Origin: a virus
Direction: 5' to 3' (one strand)
DNA: 64,000 nucleotides
UHGV virus genome: UHGV-1362809
Shown here: positions 1-64,000 of the stretch, piece after piece
Layout: the number at the start of each line of letters is the position of its first letter
Position numbering within the stretch: position 1 is the first letter of the stretch
Translations under genes and position numbers: made by a program
The notes under the pieces: model-generated
What the model was told of the DNA's origin: nothing
The model's database searches: none
The model's input: the letters and a program-made list of their open reading frames with translations, nothing else

Positions 1-1523
1 CAATATTCGCTGAATTGTACAAAAAAGAACAGGTAAAGAGAAAGAAAGCTGTTCCCGTTAAAAAGTCACACGTTAAAAAGGTAACTAAGCCTTTGACCCG
101 TGCTGCGGCTCCTCAGCAATCTTTTATCCAGTACAAGGAATCCACTTTCAAACCTATGTCTAAAATGACGTGGAATAAAGATGATGGTTCTGATATTGTT
201 GGGGGAGAATATAAAGAACTGCAAGTAGATAAACGTAAGCTCCCAACTCGTAGAGCTCGTTTAGTTGAATATCGTATGACCGACAGTCAGACTCGTTTAG
301 CTTGTCAGATTTTTAGAGATTTGACGGATAATGGTCTTAAGTTTAATGGTCGTAATGACGAACAGCTAGACACTATGTTAAGAAAAAAGTATGGTAAACG
401 TTGGGCGAACATTGCTAAAGCTTATCGTGTGTTGCAGGATGATCCTAATAGCTTTGTCAACACTGGTTTGTTTATGTACGAACAACCTGAAGACATTGAA
501 GTCAATCACATGGCTTGGGCTGTCGAACACGATCCTCGTAATATGCGCTTGTATGAAAATACACCCGTTGAACTGCAAATTAGCTATTTAAAAGCCAACC
601 CAGATAAAGCTAAGTATGTACACAACTTAAACAAAAAGGCTTCCAAATACATTATAGCCGATAAACAGCAGCACGTTATTAAACCTGACTTAATCAAAAA
701 AGAAGACGTTAAGAGAGTCGTTGAAAAGAATGAAATTGTAGAGGACAACAAGGATAAAGACATCGTAAAGGTTGAAAAACCTGCCACTACAATTACCCCT
801 GTAAAAGAGGAAACTAAAAAACCTGAATCCGTTGTCAACACCAAACCCTATGTTTCAATTCTTGACCGAGTTCCTGCTCCTCCAAGACCTGCTCCAACAG
901 TTGTAAAAGTTGAGCAGCCTAAGAAGGAAGAAGTACAGCTAACAGGTAAAACTGCTAAAATCAATATTGACACGAAGGGCAAAACCAACGAACAGATTTT
1001 GGTTGAACGTCATCACTTAGTTGACCGCCACCTAAAAGCTGGTAACAATGTCAGATTTGATGAATTGGTTGAAGAAGACTGGAACAATATCTTGCACGAT
1101 AAACCAGAAGCTATCTTGCAAATTAAAGATGCTCCAGCTTCCTTGGTGTACAATACAGTCAAGTCCCATAAAGACTTAATTGATAAGCTGAACGACAAAC
1201 AAAAGGCTGAATTGGTAAAAGAAGATGGTATGCTTTTAAAAGAAATTGCAAAACCTGATGAAGAAACCATCAACAATGCGATTGACAGTAATGCTGCGGC
1301 TATTCAGTTTGTCAAAAACCCGACTGAAGATCAGCAACAGAGAGCTGTTATAAACAACTTGTTCGCTTTTAGATACATCAAAAATCCATCTCCTGAGGTT
1401 AAAGAGATTTATGACAACCTAAAAGAGGACTATGATGCGCAGAAAAAACAGGGTAAAACAATGATTAATATGTATACCCTGTCTAAATTGCAAAAAGCAA
1501 AAGCGTTGGCAAAAATAAAATAA
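1..1523 (+). CDS. Hypothetical Lys/Pro-rich protein, 5'-partial (frame stays open to the window edge; the listed start at 15 is TTG)
   Basis: Long ORF whose frame is open upstream of nt 15 (..IFAEL-YKKEQ..). The N-terminus is KRKK-rich and there is a proline-rich linker RVPAPPRPAPT. It is followed by a stem-loop at 1537-1575. No motif recognised. Confidence 0.45.
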   Translation, partial: IFAELYKKEQVKRKKAVPVKKSHVKKVTKPLTRAAAPQQSFIQYKESTFKPMSKMTWNKDDGSDIVGGEYKELQVDKRKLPTRRARLVEYRMTDSQTRLACQIFRDLTDNGLKFNGRNDEQLDTMLRKKYGKRWANIAKAYRVLQDDPNSFVNTGLFMYEQPEDIEVNHMAWAVEHDPRNMRLYENTPVELQISYLKANPDKAKYVHNLNKKASKYIIADKQQHVIKPDLIKKEDVKRVVEKNEIVEDNKDKDIVKVEKPATTITPVKEETKKPESVVNTKPYVSILDRVPAPPRPAPTVVKVEQPKKEEVQLTGKTAKINIDTKGKTNEQILVERHHLVDRHLKAGNNVRFDELVEEDWNNILHDKPEAILQIKDAPASLVYNTVKSHKDLIDKLNDKQKAELVKEDGMLLKEIAKPDEETINNAIDSNAAAIQFVKNPTEDQQQRAVINNLFAFRYIKNPSPEVKEIYDNLKEDYDAQKKQGKTMINMYTLSKLQKAKALAKIK

Positions 1524-1734
1524 ACGCTTTACCAGATACCCCTACTATGTTTATATAATGTGGTAGGGGTATATTTATGAAGCAGTAAGATATGTTTATA
1601 CTCTACTTATATGCAACTTACAGATGCTAAAAGCAAATATAGTATAAAGTCTGTTTTAAAGTTAAAAGAGTCCGCCGTATATTACCAAGTCCTTCAACTA
1701 TAAAAATTTAAAATATCTAAATCAGGAAAATAAT

Positions 1735-2004
1735 TTGCTCAGTACAAAACACAAATATATAGCTACACAAAATTGCGTTTTAAAATTTAAGGAGTTTCCA
1801 GTAACAGTAGATTTTAATGCTAATCCTAAATCCAAAACAATAGTACAAAAAGATTGTCTTATTTATCTAACACAGGGTCAAATTTTTGAAGTAGACATAT
1901 CTACAGACTATATATGTTATTCAAGTGTGGATGAGTTAATATTAGATGAGAAAGCAATTTTAATACAAAGCGATTGCATACAAAAATATAGGGTGAGGAA
2001 ATAA
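1735..2004 (+). CDS. Small hypothetical protein (89 aa)
   Basis: ORF ending just before the bidirectional terminator hairpin. No SD inspected. No homology recognised. Confidence 0.25.
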   Translation: MLSTKHKYIATQNCVLKFKEFPVTVDFNANPKSKTIVQKDCLIYLTQGQIFEVDISTDYICYSSVDELILDEKAILIQSDCIQKYRVRK

Positions 2005-2019
2005 TTCCTCACCCTTTTT
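1991..2019. terminator. Bidirectional intrinsic terminator where plus- and minus-strand transcription converge
   Basis: gggtgaggaa-ATAA-ttcctcaccc forms a 10-bp GC-rich stem followed by TTTTT. There is an A/T run on the other side as well. It lies between the converging ORFs 1735..2004 (+) and 2036..2995 (-). Confidence 0.7.
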
Positions 2020-2035
2020 ATTGTGTCATTTTAGC

Positions 2036-2995
2036 CTAAATACTTTGTTTTATGTCTTCCACCGTAAGTTTAATGCCAAGCTGTCTTGTATTAAATACTT
2101 CGTGTTGTCTATGCGGTTCACACCTATCAAAATAGCTTTTTAAGGGCGACAGCAGTTTAGGCTTAGAGGTATCTATTGTTTTCAACACCAGCATACTATC
2201 CCCAAAACACCGTCTATGTTCTTTGTACTTTACTGGTAGTTTGTTTAGGTTCGTATATTCATTATCTACAAAAGTAATATACTTAGGATGGGCACATAAT
2301 ATATCCACTTTGGAATACATAATACCAACCAGAGTAGACACATGGTCTGGTAGTTTGTTAGGCAGTAATTTTTGACGTAGCATCCATTTATTTGCGACTA
2401 CGGATAAATTATGTCCTTGTGAAATTTTATCCGTATAACTACCAATTATATATGCGAAAGCTAAGGACTCACTTCCTATTTTATCAAATGACCCTACATA
2501 AATCTCATTGTTTTCAGGCTGAGGAAATTGATTAAGACTATATAGAGATTCATAGTCCGTGATGATGATGTTTAAGTCAAATCTATCGTCGTCTCTGTAA
2601 GTTCTTCTAATTATACCATCGTAAGAGGAATAAGTAACTCTTACTTTTAGATAATTACATTTAGTTGCTTCATCTATTTCCTCTTGGCTAAACTTGTAGT
2701 ACAGCTGGTTGTCACCTTTAAATACGGATGTATAGTAAAAACTACCTATTTTGGTATGTTTAACAGCTTGAGAGACTACGCCATATTCTTCGCCTTCGTA
2801 AAAAAGTGCATAAGTATCAAGTGTTTCCAAAATAGAATGTAAGGCTTCTACTAAGGAGTGCCTACAGACCACATTTGTTTTGTTGACAAGTTTAGAGAAA
2901 TCAGATACAATCTCCTTATCTTTATTTTGTGTCATTCTTACAGTAAAACAATCTGGTTTATAATAAAAAGGATAACTCATCATTTTACATTCCAA
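2036..2995 (-). CDS. Hypothetical protein (319 aa)
   Basis: Long ORF, last gene of the minus-strand operon before the terminator. No motif recognised. Confidence 0.45.
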   Translation of the reverse strand: MECKMMSYPFYYKPDCFTVRMTQNKDKEIVSDFSKLVNKTNVVCRHSLVEALHSILETLDTYALFYEGEEYGVVSQAVKHTKIGSFYYTSVFKGDNQLYYKFSQEEIDEATKCNYLKVRVTYSSYDGIIRRTYRDDDRFDLNIIITDYESLYSLNQFPQPENNEIYVGSFDKIGSESLAFAYIIGSYTDKISQGHNLSVVANKWMLRQKLLPNKLPDHVSTLVGIMYSKVDILCAHPKYITFVDNEYTNLNKLPVKYKEHRRCFGDSMLVLKTIDTSKPKLLSPLKSYFDRCEPHRQHEVFNTRQLGIKLTVEDIKQSI

Positions 2996-3636
2996 GTCAC
3001 ACTGTTATCTGGTATCGTTACAATTATATCTCCATCCTGATTTATATCTACAGATTCAACATCAAATTCGATGGTATTAACACCTTGACGTAAATATAAT
3101 TTTTTAGGCTTGTCAATACTAATGCTTGGCATAGATATTTTGTTGGCCTTATAATAGTTGTCTAAGTATTCTCTGTCCTTAGCGGATAATGTTCTGTCAG
3201 GAGTAAAAGGCTGGTTGCCGTTAGGGTCTTTTTTGGTAAGAGTTAGCCATCCTTCATAGTAAGATGGATTGCTTAGAAGTTTGTACACCATACAAGCTTC
3301 TTCATACCGTTTTGTGCCTCTACAGCAAGAATATAATACCTCTGCTATCCCTAAAAAATGGCAAGCAATAATAACGCCATCCGCTTCCCATGCAGTACAG
3401 TTATCTGCATCATAGGAGCAAAATTCACCCCTTCTTCTAATAGTGTACTCCCGTTCCACTAAAATAGGGTCTTCTTTTGTTGCCGTGTAGCAGTAGATAG
3501 ACTCTAAAGTATAATAATTTTTGGTTCCCCGCATATCTAAAGTACAGGAACCTTTTTCTAAATGTGTAACCCCACAGTCTATTAGGAACTGTGCTGTCCT
3601 ATCCAGTAACTCTATTGAGGATATTTCTCTTGACAT
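2980..3636 (-). CDS. Hypothetical Cys-rich protein (218 aa)
   Basis: ORF with a 16-nt overlap to the downstream gene. Several Cys residues. No motif recognised. Confidence 0.45.
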   Translation of the reverse strand: MSREISSIELLDRTAQFLIDCGVTHLEKGSCTLDMRGTKNYYTLESIYCYTATKEDPILVEREYTIRRRGEFCSYDADNCTAWEADGVIIACHFLGIAEVLYSCCRGTKRYEEACMVYKLLSNPSYYEGWLTLTKKDPNGNQPFTPDRTLSAKDREYLDNYYKANKISMPSISIDKPKKLYLRQGVNTIEFDVESVDINQDGDIIVTIPDNSVTWNVK

Positions 3637-3658
3637 TATACTACTCCCTCTTAGTAAA

Positions 3659-4213
3659 TTATTCCTTCAACTTTACATAATACATATTACTTGCGTTGTC
3701 GCTAATGAAATTTACCTTTGGAAATTCTATTTTAGGTAATGGTTGTTTTGTTATATCCTTACACCAATCAGGCTTTTTAAGATTGTTTTTGTCATAAAGG
3801 CTCAGCACATAGTCTAAATCTTTACCTTTGAGACATTTACCTATGATATAGCTCGTATGGTTTGAGAGGTCTGGATTTTGTAACTGTCTGAACTGTTGTT
3901 TAAAGTTTTTACCCAGTAGGTTAAACATTAGGCAAGCATGTTTATATTCTGTAGAGTTACGGTTAAGTTTAACTATTTTGTCGATACCGAGACCACACAA
4001 AACCTGTACGATGTAATAAAGGTCTGTGGAATTCGTGGTTATCGAATTTTCAGCGAAACGCCAAGAATCTGTAAATTTAAAAGTATCTATACGCCAAACC
4101 TTATAGTCCCCCTCGAACTCTATAGTATGACCGTCGGGAGTATCCATAGTTTTAATTTCAGCGTCACACAGAAATTGCACCATTTTTTGTACAAGACATT
4201 TATCTATTTTCAT
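3659..4213 (-). CDS. Hypothetical protein, paralog family A
   Basis: Shares L..LGI..I...(n)ACLMF.L with the adjacent 4213..4902 product (YKHACLMFNLLG vs YNQACLMFKLRF). Confidence 0.45.
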   Translation of the reverse strand: MKIDKCLVQKMVQFLCDAEIKTMDTPDGHTIEFEGDYKVWRIDTFKFTDSWRFAENSITTNSTDLYYIVQVLCGLGIDKIVKLNRNSTEYKHACLMFNLLGKNFKQQFRQLQNPDLSNHTSYIIGKCLKGKDLDYVLSLYDKNNLKKPDWCKDITKQPLPKIEFPKVNFISDNASNMYYVKLKE

Positions 4214-4902
4214 TATTTAGAGTCCTTTAAATTATAGGTTGAAATTGTAACTGTATAGTTGTTCTTATCTATCTCTACGTGTGAATCTGTTACTTGTAAG
4301 GTATTTATTACTTTGTCATCAAGCAATAGACATACAGTAATTTTTGGTCTATGTTTGGCATTATTTATTTCGTGCATAGCCACCCAAGATGCAATGCTAT
4401 CTACTATTGCAGGAGGAATTTTTACTTTGTACCTTTTGTATATAGCGAGTACTTTGTGCAGCACAGTATCCGACATTTGTTTGCCAAACTCCCACTCTTG
4501 AGGATCTTTTAGTTCGGAATTAACTAAATGTACATACTCCATTCTTGTACGATCCGTAAACCTAAGTTTGAACATTAGGCAAGCTTGATTGTACAGTATG
4601 CCTGTGAGGGAACCTATATTAGATATTCCTAAGTTAGCTGCAACCTTAAGAAACTGTTTACATTCTTCCTCGGTGTAAGAATCCTTCATTTGGAGTATAT
4701 GATAATCAGGCATTTCAAGTGCCTCTTTTCTTGAAAGGTTGTTTATATAGTTATAACCCAAGATATTGTTATCCACATAGGCAATCAGCCAATTATCAGG
4801 ATTACCGAACACCTTGATACCGCATAGGGAACCATAGTCTCTTACTACTGGTAAATTAGTGTCAAACATAAATTTGACAATAGCATAAATCTGACTTTTC
4901 AT
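4213..4902 (-). CDS. Hypothetical protein, paralog family A
   Basis: AGGAG lies 9 nt upstream of the ATG at 4902. The ACLMF motif is shared with 3659..4213. Start and stop overlap (ATGA-type junction at 4213). Confidence 0.5.
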   Translation of the reverse strand: MKSQIYAIVKFMFDTNLPVVRDYGSLCGIKVFGNPDNWLIAYVDNNILGYNYINNLSRKEALEMPDYHILQMKDSYTEEECKQFLKVAANLGISNIGSLTGILYNQACLMFKLRFTDRTRMEYVHLVNSELKDPQEWEFGKQMSDTVLHKVLAIYKRYKVKIPPAIVDSIASWVAMHEINNAKHRPKITVCLLLDDKVINTLQVTDSHVEIDKNNYTVTISTYNLKDSK

Positions 4903-4942
4903 TTAGATACTCCTAAACTTGTTTTATATGTATATTTACAAC

Positions 4943-4976
4943 AAAAAAATACCGTGAGGAGTTAACTCCTCACGGT
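4943..4976 (-). terminator. Intrinsic terminator after the Lar-like gene (minus strand)
   Basis: accgtgaggag-TTAA-ctcctcacggt is an 11-bp stem. On the minus strand it is followed by ATTTTTTTG. It sits 7 nt downstream of the stop of 4983..5537. Confidence 0.65.
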
Positions 4977-4982
4977 TTGTCT

Positions 4983-5537
4983 CTACAAGGTGGCATAATC
5001 TTGAAAATTTTCCAGCCTATACAAAAACCTTAGTTTTTCATAATCATTAGACGCATTTATGTATTGTTTATTTATATTTCTAGTTGTATATAAATAATAT
5101 GCATCTAAGAAATACACATTACACGTAGACAATAAAGTATCTAACGCTTTTGTTGTTGGGTTGTCCATAACCACTAATAACATACCATCATGCCCTTTTA
5201 TTATAATGCCTCCTTTTTTTAAAAATACTTCAGTTAATTTAATAGCATTAGTATTATTATTTAGAACTTTATAATAGTGACAAATAAATTCAAGATGATC
5301 TACACTATCCGTAGTTATAAAGTTTCCGTCACTAAATATATACCCACACTTATTTTTTTTTGTTTTATTACTTAGCTGTTCTTCTACTGAGCATCTATTA
5401 TTCCACAAAAGTTCTGCGTATTCCTCATTATCACATTCGACTTTAACAGTTAATCCTTCTCCTAAACAACCCATACATTGTATAATATTACCATGGTTAG
5501 AAGGAAGTTTTCCACAGAAAGGACATGGCTTTAACAT
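4983..5537 (-). CDS. Lar-family zinc-ribbon protein (restriction-alleviation-like N-terminus) with a ~110-aa C-terminal extension
   Basis: The N-terminus MLKPCPFCG...IQCMGCLGEG...VEC...AELLWNNR matches the Lar family signature (LKPCPFCG, a second CxxC, WNxR). ATG start confirmed. Confidence 0.5.
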   Translation of the reverse strand: MLKPCPFCGKLPSNHGNIIQCMGCLGEGLTVKVECDNEEYAELLWNNRCSVEEQLSNKTKKNKCGYIFSDGNFITTDSVDHLEFICHYYKVLNNNTNAIKLTEVFLKKGGIIIKGHDGMLLVVMDNPTTKALDTLLSTCNVYFLDAYYLYTTRNINKQYINASNDYEKLRFLYRLENFQDYATL

Positions 5538-6577
5538 GTTAGAATACCTCTTATTTTTTCTAAATCCCTTATAATGTCTACAGGGTCTTCTAATCCTATA
5601 CTTAATCTTACTATCAAATTCCCTTCGTGTTTAAATATTGATCCTACTGTAAATGGGGCACCGAAAGTATCTCCAAACTGTATAACTTCAAAAGAGTTCA
5701 CTATATTTTTATACACTGGTTCCATTGTATTTGTCTGTATGACTATATAAATTAGCCCGCACCTACTATCAGAGGATATTTTTGCCCTGACAGATAATAA
5801 ATACTTCTTTACTGTCTCTGTTGTACTTTTGATTCTCTCCATTCTTAATGGCAATGTGGCTATTCTAATCTGTGCCAAATAGCAGTCAACAGGATTGGGA
5901 GATATTCCCATTACTCTTATTATATTTCCGTATCCCTTTTCTTCCTGAAGATCTACATCCTTAGAAACTATAGCTCCTAACATACAATTATTATGACCAC
6001 TTACATATTTTGCCAGTGACTCTACAACAAAATCTGCACCATCATTTAAGGGATTATAATTATAAATATTTAATATGCTATTATCGATGCAGAGTTTTGA
6101 ATTATGTCCATGTATGTAGGTGCTTAATTTTTTAATATCTGGAGTATATAAAGAAATTGATCTCATGGAGTCTATAATGATAAGGGAGTTTTGTATATTA
6201 TGTTTTGTAAGTTCCTCCTCACTATCTAAATAAACGCATCTATATTGTTGAAGTACTTGAGTTACTTCACTGTAAGTACCTATTACATATATTGTTGAGA
6301 AACTCTTTGCTAGCACATAAAAAGCTGATACTCCCGAACAACACACCACACAATTTTCTACTGGTACTTCATATAAACTTGCCACAGTGGCAGTAAGAGC
6401 TTTTACATTCGGCACCATATTTTTACTACATCTACGATAGGCAATTTCATAATTTCCCAGTTCCATTGACCTTAGATATTCCTCTTTACTCTTAAAACTG
6501 TTATTTAGATTTACAGTGTTTGGAATTAAGGTCTCACTATATATAGATGGGGATACACAACGAGAAGAAAATTTCAA
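5531..6577 (-). CDS. PLP-dependent enzyme of the Cys/Met-metabolism family (cystathionine gamma-synthase / beta-lyase / methionine gamma-lyase fold)
   Basis: The PLP-lysine motif SLAKYVSGHNNCMLG matches S.TKY.GGH.D...G. The C-terminal RLSIGLEDPVDIIRDLEKI matches the family hallmark RLSVGIED.DLI.DL. NPLNDGADFVVES matches NP.....DI. TTG start with GGAG 8 nt upstream. Confidence 0.65.
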   Translation of the reverse strand: MKFSSRCVSPSIYSETLIPNTVNLNNSFKSKEEYLRSMELGNYEIAYRRCSKNMVPNVKALTATVASLYEVPVENCVVCCSGVSAFYVLAKSFSTIYVIGTYSEVTQVLQQYRCVYLDSEEELTKHNIQNSLIIIDSMRSISLYTPDIKKLSTYIHGHNSKLCIDNSILNIYNYNPLNDGADFVVESLAKYVSGHNNCMLGAIVSKDVDLQEEKGYGNIIRVMGISPNPVDCYLAQIRIATLPLRMERIKSTTETVKKYLLSVRAKISSDSRCGLIYIVIQTNTMEPVYKNIVNSFEVIQFGDTFGAPFTVGSIFKHEGNLIVRLSIGLEDPVDIIRDLEKIRGILTC

Positions 6578-7429
6578 TTATATTACTCCAAATTCTTTAT
6601 TTATATCACATATAAAACAAGTGTTATTACTACTATATTTTTTAAAATTTATAGAATGTCCACATGTAGCCCTCTCGCAAGAACAATAAATAAAAGTATT
6701 CTTTTCCTTGTCATAATAATTAAGGACACGAGGCTGAATTATATTAATATTTGGTATATACTTAGATAAATATGTTGAATCCTGTTTTTGTACGCATCGT
6801 AAGGCCTTAAATATATGAGACTGGTCGCAGCATAAATTTTTATTATATACTATATATGGAAGTAAATTAACCCAGCAACAATGTTCTTTTTGAAATTTAG
6901 CAACATCAAAAGTATTATCTAATATACTATTACAAGTCTTTTTTGTTAGAATAGTATTACAGACTACATTAAAACCACGGGAAACTACGTAGTCCATATT
7001 AGTCAACATTAGGTCTCTGTCTTCCTGACATTTAAATCTTCCATCTAAATCATAGGAGGTAGTAAACTTTATACGAGGGAAAACATCTTCAAATGTATCT
7101 AAAAAAGTAATCAAACAACGTGTGTCTTTATATATTAAATTTGTATTTATGTATAACAAGTCAATTACATTTACACATAGCAAAGTTTTTATTTTGCTCC
7201 AAAAGTTTTTAAGTATATGCTCGCAATTATTATTGTCAAATAGTTCTCCTCCTACTATAAGAACGTGACTGCCTTTAATATAAAGGTTAGAATTAATATA
7301 GTCTATGACACACTGCAGACTTTGTTCCTTTTGTTTTAAACTTAGTAATCTTGGGTGTTCCCTCTGAAAACAAAAGGAACAATTATTGTTACAGTTATCC
7401 CATATTAAAAATTCATATATAGGTTTCAT
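6578..7429 (-). CDS. Radical SAM protein, paralog 1 of 4 (with C-terminal Cys cluster)
   Basis: CX3CX2C = CNNNCSFC. VGGELF resembles the GGE SAM-binding motif. TSYDLDGRFK is shared with the paralogs. C-terminal CSCERATCGHS...CFICD. Confidence 0.7.
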   Translation of the reverse strand: MKPIYEFLIWDNCNNNCSFCFQREHPRLLSLKQKEQSLQCVIDYINSNLYIKGSHVLIVGGELFDNNNCEHILKNFWSKIKTLLCVNVIDLLYINTNLIYKDTRCLITFLDTFEDVFPRIKFTTSYDLDGRFKCQEDRDLMLTNMDYVVSRGFNVVCNTILTKKTCNSILDNTFDVAKFQKEHCCWVNLLPYIVYNKNLCCDQSHIFKALRCVQKQDSTYLSKYIPNINIIQPRVLNYYDKEKNTFIYCSCERATCGHSINFKKYSSNNTCFICDINKEFGVI

Positions 7430-8241
7430 TTGTTTACTTCTATACTATAAATATCCTGTTTAAAAAAAGGTATACTTTGCTGTATATTAGCTGTATACCG
7501 TAAATAAGATTCAAAACACCTATCTCTTTCAGCTTTTAAATTTTTATACAATGGAGTGTCCTTTGTTTTGGTAGGATAATATAACATATATTTATAATTA
7601 ACTTCCTCACACTCAACAAGATTTGTATCATATAAATTTATAGGCCCAAAAATAATAGGTTCCTTGTTTTTATTTTGTATCTGTATATTCAAGGGCTTAG
7701 TATATATTGCGTTTCCTTGTTCATCGAGCAACCCTATAAAAAAATCACTATCATCTAATAAAACTATTTTATCTTTAAACCATGCGTAGTCTGCACTTTT
7801 TAAAAGACACTCTCTACATAACTTAAAGTACTTAAACTTTAAATATTGTTTTAATTGGATACTAATAAAATCAAAGTGCATTAGCCTTTCTAATTGATTA
7901 ATTATGTCTCTATAGGCTTGTGTAATAGCATCTTCATCAACGTCTTGACATACTTTTAAGGGTTGTCGTTGTTCTATTTGGTAGAAAAAGTTATCCTTTT
8001 CTACCGTTATTATCTTCCAATGAATACCCCACGAAGTATATAACTGTGCTAACTTTTCTCTTATTTCCATACAGTACTTTTGATTAGAGTGCATCTGATA
8101 AACTTTGTAGTAAAAATTATCCGTTTTAATTACTACTTGTCCTTCAACACCCTTCCACTTTAAACTATTAGATAAATTACTTTTATCTACCAAGGCTATC
8201 AGCTCAAAAAAAGTATCTGTATTTTTAATTACCTCAAACAT
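7426..8241 (-). CDS. Hypothetical protein inside the rSAM/PLP cassette (271 aa)
   Basis: ATG start. 4-nt overlap with rSAM paralog 1. No motif recognised. Confidence 0.45.
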   Translation of the reverse strand: MFEVIKNTDTFFELIALVDKSNLSNSLKWKGVEGQVVIKTDNFYYKVYQMHSNQKYCMEIREKLAQLYTSWGIHWKIITVEKDNFFYQIEQRQPLKVCQDVDEDAITQAYRDIINQLERLMHFDFISIQLKQYLKFKYFKLCRECLLKSADYAWFKDKIVLLDDSDFFIGLLDEQGNAIYTKPLNIQIQNKNKEPIIFGPINLYDTNLVECEEVNYKYMLYYPTKTKDTPLYKNLKAERDRCFESYLRYTANIQQSIPFFKQDIYSIEVNK

Positions 8242-9200
8242 ATAGACTCCATAATGTTTTTAAACAAGGGAATTCCTTTTTCTAATGCCTCTGGGTATTT
8301 TATAAACGAGGACGCCCTAAATCTTGGTTGAATTCTTACTCCTTCCTCCGTGTGTTCAGCCCCTTCTATTCTTATATGGTAGTTTTTCATAAGATTAAAA
8401 GTAGTTATATTAAATTTATATAAGGAATTATAAGACACAATAGAAGGAATAGTATTATTTGGTGTTAAAATACTGCTGTATTTTTCAAATTCCATATCTA
8501 GAACAGGTTTTAATAAAAATAGCTTATCCATTCTTTGGACTACTATTTTTAATAATTCTAAGTGTTGTAGGGGTCTATATTTATACTTTTTACCTATGTC
8601 CGACAATTTGTTATTTCTTATAACTATTCCCATATCAAATTCCTTAGTCATAGCATGTGCAGTACCAATTATATAGTCAAACATGCTATAGTCTCTTGGT
8701 AGTACAAACATTTCTTGTACTGCGTCTAACACCATTATTATTTTTTTATTAGTACACAAACTTTTTATTTTTTTCAAAAATATATCCTTTGTAATATTTC
8801 CTGAAGCTGTAGTACCAATTATATAACAAAAGATGTTAGTATAGCCATCCACTATTTTTTTAATACTTCCCCAGTCTAGATTTTTATTGTGCCTATTTAT
8901 TACACAAGTGTTACTTTTTTCTAAGTGTTTTTTCACACTGTCATGTTCGTCAGAGGAAACTATAACAAGGGTTTTATTATCTACGTACATAGAAAATAAT
9001 TTATCTATTATTGAAGTGGCACTTACATCAAAAGATACTGAATGAGTAGTAGCTACATTATTAGCAGGGCATAAGTCTAAATATTGTAAGGAATAATCTT
9101 CTTGTCCTATTTCATAATCCTCATACTTTTTGGATAATAGCTCTTGTTCTCTATTATCCAAAGGTTTGTACTTTAGCCACCATTGTATATAGTTATCCAT
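8229..9200 (-). CDS. Class-V aminotransferase / cysteine-desulfurase-like PLP-fold protein (possibly divergent)
   Basis: QYLDLCPANNVATTHS resembles YLDNAATT. GTTASGNITKDI and VLDAVQ resemble the class V core. IGTAHAMTKEF lies where S.HK is expected. The catalytic Lys position is uncertain. Confidence 0.4.
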   Translation of the reverse strand: MDNYIQWWLKYKPLDNREQELLSKKYEDYEIGQEDYSLQYLDLCPANNVATTHSVSFDVSATSIIDKLFSMYVDNKTLVIVSSDEHDSVKKHLEKSNTCVINRHNKNLDWGSIKKIVDGYTNIFCYIIGTTASGNITKDIFLKKIKSLCTNKKIIMVLDAVQEMFVLPRDYSMFDYIIGTAHAMTKEFDMGIVIRNNKLSDIGKKYKYRPLQHLELLKIVVQRMDKLFLLKPVLDMEFEKYSSILTPNNTIPSIVSYNSLYKFNITTFNLMKNYHIRIEGAEHTEEGVRIQPRFRASSFIKYPEALEKGIPLFKNIMESICLR

Positions 9201-10147
9201 TATTTATTTTCCATTTTTTCTATTAGGTGTTTATCGCAAATAACACAGGCATCCGAATCAATATAGGCAGCATAGTCCATAAGGTGGCCACATTTATTAA
9301 AGGATACTCCTATGTCATACTCCTTATTTACCCCTTTGTGTCTCTCATTTAACTGCATACGGTTTTCAGAATCATTAAAGTTTCTGTACAGTGTATCTGC
9401 CCTGTAGTAAATATTAAAAAGTTTATCCCACATTTCTACGGACTCTCTCTTTCTAAAAAGAGCTAAAAACTTTAAAAAAGTGGAACGATGAGGATAAAAA
9501 TTGCCTACTATTTTATTAGTTTCCTGCTTATAATTATTACCATGCAAAAAAGACCCACACTGTTTAAAGAAAAAAGATGCATTATAAGCTTTTTTCATTT
9601 TTTCAAAGTCTATCTGTCCTTGGATATATTTTTGTACAAAGTCCTCTGATAGGATAGACGTAATATTAAAATGTATTTGAGGGTATAAAGATACTATACT
9701 TTTTATATGTCCGTCCCAAGTATCAAACATCTTTTTTGTATGAAATCTGCCCAATGTATCAAAAGATGTTAAAATCCATAAGTTAGATTTGTCCTTAAAT
9801 AGTTTTAGCACTTCATAAAGGTCTTCGCACTTACCAATAGTCATGGTAGCATAAATCCAGACTTGTCTTACTATTCCTTCGTTGTATAGCTGCGCCGTTT
9901 TTTCCATCAGTCTAAAAAATTTATTTTTTATAGAAGGAGTATTCAACTGACCTTGAAAAAACTCCCCACCAAGATAGGATAACACATCATATTCTTTGTA
10001 AATACTCAAATCACTAATTTTATTAAGGGCATCATCTAAAGCTTGTTCTTTAAGTTTATCGTCTGTATGAGTATTATTTTTTCCTAAATAACAAAAGGAA
10101 CACTTAGAATTGCATTCTTGCCATAATTCAAATTGCAGTTGTTTCAT
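9200..10147 (-). CDS. Radical SAM protein, paralog 2 of 4
   Basis: CNSKCSFC. LGGEFF. TSFDTLGRFH. C-terminal CGHLMDY...CVICDKH. GGAGGAAG SD upstream of the ATG. Confidence 0.7.
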   Translation of the reverse strand: MKQLQFELWQECNSKCSFCYLGKNNTHTDDKLKEQALDDALNKISDLSIYKEYDVLSYLGGEFFQGQLNTPSIKNKFFRLMEKTAQLYNEGIVRQVWIYATMTIGKCEDLYEVLKLFKDKSNLWILTSFDTLGRFHTKKMFDTWDGHIKSIVSLYPQIHFNITSILSEDFVQKYIQGQIDFEKMKKAYNASFFFKQCGSFLHGNNYKQETNKIVGNFYPHRSTFLKFLALFRKRESVEMWDKLFNIYYRADTLYRNFNDSENRMQLNERHKGVNKEYDIGVSFNKCGHLMDYAAYIDSDACVICDKHLIEKMENK

Positions 10148-20020: not shown

Positions 20021-21856
20021 TTATTGTACACTAAAGAAATACGTAAGGTATCCATTAAATGGATTATTACCCAACCAGTTTGTACCGAGCCTTATCATAT
20101 TAGGAATACGTTGTAGGGATACAATATTAGTATGAGTTTCTTTACCTATCTTGATTGCTACTTCATAATTATTTTCATTGGGAGAAATCTGTACGAGAAG
20201 TTCTGTATTTAATAATAAAGTACCTATTTCTATTTCTTGTTTTACTCCAGAGTCTATAACCTCTAAAACTATATAAGGAGTATGCTCCCGCATCTTGCGA
20301 ACTATATTTATACAGTTAGCAAAATCCCTACCGTATCCTAGCACAAAACATTCGTTATAATCTACGGTATCTTTTAAAAACTGGAAAAACAAAGTAGAGT
20401 TTACAATGTTTTCGTCTGTACAAATATAAGTATCGCTTACACGGCGTAAGTCTTTCGCATTGGTAATAATAGGGGACGTCGGTATTTTTCCGTCAGTAAG
20501 CTGCATTACTTGAACTTTCGGATCAGGTTCTATAACTAATTCTGTAGGCTTACTTACTGAAAAAGACATAAATTCATTTATATCCAGAGTGACATCAATA
20601 GCCCCGCTTAATTTTGTTTTACCGCTAAACCCAAAAGATTTGTACACATAAGTACCTTCGTCCAACATTATGGTCTTGGTGCCTATCACATTAGAATACG
20701 GAATATAATTTGTAGCTTCTCCTTCTAATAATATACCTCTATTAGGAGCTATTCTAATTGTGTTAGCAGGTACAGTTTCTATCATATTGTAACCAAGCCT
20801 ATCCTTTGTTACATAAGAAGCTGCCGTATTGCGATAACATACCCAATTTGCTGGTAAGTATTTCGTTGGCTCTCTCCATAGATTGCCATAGTATACTTGC
20901 ATAAAGAACCAACTTATGTCACGCTCAACTCCGTCTAACACGCATACAGTTCTACCGGAAGTATATAGGTCATAGTCACGATGCGTAGCCCAAGTGTACA
21001 ACATTCCTTCATATTGCGCCCACACAGGTATAGTATCTGTGAAAATCGTATGACAGTCTTTACTATGCAACAAATACAAGCTACCTTCGTCGCAATAATA
21101 TACACCAGATACAGTACCTAACACTAATTGAGCGGGTGCCACTTTATAAAACAAATAGTGTACGTCGCTATCGTCAATAGGAAATTTACCAAAGTCAAAC
21201 TCTAAGTCTACATGGGAAGTAGGATAATACTTATCCTCATAGTAGGATGACTTATTTATATCAGGTAAATCACCCTGTTCAGCATACTCAGGAATAGATC
21301 CATAAGACACACTATCCGAGGCATTATCGTAAATCCACCCATAGTCTACTTTGTGTACAGCTTCTTCACTTATCAATCCATAATCTAAATTATGACTGGT
21401 ATTATCATAGATACGAGTATATTTCGTCAAAATAGAATTTTGTTTTACAAACTCTGAATTTCTTTCAAAGGTTATGTAGTCTTTAGTCCATAAAGGGAAC
21501 GCTGTAAAATGTGCTCCTTTTACTACACCAATTAAGTCTAAATAATAGTTTGTACCTTTTTTCTGTTGGTATTGTCTTAATACATATAGAAGACGTACAT
21601 ATTCCTCGTTTGTAAACAAATCATTTTTGAATACAAATCCACAATCCGTAGCGTTATTTACATTTACTTCACGGTCGCTTATCTCATAATCGTTAATACC
21701 CGCTAAACGTTTTAACTTTGGCTCAAAGTACAATTTAAAGACAACAGTAATACACTCAAAGAATTTGTACCACACTGTATTTTCGGTGTAAGAACCAAAC
21801 AATAGGCGCGTATAATCTATATCAATAGAATCTACTACATTATTAGTGTATTGCAT
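20021..21856 (-). CDS. Baseplate or tail structural protein (611 aa; Mu gp48 / P2 gpI position)
   Basis: Synteny: it follows the J-like gene in a Mu/P2-like order. Confidence 0.35.
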   Translation of the reverse strand: MQYTNNVVDSIDIDYTRLLFGSYTENTVWYKFFECITVVFKLYFEPKLKRLAGINDYEISDREVNVNNATDCGFVFKNDLFTNEEYVRLLYVLRQYQQKKGTNYYLDLIGVVKGAHFTAFPLWTKDYITFERNSEFVKQNSILTKYTRIYDNTSHNLDYGLISEEAVHKVDYGWIYDNASDSVSYGSIPEYAEQGDLPDINKSSYYEDKYYPTSHVDLEFDFGKFPIDDSDVHYLFYKVAPAQLVLGTVSGVYYCDEGSLYLLHSKDCHTIFTDTIPVWAQYEGMLYTWATHRDYDLYTSGRTVCVLDGVERDISWFFMQVYYGNLWREPTKYLPANWVCYRNTAASYVTKDRLGYNMIETVPANTIRIAPNRGILLEGEATNYIPYSNVIGTKTIMLDEGTYVYKSFGFSGKTKLSGAIDVTLDINEFMSFSVSKPTELVIEPDPKVQVMQLTDGKIPTSPIITNAKDLRRVSDTYICTDENIVNSTLFFQFLKDTVDYNECFVLGYGRDFANCINIVRKMREHTPYIVLEVIDSGVKQEIEIGTLLLNTELLVQISPNENNYEVAIKIGKETHTNIVSLQRIPNMIRLGTNWLGNNPFNGYLTYFFSVQ

Positions 21857-21861
21857 AGGAT

Positions 21862-23322
21862 TTATCCAATCAAACTATCGGCTGACCTTGATGTGTATTC
21901 TGTTGTTATTTTAAGATTTCCAAGTTTTAAAAACTCTGTTTGCTTAACAATAAAATCTACCTTTGGATAATTAAGACGATAGGCATCTAAGTATACATTA
22001 CCAGCAGTTAGAATGGCATTTTCAATATCTGACATATATATTGACTTACCAAGTGTACCAACCTTTGGTGCAAATAACTGTCTAATTGAATCCTCTACGG
22101 AAGAAGCAACAGTTTGTAAGTTAGCAGAAGGTAAACATAACAAAGTAACATCTATATCTACTAAATAGCTAACGGGGTCTACTCTTACAAATTGTAAGTT
22201 TGGAATCGTATAATAAGTCTGTAGCCAATTTACCAAACCATCAAATTTAGAATTATCCCAAAGGTCTGTGGTTAGTAAGGTCAAAACAATTACATTCAAC
22301 CATTCTTTTCTCTTTGGTGCGATTTCAGCCTGCCCTCTTATTACACAATCTACAACCCCTTCGTATGTACATATTATAGCTTTTAAGTCGTCTCTTGTAA
22401 CCGCACGGTTGTTTGTTGCACTAAGGGAGGCACCCATCTGCTGATAAAAATAGGCGGAGCGTGCCATATCTCCCCCGATTAATCCTGTGGTGGTAGTACC
22501 TTGAATGTCCCCACCTTGTAAAGACACAGACTGATTGTCAGCGGCTGACTGTGCATCTGACCCAGAAGTATTAACATAGGTAAAAGTAATAGTTTCTCCT
22601 GCTAAAGGAGATTTACCATACTTATTATCCCCAAACTTTATCTGTACAAAACCATCGGCAGTAGTGTTTTCAAAAAACTTCATATCTGAGGCTTGGAAGG
22701 TAAACAACCCGTTTAAGTCTCTTTTCCATTCTATACCATTGACATAGCAGTATACGTCTTGGTCAGAAATTTCGTAGGCTTTGTCACCAATTACATAAGA
22801 TTGAAAGTTGTCACCATTAGAAACAAAGGATTGAGTTTTTACTTCGCCTTGGTACAGCACAACGTCATTTATTTGAGCTACGCCTGCATTAAACAATAGG
22901 GCAGTACGATTGAACAGTTTGACACCATTCATACTAAACTGGGAAAGTGCTGGTATACTATATCTCGTAGACGTACTTTCTCTAAACAAATCCACTTTTA
23001 CAGAAGCAGATATGTTTCTCTGTATGTGTACACCTTGGTCTCTTGCCTTCAAATAAATACTTGAAGTTAGTTTAGCCGTACTGTAATACAATTCCTGCAT
23101 AGCACTTTCTATGCTGTACTGACTAAAGTCTCCAATCATAGCAATTTGGTCTAACAGTATACCAATAGTAGATGCAGGGGCTAAACTGGCTAAGTACTCG
23201 TCATTAGCCATACGAGTGTACAACTGTTGTCTAATACCATCATAAGTGGAGTTAGAAAAGTCTATTGTAGAATTTGTAGACGTTGTGTATTTCAACAAGT
23301 CGGATACATTATTTATTGACAT
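21862..23322 (-). CDS. Baseplate J-like protein (by synteny)
   Basis: Immediately downstream of the gp25/W-like and spike genes. The size is compatible. Confidence 0.4.
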   Translation of the reverse strand: MSINNVSDLLKYTTSTNSTIDFSNSTYDGIRQQLYTRMANDEYLASLAPASTIGILLDQIAMIGDFSQYSIESAMQELYYSTAKLTSSIYLKARDQGVHIQRNISASVKVDLFRESTSTRYSIPALSQFSMNGVKLFNRTALLFNAGVAQINDVVLYQGEVKTQSFVSNGDNFQSYVIGDKAYEISDQDVYCYVNGIEWKRDLNGLFTFQASDMKFFENTTADGFVQIKFGDNKYGKSPLAGETITFTYVNTSGSDAQSAADNQSVSLQGGDIQGTTTTGLIGGDMARSAYFYQQMGASLSATNNRAVTRDDLKAIICTYEGVVDCVIRGQAEIAPKRKEWLNVIVLTLLTTDLWDNSKFDGLVNWLQTYYTIPNLQFVRVDPVSYLVDIDVTLLCLPSANLQTVASSVEDSIRQLFAPKVGTLGKSIYMSDIENAILTAGNVYLDAYRLNYPKVDFIVKQTEFLKLGNLKITTEYTSRSADSLIG

Positions 23323-23324
23323 CG

Positions 23325-23765
23325 TTAGACTCCACCAGTAATAATATCTATATTAGAATGTATAAATACTTTCATTTTTGTTTCGCCAAGTTGCGAGGTA
23401 TTTTTATTTTTCCAATAAAGGGCAATATCATAACATTCCAAGTCATAGTCAGCAGTTACATCAATATCCCCAAATTTAAGGTCAATTTCTTCCACCCATT
23501 TTGTAATATTCGTATACAACATCATTTTTATATTGTCAGCAACAGTTTCCGCCATGGGTTCAAATAAAAAGAACTCTAAGTTTCCACCAAAAGTAGGTTC
23601 AAACATACGGGAACCAAGACGAGTAAAAGCATTAGAAGACGTCAACAGCACATTGGTAATTTTGTTGCTTATAACATCGTTGTTATAAAGTACTAATCTA
23701 CTACTATCCTTTTGGTACTGACTATTCAAATCATAAATATATACATTACTTGCCATAATAAACAC
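23325..23765 (-). CDS. Baseplate wedge gp25/gpW-like protein (146 aa)
   Basis: Size and position directly after the spike gene. Confidence 0.4.
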   Translation of the reverse strand: MFIMASNVYIYDLNSQYQKDSSRLVLYNNDVISNKITNVLLTSSNAFTRLGSRMFEPTFGGNLEFFLFEPMAETVADNIKMMLYTNITKWVEEIDLKFGDIDVTADYDLECYDIALYWKNKNTSQLGETKMKVFIHSNIDIITGGV

Positions 23766-23768
23766 CCT

Positions 23769-24785
23769 TTATACAAAATTATTGATGTTGGGCTTTACAG
23801 TTATAGGATTTGGCTGACGTTGTTCAGGAGGTTCAGGCATATTTTTATCTACATCAGGGGACATTGGGGAATCTGCCGAAGGAACAATAGGAGTCGGTAC
23901 AGGAGAAGTTTCAATAGTTGCACCTCCAAAACAGTTGAAGCCCCAGTTTATAACCGTTGCCATGTTGGTGTCTGTAACCGTACAAGACATAAATTGAAGA
24001 CCTTGACAGCTAACTGATCCACCGCCTATATCTAACGTACCTGCCGCCAATGTACCTGTACCAGTAGACTCAATATCAAAAAATGAAGTAGCCTTTTGAC
24101 TGTTAGCTTCACTTGTAAGAATATAGTTTGTAGTATCTATTTTGTAGGCTTGTGTATTATAAGTAATTGAATTATTTGCCTTTACCGAAATAGATTCCGT
24201 AGCCTCTATATTTATATTCTTAGCCTTTATATTCAAATTTTGCGTGGTTGTTATATTAGAGTCACCTTGGATTGTCACATTTAGTCCTGGATTATTAACT
24301 CCAGGACCAATGTTATTGGTATTTATCGTGAGTCCGTTATTATCAAAAGTAAAGGAAGCTCCACTTATTAACTGTACTCTAACAAATCCCTTGGTCTGGT
24401 TAAAGATAAATAAATTACCAGCTGAATCAGTCCAGCCTCGACAGTTAGGATAATCCTCTAAAAACTCTTGACTTGGTAAAATATCAGAGGAATAAGAAGC
24501 TCCGAAATAAAGTGTTGAATATAAATCATCCGAACAAAATAGTACCCATACTTGGCTACCAATCTCAGGAATATTAATACCTCCAACATTAGAAGCACAC
24601 GTCGTATTTAAAGCACTCATAGACCAAGGAATATTTTTGTCGGAGGTATGAATACCATCAACACGGGCTCTAATTCTACCTATTTTTAAAGGGTCATTAT
24701 TATCTATAACAATACCTCTAAAAATTTTATGTGTAAGATAGTATGCGTCCTGATTTATTTCTCTAGACTGATTAAATAATGACAT
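23769..24785 (-). CDS. Baseplate central spike / hub protein (P2 gpV / Mu gp45-like)
   Basis: The N-terminal VIDNNDPLKIGRIRARV matches the vdDP..GRv.v OB-fold signature of gpV/gp5-type spikes. Confidence 0.55.
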   Translation of the reverse strand: MSLFNQSREINQDAYYLTHKIFRGIVIDNNDPLKIGRIRARVDGIHTSDKNIPWSMSALNTTCASNVGGINIPEIGSQVWVLFCSDDLYSTLYFGASYSSDILPSQEFLEDYPNCRGWTDSAGNLFIFNQTKGFVRVQLISGASFTFDNNGLTINTNNIGPGVNNPGLNVTIQGDSNITTTQNLNIKAKNINIEATESISVKANNSITYNTQAYKIDTTNYILTSEANSQKATSFFDIESTGTGTLAAGTLDIGGGSVSCQGLQFMSCTVTDTNMATVINWGFNCFGGATIETSPVPTPIVPSADSPMSPDVDKNMPEPPEQRQPNPITVKPNINNFV

Positions 24786-24789
24786 AGAT

Positions 24790-25932
24790 TTACACCAAAT
24801 TAATATTATTGATATTCTTACCAGTTGTAGACAATAAAAATCTTTCGTGATAGCTCAAATCATCGGAAATCATTTTTACTTTGGCTACTACAATATAGGT
24901 ACTTGTATCATTAGTAGAGTATTCATCGTTGTTAATACTTTCTACCTTTACCAAGTCGAATAGCTGTATGTTCGACTCCGTAGAAATAACTGGTAAGTAG
25001 TTAGAAGAATATAAACATCTTAATCTCTTATTTTGATGGTAGGCTTTCCAGTAGTTAGGATGCGTATTACCACAATCTACATTACCAAACTCAGCTCGTA
25101 CACAAGAGATATTATTATTTATATTTTTGTTGACGTTTACTTTGTTGGAATACCTCTTGTTGAACGTAATTTTTGAAAATACATCTGTACCACCATCCAG
25201 TTTTGTATCTATTACCTTGTACTTGTATCCATACAAATAGTTATCAGCTCCATAGTCATCCTTATAAATAGAGTTTTCTACTTTAAAACTGTTTACACCA
25301 TCAATGGGAGAAACCTTATAAAAATATCCTTTTATACCACTCGTCAAAGGTAAGTCAGAAATATTTTTATACTTTAGGATACCGTCTTCTGTAACTGCAA
25401 CCATCGCACAGCTACCGTCTTTAAAATAGGCATAATCGGAAATACGTTGCGCCCACTGACCATAGGATAAACTGCCTGAATACCAATCCATATAATCATT
25501 TGCCAGTAAATTAACGTCTGGTTTAAATCCGCACTCGGTAGCAATTCTTGCAATAGCCTGACTGCTGTTACAGTTGTTGTAGCAAGTAAAAGGTCTATCT
25601 CTAAAGTACTTAGGGTTGGCATAAATTCCATATATGGTATATACTTTACCGTTAGGAACATCCACTATATCTGGTTTTCCTGAAAGTACAAATGGAATAG
25701 TTCTTACTTTACTATTAGCATTAAGACTACGCATTTGTATCAAAATAGGCATACCGTCTACCAAAGGTACACTTTCAAAGAAACCTCCTACGTCATCCAA
25801 AATTAAACGACATTCAGGTAGAAGTTTAAGTGCGTCCTGGAATATACATATAGACTCAAACGTGTTCGTACTAAGAGCATAGGCGCACCCGCCGATAATC
25901 AAGTTTGCATCTAATACATTGGCTATTTGCAT
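24790..25932 (-). CDS. Baseplate hub/assembly protein (Mu gpP-like position)
   Basis: Synteny only. Confidence 0.3.
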   Translation of the reverse strand: MQIANVLDANLIIGGCAYALSTNTFESICIFQDALKLLPECRLILDDVGGFFESVPLVDGMPILIQMRSLNANSKVRTIPFVLSGKPDIVDVPNGKVYTIYGIYANPKYFRDRPFTCYNNCNSSQAIARIATECGFKPDVNLLANDYMDWYSGSLSYGQWAQRISDYAYFKDGSCAMVAVTEDGILKYKNISDLPLTSGIKGYFYKVSPIDGVNSFKVENSIYKDDYGADNYLYGYKYKVIDTKLDGGTDVFSKITFNKRYSNKVNVNKNINNNISCVRAEFGNVDCGNTHPNYWKAYHQNKRLRCLYSSNYLPVISTESNIQLFDLVKVESINNDEYSTNDTSTYIVVAKVKMISDDLSYHERFLLSTTGKNINNINLV

Positions 25933-25941
25933 TATTACCTC

Positions 25942-26322
25942 TTAAAATGTAACTTCGGTATTAAGCTCACTGGTTGAAGTATCTCCTAACTCTGTCAATA
26001 TACTTGACAAATCAGGTATTTGTAGGGTATCTCCAACTTTTAAATTTAGAGGATCAATAACACCGTTTTTACGGGCAATAATCCACCATGCAGTACTCGT
26101 TCCATAATAAGTAACAGACAAATTAGGTAAATTATCACCTTCCTGCCATACATAGTAGTCCAATATAGTACAGTTATCAATTACTTTGAAATAGGAATTA
26201 TTTAAACGGTCTTTTAGAGTTAGTCCTACTACCTGTTTACCCTTACCTATATTTACAGAGACATTAGGGACAAAGTTTGATCTATCATAGGTGGAATCAT
26301 AAAAAGTTGAAACCTTGACCAT
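25942..26322 (-). CDS. LysM-like tail protein (P2 gpX-like)
   Basis: YYVWQEGDNLPNLSVTYYG...IIARKNGVIDPLNLKVGDTLQIPD resembles a LysM motif. Confidence 0.4.
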   Translation of the reverse strand: MVKVSTFYDSTYDRSNFVPNVSVNIGKGKQVVGLTLKDRLNNSYFKVIDNCTILDYYVWQEGDNLPNLSVTYYGTSTAWWIIARKNGVIDPLNLKVGDTLQIPDLSSILTELGDTSTSELNTEVTF

Positions 26323-26333
26323 GTTAATTCTCC

Positions 26334-27347
26334 CTATCTTTTAATAACTGAGGATATAGCCGTCTGGGCAGCTGTTGACCTATGAGGACGATTAGAATCC
26401 GCACCAGTAAACCACTGATACAGTTCTTCCCTTGTTGGTGGGTATAACAATTCAAATGTTGCTGAAGCCTCTGCGGAAACAGGTAAACCACTCGGACCAT
26501 AAAACATACTATCTATCTTGGGGTGTATAGATGTAAGAACAACATTTTGCACGGTCATATATTTACCAATTTGCAAGGTAATAGCTTCATTAGTGTCTTT
26601 GTTAATAAGTTTATTGTTACCCTCAGCAATACTTTTAAGAACAGCTCTGTTTTTCTCCGAATTAAGGTTTCTCAGCGCACCAGTTATATCTACTGTTTTT
26701 GACGTTAGGTTTTTACTAAATCCTAAAGCAGAAGACCCATAGTTAATTGCTCCTGTAACTGCACTTATTCCTTTATTCGCCAAACCAGTAGCCTTATCCG
26801 ATATTGATGTGTCAGCAGCTAATGAATCTAACGCATTTAAGGTAGTACGGGCTATAATACGCATCAAATCTGGTCCAGGAGCTTCCAACATTAACCCTCT
26901 ATTACGAGGCATGGTCAATGATAGTAAGCGAAGTAGAGGCATTACTACTTCATTTAACGGACTTTCATAGGCATTAAACTGAAAATCAAATGAAAAGGTA
27001 GGGGCTTCGTTACCTTTCCAAGATTTGATTTTCGTAATACGGGAGTTTACTTGATAGCCAAAACCAGAGGCAAAATTATCTACTGTTTCTACTGCGCCTT
27101 TTAACATGTTACCGAACAAAGGAGTTTGTCCAAGTAAATCAGGTATAAAAGGAGACCACTTAGAAATGCTACTAAATGTAACTTGTTCTGGTAAGTACAC
27201 AGTAATAGGATCAGTACATTTATCTCCGATATAAATTTTTAGGTTGTAATTCGGGTTATTGTAAGGGCGCGAAATGTCGGATTCAAGTTTATCAGTGAGT
27301 CCCCACTTATCCTTAGCAAAACCTTTAACACTATCCCATATACCCAT
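26334..27347 (-). CDS. Tail/baseplate protein (337 aa)
   Basis: Position between the TMP side and the baseplate hub. Confidence 0.3.
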   Translation of the reverse strand: MGIWDSVKGFAKDKWGLTDKLESDISRPYNNPNYNLKIYIGDKCTDPITVYLPEQVTFSSISKWSPFIPDLLGQTPLFGNMLKGAVETVDNFASGFGYQVNSRITKIKSWKGNEAPTFSFDFQFNAYESPLNEVVMPLLRLLSLTMPRNRGLMLEAPGPDLMRIIARTTLNALDSLAADTSISDKATGLANKGISAVTGAINYGSSALGFSKNLTSKTVDITGALRNLNSEKNRAVLKSIAEGNNKLINKDTNEAITLQIGKYMTVQNVVLTSIHPKIDSMFYGPSGLPVSAEASATFELLYPPTREELYQWFTGADSNRPHRSTAAQTAISSVIKR

Positions 27348-27359
27348 ATTATTCTCCTA

Positions 27360-29525
27360 TTACATTGTTTGTAGTTCAGCCTGTCCAGTACCATTTGCTC
27401 TTATAGGTAATTCAATTTTCGTATCAGGGTTTCCACGTCTAAACTTAGTGTCCCTAATGGTCTTGGACGCTTGATTAAGTTGTTTAGATACGTCTACCTT
27501 ATTTTCTTTGTTAAAAACATAAGAACTAGCAGTAGTTGAAACATTATCAATTTGTGAAGACATAGCTGTAGGTAAAATATTTCTCGGTGCATTTATAGTT
27601 TTAATTTTAGTAATATCCTCAACATTAGTACTTCCTAATTCATTCCTAACTTGCGGGTATTCCTTAATCAAACCGTCGTCGCTAATACTTCCCGTAATTG
27701 TACTAAGTACTCTTTGTCCACTATCTTCACTATCTAGTAATCCATACTTAACTGGATTTAGATACCCACCCCAAGCTAACTGTAGATCATTATCATTTGT
27801 ATAAATATCATCCCCAACCTTTGTAACTCTAGCAAAGCTATTTCCACTTTGATAGAGTAATACGTCTCCATTTTTAAGACTTTTTAGTTTTTGATAAAAA
27901 TCAGGATTATGTTTTTCATCCTTACTAACTAATGCCTGCATGGTCATTAGGTCATTAGAGTCTCCCATATTATAAATATCTGTCAACAGAGACTCAGGAT
28001 TATACCATGCAAATTTTTCTTTATTACCTTGTTTCTTTTTATTGGATATCTGTTTTTTATGGGAAGAAACTTTTTTAGAGGTATTTTTACTTTTGGGGGC
28101 AGTAGATTTTGGTGTCTCGCTACCTGACGTGGGATTAACCCCAGCATAGGTATTTAGATATATAAGTTGTGCATCAGAAATTGGTTGAGCTAACTTATCT
28201 ATACCTTCTATTCCTGTTTTCGGTAAAACATTTTGATAAATAGTTTTAGATGGGTCCCCGAACACTGCCTCTTTTGCTAAGTCCTCAACTGTAGCAGGTT
28301 TTTGATTGGCAATAACTGGATCGTACACAGATTTAGGACGTTCAATTTCAGGAACCTTTGGTTGTTCTTTAGGAGTATCTGTTTTATTTTCAGTATCCAC
28401 GGTTGGGTCATCGCTAGACAACCACTTCCATAGGGCTAAACCTGAAAAAATTGTTACCAACTTTAGTATTTCATTAGCAACCTGTCCTACCTTAGCCCAA
28501 AAACTCGTATGTTTTTCCTTTTTATCATCCTTAGCACCAAGCAACTTGAATAAACGGTCGTCAGCTTTACGCAACATATCCTCTGTAGCTTTTATGTCAC
28601 GCTTATCTTCTTTACGTTTATCCTTTTCCCTGTTTATTCTATCGGACGCCTTTGCTGTAGGAAGTTCCATAGGTTCTGGCAGTACTTGTTCGGTCAAACC
28701 TCCAAGTTCAGTTTGTTTTATCGACGCTTGTTTATTTACTCCAGCGTCTAAAAACTTTTCAAACCCTACTTTTGTACGTTCTTCTTTTAACTTTTTGAAA
28801 CTAAGTCCTTCAAAACGTTCTTCTTTAGGACGCATACGGACTTCTTCTTTAAGGTCTTCATCATCTCTCCAACCAATTTCATCTCTGGCTTCAGCGATTT
28901 TGAAGTTTAACTCGTCCTGTTTCTGTTGTTTTTGCTGTTCTTCCTGTTTAGCCTTGACAAACTGTTTTATAGCATTGTCAACACCACGGGTACTCCAATT
29001 TTTGAAGAATGTAGTTTTTCTATCAGTAGCTCCAGATAAGGACTTAGGTAACTCTTTTTTACCCCTGTTCTTTTTTAATTCTCTGAGCTGCTGTATATAG
29101 TGCTGATACTCATCTTTAATGTAATCAGGTAGGTCTTCGTCCTTTATACGTTGTTCAGCTAACTTTGTACGTTCAACAATAACGTTTTTGTCTAAATGAG
29201 CCAAACGGTCTTTTATTATGTCAATATTGACGGAAGCCGCTTCTTTTTTAGCCTCTAAAGTATCTTTACTTATACCCTTTGGCAATTTACTGGCTACAGA
29301 GTTGTAATCACTTATTTTTGACTGTTCTACCTTAAGAATTTTTTGTAAAGCAGATGGATTCGTTACCTTGTACAAATCCTGCACTTGTTGGTTGGTAAGA
29401 GGCTCAGGCGTCTGTAGAGCAGCTAATGAATCCTTAATCCAACCCTCTGTTTCAGGGGTGGACAATTCGTCATTAGTATCTTCAGGTTTGGGAGCCTGAA
29501 CTCCAATAAATTCCTCGTCACTCAT
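27360..29525 (-). CDS. Large K/E-rich tail-associated protein with one predicted TM helix (721 aa)
   Basis: VANEILKLVTIFSGLALWKWL is a hydrophobic segment. The remainder is coiled-coil-like and charged. Adjacent to the TMP. Confidence 0.4.
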   Translation of the reverse strand: MSDEEFIGVQAPKPEDTNDELSTPETEGWIKDSLAALQTPEPLTNQQVQDLYKVTNPSALQKILKVEQSKISDYNSVASKLPKGISKDTLEAKKEAASVNIDIIKDRLAHLDKNVIVERTKLAEQRIKDEDLPDYIKDEYQHYIQQLRELKKNRGKKELPKSLSGATDRKTTFFKNWSTRGVDNAIKQFVKAKQEEQQKQQKQDELNFKIAEARDEIGWRDDEDLKEEVRMRPKEERFEGLSFKKLKEERTKVGFEKFLDAGVNKQASIKQTELGGLTEQVLPEPMELPTAKASDRINREKDKRKEDKRDIKATEDMLRKADDRLFKLLGAKDDKKEKHTSFWAKVGQVANEILKLVTIFSGLALWKWLSSDDPTVDTENKTDTPKEQPKVPEIERPKSVYDPVIANQKPATVEDLAKEAVFGDPSKTIYQNVLPKTGIEGIDKLAQPISDAQLIYLNTYAGVNPTSGSETPKSTAPKSKNTSKKVSSHKKQISNKKKQGNKEKFAWYNPESLLTDIYNMGDSNDLMTMQALVSKDEKHNPDFYQKLKSLKNGDVLLYQSGNSFARVTKVGDDIYTNDNDLQLAWGGYLNPVKYGLLDSEDSGQRVLSTITGSISDDGLIKEYPQVRNELGSTNVEDITKIKTINAPRNILPTAMSSQIDNVSTTASSYVFNKENKVDVSKQLNQASKTIRDTKFRRGNPDTKIELPIRANGTGQAELQTM

Positions 29526-29533
29526 TTTGACCT

Positions 29534-31444
29534 CTAAATAGCGAATCCACCATTCATTCCAATTACTGCATCTACCTTAGGATTATAACCTATTCTAACC
29601 TTTTGGTCTACACTTGATCTGGCAGGTATAGTCAACTGCTGAACTTCTATTGCCTCTTTCATACCTTGGTTTTTAAGCTGTTGTTCACGAACATCGGCAA
29701 GAACTGAAGTGACAAAAGTTTTCATTTTGTCTATACAACTATTCATCAATTCTTCATTAGCCTGTTGTGGCTCTTTAACTTGATAACCCTCGTCGAGTAG
29801 AGTTTCACCTTTGTCGAGAGCATCCTGCAGGGCATTTATTTCTTCAGCAGTACCAAGGAGTTTTTTGGTAGCATAACGTGCAGTTTCGTTAGCAAGTACA
29901 CCAGCAACACCTGAAGCTACCGCACCAACACCAGTCATAGCAGTTACAGCATTTGCAGATATTTCGGCAGCTACTGCTGCACCAGAGGACATATACAACA
30001 TCTCAACGTATTTTTTAAACTCTGGCTGACCGATTTGATTATTTTCCTTAGCAGCTTGTAGCTGATTAAGCCAATTATCTAAGTCCTGTTTTTCAAAGTA
30101 TGCAGTAAGCATTACCCCTGCGCCTGGAAGTAATTTTACACCTTTACGCAATAGGCGCATTGAACCTCTACCTAACTTTACCATACCTTTACCAAACTTT
30201 ACTCCACCTTTTACCATTCCTTTAGCTAAATTATACCCCTTTGTACCCCATTTCTTGCCAAAGGCATAAGTTTTGGCAATAGGAGTACCGATGTATTTAC
30301 TGGCAACTGATTTAGCAGTACTATAACCGCTTTTTACTTTACCCCAACCCTTTTTAAGAGTATTAAATGCTGAGGAACCAGTATCTTTTACGTCTTTACC
30401 AAATGAAAAAAGTGAGTCTTTCCATTGTCCAACTTTGGCACCAACACTTTTGGCAATACCTTTTGCTGTAGATTTTATACCCAACGCAAAATCTTTTACC
30501 CTGTCAACACCTTTACCGATTACATCAGTAATCGGTTTTAACACCGTTTTTACAGAAGTAACCTTAGCTGAAGCCCAGTCTTTTAACTTTGTATACTTAC
30601 CTTTAAGATAGTTAGCCGCTTTAAGAGCCTTCGTTTTTACCCAATTTTTAGCAGTACTAAAAGACTTTTTAACAAAATCCCAACCTTTTTTGGCAACACC
30701 AAACACAAAGTCCTTAATTTTTTTGTAGCCTGCTCTAATAAGAGCAACTCCCTTTTTAAAGGGGGTCATAAAAAACTTTTCAAACTTACCCTTTAAAAAA
30801 GTTGACACCTTGCCAAAGGCACTATGTATGTTTTTTCCAACATTAAAGATTTTATTTATTCGACCAAAACATTTCTTAACAAAGGAATACGTTTTGGAGA
30901 AGAAAGCCTTAATACCTTTGAATGTGATCTTGCCAAGCCACTTAAACAGTTGCCATACTTTACGACCAATCCATCCTATAGCCCTTTTAACAAAACCCCA
31001 TATTCCTTTTAGTACCCCCTTTACAAACTTAGCCAAAAACGATAAAGCTCGTTTAGTCAAACCCATAAAAGGAGATAGAGCAAACTTAACTAAAGACCCT
31101 TTTCTTCTGTAATTGTGGACCAACCAAGTATAGACAAACAAACGTCTGTAGTATAACACCTGTACAGGGAGCTTACCAATTAAACGTAGGTTATCTGGTA
31201 TAACTGCATTTTTCTTTATGTACCGAGAGCGTTCTTTATACACGTCTTTGATTATACGATGATAATCCTTAGACATACGTTCCCGTTTATCCGGTACAGG
31301 TGTTTTAGGAAACATTTTACCAAGAGATACTAATATACCTGCAGCTAGCTTTTTGATATGGCGACCATAAATTTGCCTAAATCCACCATCATCGTTGCCA
31401 TGTTGTTTTGCTGGCTGACTATCTGGTTCCTTATGTGTATCCAT
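29534..31444 (-). CDS. Tape measure protein candidate (636 aa) with 11-residue Lys/Gly/aromatic periodicity
   Basis: Long basic repeat region (FVKGVLKGIWGFVKRAIGWIGRKVWQLFKWLGKITFKGIKAFF...), typical of TMP W/F 11-mers. A C-terminal Ala/Gly-rich hydrophobic stretch. Position upstream of the baseplate genes. Confidence 0.45.
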   Translation of the reverse strand: MDTHKEPDSQPAKQHGNDDGGFRQIYGRHIKKLAAGILVSLGKMFPKTPVPDKRERMSKDYHRIIKDVYKERSRYIKKNAVIPDNLRLIGKLPVQVLYYRRLFVYTWLVHNYRRKGSLVKFALSPFMGLTKRALSFLAKFVKGVLKGIWGFVKRAIGWIGRKVWQLFKWLGKITFKGIKAFFSKTYSFVKKCFGRINKIFNVGKNIHSAFGKVSTFLKGKFEKFFMTPFKKGVALIRAGYKKIKDFVFGVAKKGWDFVKKSFSTAKNWVKTKALKAANYLKGKYTKLKDWASAKVTSVKTVLKPITDVIGKGVDRVKDFALGIKSTAKGIAKSVGAKVGQWKDSLFSFGKDVKDTGSSAFNTLKKGWGKVKSGYSTAKSVASKYIGTPIAKTYAFGKKWGTKGYNLAKGMVKGGVKFGKGMVKLGRGSMRLLRKGVKLLPGAGVMLTAYFEKQDLDNWLNQLQAAKENNQIGQPEFKKYVEMLYMSSGAAVAAEISANAVTAMTGVGAVASGVAGVLANETARYATKKLLGTAEEINALQDALDKGETLLDEGYQVKEPQQANEELMNSCIDKMKTFVTSVLADVREQQLKNQGMKEAIEVQQLTIPARSSVDQKVRIGYNPKVDAVIGMNGGFAI

Positions 31445-31561
31445 GGTATATCACCCTCTTTGAGTTTATCTGAAATACGTTGTGATAAGTCTAAAAAGTG
31501 CAAACTATCACAGTCTAAATCAGTATAAGCCCCGTTAGCATGTAATGCTAAAAGTTCAAGT

Positions 31562-32728
31562 CTATTCTGAATCTGCTGTAAGCTGCACGTCGGGAAGAAG
31601 GTTGACCATACGAAAGGGTATTTCGATTTTTTCTTCCTCCGCCTGTTGTAGCAGTTGAGCTTCCATTAATTGATTTTCGAGAGTGCCAATAGCCTCGTAG
31701 GTAGCTTCAATTTCGATTTGATATTTTTCACCAATTTTATCAGCATATTTAATTTCCAAATCAGCAACTCTATCTCTTAGGTAATTGATACGCTGATTTA
31801 ACAGCTCAATATATTTGGCTTTATCAAAATGAATGTCACGGGCATAAACTACTTCATCTATGCCATGTTCAAATACTTTGGTAAATTCAGTAATATCGGA
31901 CTTAAAGTTGGAAGAATTATTATCTAATCTTTCTACTTTTTCGTCAACACTATTTCCTATATAATACTGGGCGTAGTTAAATAACCATGCATCTTCAGTA
32001 TTAAGTTTGTTCAAAATAGAGTATTCTAATTCTCTAACTGTAGGATAGGTAATACCCTTTTCTCTAAACTGTTGTACTCTTTCACGAGTTTCTGTAGTAA
32101 CAGCAACGGATAAGTTTGTTTCAACTATTGTAGAGATATTTTCATTACCATATTTGGAAACCCACCTTAATTGTAGAGGGGTTTTTGGAAATGAATGTAA
32201 ACGCCACCAGTACATTAAAAATCTAAAATCTGGTTGTGTTAAGTCTCTAATATCCATATCAATACAGGAATCTAAAGTATTAAGAATACCTGAAATGGCT
32301 TGAGATTCTACCGCACCCTGTATTTTGCACAAATGACGAGTCTTTAATGGTCTAACCATAACTTCGTCTTTGTCGTAAAAAATACCACGAGAGGGCAGAG
32401 AAACATGCTGCCAACTGTCGTCTATGCGAGGTGTTAAGCTGTGGGAAGCTCTAAATTGAGGAGAATAGTTATCTGCTAAGTACTTTTTACTAAACAGTTC
32501 TTCTTCCTCATTAAAAAATGTATCTTCTTGTTCTTCTTTTACTGGTTGCGTAGGATACGGGGTAGTAGGTGTTTCTATATTTTGCAAAGAAATATTCGTG
32601 TTTTCCTTTGTAGACAAACTTTCTAATACCTTTTGCATATCCGATTTTTCAGGTTGGGTATTACTACCCTGTTTTGATTCTTCAGATTCTTCAAAATTAA
32701 GATTCTGTATTTGAGCGTTTATTGCCAT
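31562..32728 (-). CDS. Hypothetical protein (388 aa)
   Basis: ORF only. Confidence 0.4.
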   Translation of the reverse strand: MAINAQIQNLNFEESEESKQGSNTQPEKSDMQKVLESLSTKENTNISLQNIETPTTPYPTQPVKEEQEDTFFNEEEELFSKKYLADNYSPQFRASHSLTPRIDDSWQHVSLPSRGIFYDKDEVMVRPLKTRHLCKIQGAVESQAISGILNTLDSCIDMDIRDLTQPDFRFLMYWWRLHSFPKTPLQLRWVSKYGNENISTIVETNLSVAVTTETRERVQQFREKGITYPTVRELEYSILNKLNTEDAWLFNYAQYYIGNSVDEKVERLDNNSSNFKSDITEFTKVFEHGIDEVVYARDIHFDKAKYIELLNQRINYLRDRVADLEIKYADKIGEKYQIEIEATYEAIGTLENQLMEAQLLQQAEEEKIEIPFRMVNLLPDVQLTADSE

Positions 32729-32779
32729 TTTAACTCTCCATACTTTGTTTAGAGGTGGAGTATAAACTCCACCTCTTAT

Positions 32780-35533
32780 TTAATCTATATCATCGACAAT
32801 TTTGGAAGTACGTCTAAATTTAACGTCCTTACCAGTTCTGTCACTATATTCGTCCTCGTACTTCGTAATGTTATCGGAAATACGTTGACGTTCCTTAGCC
32901 TTATCAATCGACTCTTTTAAACGTTTGATAATATCAGGATTTGATTTACGCCTGTTCAAACCAGATTGTTTTTTACTAAGCTGTTGTTTACGTTTTGTCA
33001 GTCGGTCGTCGAAGTCCTTCTTCTTTTCTTCCGTTACACGGTTGAATTTAGAAGGTTTTCCTTCCTTATTTTTGTACTTGTTTTCAAAGGTTTGGATTTG
33101 TTTTATAAGGTTACCCTTATCCTTTGTCATCTTTTTCTGTACTTTGTTGTCAACATCATCTTCCTCATCTTCTTCAACGTCAAGGTCATAGTCTGGCTCT
33201 TTTTTAAATTCTTTTTGTTGACGTTTTTTACCAGCCTCTTTTATATTTTTTGGCAACTTTTCAAGCTTAGATTCCTTATCTTCTTGCTCTTGCACCCATT
33301 CATTTTCAGGAACATTACCTTTAAGAAACTTTTTCAGATTAAAAGCCCGTTCGTAATCGTCACCAGATTCCATAACAGGTTTGAACTTCTCCATTATGTC
33401 AGTGATTTCCTCAGGAACTTCAATACCCCGTTTATCAAGATTCTTTTTTACGTCAGACATTTTTTCAACAGCGTCCTTTAAAGTATCTAAATCATCAGGG
33501 TCTATCTCATTAAGAGCGTCTTTAATTGGTTGTATGTAGGCGTCCTTCAATTCGTCATCAAGTTTCTTTAATTCCTTTTTAGTTTCTTCCTTAGGCTTTT
33601 CTTCCTTAACAGGTTTTTCTTCTTCATAAGGGTCTTTACCTTCGGAAATAAGTTTTCTTGATTCCTCTATCTTTTTAGGGTCTCCCTTATAGGGCTGTAC
33701 CCCTAATTTGTTACGGGCGTTTTGTTCCTTTGTAACACGTCTAATTTCATCATTATTTACCATTAGCCCCTGCAAGTGGGTTTCACCCTCAGGAGTACGA
33801 AGTATTAAATCTCCTCTACCTTTTAACTGACGAGCAGACTGCATATCTGCGGCACCTGCCGCGTTTTTAGTCAATCTACCTGCTAAAACGTGGCTGGCAT
33901 TATCCCACAGTTTTGTATCTTTCAAGTCCTGACCCTGTGGGTTTTGAGTCATTGTTATTGTATGAACGCCAGAGGATCTTGATTCCTGACCAAGAGTAGC
34001 ATAAAGACTTGCTATTTTATCGTAAAAGTCTGTTTTATTTTCCTTGTCATATCGCTTTATCTCGGTCAACATACCGCCTAATTCATCGGTAACAATAGCC
34101 ATTTGAGGTAATTTTTTATCAGGGTGTTTTTTATTCCACGTCTGTACGTCTTCTATTCCCTCTTTTTCAAACAGCGCGTTTCTATCACGCATTTCTTTAA
34201 CAATTTGTTTAAGGGTTTTGTACAAAGCTTCTGGGTCTTGACCACCTCTGATAGGAGGAGTACGAAGAGAAGGACTATCTGAAAATGATTTAAACGACAA
34301 TCCTTTGTTGTCAATAACAATCATTTGAAATTCGTCAGGTTTATAACGAGAAGAAGCATTAAGTAAGGCTGCTTTTATTGCCTGTGTTTTACCGGAACCC
34401 GACGATCCAAGTACTACCATGTGGGAAAACGAAGGGTCGTTTAGATTTAAAGCCTCCACACCATCATCACCCATACCCAACAATAACTGCACGGAATCAG
34501 GGTTTTTCTCTTGTACTTTATCTAACTTATCACTCAAAGTATTATAAGATAAGGATACGTCTTTATTCGGAAAAATAATTTCGTACTCGTTTTTTGACCC
34601 CAATTTTTTACGAATTGTTGGGGTGGGGTATATTTCTACCTGTTCTCTTTTTCCATCTGAATGTACAATTTCCGTTGTATATGATAAGGTATTAGACAAA
34701 TCGTCAGCCAACTTTTTTAAGGATCTTAAATCAGAGGGAGTACCTTTATAGTCATAAACAGTGGAGAAACCATTATTATTACCTGCTTTAAAATCTCCTG
34801 TCAATCCATTTTTAGATAATATGTCACCTATTTCCTGTTCATAGTCGGAAATCTGTTCCTTTTGTTTATCAGATACATCCTTAACTTTTTCCTCAACGTG
34901 CAAAGGCTTAGCCAATGTATCTTTATTAAAGGACTTATATTCTTTTTCACCTAAGTCTGTCGGTTTTAAAGGAGGTAAGGATTCAGAAAAGTCCTCTTCC
35001 TCCGTGTCATCTACCACAGAGTCACCTTTAACGTTTTTACCTTTGGCATCAGCAGGAGTAAACTTACCACTATCGTAATCATTAACAAGAACATTTATCT
35101 TGGAGTCAGAAAATTTACGCACACGAGCCAGTTTATTTAATTCCGGGTCGTCTATGTCACTCATAGCCTTAGTTAAAGCTGCACGATAACGAGTTTGTGC
35201 GTCTCCTTCCGATTTAGGAATGGAGTTAAATATTCTATCAGCCTCTGTCAACATATCTTTAATTTTAGGATTGTTTTCAAAGTACTTGGCTAGATTTTCT
35301 CTGGTATTCTGTTCGTCATTACCAAACATTACGGCTTTTCTGAACTTAGCATAATCAGCTGGAGTCATACCCATTGTATTTTCAGCAGGCTTTTGGTACT
35401 TGTAGTCAGAATCAACTATAGAACCATTCTTAAGCACTTTTTTCTTAGACTTTTTTGGATTACGACCCATTATACTTTTGAGAATATCAAAAAATCCTGA
35501 CTCCTCGCTATAGGTACGATTATTATCTGACAT
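32780..35533 (-). CDS. FtsK/SpoIIIE-family P-loop ATPase-domain protein with a ~300-aa K/E/D-rich C-terminal tail
   Basis: HMVVLGSSGSGKTQ (Walker A) ... MIVIDNKG ... LPQMAIVTDELGGML (Walker B) ... SGVHTITMTQNP...RGDLIL match the FtsK core order. The start is revised to the ATG at 35533 (MSDNN, GGAG 7 nt upstream); the listed 35545 is TTG. Confidence 0.6.
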   Translation of the reverse strand: MSDNNRTYSEESGFFDILKSIMGRNPKKSKKKVLKNGSIVDSDYKYQKPAENTMGMTPADYAKFRKAVMFGNDEQNTRENLAKYFENNPKIKDMLTEADRIFNSIPKSEGDAQTRYRAALTKAMSDIDDPELNKLARVRKFSDSKINVLVNDYDSGKFTPADAKGKNVKGDSVVDDTEEEDFSESLPPLKPTDLGEKEYKSFNKDTLAKPLHVEEKVKDVSDKQKEQISDYEQEIGDILSKNGLTGDFKAGNNNGFSTVYDYKGTPSDLRSLKKLADDLSNTLSYTTEIVHSDGKREQVEIYPTPTIRKKLGSKNEYEIIFPNKDVSLSYNTLSDKLDKVQEKNPDSVQLLLGMGDDGVEALNLNDPSFSHMVVLGSSGSGKTQAIKAALLNASSRYKPDEFQMIVIDNKGLSFKSFSDSPSLRTPPIRGGQDPEALYKTLKQIVKEMRDRNALFEKEGIEDVQTWNKKHPDKKLPQMAIVTDELGGMLTEIKRYDKENKTDFYDKIASLYATLGQESRSSGVHTITMTQNPQGQDLKDTKLWDNASHVLAGRLTKNAAGAADMQSARQLKGRGDLILRTPEGETHLQGLMVNNDEIRRVTKEQNARNKLGVQPYKGDPKKIEESRKLISEGKDPYEEEKPVKEEKPKEETKKELKKLDDELKDAYIQPIKDALNEIDPDDLDTLKDAVEKMSDVKKNLDKRGIEVPEEITDIMEKFKPVMESGDDYERAFNLKKFLKGNVPENEWVQEQEDKESKLEKLPKNIKEAGKKRQQKEFKKEPDYDLDVEEDEEDDVDNKVQKKMTKDKGNLIKQIQTFENKYKNKEGKPSKFNRVTEEKKKDFDDRLTKRKQQLSKKQSGLNRRKSNPDIIKRLKESIDKAKERQRISDNITKYEDEYSDRTGKDVKFRRTSKIVDDID

Positions 35534-35584
35534 TGTATACTCCAATATATAAAGTAATACTGTTATTATTATAAAATTATTTTA

Positions 35585-35614
35585 GGGGTGACAGTGCGTA
35601 AACACCGTCACCCC
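35585..35614 (-). terminator. GC-rich stem-loop, a probable intrinsic terminator or attenuator between the 159-aa gene and the FtsK-like gene
   Basis: ggggtgacagtg-CGTAAA-caccgtcacccc (12-bp stem with one mismatch), followed on the minus strand by an A/T-rich run. Confidence 0.45.
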
Positions 35615-35621
35615 CATCAGC

Positions 35622-36101
35622 TTAAACCTTTTTTGTCTTGTACTTAGGCAATAAAGAAATCCAAAAGTCGTAGTCCTCTAACTTTTTAGATGCCTTAAAT
35701 ACATCCTTCATAAGATTACGAGTTTTTTCCGTTGGATACCACATTACCTCGTCGGAGTCGTCGTTATAAAATATCGGTTCAAAGTATTGCAGTATTTCCC
35801 TACCATTAGTCACTTTACTAAGAGGTAGAAAAGCTACTAATTTTTTAGTATCTATCATTAAAGGCTTTTTACCTTTAAGCATAAACCCTAACTCTGTCAA
35901 ATACACGTTATACCCTAAACTTACTCCATTATTGTTCCAATACAAAATGGATGACTGATTTATAGTGCGAGGAAGCTGCACTCCTAAACATAGAGTATTT
36001 AGTCTATTGTTATAAAACCAAAAACAAAATGGAATAGATGATATGTCTGTATTGAATTGGGTAGGTATGTTAGACTTTATATACTCAAACACTCGATTCA
36101 T
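35622..36101 (-). CDS. Hypothetical protein (159 aa)
   Basis: ORF only. Confidence 0.4.
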   Translation of the reverse strand: MNRVFEYIKSNIPTQFNTDISSIPFCFWFYNNRLNTLCLGVQLPRTINQSSILYWNNNGVSLGYNVYLTELGFMLKGKKPLMIDTKKLVAFLPLSKVTNGREILQYFEPIFYNDDSDEVMWYPTEKTRNLMKDVFKASKKLEDYDFWISLLPKYKTKKV

Positions 36102-36632
36102 TTATTTTACCTTTTCAAAGGAAATAAGATTTTCTAATCTAAAAGACCTAAATGCAGGAGGATCTAATTTAGTATCTACAACTTTGACTACATTAGGGTT
36201 GGACTTAATTGGTTTGCCCGATTTAGAACCTTTAAACATATAGTCAGCTACATATTCAGGAGATAAAGAACCGTACATGATACGAGTTTTACCATCCAAT
36301 TTCTTGAATTTTATTTTATAGGTTCCTTTTTTAAAGGCTTCCGTTATTTTGCGTTTGGTCAAAGCCTGCTTACGAATGTTGGAAAATACCTTTTTGGCTC
36401 TGTCGGCACCACTAAGGGGCTTAGACTTAACCTTAGCATTTTTAACATTTTTAGCATTTAAAGCCCTTGTTTTCAACATCTTAGCACGTTTCAACCATTT
36501 AGCATCTTTACCATACTTAGAGTGAGGATGCTCTTTAATATATTTAATTTGTTGCGTAGGGGTTAAAGCTTTAAAAGATTCTTCACTTAAACCTCTTGAT
36601 GCTATACACATCAATCTGTCTAATAGTTTCAT
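36102..36632 (-). CDS. Paralog family B member (conserved N-terminal ~55-aa module, basic C-terminus)
   Basis: N-terminus LDRLMCIASRGLSEESFKALTPTQQIKYIKEHPHSKYGKDAKWLKRAKMLKTR. Nucleotides 36481-36550 are ~90% identical to 40811-40880. Confidence 0.5.
   Translation of the reverse strand: MKLLDRLMCIASRGLSEESFKALTPTQQIKYIKEHPHSKYGKDAKWLKRAKMLKTRALNAKNVKNAKVKSKPLSGADRAKKVFSNIRKQALTKRKITEAFKKGTYKIKFKKLDGKTRIMYGSLSPEYVADYMFKGSKSGKPIKSNPNVVKVVDTKLDPPAFRSFRLENLISFEKVK
36468..36632. repeat. Dispersed direct repeat (5' module of a family B gene)
   Basis: Nucleotide-level similarity to 40757..40996. Confidence 0.6.
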
Positions 36633-36645
36633 TCCCGCACCTATA

Positions 36646-37071
36646 TTAAACTAAATCTTTGTACTTTTTATTTATAAAAGATATAACGTCCTTTACATCT
36701 TTATCATACATCGCAGTATATACTAAATGATCCATATAGTACTTACTTCTGGAGTCGCTAAGTTTGTCAGCTAATTTCCAGTCTTCATTGTCAATAGCCT
36801 GTTTCTCAGCTTCCAACTTTTTGATATAAATTTTTATTTCACGTTTGGTGTCGTCAGCTAGCTTATTAAGGGCTTTTGAAAACCCATCAACTGGTTTAAC
36901 CTTGAGCGCATACTTAGGGTCTTTTGCAAAACGAGAATGAGGACGGTCTTTAATATATTTTTTACGCTGAGATTCTTTCATACCGCCCCAAGTACCGTCA
37001 GAAATACCACGAGATTCCTCTACTTCGGGTTTTATACCAGCAACAGTTTCTAATCTATCTAAAGCTTTCAT
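36646..37071 (-). CDS. Paralog family B member
   Basis: N-terminus MKALDRLETVAGIKPEVEESRGISDGTWGGM...KYIKDRPHSRFAKD. Nucleotides 36901-37071 are ~85% identical to 44941-45113. Confidence 0.5.
   Translation of the reverse strand: MKALDRLETVAGIKPEVEESRGISDGTWGGMKESQRKKYIKDRPHSRFAKDPKYALKVKPVDGFSKALNKLADDTKREIKIYIKKLEAEKQAIDNEDWKLADKLSDSRSKYYMDHLVYTAMYDKDVKDVISFINKKYKDLV
36907..37071. repeat. Dispersed direct repeat (5' module of a family B gene)
   Basis: Near-identical blocks with 44949..45113, including ccaagtaccgtcagaaataccacgagattc and ttctaatctatctaaagctttcat. Confidence 0.7.
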
Positions 37072-37082
37072 TGTATTTTACC

Positions 37083-38210
37083 TTATACTAAAAATTGTGT
37101 TCTAAACAGGCGAGTCAACATCCAGGAACTTGTAAGTCTTACAGAGCTATTAGTGGAGGGCGTAATAGCAACACTAAGAACACCAGCACTACTTGTTCTA
37201 ACTAAGTTATCTTTAATTTTTGACAGGTTTTCATCAATATATTTACCTGCTTCATTCATTTTTTCTCTGATATGTCCAGTACGGTCAACTTCTAAGCTCG
37301 TTGACGCTCCCGTAAAGTTGAAGGCACTCATACCCTCAGCTAATGCCCAAGCAGAAAGGGCTTCGTACTCTGCACATTTCAAAAGCATATATTCCAAATA
37401 CTTAGGAAGTTGTTGCAATGACCAACCAGTCAAAATAGGAGGAGCGGAATTAATACGAGCTAACCCCAACAGTAAGAAGCAGCACAGTTCTTGGTCAGTA
37501 AATCTCAGGTTTGGATTGATGTCATAATTGCGAGCCTTATCCATAACACGCTTTAATGCTGCTACATACATAACCGTCTTTGTAGTGCATACATAAACCA
37601 TGTGGAATTCTGTATTTATAGGATTTGTAGGAGATGAGTATTTCCAAGTAACAACAAATGGGTAAGACCCTATATTTACAACCTGTTTTTGAATTTTAGG
37701 AATAACCACACCAGCATTGTAATCTACAATGGTACTGTTATTTAATTTACGAGTAGTAAAGTGCGCTGGGTCTGAGTCGGAGTGCAACAGCGTTCCATTT
37801 TCGTCTGTCAATGTGATTGAAAAGTTTGAACACCCGTCAGGAAGTATAATCATATCTGAAAATAAATCAGACGACATCATTATACTGGAGGAATCAAATA
37901 TAGGAGCTTCACCGTCTAATAATACTGTAAAAGTATCCGTATTTTGATATTGTTTACCATTTACCGTAGCTCTCCAAATTAAAGAGTACTTGGAGTCAGG
38001 TTGCACTGGACAATCTTCTGGTAAAGTAAAAGTAGCGATCCACTGCTCAGGGTGGTCTATATTTTGAAATGCTATACCATTTATAACTTGGTTGTTTTCA
38101 TAGTCTAGGACAGTCCAAGTCGGTGAATCCTTGAATACTAAAACATCTTGGTCAATAAAAACAGTAGTAGCTGTAGTGGGTTGACCCCTTACAACATTGT
38201 TCAGCTGCAT
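37083..38210 (-). CDS. Hypothetical virion-module protein (375 aa)
   Basis: GGAG SD. Preceded by two stem-loops. No motif recognised. Confidence 0.45.
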   Translation of the reverse strand: MQLNNVVRGQPTTATTVFIDQDVLVFKDSPTWTVLDYENNQVINGIAFQNIDHPEQWIATFTLPEDCPVQPDSKYSLIWRATVNGKQYQNTDTFTVLLDGEAPIFDSSSIMMSSDLFSDMIILPDGCSNFSITLTDENGTLLHSDSDPAHFTTRKLNNSTIVDYNAGVVIPKIQKQVVNIGSYPFVVTWKYSSPTNPINTEFHMVYVCTTKTVMYVAALKRVMDKARNYDINPNLRFTDQELCCFLLLGLARINSAPPILTGWSLQQLPKYLEYMLLKCAEYEALSAWALAEGMSAFNFTGASTSLEVDRTGHIREKMNEAGKYIDENLSKIKDNLVRTSSAGVLSVAITPSTNSSVRLTSSWMLTRLFRTQFLV

Positions 38211-38302
38211 ATTATATTCTCCTACATTTTACTGCATATATACTACACCAGTGGGGAGGATATTTCACCTCCCCACTTACCGCCCTAATAAAATGGCTAA
38301 AC

Positions 38303-38878
38303 TTAGGGCGATATTCTGTTTTTAACTAAAGTTTCCAACCTACTCATACAATTAAACAAACGTCCCACTTTGCCGACAAAAGTTTTTCTCCCTTTTTCAT
38401 TTCTGTCGCTAACTACTCCATCACGGGAGCTTAATCTTTGAATTGAACAATCTGGTTTTCCCCTATTGTGTATCAGATGAACGTTATCAACTGTATCCTT
38501 TATAAGATTAACAAAATTAGAATAAGGCTCACGTCTTGGGCGTTTATTTTTTACGGGACCCCTCCTACCAGACTTCTTACTTTTGATGTGCTTAAAACTT
38601 TTTTTGCACTTATCTCCTCCGCCTTTACCTAGATAACCAAGCATAGGCTTTTTATCTATATCCAACACTACACACCAATCAGGATGTCTTTTTCTAAATT
38701 TAACACATTCTTCAAACTTAGAGGAGGGATGCTTTTTTAAGTATTCTATTAAGTAATGAGGATTCTCTCTACATTTCTTAGTAAATATTTCTTGTGTAAT
38801 AAAAGATATACACTTTATATCATAGCTATAGGATACTTCTAAGTACATAGGATTTTCTCCCGTTAAGGTTGTAGTCAA
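38303..38878 (-). CDS. Hypothetical basic protein (191 aa), possibly a distant family B relative
   Basis: YLKKHPSSKFEECVKFRKRHPDW resembles the K(E/D)HP(H/S)SK(F/Y) core of family B. Confidence 0.35.
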   Translation of the reverse strand: MTTTLTGENPMYLEVSYSYDIKCISFITQEIFTKKCRENPHYLIEYLKKHPSSKFEECVKFRKRHPDWCVVLDIDKKPMLGYLGKGGGDKCKKSFKHIKSKKSGRRGPVKNKRPRREPYSNFVNLIKDTVDNVHLIHNRGKPDCSIQRLSSRDGVVSDRNEKGRKTFVGKVGRLFNCMSRLETLVKNRISP

Positions 38879-39525
38879 CCAACAGCTACGGGATTACCAG
38901 TAGGATTTGGATTAAAAATTGCGTTAGTTTCCCCTGTAAAAGGAGTACAACGCTTTTTGAAAAGATTTACATCTTTACTTTTAAGTTGAATAGCCTTATC
39001 TCTGCCGTCATTAACAATGCAACACAGATGTTTTCCCTGTAAATCTGGTGTTTTACTAATACCTACTAAACTTCCAGGAGAAACAATGTATTCTGCATTG
39101 GCGTATTTAAACTTCTTTTTACGACAGCCACTAAACGTAAACCAATCATAATCATCCTGCTTAACCGAGGCAGTTTCAACTTCCTGCACGTCAGACGCCA
39201 TAATACGAACAGGGGTTAATGGGGCTTCCATTTGAGCGACTCTGATTGCTAAATCTTCGTCACTAATAGCAGACATTCCTTCACCAAACTTTTGTTTTAA
39301 CAACTCGTCATTTTTAATTGACTGCTGTAGTTGCTGACACCAATTATGAAAATTATTAATTCCAAAACCAACGTCTATCCCCGAATATATATTCTGAACA
39401 AGTTGAATGCCCAGCGGGTTCGTAAGAAGATAATGTTTAATAGCCTCTACAACACCATTGGTTTTTTCCTCAGGTGTAATTAGCTGTGCGTCTAAGCACG
39501 CATATACTTTTTCTAATTCTTTCAT
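38875..39525 (-). CDS. Hypothetical protein (216 aa)
   Basis: ORF with a 4-nt overlap. Confidence 0.4.
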   Translation of the reverse strand: MKELEKVYACLDAQLITPEEKTNGVVEAIKHYLLTNPLGIQLVQNIYSGIDVGFGINNFHNWCQQLQQSIKNDELLKQKFGEGMSAISDEDLAIRVAQMEAPLTPVRIMASDVQEVETASVKQDDYDWFTFSGCRKKKFKYANAEYIVSPGSLVGISKTPDLQGKHLCCIVNDGRDKAIQLKSKDVNLFKKRCTPFTGETNAIFNPNPTGNPVAVG

Positions 39526-39959
39526 TCTAACCCCGTATAACTCAAACGACCTTTTAACAATGCCAAGGCAGTGCCAAGCTTTATTGAAACTTCATCTAAT
39601 GACGCATTTGTGCCACGGTCTTCTGCATCAAAACTATCTAGTTCTTGGTGCAATTCGTTGACTAACTTGTATAAATTACGAGCCATTTGTGTGCTTTCTT
39701 TGGTGGATCTACACTCCATTACAGGAGCTTCAAAATCCTCTGTCTTGAACACATCGTCCACCTCATTAAGCTGTTCACGATGACTTCCCATATAATACTG
39801 TTCCACAACTTGGTCAAACAGTCCTTTAGACCATACGTCAGCGATGCGGTCGAATAATTCATGGTCAGACTCAAACACTACACTGGAAGTTTTCCAATGA
39901 TAGCGTTTAGCACTGATATAAATTGCAAACCACCTGCTTAATACCTCTTTAACAGTCAT
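39522..39959 (-). CDS. Hypothetical protein (145 aa)
   Basis: ORF only. Confidence 0.4.
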   Translation of the reverse strand: MTVKEVLSRWFAIYISAKRYHWKTSSVVFESDHELFDRIADVWSKGLFDQVVEQYYMGSHREQLNEVDDVFKTEDFEAPVMECRSTKESTQMARNLYKLVNELHQELDSFDAEDRGTNASLDEVSIKLGTALALLKGRLSYTGLE

Positions 39960-40048
39960 TTTTTTAACTCCTTTTGTGGTTTCCCGTTTATTTGCAGGGC
40001 TGATAAATACTCTTAGACAGTGTAAATACCAGCCCTACGCTTTACCCT

Positions 40049-40996
40049 TTAATAATTAGAGTCTACTTCATCTAAAGCAGTATGCCAGTTTTCTTCTTCC
40101 AAAATAGATTTAAAAGCTTCTAATTTGCCAGAAGACATTTTCTTTAAGATAGAATCTAAAGCTTTAATACCAGCTACACCAGTAGATGTATCATTAGGAT
40201 CCAACTTTGAATCTAATTTTGTATACTCTTTAAATAAATTTTCAGCCCAAGCTCTATCCTTTGCATTATAATGACAGGTACCTCTATCTTTATACCAGTC
40301 AACTTGTTTCTGCGCCCTTTTAATCTGTGCGTCATTAGGTTTAAAGGACTTAATTTTTTCAATAGCTTTACTGGCGTCATTACTTGGCTTGTCGGCAACC
40401 CCAGCCTTTTTAATAAGATCATTTCTTAGTTTATCAATATCGTAGTCAACTCCATAGGTATCTCCAAACCAATCATACGGAGTATAGTGTCCCATCCCTC
40501 CAAGATCTTCAACAATGCTGTCACTTATATTGTTATCTAGATAGTCTGTAAATTCCTCAAATGCCTTATAGCTTTTCTTTGATCCAGCTTTTGCCCCTTT
40601 ATTTCTCTTTTCTTCTTCAAACATATTCTGTTGAAGCTGTTTCAATTTATCAAAGTCAACGTTTTTAAAAGCACGACATACTTTATTTTTACTATTACCC
40701 AGAATACTTTTTAAGTTCGTAGATGATTTAGAAACAGGTTTAGAAATAGGCTTTACTGCTCCTTTTTGAGTATTACCTTTCTTTTGGTTAAGCATGCGAG
40801 TTTTTAGCATCTTAGCACGTTTCAACCACTTTGGATCTTTACCATACTTAGAATTAGGATGCTCTTTAATATATTTAATTTGTCCAGTAGGAGATAGTGC
40901 CTTAAAGTTTTCTTCCGATAGACCACGAGCAGTCTCCTCATAAGGCATCTTTATACCTGCTAATACCTCTAATCTATTTAAAATTTTGTTAATCAT
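40049..40996 (-). CDS. Paralog family B member (longest; its N-terminus bridges both sub-types)
   Basis: LNRLEVLAGIKMPYEETARGLSEENFKALSPTGQIKYIKEHPNSKYGKDPKWLKRAKMLKTR. Confidence 0.5.
   Translation of the reverse strand: MINKILNRLEVLAGIKMPYEETARGLSEENFKALSPTGQIKYIKEHPNSKYGKDPKWLKRAKMLKTRMLNQKKGNTQKGAVKPISKPVSKSSTNLKSILGNSKNKVCRAFKNVDFDKLKQLQQNMFEEEKRNKGAKAGSKKSYKAFEEFTDYLDNNISDSIVEDLGGMGHYTPYDWFGDTYGVDYDIDKLRNDLIKKAGVADKPSNDASKAIEKIKSFKPNDAQIKRAQKQVDWYKDRGTCHYNAKDRAWAENLFKEYTKLDSKLDPNDTSTGVAGIKALDSILKKMSSGKLEAFKSILEEENWHTALDEVDSNY
40757..40996. repeat. Dispersed direct repeat (5' module of a family B gene)
   Basis: Similar to 36468..36632. Confidence 0.6.
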
Positions 40997-41065
40997 TTTT
41001 CCTCTATTTTAATTAGTCTGATACTGACCCTTCTACATAATTTAGAAGAAGGGTCAGTTAAGAAA

Positions 41066-41878
41066 TTAAACTATAGCAGAAGTATAGTTACCAACGTCAC
41101 CCATGGAGTTACGCTGACGAATTAGGCTTTCCAAACGGTCAAAGAACTCAGGATGATTACCATACAACACACGCATATAGTTAAGCATCTTATCCAAGTT
41201 TTCGGTTTGAATCATAGCAATTTCACCGCATAGGTCAGAGTCACCACTAAAGGCAACGGCTTCAACAACCTGTTTTGGCTCAATTTTAATCGCTGCATTG
41301 GTTTCACGGTCGATAACGATGTCAGAAGACGCCATAATACCGAAGCTTACTTTACCTTCTTTATCATTATAAAATGCAACGTAGTCTTTTTCCATTGGTT
41401 TAATATCTTCAATCATTGAACTTAGAGTGGAAATACTACGGGACTTACGAGCCTGCAGGATTGCATTGTAATCGTCGTCTGATGTTTGAATCAAACGAGC
41501 CTGTTCACCTTCACCTACTTTTTTCCAAATTGAGTTATCTTCTTCGCTCATAAACACGTTAGAAGCAACAACTTTCATTTGTTTGGTGTTGGTTTCATTG
41601 TAGGCTTTTGAAGTAACATTAGCCTTAACAATCATTTTAACGTGCGGTTTGTAGGAAAAGTCTTTAGAATTGTAACGACAAATTGAATTTGGAACAACAC
41701 TCATTTTGTTTTCCGTCAAAGCCGCAATAGCTTCCATGTACTGCTCATTAGAATAGTCACGAGTAGCGTGTGAGGCAATAATTTGGAAGGCGTTACCACC
41801 AACGGGGGTTATTTTCTGAATAGCCAAGTCGCAATCATACGAGGACGCAACTTCTAGTACACTGTCTAATTTATTCAT
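41066..41878 (-). CDS. Hypothetical virion-module protein (270 aa)
   Basis: ORF only. Confidence 0.4.
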   Translation of the reverse strand: MNKLDSVLEVASSYDCDLAIQKITPVGGNAFQIIASHATRDYSNEQYMEAIAALTENKMSVVPNSICRYNSKDFSYKPHVKMIVKANVTSKAYNETNTKQMKVVASNVFMSEEDNSIWKKVGEGEQARLIQTSDDDYNAILQARKSRSISTLSSMIEDIKPMEKDYVAFYNDKEGKVSFGIMASSDIVIDRETNAAIKIEPKQVVEAVAFSGDSDLCGEIAMIQTENLDKMLNYMRVLYGNHPEFFDRLESLIRQRNSMGDVGNYTSAIV

Positions 41879-41939
41879 TTCATTCTCCGAATTGCAATTA
41901 GGAACTTATAGGTTGTGTACACCTATATAATTAAAATTA

Positions 41940-42740
41940 TTAAAAACAACATTTGTTGACATTAGAGCTACTGCTAGGAACAGCCCCATTCACCAAATTA
42001 AACTTAATATCCTTATCAAGTAGTGACTGCATAACAGTTTTTAAATCTACATTGTAAGGAACTAAAACTTTTAACAAACGTGCAGAAGTATGCGATAAAA
42101 AGTTTGGAATATTCATTGTATATCTATCAGACCCCAAACTTGATATGCTACTACTAGCAACAGAATCAACCAAACGAAGACCGTATCGTGCATTTGTCCA
42201 AAAACCTTCAGCAGTTAGGTCAATAAAATTTTGCGGTGTTAAACCGATTCCTTTGCATACATATCTCATTAATTGAAAAGTATGATTTGCTAAAGTAGAA
42301 CCGCCTTCAACAAAAACAGTTTTGCCACTGTTGTTCGTTGTTATGCACTCATCCCCAGAGCAAGTCTTGTCAATTATTTTGGCAAGTTCAAAAGGTTCTT
42401 CTTCGGAACCCGTTTTAACAACTTGGTAAATACCATTCTGGGTAGTGTCAGTCTGTTTTGCAAATAGCACTCTATCTCCCACAACAGGATTAACCTTGTC
42501 TACTACCAAGGAACCATTAACTTTTGCCCTTGCCGTAGTATAGCCCCCTATATATTCCAAATCAAAATTTTTTGTTGTACAGTATTGTACGGGGTCAAAA
42601 TGTGGAAAATTCTCTATATCATAAACACCAATTAACAACAGTCTGCCGTTTACTTCATTTGGATTGGCAACATTAAATCCATCCCAAAACGAATAAATAC
42701 TGGTTGCACTAACGGTGCTATAAAAAACTGGTAATGTCAT
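41940..42740 (-). CDS. Hypothetical virion-module protein (266 aa)
   Basis: ORF only. Confidence 0.4.
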   Translation of the reverse strand: MTLPVFYSTVSATSIYSFWDGFNVANPNEVNGRLLLIGVYDIENFPHFDPVQYCTTKNFDLEYIGGYTTARAKVNGSLVVDKVNPVVGDRVLFAKQTDTTQNGIYQVVKTGSEEEPFELAKIIDKTCSGDECITTNNSGKTVFVEGGSTLANHTFQLMRYVCKGIGLTPQNFIDLTAEGFWTNARYGLRLVDSVASSSISSLGSDRYTMNIPNFLSHTSARLLKVLVPYNVDLKTVMQSLLDKDIKFNLVNGAVPSSSSNVNKCCF

Positions 42741-42761
42741 TTTATATTCCCTATGTTAAAT

Positions 42762-43670
42762 TTATTCTTTATTTACCCAGTCTAGTATTATATGTTGAGG
42801 TATTCCTATGGCTCTTGATAAAATATCAGCTGACTGTTCGGATAAAATTATATCTTCTTTTAAGGAAAGTTTAATACCATCCTTAAATACTTGCACCCTA
42901 AAATACTTTTTAAAAGGAGTAGGTATTTTAGAAGCCACTGTTTTATCTAACCCCTTTATACTCAATCCAGATTTTGTAATTTTACAAGTGCAGTTATTAA
43001 GTTTAGTATCTAATAAACCTTCCTCTAATAAAGAGGCTTTTATATTAGCTAAGGAATAACTACGCAGATCCATATAATTTACAAAAGGAAAAACTAAATT
43101 TTTGTGCAGACTATAGTACTTTTTATTATCCACAGTATATACTAATAAAGATATAACTGGATAGTTGTAGCCTTTTACGTCCACGTCATACATATAATAA
43201 GCACAACAAGAACGATACTTTTTATCTATAATGGTGCATACGTCTATACATTTAATATCTGTACAAATTTGATTTAGTAGTTTTGTTATTGAGTCCTTTT
43301 TTGGCACACAACACTTGGATAAACTATCATTTATCTTTCGCCCGATTATATCTAGAGCTTCAGTTAGCTGAGTTTTTAACTTTTTGTCAGCTTTATTCCT
43401 CGTCGAACTATCGCTCTTAAGACTGTTTAACTGTTGAAGCATAGAATAATACTGAGGAATAAATTCCTGCAACGAATTTAGTAATTGAAAGTACTGTACA
43501 AGATAATCAGGTTTGTAAGTCTTATTAAATGATTTAGCAAATTTAACGTGCCAATCAAGTTTATCTAGCTTTTCATTGTAGGAATCTATCTGTTTTATTA
43601 AAGACACAACAATTTTTAGGGACTTCGTAAGAAATCTCTTCATCTCATGTAAGTCACCAAACTGTTCCAT
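42762..43670 (-). CDS. Hypothetical protein (302 aa)
   Basis: ORF only. Confidence 0.4.
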   Translation of the reverse strand: MEQFGDLHEMKRFLTKSLKIVVSLIKQIDSYNEKLDKLDWHVKFAKSFNKTYKPDYLVQYFQLLNSLQEFIPQYYSMLQQLNSLKSDSSTRNKADKKLKTQLTEALDIIGRKINDSLSKCCVPKKDSITKLLNQICTDIKCIDVCTIIDKKYRSCCAYYMYDVDVKGYNYPVISLLVYTVDNKKYYSLHKNLVFPFVNYMDLRSYSLANIKASLLEEGLLDTKLNNCTCKITKSGLSIKGLDKTVASKIPTPFKKYFRVQVFKDGIKLSLKEDIILSEQSADILSRAIGIPQHIILDWVNKE

Positions 43671-43673
43671 AAA

Positions 43674-44273
43674 CTATTTCAACTCCATTAAGTATTTGTT
43701 TAAATCATTTTCTATCTTTTTAAGAACTTCCTTGATATAAACACCATGGTTTTGCAACAAAGTACTTAGTTTTATATTTAGGCGGTTAGAATCTTTTTTA
43801 TCCAGCTCCAGCTTCCCCCACCGTTTAACGTCCTCTAATTCTTCAGCCAAATTTTGAATTATATACCGAATAGAATTATAAACAATATCATTTTGTATAT
43901 AATCGACTTGCGTACTCAGATCTGAAATGGAACGAATAGCGTCCATTAATTCTACCGCTTTAGTCACAAGTCCTGTGTAGACAAAACTGTTATTACCAAG
44001 AAAAGGATTCTTTAAATAAGTTTTTTCCGCAACAGGTATTAAGGAGATTGTAGTTTTAAGCATTGTATGTAAAGCTTTTAGTGTTACAGCATCAGACTTT
44101 ACGTCAACACCTTTCTTCTTTAATTTTTTGATTAGCTTTTGATAATCACTGTCAAACTGCTTCATTTCTGAAGAAATATCGGAGTACCTTTTTTGCGCAT
44201 TTTCTACTGACTTGTTGCGGTGGTTTTTATGTTTGGCACCTGTATTTTCTTCGCCTAATGCTTTTTTAACCAT
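43674..44273 (-). CDS. Hypothetical protein (199 aa), helical/charged
   Basis: ORF only. Confidence 0.4.
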   Translation of the reverse strand: MVKKALGEENTGAKHKNHRNKSVENAQKRYSDISSEMKQFDSDYQKLIKKLKKKGVDVKSDAVTLKALHTMLKTTISLIPVAEKTYLKNPFLGNNSFVYTGLVTKAVELMDAIRSISDLSTQVDYIQNDIVYNSIRYIIQNLAEELEDVKRWGKLELDKKDSNRLNIKLSTLLQNHGVYIKEVLKKIENDLNKYLMELK

Positions 44274-44441
44274 CGTGTTTCTCCTGTCTAAAGCTGTTGC
44301 AGTTTAAGTATCTCAATAAACTATTTACCTACCTTGAGTTAAATTAAAGGGGAGCAGGTGCTATAGGCATTACAAATACCTGTTCTATAGCCTACCCCCC
44401 CCACTTATAGTACTTGGTACACTTACCTATTCCATTTTTAC

Positions 44442-45113
44442 TTAGTCATAACGCTTTAAATAATGAAGAAGTTTCTCATGGGAACCATTTTTTGCTGATG
44501 CACCACGGGAGCGGGTTGACTTATTATTCATTTCTGGATGTTTATCATAAAGACTTTCATCGTCTTTTGGATATTTTGCGGCTCTTGATCCAAAACCAAA
44601 TAACTTTTTATAAACTTTATTTAGTTTAGCACTGCCCTCTAGATCTTCTGTACCGTATGCAACATTAGACATACCTTTAGATAATAAACCTAATAAAAGA
44701 GCATCATTAAGGTTTTTATTAGAAGAGTCAAACTTTTTAAAGTAAGCTTTAATTTCTCCAACAGATTTATCGTCTAAATCTTTATTTTCGATGTCTTTTA
44801 TTATATCAAAGGCTTTAGACCAAGTTTTGTCATCAAAGTCAAAACCACAACGCTTAAAATCCACTGTTTTTTCAATTTCATCTCTTGTCAAGGGTCTAAA
44901 CTTATTGTTCGTTGGAGTATTTTTAACTTTTTTAACAGGTTTATTAGATTTACCGCCTAAGTCTTTGGCAAAACGAGAATGAGGATGTTCTTTAACATAT
45001 TTCCTACGTTCAGAACTATTCATACCATTCCAAGTACCGTCAGAAATACCACGAGATTCTTCGATTTCAGGTTTAACACCTGCTACTACTTCTAATCTAT
45101 CTAAAGCTTTCAT
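44442..45113 (-). CDS. Paralog family B member
   Basis: MKALDRLEVVAGVKPEIEESRGISDGTWNGM...KYVKEHPHSRFAKD. Confidence 0.5.
   Translation of the reverse strand: MKALDRLEVVAGVKPEIEESRGISDGTWNGMNSSERRKYVKEHPHSRFAKDLGGKSNKPVKKVKNTPTNNKFRPLTRDEIEKTVDFKRCGFDFDDKTWSKAFDIIKDIENKDLDDKSVGEIKAYFKKFDSSNKNLNDALLLGLLSKGMSNVAYGTEDLEGSAKLNKVYKKLFGFGSRAAKYPKDDESLYDKHPEMNNKSTRSRGASAKNGSHEKLLHYLKRYD
44949..45113. repeat. Dispersed direct repeat (5' module of a family B gene)
   Basis: Similar to 36907..37071. Confidence 0.7.
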
Positions 45114-45252
45114 TTTAAGTCCTTTGCATAAAAATCTATTTTATGTTATTATATATTACCGCAACACTTGCACCTATACTTTAAATTATCGTGCGAACCT
45201 TCGTAGAAACCATTTATGTAATTATAAATTTTACAGACTTCCGACCATAAAA

Positions 45253-46038
45253 TCAAAATAATTTACTTAAATCCCTAAACATAGGTATATTCTTTTCGTT
45301 GGTAGCCATTAGGAACGCAGGAGAAGAAACACTGGAATTCTCAAAGGGAAGAATGTTGTGAGTGTTCCAACAGGCGAGTTTTCCATCAATTATTTTGTAC
45401 GTTGGATCTCCCTTTACAATATGTTCGCATCCTCCCTTTTTAAGACTTGCTCCACAAATACTGCAAGTATAGTCTTCGCAGTAGGCACCCATTGATGTGC
45501 CAGGACGTTTTCCTGACAGAATCTCATTAACCAAAATTGGGTCTTTGGTACGGTCAAACCCAGTCAAAAGTATAACTTTCCATAAATTGCCTTTAAACCC
45601 TTTTAACGGACGCATAACAGCATCAAAAATAACACCTTTGGCTTTTGTAAAGTCTTTATTTTGGTGTTCCGCATAACTTGGTTTGCCTCTCCAACCCTTG
45701 TAAGCAATCATACCAATATCAGTATTAAAATCTGTCAGGGAAGAAAAAGGAAAGGCAACGTTATTACGATTTGGCAAATCGCTGTACATGCAGATTGTAC
45801 TAAGTACAACGTAGTCAGTAACATTAGGAGAAATGCAGTATTTTTCAGCGGCAAATGGTAACCACTGCTGGACATCAATAATGGAGCCTTTTACCTGTTC
45901 GTGTTCCTCTAAATCGTTAGAAAGAACCTCTAACTTACCTTGTTTTATTACTTGGTGCATTTCAATAGTAGAGGAAGCGTGTTGACAATCACAATGTACC
46001 TCGTACAATCCGTCGCTGTTTAGATCAAAACAACCCAT
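45253..46038 (-). CDS. Hypothetical Cys-rich protein (261 aa)
   Basis: ORF only. Candidate head-maturation protein by position alone, with no motif support. Confidence 0.4.
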   Translation of the reverse strand: MGCFDLNSDGLYEVHCDCQHASSTIEMHQVIKQGKLEVLSNDLEEHEQVKGSIIDVQQWLPFAAEKYCISPNVTDYVVLSTICMYSDLPNRNNVAFPFSSLTDFNTDIGMIAYKGWRGKPSYAEHQNKDFTKAKGVIFDAVMRPLKGFKGNLWKVILLTGFDRTKDPILVNEILSGKRPGTSMGAYCEDYTCSICGASLKKGGCEHIVKGDPTYKIIDGKLACWNTHNILPFENSSVSSPAFLMATNEKNIPMFRDLSKLF

Positions 46039-46057
46039 GTTATTCTCCTATAAACTT

Positions 46058-47416
46058 TTATAATCTTAACATACCTTTAGAAAATCGTTTGGCTTTACCG
46101 TATTTATTCAACCAGTCTTGCACCTGTTCAAACGACCAAAACTCGATATACCTTAAATTATTGTCGGATGCAGTCTTACGTTTTAGTGGATCTCGTGATG
46201 TCCATACCTGTATTGCGTTAGAGTAATAAGTAGTATCCTTATCCACCCAGCTTTGTAGTTGTAATTTGTGAGATTTCTTACGTGGATTATAAGGCTCCCC
46301 ACCGTGAGTCCAACTACCATTATATTCTATGTACAAATCAAACTTTGGTAGATAAAAATCACAACTAAAAGGATATAAATCGGAACGGTACTGTCTTTTT
46401 ACCTGTCTCTTACCAAAACATTTACACAATAGTTTGTACATATCTTCTTCTGGTTGAGAAGTATTAAATGTACCATTTTTACGTTTTGTAGCGTTAGATT
46501 TATACTGATACTCTTCAGTTTTACAATAATTTGTTACACCATATCTTTCTAAGCAAGTTTTTATAGCCTTAGGTTTATTGTTATAATTCTCATCGCCATA
46601 ACGTTGTAGTTTAGTTTGTTTACTCTTTTCCAACAAGTCTTCGTTTTGATAAGGATATTTTACACCATACCGTTCAAAATTTGTAGCCTCTATTCTATCT
46701 ATAAAATTTTCTGTTTTAGAATAATGGTCTTCTCCATACCTATTTTTACAAGTTTGTTGTCGTCTTACCTGTATGTCCTGTTTAAAGTTTTTATCCTTTT
46801 TACAGTGGTTTTTATATGAGTTTAGGCATTTATTCTTAAACTCCTCAACGTGCATAGCACAATCAGCACCATACTTGTCTAATAATGTCTGTTTAGCCTT
46901 TTCATGATTTGTAAAAGTGGCGTCACCATATTTAGACTTTTTGGTTTTTCTACTCTGCTTTTTAAACTGCTTAGTTTTGAAATAGTTATCAGTACCAAAA
47001 TGATCTTGACAGGTTTTCTTATACTTGTCACGAGTGGATTTCAACTGAGCAGGATGTTTTACCCCATACCTTTCTAAACAAAGTTCTTCTCGTCTTGATT
47101 TGGTGTAGTACAAGGAACAACTAACACTACAGCACTCCCTGTATCCTTGTGAAACGTCCATTAATTTATTTCTTTTACCACAATAAGGGCAAAACAATGA
47201 ATCCGCAAAGTTTTTGTCATTTCTATGACGTAAAAAGTACACAAACTCCGACATTGAAAATAAATTCGGAAACTTTAAAGAAAAGGACTTATAATGGTCT
47301 TTATTTACTTTTTGTCTTGATGCGTATTGAACGTCTATAAAGTCCTTGTACCTATTTTTAGCAAACTTTATAGCCCTTTTTACATCTTTCTTTGTATAGT
47401 CTTTCCAATCTTTCAT
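46058..47416 (-). CDS. Free-standing homing-endonuclease-like protein: N-terminal zinc ribbon, about seven ~30-aa L.RYG repeats, and a C-terminal Vsr/DUF559-like PD-(D/E)xK nuclease motif
   Basis: CPYCGKRNK...CCSVSC. The repeats are LERYGVKHP, LDKYGADCA, KNRYGEDHY, FERYGVKYP, LQRYGDENY, LERYGVTNY. C-terminal SCDFYLPKFDLYIEYNGSWTHG resembles D...(n)hIE.nG..wH. Confidence 0.5.
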   Translation of the reverse strand: MKDWKDYTKKDVKRAIKFAKNRYKDFIDVQYASRQKVNKDHYKSFSLKFPNLFSMSEFVYFLRHRNDKNFADSLFCPYCGKRNKLMDVSQGYRECCSVSCSLYYTKSRREELCLERYGVKHPAQLKSTRDKYKKTCQDHFGTDNYFKTKQFKKQSRKTKKSKYGDATFTNHEKAKQTLLDKYGADCAMHVEEFKNKCLNSYKNHCKKDKNFKQDIQVRRQQTCKNRYGEDHYSKTENFIDRIEATNFERYGVKYPYQNEDLLEKSKQTKLQRYGDENYNNKPKAIKTCLERYGVTNYCKTEEYQYKSNATKRKNGTFNTSQPEEDMYKLLCKCFGKRQVKRQYRSDLYPFSCDFYLPKFDLYIEYNGSWTHGGEPYNPRKKSHKLQLQSWVDKDTTYYSNAIQVWTSRDPLKRKTASDNNLRYIEFWSFEQVQDWLNKYGKAKRFSKGMLRL

Positions 47417-47533
47417 TTCATAGCCTTACCGTAACAAGGCGGTAAACAAACCTGTATTTTGTGTTACGGCACAAAAAGGTTAATTACTCCTTTTTAACAG
47501 ATTTGTTTACCATTAAACATTAGTAATTAGAGT

Positions 47534-47809
47534 CTAACAGTATTGCCTTACTCTATCATACACATCTACAACATCAAGACCAAGGGTGGCACAGTCATCG
47601 GCAAAGTCGTCGTCATCATTCAACACATTACCTTTATTATCTAATAGCACAACGGAGGATAACATGCTATTAATTTTTAAAATACCCAGCCAAACTGTGC
47701 CATAAAATCTAAATTGTATGAATCCTTTTTCACGTTCCCAAACAATTTCTTTTGGTTCGTCCTTTGACGTATTAAGGGCAAATGCCAATAACCTATCTAA
47801 CTCTTTCAT
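47534..47809 (-). CDS. Small hypothetical protein (91 aa after start revision)
   Basis: The listed start at 47854 is GTG inside the endolysin 3' end. An in-frame ATG at 47809 (MKELDRLL) follows a GGCGGTG-like RBS. Confidence 0.3.
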   Translation of the reverse strand: MKELDRLLAFALNTSKDEPKEIVWEREKGFIQFRFYGTVWLGILKINSMLSSVVLLDNKGNVLNDDDDFADDCATLGLDVVDVYDRVRQYC

Positions 47810-47843
47810 TATACACCGCCTAATAAATTTTTTTGTATGGACT

Positions 47844-48731
47844 TTAATTTCCACAATTAACCAACTTACGCCATTCCGTCAATTCATAATGAGGTTTATC
47901 CTTAAAGGACGTAAAATCCCCACCCCAAGTTAGCTTTACACCAAATTGCAAACAAATTTCTTGTACAATTTCGTGCAATTCCTCCCATTCAGGACTTTCA
48001 TCATCCCATACCTTTACACCGTCTACTTCCTTAGTAGGAATAGGATACGGTACAACGTCAACTGCCAAACTTGGTTTGTAGTTGTGGGCACTTTCACCAA
48101 AGGAGGCTTTACTATTACCCTTATTTTTAGCCTCTTCCTGAGCCTGCTCCCCTCTATAACCTTCCAAAATAGATATATCTTTATAGAATAACACTTCCTT
48201 AAATACATCTATTAAAGGTTTATGACAGGTAGATAGTATTCTACTACTTTTTTCACTCAATTTATAGGGCGTATTTCTACGATTACACACAAGAAGTCTC
48301 CTAATAATATCTTTATCTTTTATAAAATGTAAATCTATGTCAACGTCCATCGGGTGAGACATAAACGCACCATATTTGTCTAAGTATTGCTCTATATAAG
48401 GTTTATATTGATTATACAAACCAACACAATCCTTTCTAAAGGCAATAGGATCATATATACAAACTTCCCCGTTGTTGTCTAAAACAGAAGATAGTGCTTG
48501 TGCGTCTTTAACACTGTACTTGTATATAAGTTTTTTAAGTTCCTCTTTGTATTCATTAAACTTGATTGCCATACAGTCATTAAAAATTAAGTCCTGTATA
48601 CGAGTCAAAGCCTGTCTAAGTGTTTCACACACCATACTGTATTGAATAGCAATAGAAGGATCTGATTCTTCATATTTTTTTGGCTCTAATACTTCGAGCA
48701 TTTTTATTATTAAATTGCCTGTTAGTTTCAT
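47844..48731 (-). CDS. Endolysin, peptidase M15 (L-alanyl-D-glutamate peptidase / VanY-like zinc peptidase)
   Basis: SAHNYKPSLAVDV (H..6..D zinc motif) and DKPHYEL (D..H.E) are present. Adjacent to the spanin genes. Confidence 0.6.
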   Translation of the reverse strand: MKLTGNLIIKMLEVLEPKKYEESDPSIAIQYSMVCETLRQALTRIQDLIFNDCMAIKFNEYKEELKKLIYKYSVKDAQALSSVLDNNGEVCIYDPIAFRKDCVGLYNQYKPYIEQYLDKYGAFMSHPMDVDIDLHFIKDKDIIRRLLVCNRRNTPYKLSEKSSRILSTCHKPLIDVFKEVLFYKDISILEGYRGEQAQEEAKNKGNSKASFGESAHNYKPSLAVDVVPYPIPTKEVDGVKVWDDESPEWEELHEIVQEICLQFGVKLTWGGDFTSFKDKPHYELTEWRKLVNCGN

Positions 48732-49909
48732 GCTGCACTCGTTGAAGTATTACTATAATATAAATAGGGAGCTACACTCATACATCCCTCTACAATACAT
48801 TTTTTAAGTTTCCTTATTTCCATTCTTTCGTACAAATAGTAGGATAGCCACTCCACCATTAAAAATCCAGTAATTTGATTGTTATTTATGATAGGGTAGG
48901 CTACTATAAACTCCGAGCCATCTTTTGATAATAGATGCTTAAATTCCAAGATGCAGTCTTCTACTTTCTTTTCAAACATTTGCTTGGACGAAATAGAATG
49001 AATAATATCTGAAATCATACTCGTATACTTGTAATTTATATCGCAAGTACCTTTTCTAACTCCAGGACATGCTGCTTCATACACTACGCTAAACATTCCA
49101 TCAAATACGGTCTTTTTGTAATCGTGAAATGCAATAACTCTAGCTCTGCTTGCTTTGCAACGATGTATTAAGTCTTCTAATATAATTTCTACCTTTGGCG
49201 TATACGATATATCAGGAGGTAAATACTTCTTTGTTATACCGTCAATCGCACCAAGTACAAAATTTTTGTACACCAAACCTCTTAAATCCCCGTTAAGAGA
49301 AAGAACAGTTTTTGGCATATCAGTAATTAACAAATCATAATAAGTAGATAAGTAATTTAAGGTTATGTATATTTTGTCAATAACTGACAAAGGAAGACTG
49401 GACTGTATTAAGGACGTTATATTTTGATTTATATAAGATTGGTTCAACTGATTTACTGTGCTAAACTTTTTTAGAAAAGCATCCGGAATACCAATGTTTT
49501 TACATTCTTCCCATTGACCAGCATGTATTTGTTGCAAGGTATGGGTAATTCGTTCCTTCAAAGTATCAATAGTCCATTCAGAAAAGTCTTCTACTAACCA
49601 TTTTTTGAAACACTCATAGGCAACCTTATACTGTATCTGTAACAAGTCAGTAGCAATAATAAGCTTACCTTTATCTACGTCAGCAATCATACATATTGGA
49701 GGGTGTTCAGACCTATACTGTAAATCTTTAAAAAACTGATGATTTTTAATATCTTTTTCTGTTTTGTATTGTTTTTTACGAGTAATTAAGGAAAGGATAT
49801 CGCTAAAATGCGTGTGCAACATCCATAATGTCCATAATAACAATAACACCATTAAGGCGGTAAGGGACTTTGTTATATCTCCCCATATTAACGTGTACAA
49901 CGCTTCCAT
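48728..49909 (-). CDS. Single-pass membrane protein in the lysis cassette (393 aa)
   Basis: Revised start MEALYTLIW... with AAGGAAG 8 nt upstream. The N-terminal TM is LTALMVLLLLWTLWMLH. It overlaps the endolysin start by 4 nt. Confidence 0.45.
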   Translation of the reverse strand: MEALYTLIWGDITKSLTALMVLLLLWTLWMLHTHFSDILSLITRKKQYKTEKDIKNHQFFKDLQYRSEHPPICMIADVDKGKLIIATDLLQIQYKVAYECFKKWLVEDFSEWTIDTLKERITHTLQQIHAGQWEECKNIGIPDAFLKKFSTVNQLNQSYINQNITSLIQSSLPLSVIDKIYITLNYLSTYYDLLITDMPKTVLSLNGDLRGLVYKNFVLGAIDGITKKYLPPDISYTPKVEIILEDLIHRCKASRARVIAFHDYKKTVFDGMFSVVYEAACPGVRKGTCDINYKYTSMISDIIHSISSKQMFEKKVEDCILEFKHLLSKDGSEFIVAYPIINNNQITGFLMVEWLSYYLYERMEIRKLKKCIVEGCMSVAPYLYYSNTSTSAA

Positions 49910-49995
49910 AAAAATCACTTCCTTTCTTGTCAGGGGTCTAACCCCACTCGGGCAAAATGAGTTAGACCCCTGATTTGCGGCTATTAACCACAAAC

Positions 49996-50283
49996 TTAAT
50001 TTTGCAGCTGCTGTAAAATTTTACTTATTGAATCTACATAAACGTCCACGTCTCCAACCCATAGTACCAAGTTTTTAAAGTCCTGTTCTTTAAAGATATA
50101 AGTATGAGTTTTTGGATCGTACTGTATATTTATTTCCTTTACAAGAATGGGAGAAGGTTTTAAAATAGGAGGATAAGAACAAACCTTTGTAATTTTTACA
50201 GGTTCAGGAATTGTTTTGGACGTTGAGCATCCTACTATTAAACAAGTTAATAAGGTCATTACTATTAGATTTAACCACTTCAT
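49996..50283 (-). CDS. o-spanin (outer-membrane lipoprotein, Rz1-like)
   Basis: MKWLNLIVMTLLTCLIVGCSTS gives a signal peptide plus lipobox (LIVGC). Pro-rich mature part. Overlaps the i-spanin by 80 nt. Confidence 0.6.
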   Translation of the reverse strand: MKWLNLIVMTLLTCLIVGCSTSKTIPEPVKITKVCSYPPILKPSPILVKEINIQYDPKTHTYIFKEQDFKNLVLWVGDVDVYVDSISKILQQLQN

Positions 50284-50569
50284 TTGTTTTGTCCTTTTTA
50301 ACTTTTTGGCTATCGGATATTATTTTGTTAAGAGCATTACACTTATTAAGGTTCTTTTCATATTCAGTTTGAGCTTCTTTAATTGTATCTTCTAACGTTT
50401 TATTATTAGACTCTAAAACTGATTTTTCAGTAATTAAATTTTTATTTTGAAGTTCTAACTTTGCGATGTCATTTTTTAAAGAATAAATCCAAAATATTAT
50501 ACCTGCTATGAGTACAATACCTCCTAACAAGTAATACTTTTCTAAACTAAAATAATTCAACTGAACCAA
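50204..50569 (-). CDS. i-spanin (Rz-like: N-terminal TM plus coiled coil)
   Basis: LLGGIVLIAGIIFWIYSL is the TM segment, followed by a heptad-rich segment. The start codon appears to be TTG, and the start is uncertain. Confidence 0.5.
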   Translation of the reverse strand: MVQLNYFSLEKYYLLGGIVLIAGIIFWIYSLKNDIAKLELQNKNLITEKSVLESNNKTLEDTIKEAQTEYEKNLNKCNALNKIISDSQKVKKDKTNEVVKSNSNDLINLFNSRMLNVQNNS

Positions 50570-51240
50570 CTCCTAAAATCAGTAGCTTTTCTAAGTGTGT
50601 CATTAAGTCTTTGTATTGACACCCAGTCACAGCTAAAAGAAGCAGATAAAACTATTCTACCACTATTGGCACTACTATATGAATAACCCTGTGTGGTTTC
50701 TGGATAGCACTCCCACATTGAAAACAAAATGCGTTTAAACCCATCCTCATCGTAGGCATATACTCTAATAGGTTTTTTGTACTGTACTGGCAAACCATAG
50801 TCACCGTTGTCGTTCACTATTGCTTGTTTCCAAAGATTTAGATAATTTGTAACATTGTAGTTACGATCTTCATAAAATTGAATACTAAAACTTTGTACAT
50901 TTACCCTGCCCGGAAAGTTTAAATCTCTACCACTATACTTACGAGGATTCGAGGAAACTGTAACTTGAGGAATATCAATACCTTGCACAAACAAACCCAT
51001 ATCAGAAGTTTCTTTTATTAATTTAGACCCCCAACCTGAAATATTAGAGGAAGGAGTGTTCAAAACTTTAGGAAACTGTGGTAGGACAACCCTGTAATGC
51101 CAATCTTGTGCGGGAGCCGCCAAACCTTGGACATCATACATTGTGTATGGAGTTCTAAGTTTACTAGATATTGCATTAGACACAACCCCAGCTACATTAT
51201 TTAACTGGTCGGTAAGAACCCCTTTAATATTTATAGCCAT
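50557..51240 (-). CDS. Hypothetical protein (227 aa after start revision)
   Basis: The internal ATG (MAINIKGV) at 51240 has AAGGA 8 nt upstream. The listed start at 51282 lacks an RBS. Confidence 0.45.
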   Translation of the reverse strand: MAINIKGVLTDQLNNVAGVVSNAISSKLRTPYTMYDVQGLAAPAQDWHYRVVLPQFPKVLNTPSSNISGWGSKLIKETSDMGLFVQGIDIPQVTVSSNPRKYSGRDLNFPGRVNVQSFSIQFYEDRNYNVTNYLNLWKQAIVNDNGDYGLPVQYKKPIRVYAYDEDGFKRILFSMWECYPETTQGYSYSSANSGRIVLSASFSCDWVSIQRLNDTLRKATDFRSWFS

Positions 51241-51273
51241 TGTTGTAATCCTTATATTCACACTTTGTTTATA

Positions 51274-51305
51274 TATATACAAAATTATTGATAATTTTGT
51301 ATATA
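51274..51305. promoter_or_regulatory. Perfect 15-bp inverted repeat (TATATACAAAATTAT-tg-ATAATTTTGTATATA) in a divergent intergenic region: candidate operator or divergent promoter element
   Basis: Seen directly in the sequence. It lies between the start of 50557..51240 (-) and the RuvC-like gene (+, GAGGTG RBS at 51310). A TATAAAT -10-like element overlaps its 3' arm. Confidence 0.5.
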
Positions 51306-51323
51306 AATCGAGGTGTGATTATT

Positions 51324-51845
51324 ATGGCAAAAATAACAATTTCATTAGATCCTGGATTAGTTAATTCAGCAGTTGTTGTGCTAGACTATAAAAAACGCAA
51401 AGTTATCAAACAACAAATGGTTCCCGTGGCTATAACCAAATTAACAAAAGAAGAAAATGACGAACAATATCCCAAGTTTGTAAAGTATTGGGATAGATTA
51501 TTTAAAAAATACAAGCCTACAAAGTTTATATGTGAAAGATTCCAAAACAGAGGATTTAGAGGTGGTCAATCTATTTGTGAATGTGTCAATGTAATGTTGG
51601 GGACTATGCAACATATAGCGTACACACAAAAAATTGATGTAACTTTTCCAACTGCGGCTATTTGGAAAAATAAAGTAAATAGAAGTTTTTCCTTAGAAAA
51701 ATTATATGACAAGGGAAAAGAATACAAGGTACCTCCTCATAAAATTGATTCCTTATGTATGAATTTATACCTAAATGAATATGACTTTGGTAAATTCAAA
51801 AATAAAAACGAACAGATGTTCTGGATACGTCAACTGATGGACTAA
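51324..51845 (+). CDS. RuvC-like Holliday-junction resolvase
   Basis: MAKITISLDPGLVNSAVVVLD resembles the RuvC N-terminal LGIDPG..tG.gVi motif. KFICERFQNRGFRGGQS resembles YFAIEQVF...GQARG. HKIDSLCMNLY resembles the DAADALAIA motif. The start is moved to the ATG at 51324, which has a GAGGTG SD. Confidence 0.55.
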   Translation: MAKITISLDPGLVNSAVVVLDYKKRKVIKQQMVPVAITKLTKEENDEQYPKFVKYWDRLFKKYKPTKFICERFQNRGFRGGQSICECVNVMLGTMQHIAYTQKIDVTFPTAAIWKNKVNRSFSLEKLYDKGKEYKVPPHKIDSLCMNLYLNEYDFGKFKNKNEQMFWIRQLMD

Positions 51846-51861
51846 TTCAAAGACAAATATA

Positions 51862-51892
51862 GGGTGCGTGGAAAACCACGCACCCTTTTTTT
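51862..51892. terminator. Bidirectional intrinsic terminator
   Basis: gggtgcgtgg-AAAA-ccacgcaccc followed by TTTTTTT. It lies between the converging genes 51324..51845 (+) and 51894..52523 (-). Confidence 0.7.
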
Positions 51893-51893
51893 A

Positions 51894-52523
51894 TTATTTT
51901 GTCAGGTGTTCAAGAGCTAACTCTTTTAGGTCACTGCTACTTGACTTGCTGTCCATTATGTACTTCCAGTCATTTTCGACCAAGTGTTCACTCTGACTGT
52001 AAATGATGGAGTAGCGTTCGTCATCGGATAAGTCATCTCTGCCCAAGGCGTCTACAACCAAAGGTGAAGCCTGCAATTCTTCTAATTCACCTTGCGACAC
52101 AATTAAACTGTCCCGTTCTTTTTCCGTTGTCTTACCTGCCATAACGTCAGTATTAAACTGTACTGAATTGTGCTTATTAAGAACACGCAATTCTCTTTGG
52201 GCTTCAGGAGTTGCCAAAATACGTTCTGCATCTTCAGTTGAAAGTAGCGCAATTTCATGATTGCGAAGCATACTTCTAAATCTTGGAGAGTTTTGAATGT
52301 CATTCTTATCAGCAAAAGTTGACAAGTCAACAGGAATCCAAGTTGAAGGAACTCTCAGCAAAACACTTTCACCCGTACCCGTTTTGATAGGAATTGAAAT
52401 TGTACCTTTGATAGGTCTTTCATCAATACGGTGTACAGTATCCGATGTATTGATTACATACACAAACGGATCTTTACTGACTTTGAGCTGATTAATTGTA
52501 TAATCTGAGTATTCGAGTTTCAT
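51894..52523 (-). CDS. Hypothetical protein (209 aa)
   Basis: ORF only. Confidence 0.4.
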   Translation of the reverse strand: MKLEYSDYTINQLKVSKDPFVYVINTSDTVHRIDERPIKGTISIPIKTGTGESVLLRVPSTWIPVDLSTFADKNDIQNSPRFRSMLRNHEIALLSTEDAERILATPEAQRELRVLNKHNSVQFNTDVMAGKTTEKERDSLIVSQGELEELQASPLVVDALGRDDLSDDERYSIIYSQSEHLVENDWKYIMDSKSSSSDLKELALEHLTK

Positions 52524-52528
52524 GTTTT

Positions 52529-52885
52529 TTACCTTTCTGAAACTATTACGGAATTTTTCCGTAAAAATTGGACTTTTTCAGAAGGAAGCTTAAATAATTT
52601 TTCTGCTTTATATTTAGGATCGACTATTAAATATAACAAAGTTGAAGCCGATATATTAAATGCCTTTATAACCTCGTCATTAAGAAAGTCTCTTAGCATT
52701 ATTATAGTATTGCAAGGCTTAAAAATTCTTATCTGAACGTCCTTCAAAAATAAAGTTTGAAGGGTTTCATTTATTTTTAAACACCTCTTTAACTTCTTAA
52801 CGCCTCTTTTATAACGAAGTCTTGCACATTTTAACGAAATACCTTTGCTATAAGCTACTTCGGCTAAAAAATTACTTGGCATCAA
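52529..52885 (-). CDS. Small HTH protein resembling sigma-70 region 4
   Basis: NFLAEVAYSKGISLKCARLRYKRGVKKLK resembles L..IA..lGiS..TVKsRl.RAr..Lr. Confidence 0.3.
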   Translation of the reverse strand: MMPSNFLAEVAYSKGISLKCARLRYKRGVKKLKRCLKINETLQTLFLKDVQIRIFKPCNTIIMLRDFLNDEVIKAFNISASTLLYLIVDPKYKAEKLFKLPSEKVQFLRKNSVIVSER

Positions 52886-53909
52886 TCCACCTCCTCAATT
52901 TAATTGAAGCTATACTACAGTACTGAGCCTCTATCATCACGTCGCTATAGTCTAACCACTTTTTTATGTATGTTTTAAAACATTTAGCATAAATAGTTTT
53001 AGAATGAGGACGTAATTTATTAAGAGGTACTTTACTAAGCAACAAATCTAAATTTGGAAGTTTATCAATATAAGTTATTGTCTTAGTCTTTGTAATACTC
53101 ATATCTCCAAAAGCCCATTTCGTAAATTGTTTTCGAGGCATTGAAACATGAATTACAGGTATCACATTTTTCCACGAAAAATAAACTTGCTGGGCTAAAG
53201 AAGATTTAGGTAAAACGTACTTACCAGTTTTAATCCACTGGTGATGCAAATCCATAATTATAGGAATACCTAATTCAGCATTTACTAAATTTTGCACAGT
53301 ATAAATCTTATCATCATTTTCTACTGCTACTAAATTTAAGCACTGCGAACTAAGTAAATTCAAATTGGCTTTAAATAAGTCTATACCTCCAGATGACCCT
53401 CCAACGTGTACACAAATCGTACTTCCAAAAGGGTGAAAGGAATCCACTTCATATCCCATCCATCTATACACTTTTGTAATAGCTTCAAGGGTAAAAACTG
53501 AATTTTGCACCACTTTTGGATTCACGGAATTTAATACTACCGTCATTGGAGCGTGAAAGGTAAGTCTAATCTTTTTAGAGCGGGCATATTTTCCTAAACT
53601 TTCTAAACTGTCAAGCACCTGTTGGTCGTCTTTGAACCACCAATTAGTCCATCTATTAAAAAATCCAGGAATAATATTATTTGGAACTCTAAACAATCCG
53701 ATATTATGTTTTGCACAATATTTGACACAGTTTCTTATACATTTTATATTGTGTAAAGAAGCTGCCACAATCCAATTAACCTTACTTTCATAAGGTAATT
53801 CAGGCATTTGACTAATGTCAATCGTATTATATCTTTTTAAATACTTTTTTCCTAAAGAAGCCTTAGTAGGAAATATATAACTGTCAATGCCTAAATTCAT
53901 ATTTGTCAC
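52872..53909 (-). CDS. UV-damage endonuclease (UvdE)-like TIM-barrel nuclease
   Basis: LTFHAPMTVVLNS ... VHVGGS ... LVAVENDDKIYTVQNLVNAELGIPIIMDLHHQW matches the ENDD / iP.v.D.HH signature. Confidence 0.5.
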   Translation of the reverse strand: MTNMNLGIDSYIFPTKASLGKKYLKRYNTIDISQMPELPYESKVNWIVAASLHNIKCIRNCVKYCAKHNIGLFRVPNNIIPGFFNRWTNWWFKDDQQVLDSLESLGKYARSKKIRLTFHAPMTVVLNSVNPKVVQNSVFTLEAITKVYRWMGYEVDSFHPFGSTICVHVGGSSGGIDLFKANLNLLSSQCLNLVAVENDDKIYTVQNLVNAELGIPIIMDLHHQWIKTGKYVLPKSSLAQQVYFSWKNVIPVIHVSMPRKQFTKWAFGDMSITKTKTITYIDKLPNLDLLLSKVPLNKLRPHSKTIYAKCFKTYIKKWLDYSDVMIEAQYCSIASIKLRRWIDAK

Positions 53910-53930
53910 CTTGTTTGTTTTATACTATTA

Positions 53931-54365
53931 TTAACAAGATTCAAATACAAAGGTTTTGACACCTTTTAAACAACTTATGTTTTCTTTTGCATTTAAAGAA
54001 TTATAAAAAACTATAGATTCATTTCGTTGTTCACTACAACCTAAAAATACCTTTTCATAAGCTTTTACCAAGTGTTTTATAATAAATGTGCCAAGACCTG
54101 TTCTTCTACATTCGGGCTTAACGTATAAGGCGGAAACCCATATAAAGTCCCCAAACGGCTGTATTACTACAAACCAATCATCAGTGTAGACAAGTTTATC
54201 TCCATCTTTTATATAAACGTACTCTACTCCGCACTTTGTTTTTATTTCTAAGGTATATTCTGTAATAGAATTTTCAACAGAAACACTGTTGAAGTCCTTT
54301 ACCATTTGTACCAAGTTTGTACTATATATGTGATTATATCTATTTGAATATATTTTAGCACTCAT
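53931..54365 (-). CDS. GNAT-family N-acetyltransferase
   Basis: VKPECRRTGLGTFIIKHLVKAY resembles the acetyl-CoA-binding motif A (R/Q..G.G). Confidence 0.5.
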   Translation of the reverse strand: MSAKIYSNRYNHIYSTNLVQMVKDFNSVSVENSITEYTLEIKTKCGVEYVYIKDGDKLVYTDDWFVVIQPFGDFIWVSALYVKPECRRTGLGTFIIKHLVKAYEKVFLGCSEQRNESIVFYNSLNAKENISCLKGVKTFVFESC

Positions 54366-54398
54366 TATTAAATTCCTTATGCGCCCGAGTGCCTAATT

Positions 54399-55463
54399 TT
54401 AAACAGAACCAGTCAAAATGTCGTTAATTGCATTTTGAATGGCAGCATCTGTTGGGAAAGTAGAGGACGTTGTAGCTCCATTATCGTACACAAAAGTAAG
54501 TGCCTTTTCGCTGCTCGATGGATATGTAACTTGTATTACATCTCCTTGATTTACTTTTAAGTTTATAGCGTATCTAGCGTTTGATGCTGCACAAAATACA
54601 CAGGATTCAACACCTGTTGTGGTATTGAGCAAACTCAAACTTCCCGCATCGGTGGTAGTAACGGTAAGCTGATATGTACCACAAGAAGGAGAGGTGATTG
54701 TCTGACCAGAAACAGGTAGTTCCTCCACCTTTTTAGTAGTACTTGGGCAACTTAAATAGCTAACTTGCAGTTTACCAGAGTCAGTAAGATTTGTTAAAGA
54801 CTTAGTAACAGCATCTACCTCTACTACCTGTACCCCTGTAAACCAACGAAGTTCCACATAAATACCAGCCTCGATAGGAGTTTTAAAAGTAAGGGTATTA
54901 CCGTCTCCACTAATACTATAGTCGGAAACAGGAAGTAAAGTATTACCAACTGCCACCAACATACTTGTTGCGCTAGAACAAGGAACTTTTAAAGAAATGG
55001 AAGAAATAGGTTGGTCTGTAGCTTCTACGAATTGGTCAACAAACATACCTTGACCAACGAGTTTAGTCCATTTTGTTGCGTCAAAATCTGCTGCCGTATG
55101 TGATTCCGCACAAATGTACAATTCATTGCCAAAAGAACAATAGCTTATATCCTTAATATAGGAAACACCCTTAGTGTAAGGAAGTATATTTGTTCCAATT
55201 ATAGACCATTTAGACGAATCAAAGGTTTCCGTTGAAGTATGCGTGCTTGTACATTTGTACAAGAGTCCTTGATAAACAACGGTAGAATCATTTGCCGTAT
55301 ATTCAGTGCTACTTTTCCAATTTTTTATACCAAGGTCTAAGGCAAGGTTACCAGTAGAGTCAGGAGCAATACTATTGATAGTTTTTACGCACCCTGTATA
55401 TGGAATTAGGTAATTACCACTGGTGTCCTTTAATATAACATTCTTTGCTGTGTAATTAGGCAT
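54399..55463 (-). CDS. Fibre-like virion protein (354 aa, S/T-rich)
   Basis: Composition and position. Confidence 0.35.
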   Translation of the reverse strand: MPNYTAKNVILKDTSGNYLIPYTGCVKTINSIAPDSTGNLALDLGIKNWKSSTEYTANDSTVVYQGLLYKCTSTHTSTETFDSSKWSIIGTNILPYTKGVSYIKDISYCSFGNELYICAESHTAADFDATKWTKLVGQGMFVDQFVEATDQPISSISLKVPCSSATSMLVAVGNTLLPVSDYSISGDGNTLTFKTPIEAGIYVELRWFTGVQVVEVDAVTKSLTNLTDSGKLQVSYLSCPSTTKKVEELPVSGQTITSPSCGTYQLTVTTTDAGSLSLLNTTTGVESCVFCAASNARYAINLKVNQGDVIQVTYPSSSEKALTFVYDNGATTSSTFPTDAAIQNAINDILTGSV

Positions 55464-55505
55464 AGTAACTTCTTTCTTCTACTGGTAACATATTAGTTAG
55501 GCTAA

Positions 55506-56150
55506 TTAAACGAACGTAATACCGTCGGTGATTCCGTACCCTGCCAAAGTCGTAGCTTTATCAGCTTTAGTTGCCAAGGCAGTATTCATAGCTTCAACAG
55601 TAGCAGTAACAGCAGTATCAATGGAAACGGTGTTTCCTTCAATTTTGATACCGTCGCCAGCTTTATAAACGTCAACCAAGTCAGAAACCAAAATATAAAT
55701 ATGTTGGTCGTCTACATTAGCTAGCAACAAGTCAATGTATTTATCACCTACTTTGTAACCAACAACGGGTTTATCAGCTTCTGCGCAGGTTTTGACATCG
55801 CCGGACTGAACAACCATATCCTTAGGAATATTGATTGCTTCACCAATGTTTTCCCCATCTTTCTTCAGATGGTAGGAAGCAGAATAGCCTGTGGTAGCTG
55901 TTTCGTCTTTAGCAATAGTATATTCAGCAGCTGCTGGTAGAGTAATATCTACAGCTTTATCGGCAACGGATAATTCAACACCATTAAGAGAAATTTTCTC
56001 AATTTTGTTTACCTGAGCGCCTGCTTCAACTGTCCCTAAGGACTCGTTTTTATCGTTGTAAACGATAGCAGCTTTTGTTTTGACAAAAAGGTTATTACCT
56101 TGCATGTCTTGAAGTTGGACATTTTTATCTGTCATGTTTTTATTCTCCAA
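55506..56150 (-). CDS. Virion protein (214 aa)
   Basis: Position. Confidence 0.35.
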   Translation of the reverse strand: MENKNMTDKNVQLQDMQGNNLFVKTKAAIVYNDKNESLGTVEAGAQVNKIEKISLNGVELSVADKAVDITLPAAAEYTIAKDETATTGYSASYHLKKDGENIGEAINIPKDMVVQSGDVKTCAEADKPVVGYKVGDKYIDLLLANVDDQHIYILVSDLVDVYKAGDGIKIEGNTVSIDTAVTATVEAMNTALATKADKATTLAGYGITDGITFV

Positions 56151-56163
56151 TTATAATTGGACA

Positions 56164-57783
56164 TTATAGGGTGATGATTGTGTCACTACCCAAGTATTCA
56201 AAGGTTAAATCGCCCATAACTCTTTTAACCTTCCATACAACGGAGCCATCCGTTATATCACTATCTACAGTAACTTTGTGTGTATCTAGCACCAAATCAC
56301 TTGTAGTGCCCGATTGTGTACATTCTAGGATGATACCTGTTTGATACGCACAACTAACTGTATCACCTATAGAATAGCTTGTATTTAATTTTCTAAAATT
56401 GTTTATGTTAGCAATATTACTTGGTGAAATACAGGCATTATCAATAGAGGAATTAGTCTCCTCTAACTCTGATGCCATATTTAAACTTAATGTATCACCT
56501 TGTAGTAATAGTGCTGAGTTTTCTTGTACTGATAATACATTTTGCTTAGTGTCGAGAGCAGTTTTAATACCTTTCTCGTTTACCAAGTTTGTAGACTCAC
56601 CAGTAACAGAATCTAATATATACTTAGAGTTTATATCAGTAAGGTCTAACGTACCAGTACCGATTCCCAAAGTACCATCTGTGGAAACCGTTACTTTTTC
56701 ACCTTGTTTAACTACCCCAAGATCATTAGAAGCGGTAAAAACACTAAGAGTGCTATCTTGTAAGTTTAAAGGAATTTGTACTGATAGTGTATCTTGTTTA
56801 GTATCAAGAGCAGCCTTAATACCCTTTTCATTTACCAAGTTTGTGGACTCACCAGTAACGGAGTCCAGTATATACTTAGAGTTTATATCTGTTAAATCAA
56901 GGGTATTTTGTACGATGGTTAAAGAGCCATCTTCTTGAATAGATACTTTATCACCATTCTTAACCACACCAAGAGTATCGGAACCTTTATTAACACCGAT
57001 TGTTACTCCATCAGCATCAATAGTAATTGGTAAGGTACTCTTAATTATATCTTGTTTAGTATCAAGGGCAGTTTTAATACCTTTCTCGCTGACTAAATTC
57101 GTAGAATCACCAGTAACGGAGTCTAATATGTACTTAGAGTTTATATCAGTAAGGTCCAGTGAATCAGTAACTACATTTAAAGAACCGTCTGCGTCAACAG
57201 TTATCTTGGAACCACGTTTAACTACACCAAGACTATCAGCGGCAGTATTTACTCCAATAGTATTATTTTCTAAAGTAATAGGAGCAACTACCGATAATAA
57301 ATCCTGTTTTTTAGCTAGTTCTTCTTTAACCGCATTTGAAACTGGTTTTTCTAAGTCCGACGTATTGTCAACATTTCCCAACCCTATATCGGCTTTATTT
57401 AACTCGACAACACCTGTCTTACCATTAACCGAAATTACTTGTCCAGGAGTCAGCAATTCTTGCCAGTTAGCCAAAACGGAGGCAGGTTCCGATTTCAAAA
57501 TAAAGGACTTAGTTAGATCTGTACGAATCGCTATGTCCCCTACTTCTACTTTCAATGCAAGCATTTCTTCCTGACTATCGACAACAAAAGTGTTTGAAAT
57601 CGCAATAGCAGGAACCTGCTCTGGCAATAATTTACCATCGTCTCCCAAAGTAGCTACTTTTTCGAGTTTGGTGGTAAGATTTATTTCAGGTGAAGTACCA
57701 GTCACAATAACTTGGTCAGAAGTCGTGACAGGGAGTAATCGATCCTTGAATACGTCCCTTAATGTTATATTCTTATCTGCCAT
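56164..57783 (-). CDS. Fibre or decoration protein with three tandem ~84-86-aa repeats
   Basis: LDLTDINSKYILDSVTG(D/E)STNLV(S/N)EKGIK(T/A)ALDTKQ occurs three times, starting at residues 209, 295 and 379. Confidence 0.5.
   Translation of the reverse strand: MADKNITLRDVFKDRLLPVTTSDQVIVTGTSPEINLTTKLEKVATLGDDGKLLPEQVPAIAISNTFVVDSQEEMLALKVEVGDIAIRTDLTKSFILKSEPASVLANWQELLTPGQVISVNGKTGVVELNKADIGLGNVDNTSDLEKPVSNAVKEELAKKQDLLSVVAPITLENNTIGVNTAADSLGVVKRGSKITVDADGSLNVVTDSLDLTDINSKYILDSVTGDSTNLVSEKGIKTALDTKQDIIKSTLPITIDADGVTIGVNKGSDTLGVVKNGDKVSIQEDGSLTIVQNTLDLTDINSKYILDSVTGESTNLVNEKGIKAALDTKQDTLSVQIPLNLQDSTLSVFTASNDLGVVKQGEKVTVSTDGTLGIGTGTLDLTDINSKYILDSVTGESTNLVNEKGIKTALDTKQNVLSVQENSALLLQGDTLSLNMASELEETNSSIDNACISPSNIANINNFRKLNTSYSIGDTVSCAYQTGIILECTQSGTTSDLVLDTHKVTVDSDITDGSVVWKVKRVMGDLTFEYLGSDTIITL
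56464..57306. repeat. In-frame tandem repeat, ~252-258 bp unit, three copies plus a partial one
   Basis: The block agagtttatatc.gt.a..tc occurs near 56623, 56877 and 57133, with extended near-identical flanks. Confidence 0.8.
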
Positions 57784-57936
57784 AGTATTTTCCCTTATAA
57801 CACATACTTAGTCCAGTCATCTTCTCCGAACCACAATACCCGATATATACATTTATTTTGTCTAAGATAGACATTATTTTGATATATTGACACATAATAG
57901 TCTACCAACAATCTTGAGTAGGCTATAGTGCAATAC

Positions 57937-64000: not shown

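Follow-up and report, generated by a model that had tools for sequence, protein, structure and literature searches.

Among the described systems, the gene analysed here stands closest to the FtsK/SpoIIIE motors of P. aeruginosa and E. coli (2IUU, 2IUS, 6T8B), with which its product shares the PF01580 domain, the alpha plus beta fold and the catalytic residues. However, the phage protein lacks the 4TM anchor, the long cellular linker and the gamma wHTH domain, carries replacements of R632, R661, K643 and S634, and adds ~170 aa N-terminal and 270 aa C-terminal charged helical modules, with an identity to FtsK of only ~22-27%. In FtsK, the gamma winged-helix domain (PF09397) serves KOPS/SRS reading and XerD activation. 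The roles of the Walker B residues, R620 and Q631 in the FtsK motor have been described (PMC9410874, PMC7321959), and cryo-EM has defined contacts of the pore loops to the DNA backbone, which involve R632 and K643 in loop II and K657 and R661 in loop I (PMC7321959; for R632 see also PMC9410874). For FtsK-like proteins encoded by phages, the default guess in the literature is DNA handling (PMC13299392).

The best profile match of the gene is to PHROG 1358, with proteins such as those of the Bacillus Herelleviridae SIOphi, Mater, Shbh1 and Goe8, which are likewise soluble and phage-encoded. These proteins extend only ~80-95 aa past the ATPase, and the three in which the motif was found (SIOphi, Mater, Shbh1) have the canonical GTTGSGKS and RAAGIH..ATQRPS(A/V)D, unlike the phage gene described here. 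The SIOphi gene, the only one viewed in a wider context, has hypothetical genes around it, and no structural genes are annotated in the vicinity. To our knowledge, no allelic cassette structure has been described for these Bacillus phage proteins.

The second tier of sequence and structure matches to the phage motor is formed by EssC/EccC/YukB of the T7SS, which differ by three tandem ATPase domains and by FHA and TM regions, and which align over ~280 columns with no match to the alpha subdomain. With EssC/EccC, there is precedent for protein instead of DNA as the cargo of an FtsK-family ATPase. TcpA is an FtsK-like conjugation coupling protein that is membrane-anchored. With its single FtsK-like motor, TcpA of pCW3 (6O1W-6O1Z) has the next-best fold after FtsK (target-normalised TM 0.59-0.63), although its sequence similarity is weak (E=3.7e-4). 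Pvc15/Afp15 resemble the phage system in arrangement only, being ring ATPases in a contractile-tail cluster near leader-bearing payload genes; they belong to the AAA superfamily, the phage protein is of the FtsK-type ASCE class, and there is no homology between them. Loading of PVC payloads via N-terminal signal peptides is reportedly facilitated by the AAA ATPase Pvc15 (PMC11495950).

Here, we describe an FtsK-like ATPase gene in a stretch of viral DNA of 64,000 nucleotides (the window). New in this gene are the exchange of its motor as a cassette, the loss of DNA contacts at intact catalysis, and the selection acting on its end modules, of which the C-terminal tail has no homologs among the representatives searched.

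Gene structure and integrity

The open reading frame as listed spans 32780..35545 on the minus strand, with a start at ATG 35533 and an alternative start at TTG 35545. Because GGAG precedes the ATG and the TTG overlaps that Shine-Dalgarno sequence, we accepted the ATG and a product of 917 aa, in agreement with the coordinates 32780-35533 of the original prediction (Table 1). The identical protein is encoded on four contigs, one of them a 237-kb metagenomic jumbo phage, and in 17 variants of the sequence, taken from assemblies made independently (ENA, Logan, JGI), the reading frame is intact at 913-956 aa. The phage lineage is rare, uncultured and derived from metagenomes only. A shared late-promoter motif, TTTATAATAATAA, was considered upstream and dismissed, as it was not enriched (23 matches versus 20 expected).

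Table 1. Features of the ATPase gene, its product and the flanking signals, with positions in the window
Feature	Position	Strand	Basis or remark
FtsK-like ATPase gene, 917 aa + stop	32780..35533	-	Central motor between lineage-specific N and C modules; Pfam, PHROG and PDB matches
Shine-Dalgarno GGAG, 6 nt 5' of ATG at 35533	35540..35543	-	Sequence reading
Terminator-like 15-bp stem-loop, 8 GC pairs, then AT-rich stretch	35583..35616	-	Separates upstream 159-aa gene from ATPase gene
11-bp palindromic stem-loop, 3 nt past stop codon	32751..32776	-	100% conserved in L002; no T-run on coding strand
N module, aa 1-168	35030..35533	-	92-94% identical across three alleles; helical aa 58-154
Exchangeable cassette, aa ~170-646 (acidic linker, alpha, beta (RecA) ATPase, post-ATPase helices)	33595..35026	-	blastn, sliding identity
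Acidic linker, predicted disordered, aa 169-215	34889..35029	-	
FtsK alpha-like subdomain, aa ~216-340	34514..34888	-	AF2 block-mean pLDDT mostly 77-92; Foldseek; PHROG 1358 match from aa 239
RecA-like beta ATPase subdomain, aa ~341-610	33704..34513	-	Pfam, PDB, AF2, Foldseek
Walker A GSSGSGKT, aa 376-383	34385..34408	-	Lys invariant in alignment
Walker B D483/E484 (PaFtsK D595/E596)	34082..34087	-	Alignment; residue roles from PMC9410874
Arginine finger R519 (PaFtsK R620), kept in all alleles	33977..33979	-	Alignment; PMC9410874, PMC7321959
Q530-N531: phosphosensor Gln kept, loop II Arg (PaFtsK R632) replaced by Asn in 3/3 alleles	33941..33946	-	
C module (charged tail), aa 646-917	32783..33598	-	87-97% identical across alleles; predicted all-helical

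Family and fold of the motor core

All motifs quoted in the original prediction were found, namely Walker A, the Walker B segment IVTDE and the downstream SRSSGVHTITMTQNP...GRGDLIL, and the protein has one ATPase domain with a single Walker A. The gene product matches Pfam PF01580, which is present in all three alleles described below, with E=1.4e-22 and 80.7 bits against a cutoff of 24, and PHROG 1358 over aa 239-704 with E=1.7e-41 (1.7e-42 for the cassette alone), while a PDB search returned FtsK 2iuu at E=1.6e-13. Judged by these profile scores, the assignment to the FtsK family is far above chance level. An AF2 model of the core reached a pLDDT of 81 and a pTM of 0.74, from an input alignment that was FtsK-dominated and hence biased toward FtsK. 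With this model, Foldseek retrieved 6T8G, 6T8B and 2IUS at TM 0.72-0.73 over ~405 columns of the FtsK alpha-beta motor, and ranked FtsK (TM 0.73) above TcpA, EccC/EssC and HerA.

Of the folds weighed in the original prediction, Pfam, PDB and Foldseek thus favour the FtsK/SpoIIIE type over TrwB/VirD4, HerA and a terminase-like protein. A TrwB/VirD4 coupling protein was rejected on the match to PF10412 (E=0.0034, 16.8 bits, below the cutoff of 20.5) and the missing TM segment, and a HerA/VirB4-type ATPase on the match to DUF87 (E=0.48) and a Foldseek TM to HerA of ~0.3 at an rmsd above 15. A packaging ATPase of the A32/P9 type was discarded as well: since the phage encodes its own terminase large subunit, portal and head maturation protease, packaging is ascribed to terminase and portal. 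In PADLOC, known anti-phage defence ATPases matched only through the generic FtsK-domain part of SspH and mad8, and scans of three neighbouring genes, of 388, 159 and 176 aa, gave no PADLOC match.

A search for a membrane anchor revealed neither a TM segment (maximum Kyte-Doolittle 19-residue score of 0.74-1.03 for the three alleles) nor a PF13491 match. Likewise, Pfam yielded no PF09397 match for a gamma winged-helix domain, and the charged tail fails to align with gamma in A2. Altogether, profiles and model characterise the protein as soluble, with a central ~430 aa predicted to form an FtsK-type alpha-beta ring-ATPase motor.

Catalytic and DNA-contacting residues

We aligned the three phage alleles with 57 cellular FtsKs. 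The Walker A Lys, D595/E596, the trans arginine finger R620 and Q631 are invariant in all three alleles and all 57 FtsKs. In contrast, residues that are conserved in 56-57 of the 57 cellular FtsKs are replaced across the three alleles, R632, an Arg in 57 of 57, by N/N/N, R661 by A/G/S, K643 by gap/G/K and S634 by Q/T/N; the K657 column is ambiguous, as its alignment differs between A2 and A3. Loop alignments are uncertain at 25% identity. Alleles 1 and 2 still have Lys and Arg close to the rebuilt loops, and the segment of allele 3 that aligns to loop I (DSSAQDSQNAINSN) has zero basic residues. At the position of R632, where the phage alleles have Asn, EssC D1 retains a basic residue (TQKP). 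Five further FtsK-like proteins, from phages or labelled as such, keep TQRP, and 10 of the 11 nearest database matches keep TQRPS, the remaining one, P0144, having been missed by the motif pattern. As read from the alignment, the catalytic set is complete, and the basic residues that hold the DNA backbone in FtsK have been replaced and vary between alleles.

These data bear on the reading that would follow the literature on phage FtsK-like proteins most directly (PMC13299392), in which a soluble FtsK-derived hexamer would act on DNA of the phage or the host, translocating it at entry or late in infection. Its task might be to pull in the 237-kb genome after ejection, to resolve or segregate concatemers for the terminase, or to clear host DNA, and alternative basic residues together with the basic C-terminal tail would provide the grip in place of the gamma domain. 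The nearest relatives in sequence and structure, FtsK and then TcpA, are indeed DNA translocases, the alpha and beta architecture is kept, the last 117 aa carry a net charge of +15, and the basic residues remaining near the loops in two alleles would suit such a role. We nevertheless consider a DNA pump possible but unlikely, given that two of the near-invariant grip residues are lost in all alleles and K643 in two of three, that allele 3 offers no basic residue at loop I, and that the gamma domain is missing. Furthermore, alleles that share a DNA substrate would not be expected to vary in their pore loops, the phage owns a terminase, and related jumbo phages manage without such a gene. The related suggestion in the original prediction, a segregation ATPase captured by the phage, is plausible as to ancestry; a working segregation pump is unlikely, because the 4TM anchor, the gamma wHTH domain, R632, K643 and R661 are all wanting.

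Exchange of the motor cassette

Comparison of the window with two related contigs, L002 and L003, revealed what we regard as the most unusual feature of the gene, an exchangeable motor core. The flanking DNA is 96-98.6%, and up to 99%, identical to L002 and 82-88% identical to L003, whereas the cassette shows no nucleotide similarity to either contig except for one 57-nt patch versus L002. The blastn breakpoints, 35026/33595 versus L002 and 35034/33601 versus L003, are abrupt and the same in both, and the core proteins of window, L002 and L003 are only 22-33% identical. Since dS of the C-flank and neighbour genes is 0.03 between window and L002, divergence of the core in place is ruled out, leaving replacement of an allelic cassette. 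Hence, there are at least three allelic cassettes of linker and motor, deeply divergent from one another and each conserved, and these have been swapped between near-identical genomes. Among the segments of allele 1, the ATPase varies least, at 0.7% of sites.

The three cores are mutual best matches and have TQN and HPDKK(L/I)P in common. Profile searches for donor lineages with all three cores returned cellular FtsKs alone, at no more than 22-27% identity. P0135 proved to be an ordinary, chromosomally encoded FtsK. A tblastn search of window, L002 and L003 for silent or alternative cassettes, in the style of a shufflon or of polymorphic toxins, found none. A diversity-generating retroelement or hypermutation was rejected, because the replaced tract measures 1.4 kb, with ~25% aa identity and indels, and because the ATPase is so uniform within allele 1. 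An alignment-based scan of IMG/VR, JGI metagenomes and GTDB genomes detected no further alleles and no ATPase-less versions; a scan of IMG/VR with the 388-aa neighbour gave zero matches, and megablast returned no close relatives among deposited phages.

Conserved end modules

For the N module, there was no PHROG match and no paralog within the window, and a word-index search gave zero matches but missed its own cluster as well. The C-terminal tail has no homologs outside its own cluster among 1.84 billion representatives and no PHROG match. At dS ~0.8, omega is 0.04-0.06 for the N module and ~0.08 for the C module; both are under strong purifying selection.

The tail had originally been described as almost entirely Lys, Glu and Asp. 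The enrichment is real, yet its extent was overstated: K+E+D make up 45.6% of the last 307 aa, or ~50% with R, compared to a proteome mean of 20.1% (z = 4.9) and to a maximum of 37.5% in any 272-aa window of the other 57 ORFs. The tail is bipartite, with a net charge of -14 over aa 651-800 and of +15 over aa 801-917. The full-length AF2 model has a pLDDT of 46 and was used for secondary structure alone. Two candidate relationships of the tail were dropped, homology to the 'Nop14-like' protein, rich in K/E/D, that RHph_N46 encodes in its syntenic block (BLASTP gave no match), and a link of the tail repeat K(Y)..GKxxKFxR to the leader-family motif KYIKxHPxSKF (the patterns differ and have zero common matches).

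The biased composition of the tail and the origin of the lineage in metagenomes only could suggest a non-functional gene, that is, a decaying captured FtsK fragment, a functionless low-complexity tail or an assembly chimera. Such a reading is barely credible and is effectively refuted by the selection and conservation data: the frame stays intact in all 17 variants, both end modules have an omega of 0.04-0.08, none of the catalytic residues varies, and conservation within allele 1 is highest in the ATPase.

Genomic neighbourhood

The gene lies, as originally noted, inside the tail block, downstream of the head-tail connector and of small leader-family genes and immediately upstream of a hub-like 388-aa gene and a TMP-like 636-aa gene, on the same strand and with tight spacing. 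Members of the leader family share a conserved N-terminal leader of ~55 aa and have variable C-termini; at least five are encoded in the vicinity, two of which are no more than two genes upstream of the ATPase, and in L003 an additional one follows directly downstream. Over the 18 kb compared between window and L002, the ATPase core and leader-family genes are the only replaced loci. FtsK matches are absent from the portal-related cultured jumbo phages; at the position that corresponds by synteny, RHph_N46 has genes for sheath and tube and PhiXhv-12 genes for tail and tube, with no ATPase. The argument from position in the original prediction, which pointed to a virion-associated role, is therefore weakened, as cultured relatives with the same tail module hold no ATPase there. 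The gene lies in a variable island and has a stem-loop on either side, which would suit an accessory function more than a structural part of the virion.

Its location in the usual tail-chaperone slot, directly upstream of the hub-like and TMP-like genes, would suit an ATP-dependent tail or baseplate assembly factor acting as a chaperone for the downstream hub and tape-measure proteins, and the long helical charged extensions resemble TMP/chaperone composition. We regard this as improbable: relatives with homologous hub, TMP and baseplate genes have no such ATPase, and alleles of 25% identity beside 99%-identical hub and TMP genes would be unexpected for an essential factor.

By analogy to Pvc15 and EssC/EccC, the ring could instead thread leader-bearing proteins, loading them into the tail lumen or capsid or exporting them. 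The gene order, in which a contractile-tail cluster runs from cargo genes through the ATPase to hub and TMP, would be in line with this, as are the loss of the DNA-gripping residues at intact catalysis, the rank of EssC/EccC as next-best sequence relatives, the nearby leader-family genes that are replaced along with the core, and the precedent of leader-guided payload loading by Pvc15 (PMC11495950). On the other hand, Pvc15 belongs to a different ATPase superfamily, EssC has a triple ATPase array as opposed to a single domain here, and the substrate-binding pocket is putative. Moreover, the leader-family genes are situated in the head module beside the prohead protease, where a protease-processed capsid-targeting leader would suffice without an ATPase, and a conserved leader next to a variable ATPase core is the wrong direction for leader recognition. 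As such, a role in cargo loading seems doubtful to us. We are equally sceptical of a version in which an FtsK-derived ring, repurposed as a protein or nucleoprotein translocase, would load leader-tagged variable effectors into the contractile tail or capsid or deliver them, in the way of Pvc15 or EssC, and in which an arms race with hosts would drive joint swapping of its core and the set of effectors.

Discussion

With these alternatives in mind, we tentatively favour a predicted function as an accessory, late-expressed ring ATPase at the host interface, whose substrate would be other than dsDNA gripped in the manner of FtsK. The protein would assemble as a hexamer and hydrolyse ATP, and the invariant N and C modules would serve as tethers, holding the ring on a conserved partner from the phage or, through the basic last ~117 aa, on nucleic acid. 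The allele-specific pore and surface may then engage, or evade, a host-variable target, which probably is not naked dsDNA held FtsK-fashion. In type, the gene would belong with morons, host-takeover or counter-defence genes; it would have entered the tail module at a rearrangement junction, and its product would not be a core part of the virion. Turnover of the cassettes would take place between co-circulating phages, with homologous recombination in the conserved end modules, and may be maintained by diversifying, frequency-dependent selection, as the pattern of three alleles in a rare lineage suggests. Some observations speak against this reading: the alpha subdomain, which contacts DNA in FtsK, is kept and, together with the basic C-terminus, leaves room for DNA as a substrate, and a role in morphogenesis would also fit the tight placement in a late structural operon on the same strand.

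FtsK/SpoIIIE-like phage proteins of PHROG 1358 are widespread and functionally uncharacterised. The gene described here represents a natural separation-of-function variant, in which catalysis is intact and the DNA-grip residues defined by cryo-EM are gone, and as such it bears on the switching of substrates in FtsK-family motors between DNA (FtsK) and protein (EssC). The exchanged unit is the motor itself, not a receptor-binding tip or a small anti-defence protein, and the adaptor modules are invariant. If the cassette pattern reflects host pressure, a ring ATPase would be a front-line determinant of phage-host specificity, with defined alleles to test.

An exchangeable motor core

Full-length homologs of the 917-aa FtsK-like ATPase form only three 90%-identity clusters among 5.8 billion clusters. 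The window carries allele 1 (P0001, 99% identity to the window, 13 variants, contigs up to 237 kb, several of 234–237 kb), to which alleles 2 (P0002, 3 variants, contigs up to 142 kb) and 3 (P0003, 1 variant on a 5 kb contig) show 60% and 53% overall identity. Inter-allele identity is 92–94% over aa 1–168, 22–31% over aa 169–340, 23–33% over aa 341–610 and 87–97% over aa 646–917. At the DNA level, the window and L002, the contig bearing allele 2, are 96–98.6% identical over ~18 kb, save for the ATPase core and three genes of a leader-bearing family, which are replaced or absent. Flanks of L003, which bears allele 3, are 82–88% identical to the window, and the breakpoints recur there (35034 and 33601). 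Since dS between the window and L002 is 0.03 for the C flank as well as for the gene that follows, a core at ~30% amino acid identity cannot be the product of divergence in place and has been replaced. The alleles thus represent allelic cassette replacement at fixed breakpoints.

The three cores are mutual best matches (160, 125 and 94 bits, with any FtsK at 97 or less) and have the derived features TQN and HPDKK(L/I)P in common; judged by their sequences, they constitute one deep lineage-specific clade, not three separate captures. Within allele 1, the ATPase segment varies least (0.7% of sites vs 3–4% in the end modules), and each allele is individually constrained, without hypermutation. 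Neither a donor lineage nor a silent cassette was found.

The N module differs from L002 at a dS of 0.39, as compared with 0.03 for the C module and the gene that follows, and the cassette's two sides differ in recombination history. Within the core, which is otherwise unalignable, a 57-nt patch shares 82% identity with L002; it encodes WNKKHPDKKLP, immediately before Walker B, and represents a lineage-specific motif under strong constraint or else a tract of micro-conversion. An assembly artefact is argued against by intact ORFs and by independent ENA, Logan and JGI assemblies.

Fold, catalytic residues and DNA contacts

The ATPase ORF spans 32780..35545 on the minus strand. Its start region reads, on the coding strand, from a stem-loop through an AT-rich stretch and GGAG to ATG at 35533, six bases further on; because GGAG precedes this ATG while the other candidate start, TTG at 35545, overlaps the Shine-Dalgarno sequence, the originally predicted coordinates (32780-35533, 917 aa) are correct. 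All motifs quoted with them were recovered as well, namely Walker A GSSGSGKT (aa 376–383), Walker B IVTDE (D483/E484) and SRSSGVHTITMTQNP...GRGDLIL.

Whether the fold is that of FtsK, TrwB or HerA, a question raised by the original prediction, is decided for FtsK. Pfam FtsK_SpoIIIE matches at 80.7 bits (cutoff 24, E=1.4e-22), TrwB stays below cutoff (16.8 bits) and HerA/DUF87 fails to qualify (E=0.48); PHROG 1358 'FtsK/SpoIIIE-like protein' matches aa 239–704 (E=1.7e-41), and PDB sequences rank FtsK (1.6e-13), YukB/EccC (~1e-9) and TcpA (3.7e-4). An AF2 model of aa 216–645 (pLDDT 81, pTM 0.74), built from a 60-sequence alignment that FtsK dominates, has the FtsK alpha-beta motor as its top Foldseek match in the PDB (TM 0.72–0.73, ~405 columns aligned), followed by TcpA (~0.6), EccC/EssC (beta subdomain only) and HerA (~0.3). 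The core hence has the FtsK alpha-beta fold. By Pfam scan and alignment, both the gamma and the 4TM domain are missing, and no segment reaches transmembrane-like hydrophobicity; the ATPase has neither a membrane anchor nor a gamma domain.

In FtsK, catalytic E596, arginine finger R620 and phosphosensor T630/Q631 are known from cryo-EM and molecular dynamics, and DNA is contacted by R632 and K643 of loop II and by K657 and R661 of loop I (PMC7321959, PMC9410874). We compared these positions (PaFtsK numbering) in 60 sequences, 57 cellular FtsKs and the three phage alleles. The Walker A Lys, D595, E596, R620 and Q631 are invariant throughout, so that on sequence grounds the catalytic set is intact. 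R632 (57/57 cellular FtsKs) is N in all three alleles, R661 (56/57) is A, G and S, K643 (57/57) is a gap, G and K, and S634 (57/57) is Q, T and N, in a loop alignment that is imperfect at ~25% identity and ambiguous in the K657 column; the canonical DNA contacts are, by this comparison, lost. RAAGIH..ATQRPS is kept in five further FtsK-like proteins that are of phage origin or carry a phage label (SIOphi, Mater, Shbh1, a Ralstonia 'UNVERIFIED_ORG' record and a gut contig), and likewise in 10 of the 11 nearest database matches; EssC D1 has TQKP where the phage alleles have TQN. The ATPase looks like an active ring ATPase with rebuilt substrate-contacting loops, each allele having rebuilt them in its own way. 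That the ATPase truly pumps dsDNA, during injection or in the handling of concatemers, is unlikely in our view, and the substrate would be one other than FtsK-style dsDNA.

Conserved end modules

Of the original description of the ~300 C-terminal residues as almost entirely Lys/Glu/Asp, the enrichment is real and the wording overstated: K+E+D make up 45.6% of the last 307 aa (~50% counting Arg), as against a mean of 20.1% in the window's other 57 ORFs, and the tail lies 4.9 sd over the mean of all 272-aa windows in these ORFs and higher than every one. It is bipartite, with a net charge of -14 over aa 651–800 and +15 over aa 801–917. Within the basic end, the pattern K(Y)..GKxxKFxR occurs twice as an internal repeat (KYKNKEGKPSKFNR and KYEDEYSDRTGKDVKFRR), invariant across the three alleles.

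At dS ~0.8, omega is 0.04–0.06 in the N module and ~0.08 in the C module, indicating strong purifying selection. Both are predicted to be helical, from a low-confidence model read for secondary structure alone. No PHROG matches either module, the window holds no paralog of them, and for the C module a search of 1.84 billion representatives gave homologs only within its own cluster. The end modules are constrained and without outside homologs, and the charged tail is therefore functional and lineage-specific, not filler; that the ATPase is a non-functional feature is effectively excluded. The two modules would tether the motor, as adaptors holding an exchangeable part to a conserved partner; alternatively, the basic end of the C module may attach it to nucleic acid.

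Genome context

The exact protein occurs on four contigs, and since one, an ENA metagenome contig, is 237 kb long, the source is a jumbo phage. Deposited phages offer no nucleotide match. The portal shares 31–39% identity with its counterparts in Rhizobium phage RHph_N46 and relatives, Vibrio GR11A, PaBG, Motura and Erwinia jumbo phages; the 259 phage records that have FtsK-like matches include none of these.

Features of the window and related contigs, genes in coding-strand order
Feature	Position	Strand	Remark
Terminase large subunit	60221-63751	(-)	1176 aa
Portal	57937-59940
UvdE-type UV endonuclease	52872-53909	(-)	5e-30
Tube homolog	50557-51282	(-)
Peptidase_M15_4 endolysin	47844-48731	(-)
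DUF7487 gene	46058-47416	(-)	homing-endonuclease-like, between head genes
Head maturation protease	45253-46038
Leader family	44442-45113, 40049-40996, 38303-38878, 36646-37071, 36102-36632	(-)
Head-tail connector	37083-38210
Three small genes	35622-37071
Stem-loop	35616-35583		15 bp
ATPase	32780-35533	(-)
N module	35030-35533		aa 1-168
Core	35026-33595
57-nt patch	34082-34138
C module	32783-33598		aa 646-917
Tail repeat	~32810-33080		aa ~819-832 and ~891-908
Palindrome	32776-32751		11 bp, three bases past stop
388-aa gene	31562-32728		PhiXhv-12 homolog annotated 'baseplate hub subunit'
TMP-like	29534-31444		636 aa
721-aa gene	27360-29525
PmgG-like	26334-27347
LysM-like, then baseplate and fibre genes	below 26322
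Paralog arrays	6578-11966, 11967-13193	(-)
Plus-strand ORFs	28306-29100, 15-1523	(+)	first within longer minus-strand ORF, second at left edge
Leader family, L002	925-1740, 6356-7240
Leader family, L003	3372-4052

In RHph_N46 and Xanthomonas phage PhiXhv-12, sheath and tube genes directly precede the hub/TMP/PmgG-like block and the ATPase is absent, whereas the window's tube homolog is displaced by ~18 kb from this block and no sheath gene was identified within the window. The ATPase gene, bracketed by a stem-loop and a palindrome, thus sits at a tail-module rearrangement junction, in a variable island; cultured relatives with the same tail module lack the gene. Its neighbourhood suggests a hub/TMP assembly ATPase, a role we consider improbable.

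The leader family comprises small to medium proteins with a common ~55-aa N-terminal leader, M(K)xLDRLE..AG.KPE.EESRGISDGTW...KY(I/V)K(E/D)HPxS(R/K)(F/Y)(A/G)KDPK, and unrelated, mostly unannotatable C-terminal parts (one has WYL_2). In L003, an additional member immediately follows the ATPase gene. The leader may target variable cargo to capsid or tail; by analogy with Pvc15 (PMC11495950) and EssC, the ATPase might translocate these proteins, although we give this little credence.

The terminase owes its length to an intein (aa ~326–768) that includes a LAGLIDADG homing endonuclease (Intein_splicing 1.7e-11, LAGLIDADG_3 1e-10). The UvdE-type, DUF7487 and Peptidase_M15_4 genes listed above likewise fall within the structural region. 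Downstream of the fibre genes, ~300-aa genes with weak paralogy (22–28% identity, E 1e-6 to 5e-20) are arrayed in tandem, and two ~200-aa genes form a paralogous pair. Apart from the two listed exceptions, all ORFs of at least 185 aa are on the minus strand; GC skew is negative throughout, and no tRNA genes were found in window 1-64000.

Implications

We tentatively regard the ATPase as an accessory, late-expressed host-interface motor and not a virion building block. It would form a hexamer and turn over ATP, and hosts would impose diversifying selection. The literature on phage FtsK-like protein function offers speculation only, and the polyvalent-protein paper mentions FtsK solely for its wHTH domain. 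Phage FtsK-like genes are already known, so the gene as such represents no new kind. New in combination, so far as our searches reach, are a soluble alpha-beta motor flanked by two lineage-specific adaptor modules, the retention of catalysis with loss of DNA-gripping residues, the swapping of discrete, deeply divergent motor alleles among near-identical genomes, and the position at a tail-module junction. Work on the ATPase is limited by a lineage that is rare and uncultured; it is worth following because its alleles, together with point reversions, allow clean experiments.

Follow-up and report, generated by a model that had tools for sequence, protein, structure and literature searches.

Four proteins encoded in the window (the whole stretch analysed, 64,000 nucleotides of the virus genome UHGV-1362809) begin with the same N-terminal module and continue into unrelated cargo. 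By sequence comparison, the 30-residue mini-domain of this module, whatever its function, is a domain conserved in about 90 carriers and specific to phages. The module could be a shared docking or targeting device that brings unrelated cargo to one capsid-assembly partner, a reading that we favour at somewhat less than even chances. On gene content, the source is an uncultured jumbo-type phage whose family genes are found in the head-assembly region. The four open reading frames of the original prediction are all present, all on the minus strand, and are given here with their parts and with a possible fifth gene:

44442..45113, minus strand: p223, family member of 223 aa, subtype A; first gene downstream of the prohead protease
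44952..45113, minus strand: N-terminal module of p223, residues 1-54 (leader helix, acidic linker and mini-domain)
40049..40996, minus strand: p315, family member of 315 aa, subtype B
40772..40996, minus strand: module of p315 with the subtype-B basic helix KWLKRAKMLKTRMLN, residues 1-75
36646..37071, minus strand: p141, family member of 141 aa, subtype A; helical cargo
36910..37071, minus strand: N-terminal module of p141, residues 1-54
36102..36632, minus strand: p176, family member of 176 aa, subtype B; without acidic linker
36441..36632, minus strand: module of p176 with the subtype-B basic helix, residues 1-64
36123..36350, minus strand: cargo domain of p176, WYL_2 / Sm-like SH3 beta-barrel, residues 95-170
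38303..38878, minus strand: p191, possible degenerate fifth member; match limited to EYLKKHPSSKF

In the six-frame translation of the whole window, a profile built from the four N-termini picks out precisely p223, p315, p141 and p176 (E 1.5e-32 to 3.6e-41), which bears out the shared module proposed earlier. All six pairs of these proteins are significant by BLASTP (6/6, E 2e-9 to 3e-27), with matches confined to residues 1 to 51-125; the likeness is restricted to the first ~50-75 residues and Met1 is the start of the module in 4/4 proteins. The C-termini are indeed unrelated, the module-less parts of the four proteins having no mutual match (E > 0.01). Their description as basic or low-complexity tails does not hold, as p176 ends in a WYL/Sm-like beta-barrel and every cargo has phage orthologues. 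The suggested fifth member, p191, gives a weak match around YLKKHPSSKF (E 0.068 and 0.0012); it is possibly degenerate and its membership is not established. The family falls into two subtypes, A (p141 and p223) and B (p176 and p315), the latter two proteins having in common an extra KWLKRAKMLKTRxLN helix.

The leader of the module is a 10-12-residue amphipathic helix starting at Met1 (MKxLDRLEVxAG), in which L4 and L7 are invariant. It is followed by a variable, acidic and disordered linker that usually ends E-[VI]-E-E-[AS]-R-G and whose length can range from 0 to about 80 residues: that of the carrier P0028 holds a Cys-rich insert of ~80 aa and that of p176 is deleted. The acidic Glu-rich stretch is also absent from the p176 orthologues, and the AGIKPEVEE stretch that had been ascribed to all four proteins is missing from p176 (36102-36632). 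The mini-domain itself has ~30 aa and three helices, with the consensus [IL]S[DE]xx[WF]xx[LM]..KY[IV]KxHPxS[KR][FY]AK. In AlphaFold2 models, pLDDT is 80-88 in the mini-domain and <50 in the leader and linker. The model of p141 has a leader helix at residues 3-10, disorder at residues 8-20 and mini-domain helices at 25-30, 33-42 and 47-50 (pLDDT about 80-86).

Searches beyond the window gave ~125 copies of the mini-domain in ~90 proteins, essentially all on large-phage contigs. The motif was found in 88/90 collected proteins, its first copy usually beginning at residues 5-60. About 70% of the copies are N-terminal; the others are internal, repeated up to 3 times per protein or located at extreme C-termini, and one protein has a weak fourth partial match. 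Since copies also occur in these positions, the mini-domain is not simply a cleaved leader, and the internal and C-terminal copies would argue for a docking domain instead. Among cultured phages, clear motif matches (E <= 3e-3) come from BcepSauron, BcepSaruman, BCSR5 and NCTB, a marginal match in Erwinia phage pEa_SNUABM_5 (E 0.6) having been set aside. The 185,579 species genomes searched contain no relatives of the module except on one 185-kb phage-like contig. There is therefore no sign of the scenario that the original prediction named against itself, in which the module would be a generic domain found in non-viral proteins. The commonest weak Pfam match is DUF7167 (PF23768), reached by 13/66 mini-domain copies with a best E of 0.0033; membership was rejected, the best scores being 12.9-18.8 bits for a curated cutoff of 24.4, and DUF7167 has no mention in the searched literature. 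Because it is conserved, phage-specific and absent from both Pfam and the searched literature, the mini-domain deserves a family definition.

The cargo of p176 scores above the Pfam gathering threshold for WYL_2 (PF10902) and has an Sm-like SH3 barrel fold, a barrel of the nucleic-acid-binding kind. Those of p223, p315 and p141 are conserved regions with no match to any known family. Orthologues are known for the cargo of p223 (P0004, P0008), p315 (P0005, P0013, P0027) and p141 (P0003, P0028), and p176 cargo is joined to a BRCT domain in P0033. Every cargo of the window has module-bearing orthologues, but of the opposite subtype. For example, P0008 carries a subtype B module on p223 cargo (48% identity, E 5e-44) and P0013 a subtype A module on p315 cargo (E 4e-34). 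Other carriers bear LRR-like repeats, topoisomerase IB or Lys/Ala/Pro-rich, histone-H1-like tails, and most carrier proteins are basic (pI>9).

The relationship of the four genes is also visible at the DNA level, as two pairs of repeats (no strand assigned):

36919..37075: direct repeat D1, copy 1, pairing with 44961-45117 (157 nt, 83%)
44961..45117: direct repeat D1, copy 2, pairing with 36919-37075
36469..36593: direct repeat D2, copy 1, pairing with 40800-40924 (125 nt, 82%)
40800..40924: direct repeat D2, copy 2, pairing with 36469-36593

These repeats are real and direct, as had been reported, with an identity of 82-83% rather than the 85-90% or near-identity first given. Synonymous changes between the copies are far fewer than chance predicts: 32/37 conserved degenerate codons are identical in D1 vs 15.7 expected (P<5e-5), and 26/39 in D2 vs 17.3 expected (P=0.003), the expected counts being derived from the codon usage of the window. 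This excess in both repeats backs the earlier proposal of recent duplication or gene conversion. Since synonymous divergence is low and subtypes are swapped between cargo orthologues of related phages, the module is evidently homogenised among paralogues, through recombination or gene conversion.

Low synonymous divergence would also suit an absence of any common function, the shared 5' ends being relics of recent duplication and of illegitimate recombination that spread the start region, i.e., the ribosome-binding site and the first codons. A short patch common to the start of p315 and to the L001 orthologue of p223 points the same way. However, the upstream non-coding DNA is not common to the paralogues and orthologous cargo still carries the module in phages with an identity of no more than 55-69% between their structural genes. 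Furthermore, the Y, H, P and S of the mini-domain (Y..HP.S) are near-invariant across distant phages and on unrelated proteins. This explanation is disfavoured and seems to us very improbable.

The genes surrounding the family form a head module with a large terminase, a portal, a prohead protease and a connector-like gene. The following features belong to this neighbourhood:

45253..46038, minus strand: prohead (head maturation) protease homologue (phrog_18299, E 1.2e-70), candidate processing enzyme
37083..38210, minus strand: conserved structural gene of 375 aa, PHROG 'head-tail connector'; homologues adjoin motif genes in L009, L014, L027 and L047
41066..41878, minus strand: conserved gene of 270 aa, phrog_17573; accompanied by motif genes again in L009 and L027
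35583..35616, minus strand: terminator-like hairpin with a 15-bp stem, closing the gene block that holds the family

The product of 45253-46038 has 37-45% identity to proteases of the jumbo phages vB_PpuM-Aura, PaBG, NCTB and Y3, and its tblastn matches include genes annotated 'prohead core protein protease'; a Pfam scan of it gave no match. On its phrog_18299 match, the phage would encode a prohead protease of the T4 gp21 / phiKZ gp175 type. This protease type is present in 97/50,697 phage records, and BcepSauron, BcepSaruman, BCSR5 and NCTB are consistent with membership. The virion proteome coverage of PaBG includes no motif protein (PMC7412058). A Dps-like gene lies near the family and a 921-aa FtsK/SpoIIIE-like ATPase is encoded directly downstream of the family block. 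The window holds no sign of a nucleus-forming phage.

Protease homologues adjoin motif genes in the window and in L001. Motif genes also lie beside protease homologues, or 1-2 genes away from them, in NCTB, in IMG/VR L035/L036/L041 and in L020, the 185-kb contig, whose protease is 39% identical. At least two more lineages show this adjacency of protease and family genes: the NCTB group and the 185-kb contig. On the other hand, no motif genes lie within 10 kb of the protease's closest relatives in IMG/VR, only 4/43 protease neighbourhoods have any, and the link between motif and protease is confounded by the shared ancestry of the carrier phages.

Some carriers are encoded outside head modules. 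In L025, motif genes lie near RecA, 5'-3' exonuclease, GTP cyclohydrolase and queuosine-type/nucleotide-metabolism genes; those of L014 and L027 form clusters with Acb1 and a giant SNF2 protein; and gp075 of BcepSauron is beside tail genes. The surroundings in L025, L014 and L027 would be expected if the module docked cargo to a conserved hub other than the capsid, such as a component of a replication/transcription factory, a chaperone or translocase (e.g., the neighbouring FtsK-like ATPase) or a host protein, its location in the head module being incidental. The position of that ATPase just after the family block and the free position of the mini-domain within proteins are also in favour of such a hub. 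However, at least four lineages have their motif genes surrounded by structural genes, portal and protease included, and the L014 and L027 clusters themselves hold homologues of the 375-aa structural gene of the window. We regard a non-capsid hub as unlikely.

It is likewise rather improbable that the mini-domain is a small HMG-box-like nucleic-acid binder tethering enzymes and basic tails to the phage DNA or nucleoid, with packaging as a by-product and the leader helix serving the fold or oligomerisation. The mini-domain does share with HMG boxes a W-x-x-[LM]-S-x-x-E-K-x-x-Y signature and a nearby K-x-H-P, and about 13 of the 18 PDB profile matches listed are HMG-box proteins (HBP1, BBX, TFAM, SMARCE1, Abf2; E 0.02-1.1). 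HMG_box and HMG_box_2 are each matched by 4/66 members. The mostly very basic carriers with H1-like tails, fusion partners with activity on DNA (topoisomerase IB and BRCT, as well as WYL, known to bind ssDNA in CapW and DriD), the proximity of the Dps-like gene and the several copies per protein, which fit avidity-based binding, all agree with this possibility. However, all HMG matches are sub-threshold and cover 15/38 positions, and 'EHP' and 'W..LS..EK..Y' stand in the opposite order to that of real HMG boxes. The mini-domain is about half the size of an HMG box, its three short helices being too small for the L-shaped fold, and its consensus is, by inspection, weakly basic. Identity with the HMG box was rejected on a best PDB E of 0.021 over 15 residues, Pfam E>=0.017 for HMG_box/HMG_box_2 and the absence of any Foldseek match in the PDB with the model of the module alone as query. 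Nucleic-acid binding would also leave the Met1-anchored leader helix and the recurring protease adjacency unexplained.

The original prediction compared the module with capsid-targeting sequences or propeptides of packaged proteins. The internal proteins of T4 have N-terminal targeting propeptides of 10-19 residues, in which residues 4 and 7 are targeting determinants; these propeptides are cleaved after Glu and borne by diverse basic proteins (PMC9026906). As in the T4 capsid-targeting sequence (IPI, IPII, IPIII, Alt), a conserved element starting at Met1 is found at the extreme N-terminus of otherwise unrelated, mostly basic and rapidly varying proteins. The genes are in or near the head block of a phage with a Glu-specific prohead protease, and the conserved hydrophobic residues 4 and 7 of the leader recall the T4 determinants (PMC9026906). 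In contrast with T4, the module has 50-60 residues rather than 10-19 and includes a folded, strongly conserved mini-domain that can also be internal, repeated or C-terminal. With the 61-aa module as query, tblastn gave no match in 50,697 phage records, among which T4-like phages are expected, and PHROG scans of the family matched no internal-protein family.

Inner-body proteins of phiKZ-like phages and SPN3US (e.g., gp53/gp54) also come from jumbo phages with head paralogue families and a related protease type. In those families, the shared part is the mature domain (Pfam phiKZ_IP), whereas the proteins of the window share the N-terminus alone, on unrelated mature parts. Scanned against Pfam at E<=1, the five proteins gave no phiKZ_IP and no known domain above cutoff except WYL_2, and the module was found to be related in sequence neither to phiKZ inner-body proteins nor to the capsid-targeting sequence of T4. 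Propeptides of phiKZ-like phages and SPN3US are N-terminal, 20-250 residues long, with Ser favoured at P1'; those of two SPN3US head proteins, of 20 and 24 residues, are cut after A-x-E, again with Ser preferred at P1' (PMC10052503). Their prohead protease cuts at S/A/G-x-E or A-x-E, and an E-E|S/A junction in the present family would fit a Glu-P1 protease. The linker junction is [VI]-E-E|[AS] in p141 and p223 and E-E-T-A in p315, with none in p176; across the ~125 aligned copies, no Glu keeps a constant spacing to the mini-domain. Encapsulin cargo-loading peptides and the C-terminal coat-binding helix-turn-helix of P22-type scaffolding proteins are portable tags that tether cargo inside an HK97-fold shell and can occupy either terminus. 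Their sequences are different and their likeness to the module is by analogy only.

The capsid-targeting or propeptide reading stands in part and has the best support of the ideas considered, all of it contextual. The head-module context, the protease adjacency, the start at Met1 and the diverse basic cargo speak for it; the internal, repeated and C-terminal mini-domains, the lack of a Glu-rich stretch in p176 and the carriers outside head modules do not. According to the docking reading that we favour, the module would attach varied cargo, late in infection, to one conserved partner inside the assembling procapsid, which could be the scaffold/core, the inner surface of the shell or the protease. 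The attached cargo would be packaged and later ejected along with the DNA, as is the case for T4 internal proteins bearing a capsid-targeting sequence. The adjacent Glu-specific prohead protease may cut the acidic linker, e.g., after ...VEE|S; such a cut would drop a leader of ~19 residues and leave the mini-domain on the mature protein.

To our knowledge, the proteins packaged or injected by jumbo phages, and the way in which they are selected, are known for a few models only (T4, phiKZ, SPN3US, P1). We tentatively propose, as a possibility less probable than docking in itself, that the leader and the 'WW...YIKxHPxSKY' mini-domain are a general cargo-loading tag in a mostly uncultured clade of jumbo phages. 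If this were true, the tag would mark the whole packaged or injected set, including topoisomerase IB, WYL/BRCT DNA-binding proteins, LRR effectors and H1-like DNA-condensing proteins, and the injected effector repertoires of uncultured phages could be predicted from sequence. It would work like an encapsulin loading peptide for a DNA-filled capsid and could offer a means of loading phage heads with foreign proteins. Such a tag would also lead to new effectors of anti-defence or host takeover.

Four minus-strand genes of the window encode the family considered here:

36102-36632, minus strand, p176
36646-37071, minus strand, p141
40049-40996, minus strand, p315
44442-45113, minus strand, p223

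As the original prediction described, their products begin with a common N-terminus, the module, which spans ~50-75 residues. An N-terminal profile run against the six-frame translation of the window matches exactly these four (E 1e-32 to 4e-41), and all six pairwise BLASTP comparisons among them are significant, with alignments confined to the N-terminal 51-125 residues. Once the module is removed, the remainders (the cargo) are indeed unrelated. The suspected fifth member, 38303-38878, is borderline, with E 0.068 for the N-terminal profile and 0.0012 for a broader motif profile. Two subtypes can be distinguished, A (p141 and p223) and B (p176 and p315), the latter having an extra basic helix in common. 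Pfam and PHROG scans of the family return nothing beyond WYL_2 and phrog_1086, both for the p176 cargo. Matches of p223 to Mu gpT or major head proteins (E about 0.006-0.02) are weak and were judged spurious.

The two direct repeat pairs reported at the DNA level are real, their identities of 83% (157 nt) and 82% (125 nt) being somewhat below the 85-90% first given. Both pairs show a strong excess of identical codons at conserved degenerate positions (32 of 37 against 15.7 expected, P<5e-5; 26 of 39 against 17.3, P=0.003). Because of this excess, the module copies appear to have been duplicated or homogenised recently, as had been proposed. Furthermore, every cargo of the window has a module-bearing orthologue elsewhere, often of the other subtype (P0008, P0013, P0028, P0033), and in the near-identical contig L001 the first codons of the p223 orthologue match p315, not p223. 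Joined to the codon data, these swaps indicate that modules are exchanged among paralogues while the module-cargo association is itself maintained. Since this association is kept despite the exchange, these comparisons argue for a function of the module; a functionless relic of duplication is very improbable.

An alignment of 26 homologues, combined with AlphaFold2 models, divides the module into three parts. The leader is a helix starting at Met1 (M-K-x-L-D/N-R-L-E-V-x-A-G), predicted with low confidence, whose L4 and L7 are invariant across the window family. Next comes an acidic, disordered linker whose length varies: most members have 7-25 residues, p176 has none, and the homologue P0028, owing to a Cys-rich insert, has about 80. 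The usual ending of the linker is E-[VI]-E-[ET]-[AS]-R-G. The third part is a compact mini-domain of ~30 residues; its three short helices have pLDDT 80-88, and its signature motif is [IL]-S-[DE]-x-x-[WF]-x-x-[LM]-[ST]...K-x-Y-[IV]-K-x-H-P-x-S-[KR]-[YF]-A-K, with invariant Y and P and almost invariant H and S. In distant members, a leader-like segment directly abuts the W-helix, e.g. MKLVSRLKLTAESWFDTL... A Foldseek search with the 58-residue module model gave no fold match.

Word-indexed homologue searches yielded very few proteins; an exhaustive search by profile across 1.84 billion representative proteins was required, and gave 84 hits. The motif is present in 88 of the 90 proteins collected; P0002 (4488 aa), the top hit of the exhaustive search, and P0039 lack it and are false positives. 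The first copy usually begins at residues 5-60, and the pI exceeds 9 in most carriers. About 125 distinct mini-domain copies were aligned, roughly 70% of them N-terminal, the others being internal, repeated (up to three per protein) or located at the extreme C-terminus; gp075 of BcepSauron has a weak fourth partial match. The cargo is diverse and includes LRR-like repeats, WYL_2 and BRCT (P0033), topoisomerase IB (P0047) and Lys/Ala/Pro-rich tails. The only Pfam matches of the mini-domain, DUF7167 and HMG-box, are all sub-threshold, and among PDB sequences the best matches are to HMG boxes (E 0.02-1.1), limited to the W..LS..EK..Y stretch. Such matches raise the idea of an HMG-like tether binding DNA, which, given how faint and short they are, is rather unlikely. 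Judged by sequence, the module lies outside every known family. Literature searches for motif strings or DUF7167 found no papers, and searching a jumbo-phage comparison (PMC7824862) yielded no passage on such a motif. The mini-domain is a conserved, phage-specific and previously undescribed motif.

The window has a G+C content of 34.8% and carries nearly all its genes on the minus strand. It looks like the structural region of a large myovirus, with the following genes:

60221-63751, large terminase
57937-59940, portal
47844-48731, endolysin
46058-47416, homing endonuclease (phrog_3339, homing-endonuclease-like)
45253-46038, head maturation (prohead) protease (phrog_18299, E 1.2e-70)
43674-44273 and 42762-43670, scaffold-like proteins
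37083-38210, connector-like 375-aa gene
32780-35545, FtsK-like ATPase (921 aa, FtsK/SpoIIIE-like)
further down the window, baseplate and tail-fibre genes

The protease is related (37-45% identity) only to proteases of 190-270 kb jumbo phages (P. putida vB_PpuM-Aura, Vibrio GR7B, PaBG, NCTB, Erwinia Y3 and the Burkholderia Sauron group), and its type occurs in 97 of 50,697 phage records. Megablast of the 9.2-kb family region against 50,697 phage records revealed no close cultured relative. Searching the PDB with the sequences of the protease and of the 375-aa and 270-aa proteins gave no match, and the major capsid protein was not identified within the window.

Other features of the window deserve mention. 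The homing-endonuclease-like ORF and a small ORF (46058-47854) separate the endolysin from the prohead protease; because L001, a metagenome contig 93-98% identical, joins window ~47502 directly to ~46078, this segment is a mobile-element insertion polymorphism. In the 1176-aa terminase ORF, the PHROG terminase family matches three separate stretches, and residues 506-663 are matched by a different family, which suggests an intein or other insertion. Five adjacent genes (6578-11966; 271-323 aa), upstream of the tail-fibre and baseplate genes, are a second paralogue family, comprising four diverged paralogues (22-28% identity, BLASTP); the fifth, 7426-8241, has no BLASTP match, and 8229-9200 is also absent among the hits. 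A Dps/ferritin-like "DNA binding protein" (phrog_3636; 39522-39959) is encoded within the head module beside p315, and a PF00210 ferritin gene lies ~8 kb from a motif protein on the unrelated 121-kb phage contig of P0030. The FtsK-like ATPase, which has Lys/Glu-rich termini, is directly downstream of the family block, separated from it by a terminator-like hairpin with a 15-bp stem (35583-35616). G+C-rich hairpins occur in most intergenic gaps of the head module (e.g., ~41000-41065, 38211-38302, 39960-40048, 32729-32779) and could be terminators or RNA-stability elements between late genes; there are 12 terminator-like sites, where shuffled sequences give an expectation of 5.7. Neither an enrichment of Sigma-70-like promoters nor a common upstream motif was seen. 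ORFs on the plus strand are very few; the one at the window start (15-1523) encodes 'IKNPSEKVQLEAV'-type repeats, which are also the cargo of a motif-bearing protein on the IMG/VR contig L007 (9950-11356).

Tblastn of the module against phages gave no match. With broader motif queries, the only cultured phages matching clearly are BcepSauron, BcepSaruman, BCSR5 and NCTB, Erwinia phage pEa_SNUABM_5 being marginal (E 0.6); of these, NCTB is available solely as an assembled genome. The clear cultured carriers are consistent with membership of the protease-bearing group, whose records include NCTB and five from Burkholderia phages. In NCTB (carrier BN7874_233) and three IMG/VR relatives, orthologous proteins of 423-483 aa have the motif at the N-terminus, and their genes lie upstream of the protease at a distance of 0-2 genes. 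Genome and metagenome collections, scanned by alignment, gave no relatives. Ten pattern matches were obtained in genomes, one contig being real and the rest chance (Fic-domain, TPR and similar proteins). In species-representative genomes, real matches are found only on one 184.6-kb contig, binned as Clostridiaceae. At least four motif proteins are encoded there in a stretch of about 8 kb, and the gene of one is immediately upstream of a protease that shares 39% identity with that of the window. The contigs L004 and L009 come from phages that share 63-69% identity with the window in the portal, 375-aa and 270-aa proteins; here too, family genes are scattered among portal, endolysin and structural genes, with differing number, order and cargo. 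The more distant contigs L014 and L027 harbour clusters of up to seven motif proteins with homologues of the 375-aa and 270-aa genes. In L014 (logan SRR32476544_127552; about 3.4-14 kb), the mini-domain is present in each of seven adjacent ORFs, including a 915-aa topoisomerase IB fusion, and the cluster adjoins an Acb1 homologue and a 1640-aa SNF2-type protein; L027 is arranged similarly.

However, L025 is a counter-example, with three motif genes amid RecA and nucleotide-metabolism genes. Furthermore, gp075, the carrier of BcepSauron and BcepSaruman, adjoins tail tube and sheath genes, and no motif genes occur near the closest protease relatives in IMG/VR. Docking to a hub other than the capsid would suit L025 and, set beside the carriers found next to portal or protease genes, has a low probability. 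Other shared N-termini in 43 protease neighbourhoods are limited to a few pairs, probably full-length paralogues. On L039, an IMG/VR jumbo contig of 295 kb, two genes (6520-10001) located just upstream of the protease have a different N-terminal ~50 residues in common (40% identity); they may be full-length paralogues or have an analogous shared leader.

Of the readings considered, the best supported is a shared docking or targeting role of the module in head assembly; that it serves capsid incorporation is plausible, if somewhat short of probable. Its closest functional precedent is found in the capsid-targeting sequences of T4. These N-terminal propeptides of 10-19 residues occur on a range of basic internal proteins; their targeting determinants are residues 4 and 7, and they are cleaved after Glu (PMC9026906). 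A second precedent is that of SPN3US head proteins, whose 20-24-residue propeptides are cut after A-x-E, with Ser at P1' (PMC10052503). Subtype A and most homologues have a [VI]-E-E|[SA] junction 19-25 residues from the start. Cleavage there is purely conjectural, because p176 lacks the junction and no Glu occurs at a fixed offset across the whole family. The other head proteins of the window, examined for this acidic junction as a guide to protease specificity, do not have it. Being folded, strongly conserved and placed anywhere in the protein, the mini-domain resembles a binding domain that is kept on the protein rather than a leader that is discarded. The leader and linker would then be the processed part and the mini-domain the docking element. 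The original proposal is partly supported, and by its likely function the module is a new form of capsid-targeting or propeptide system.
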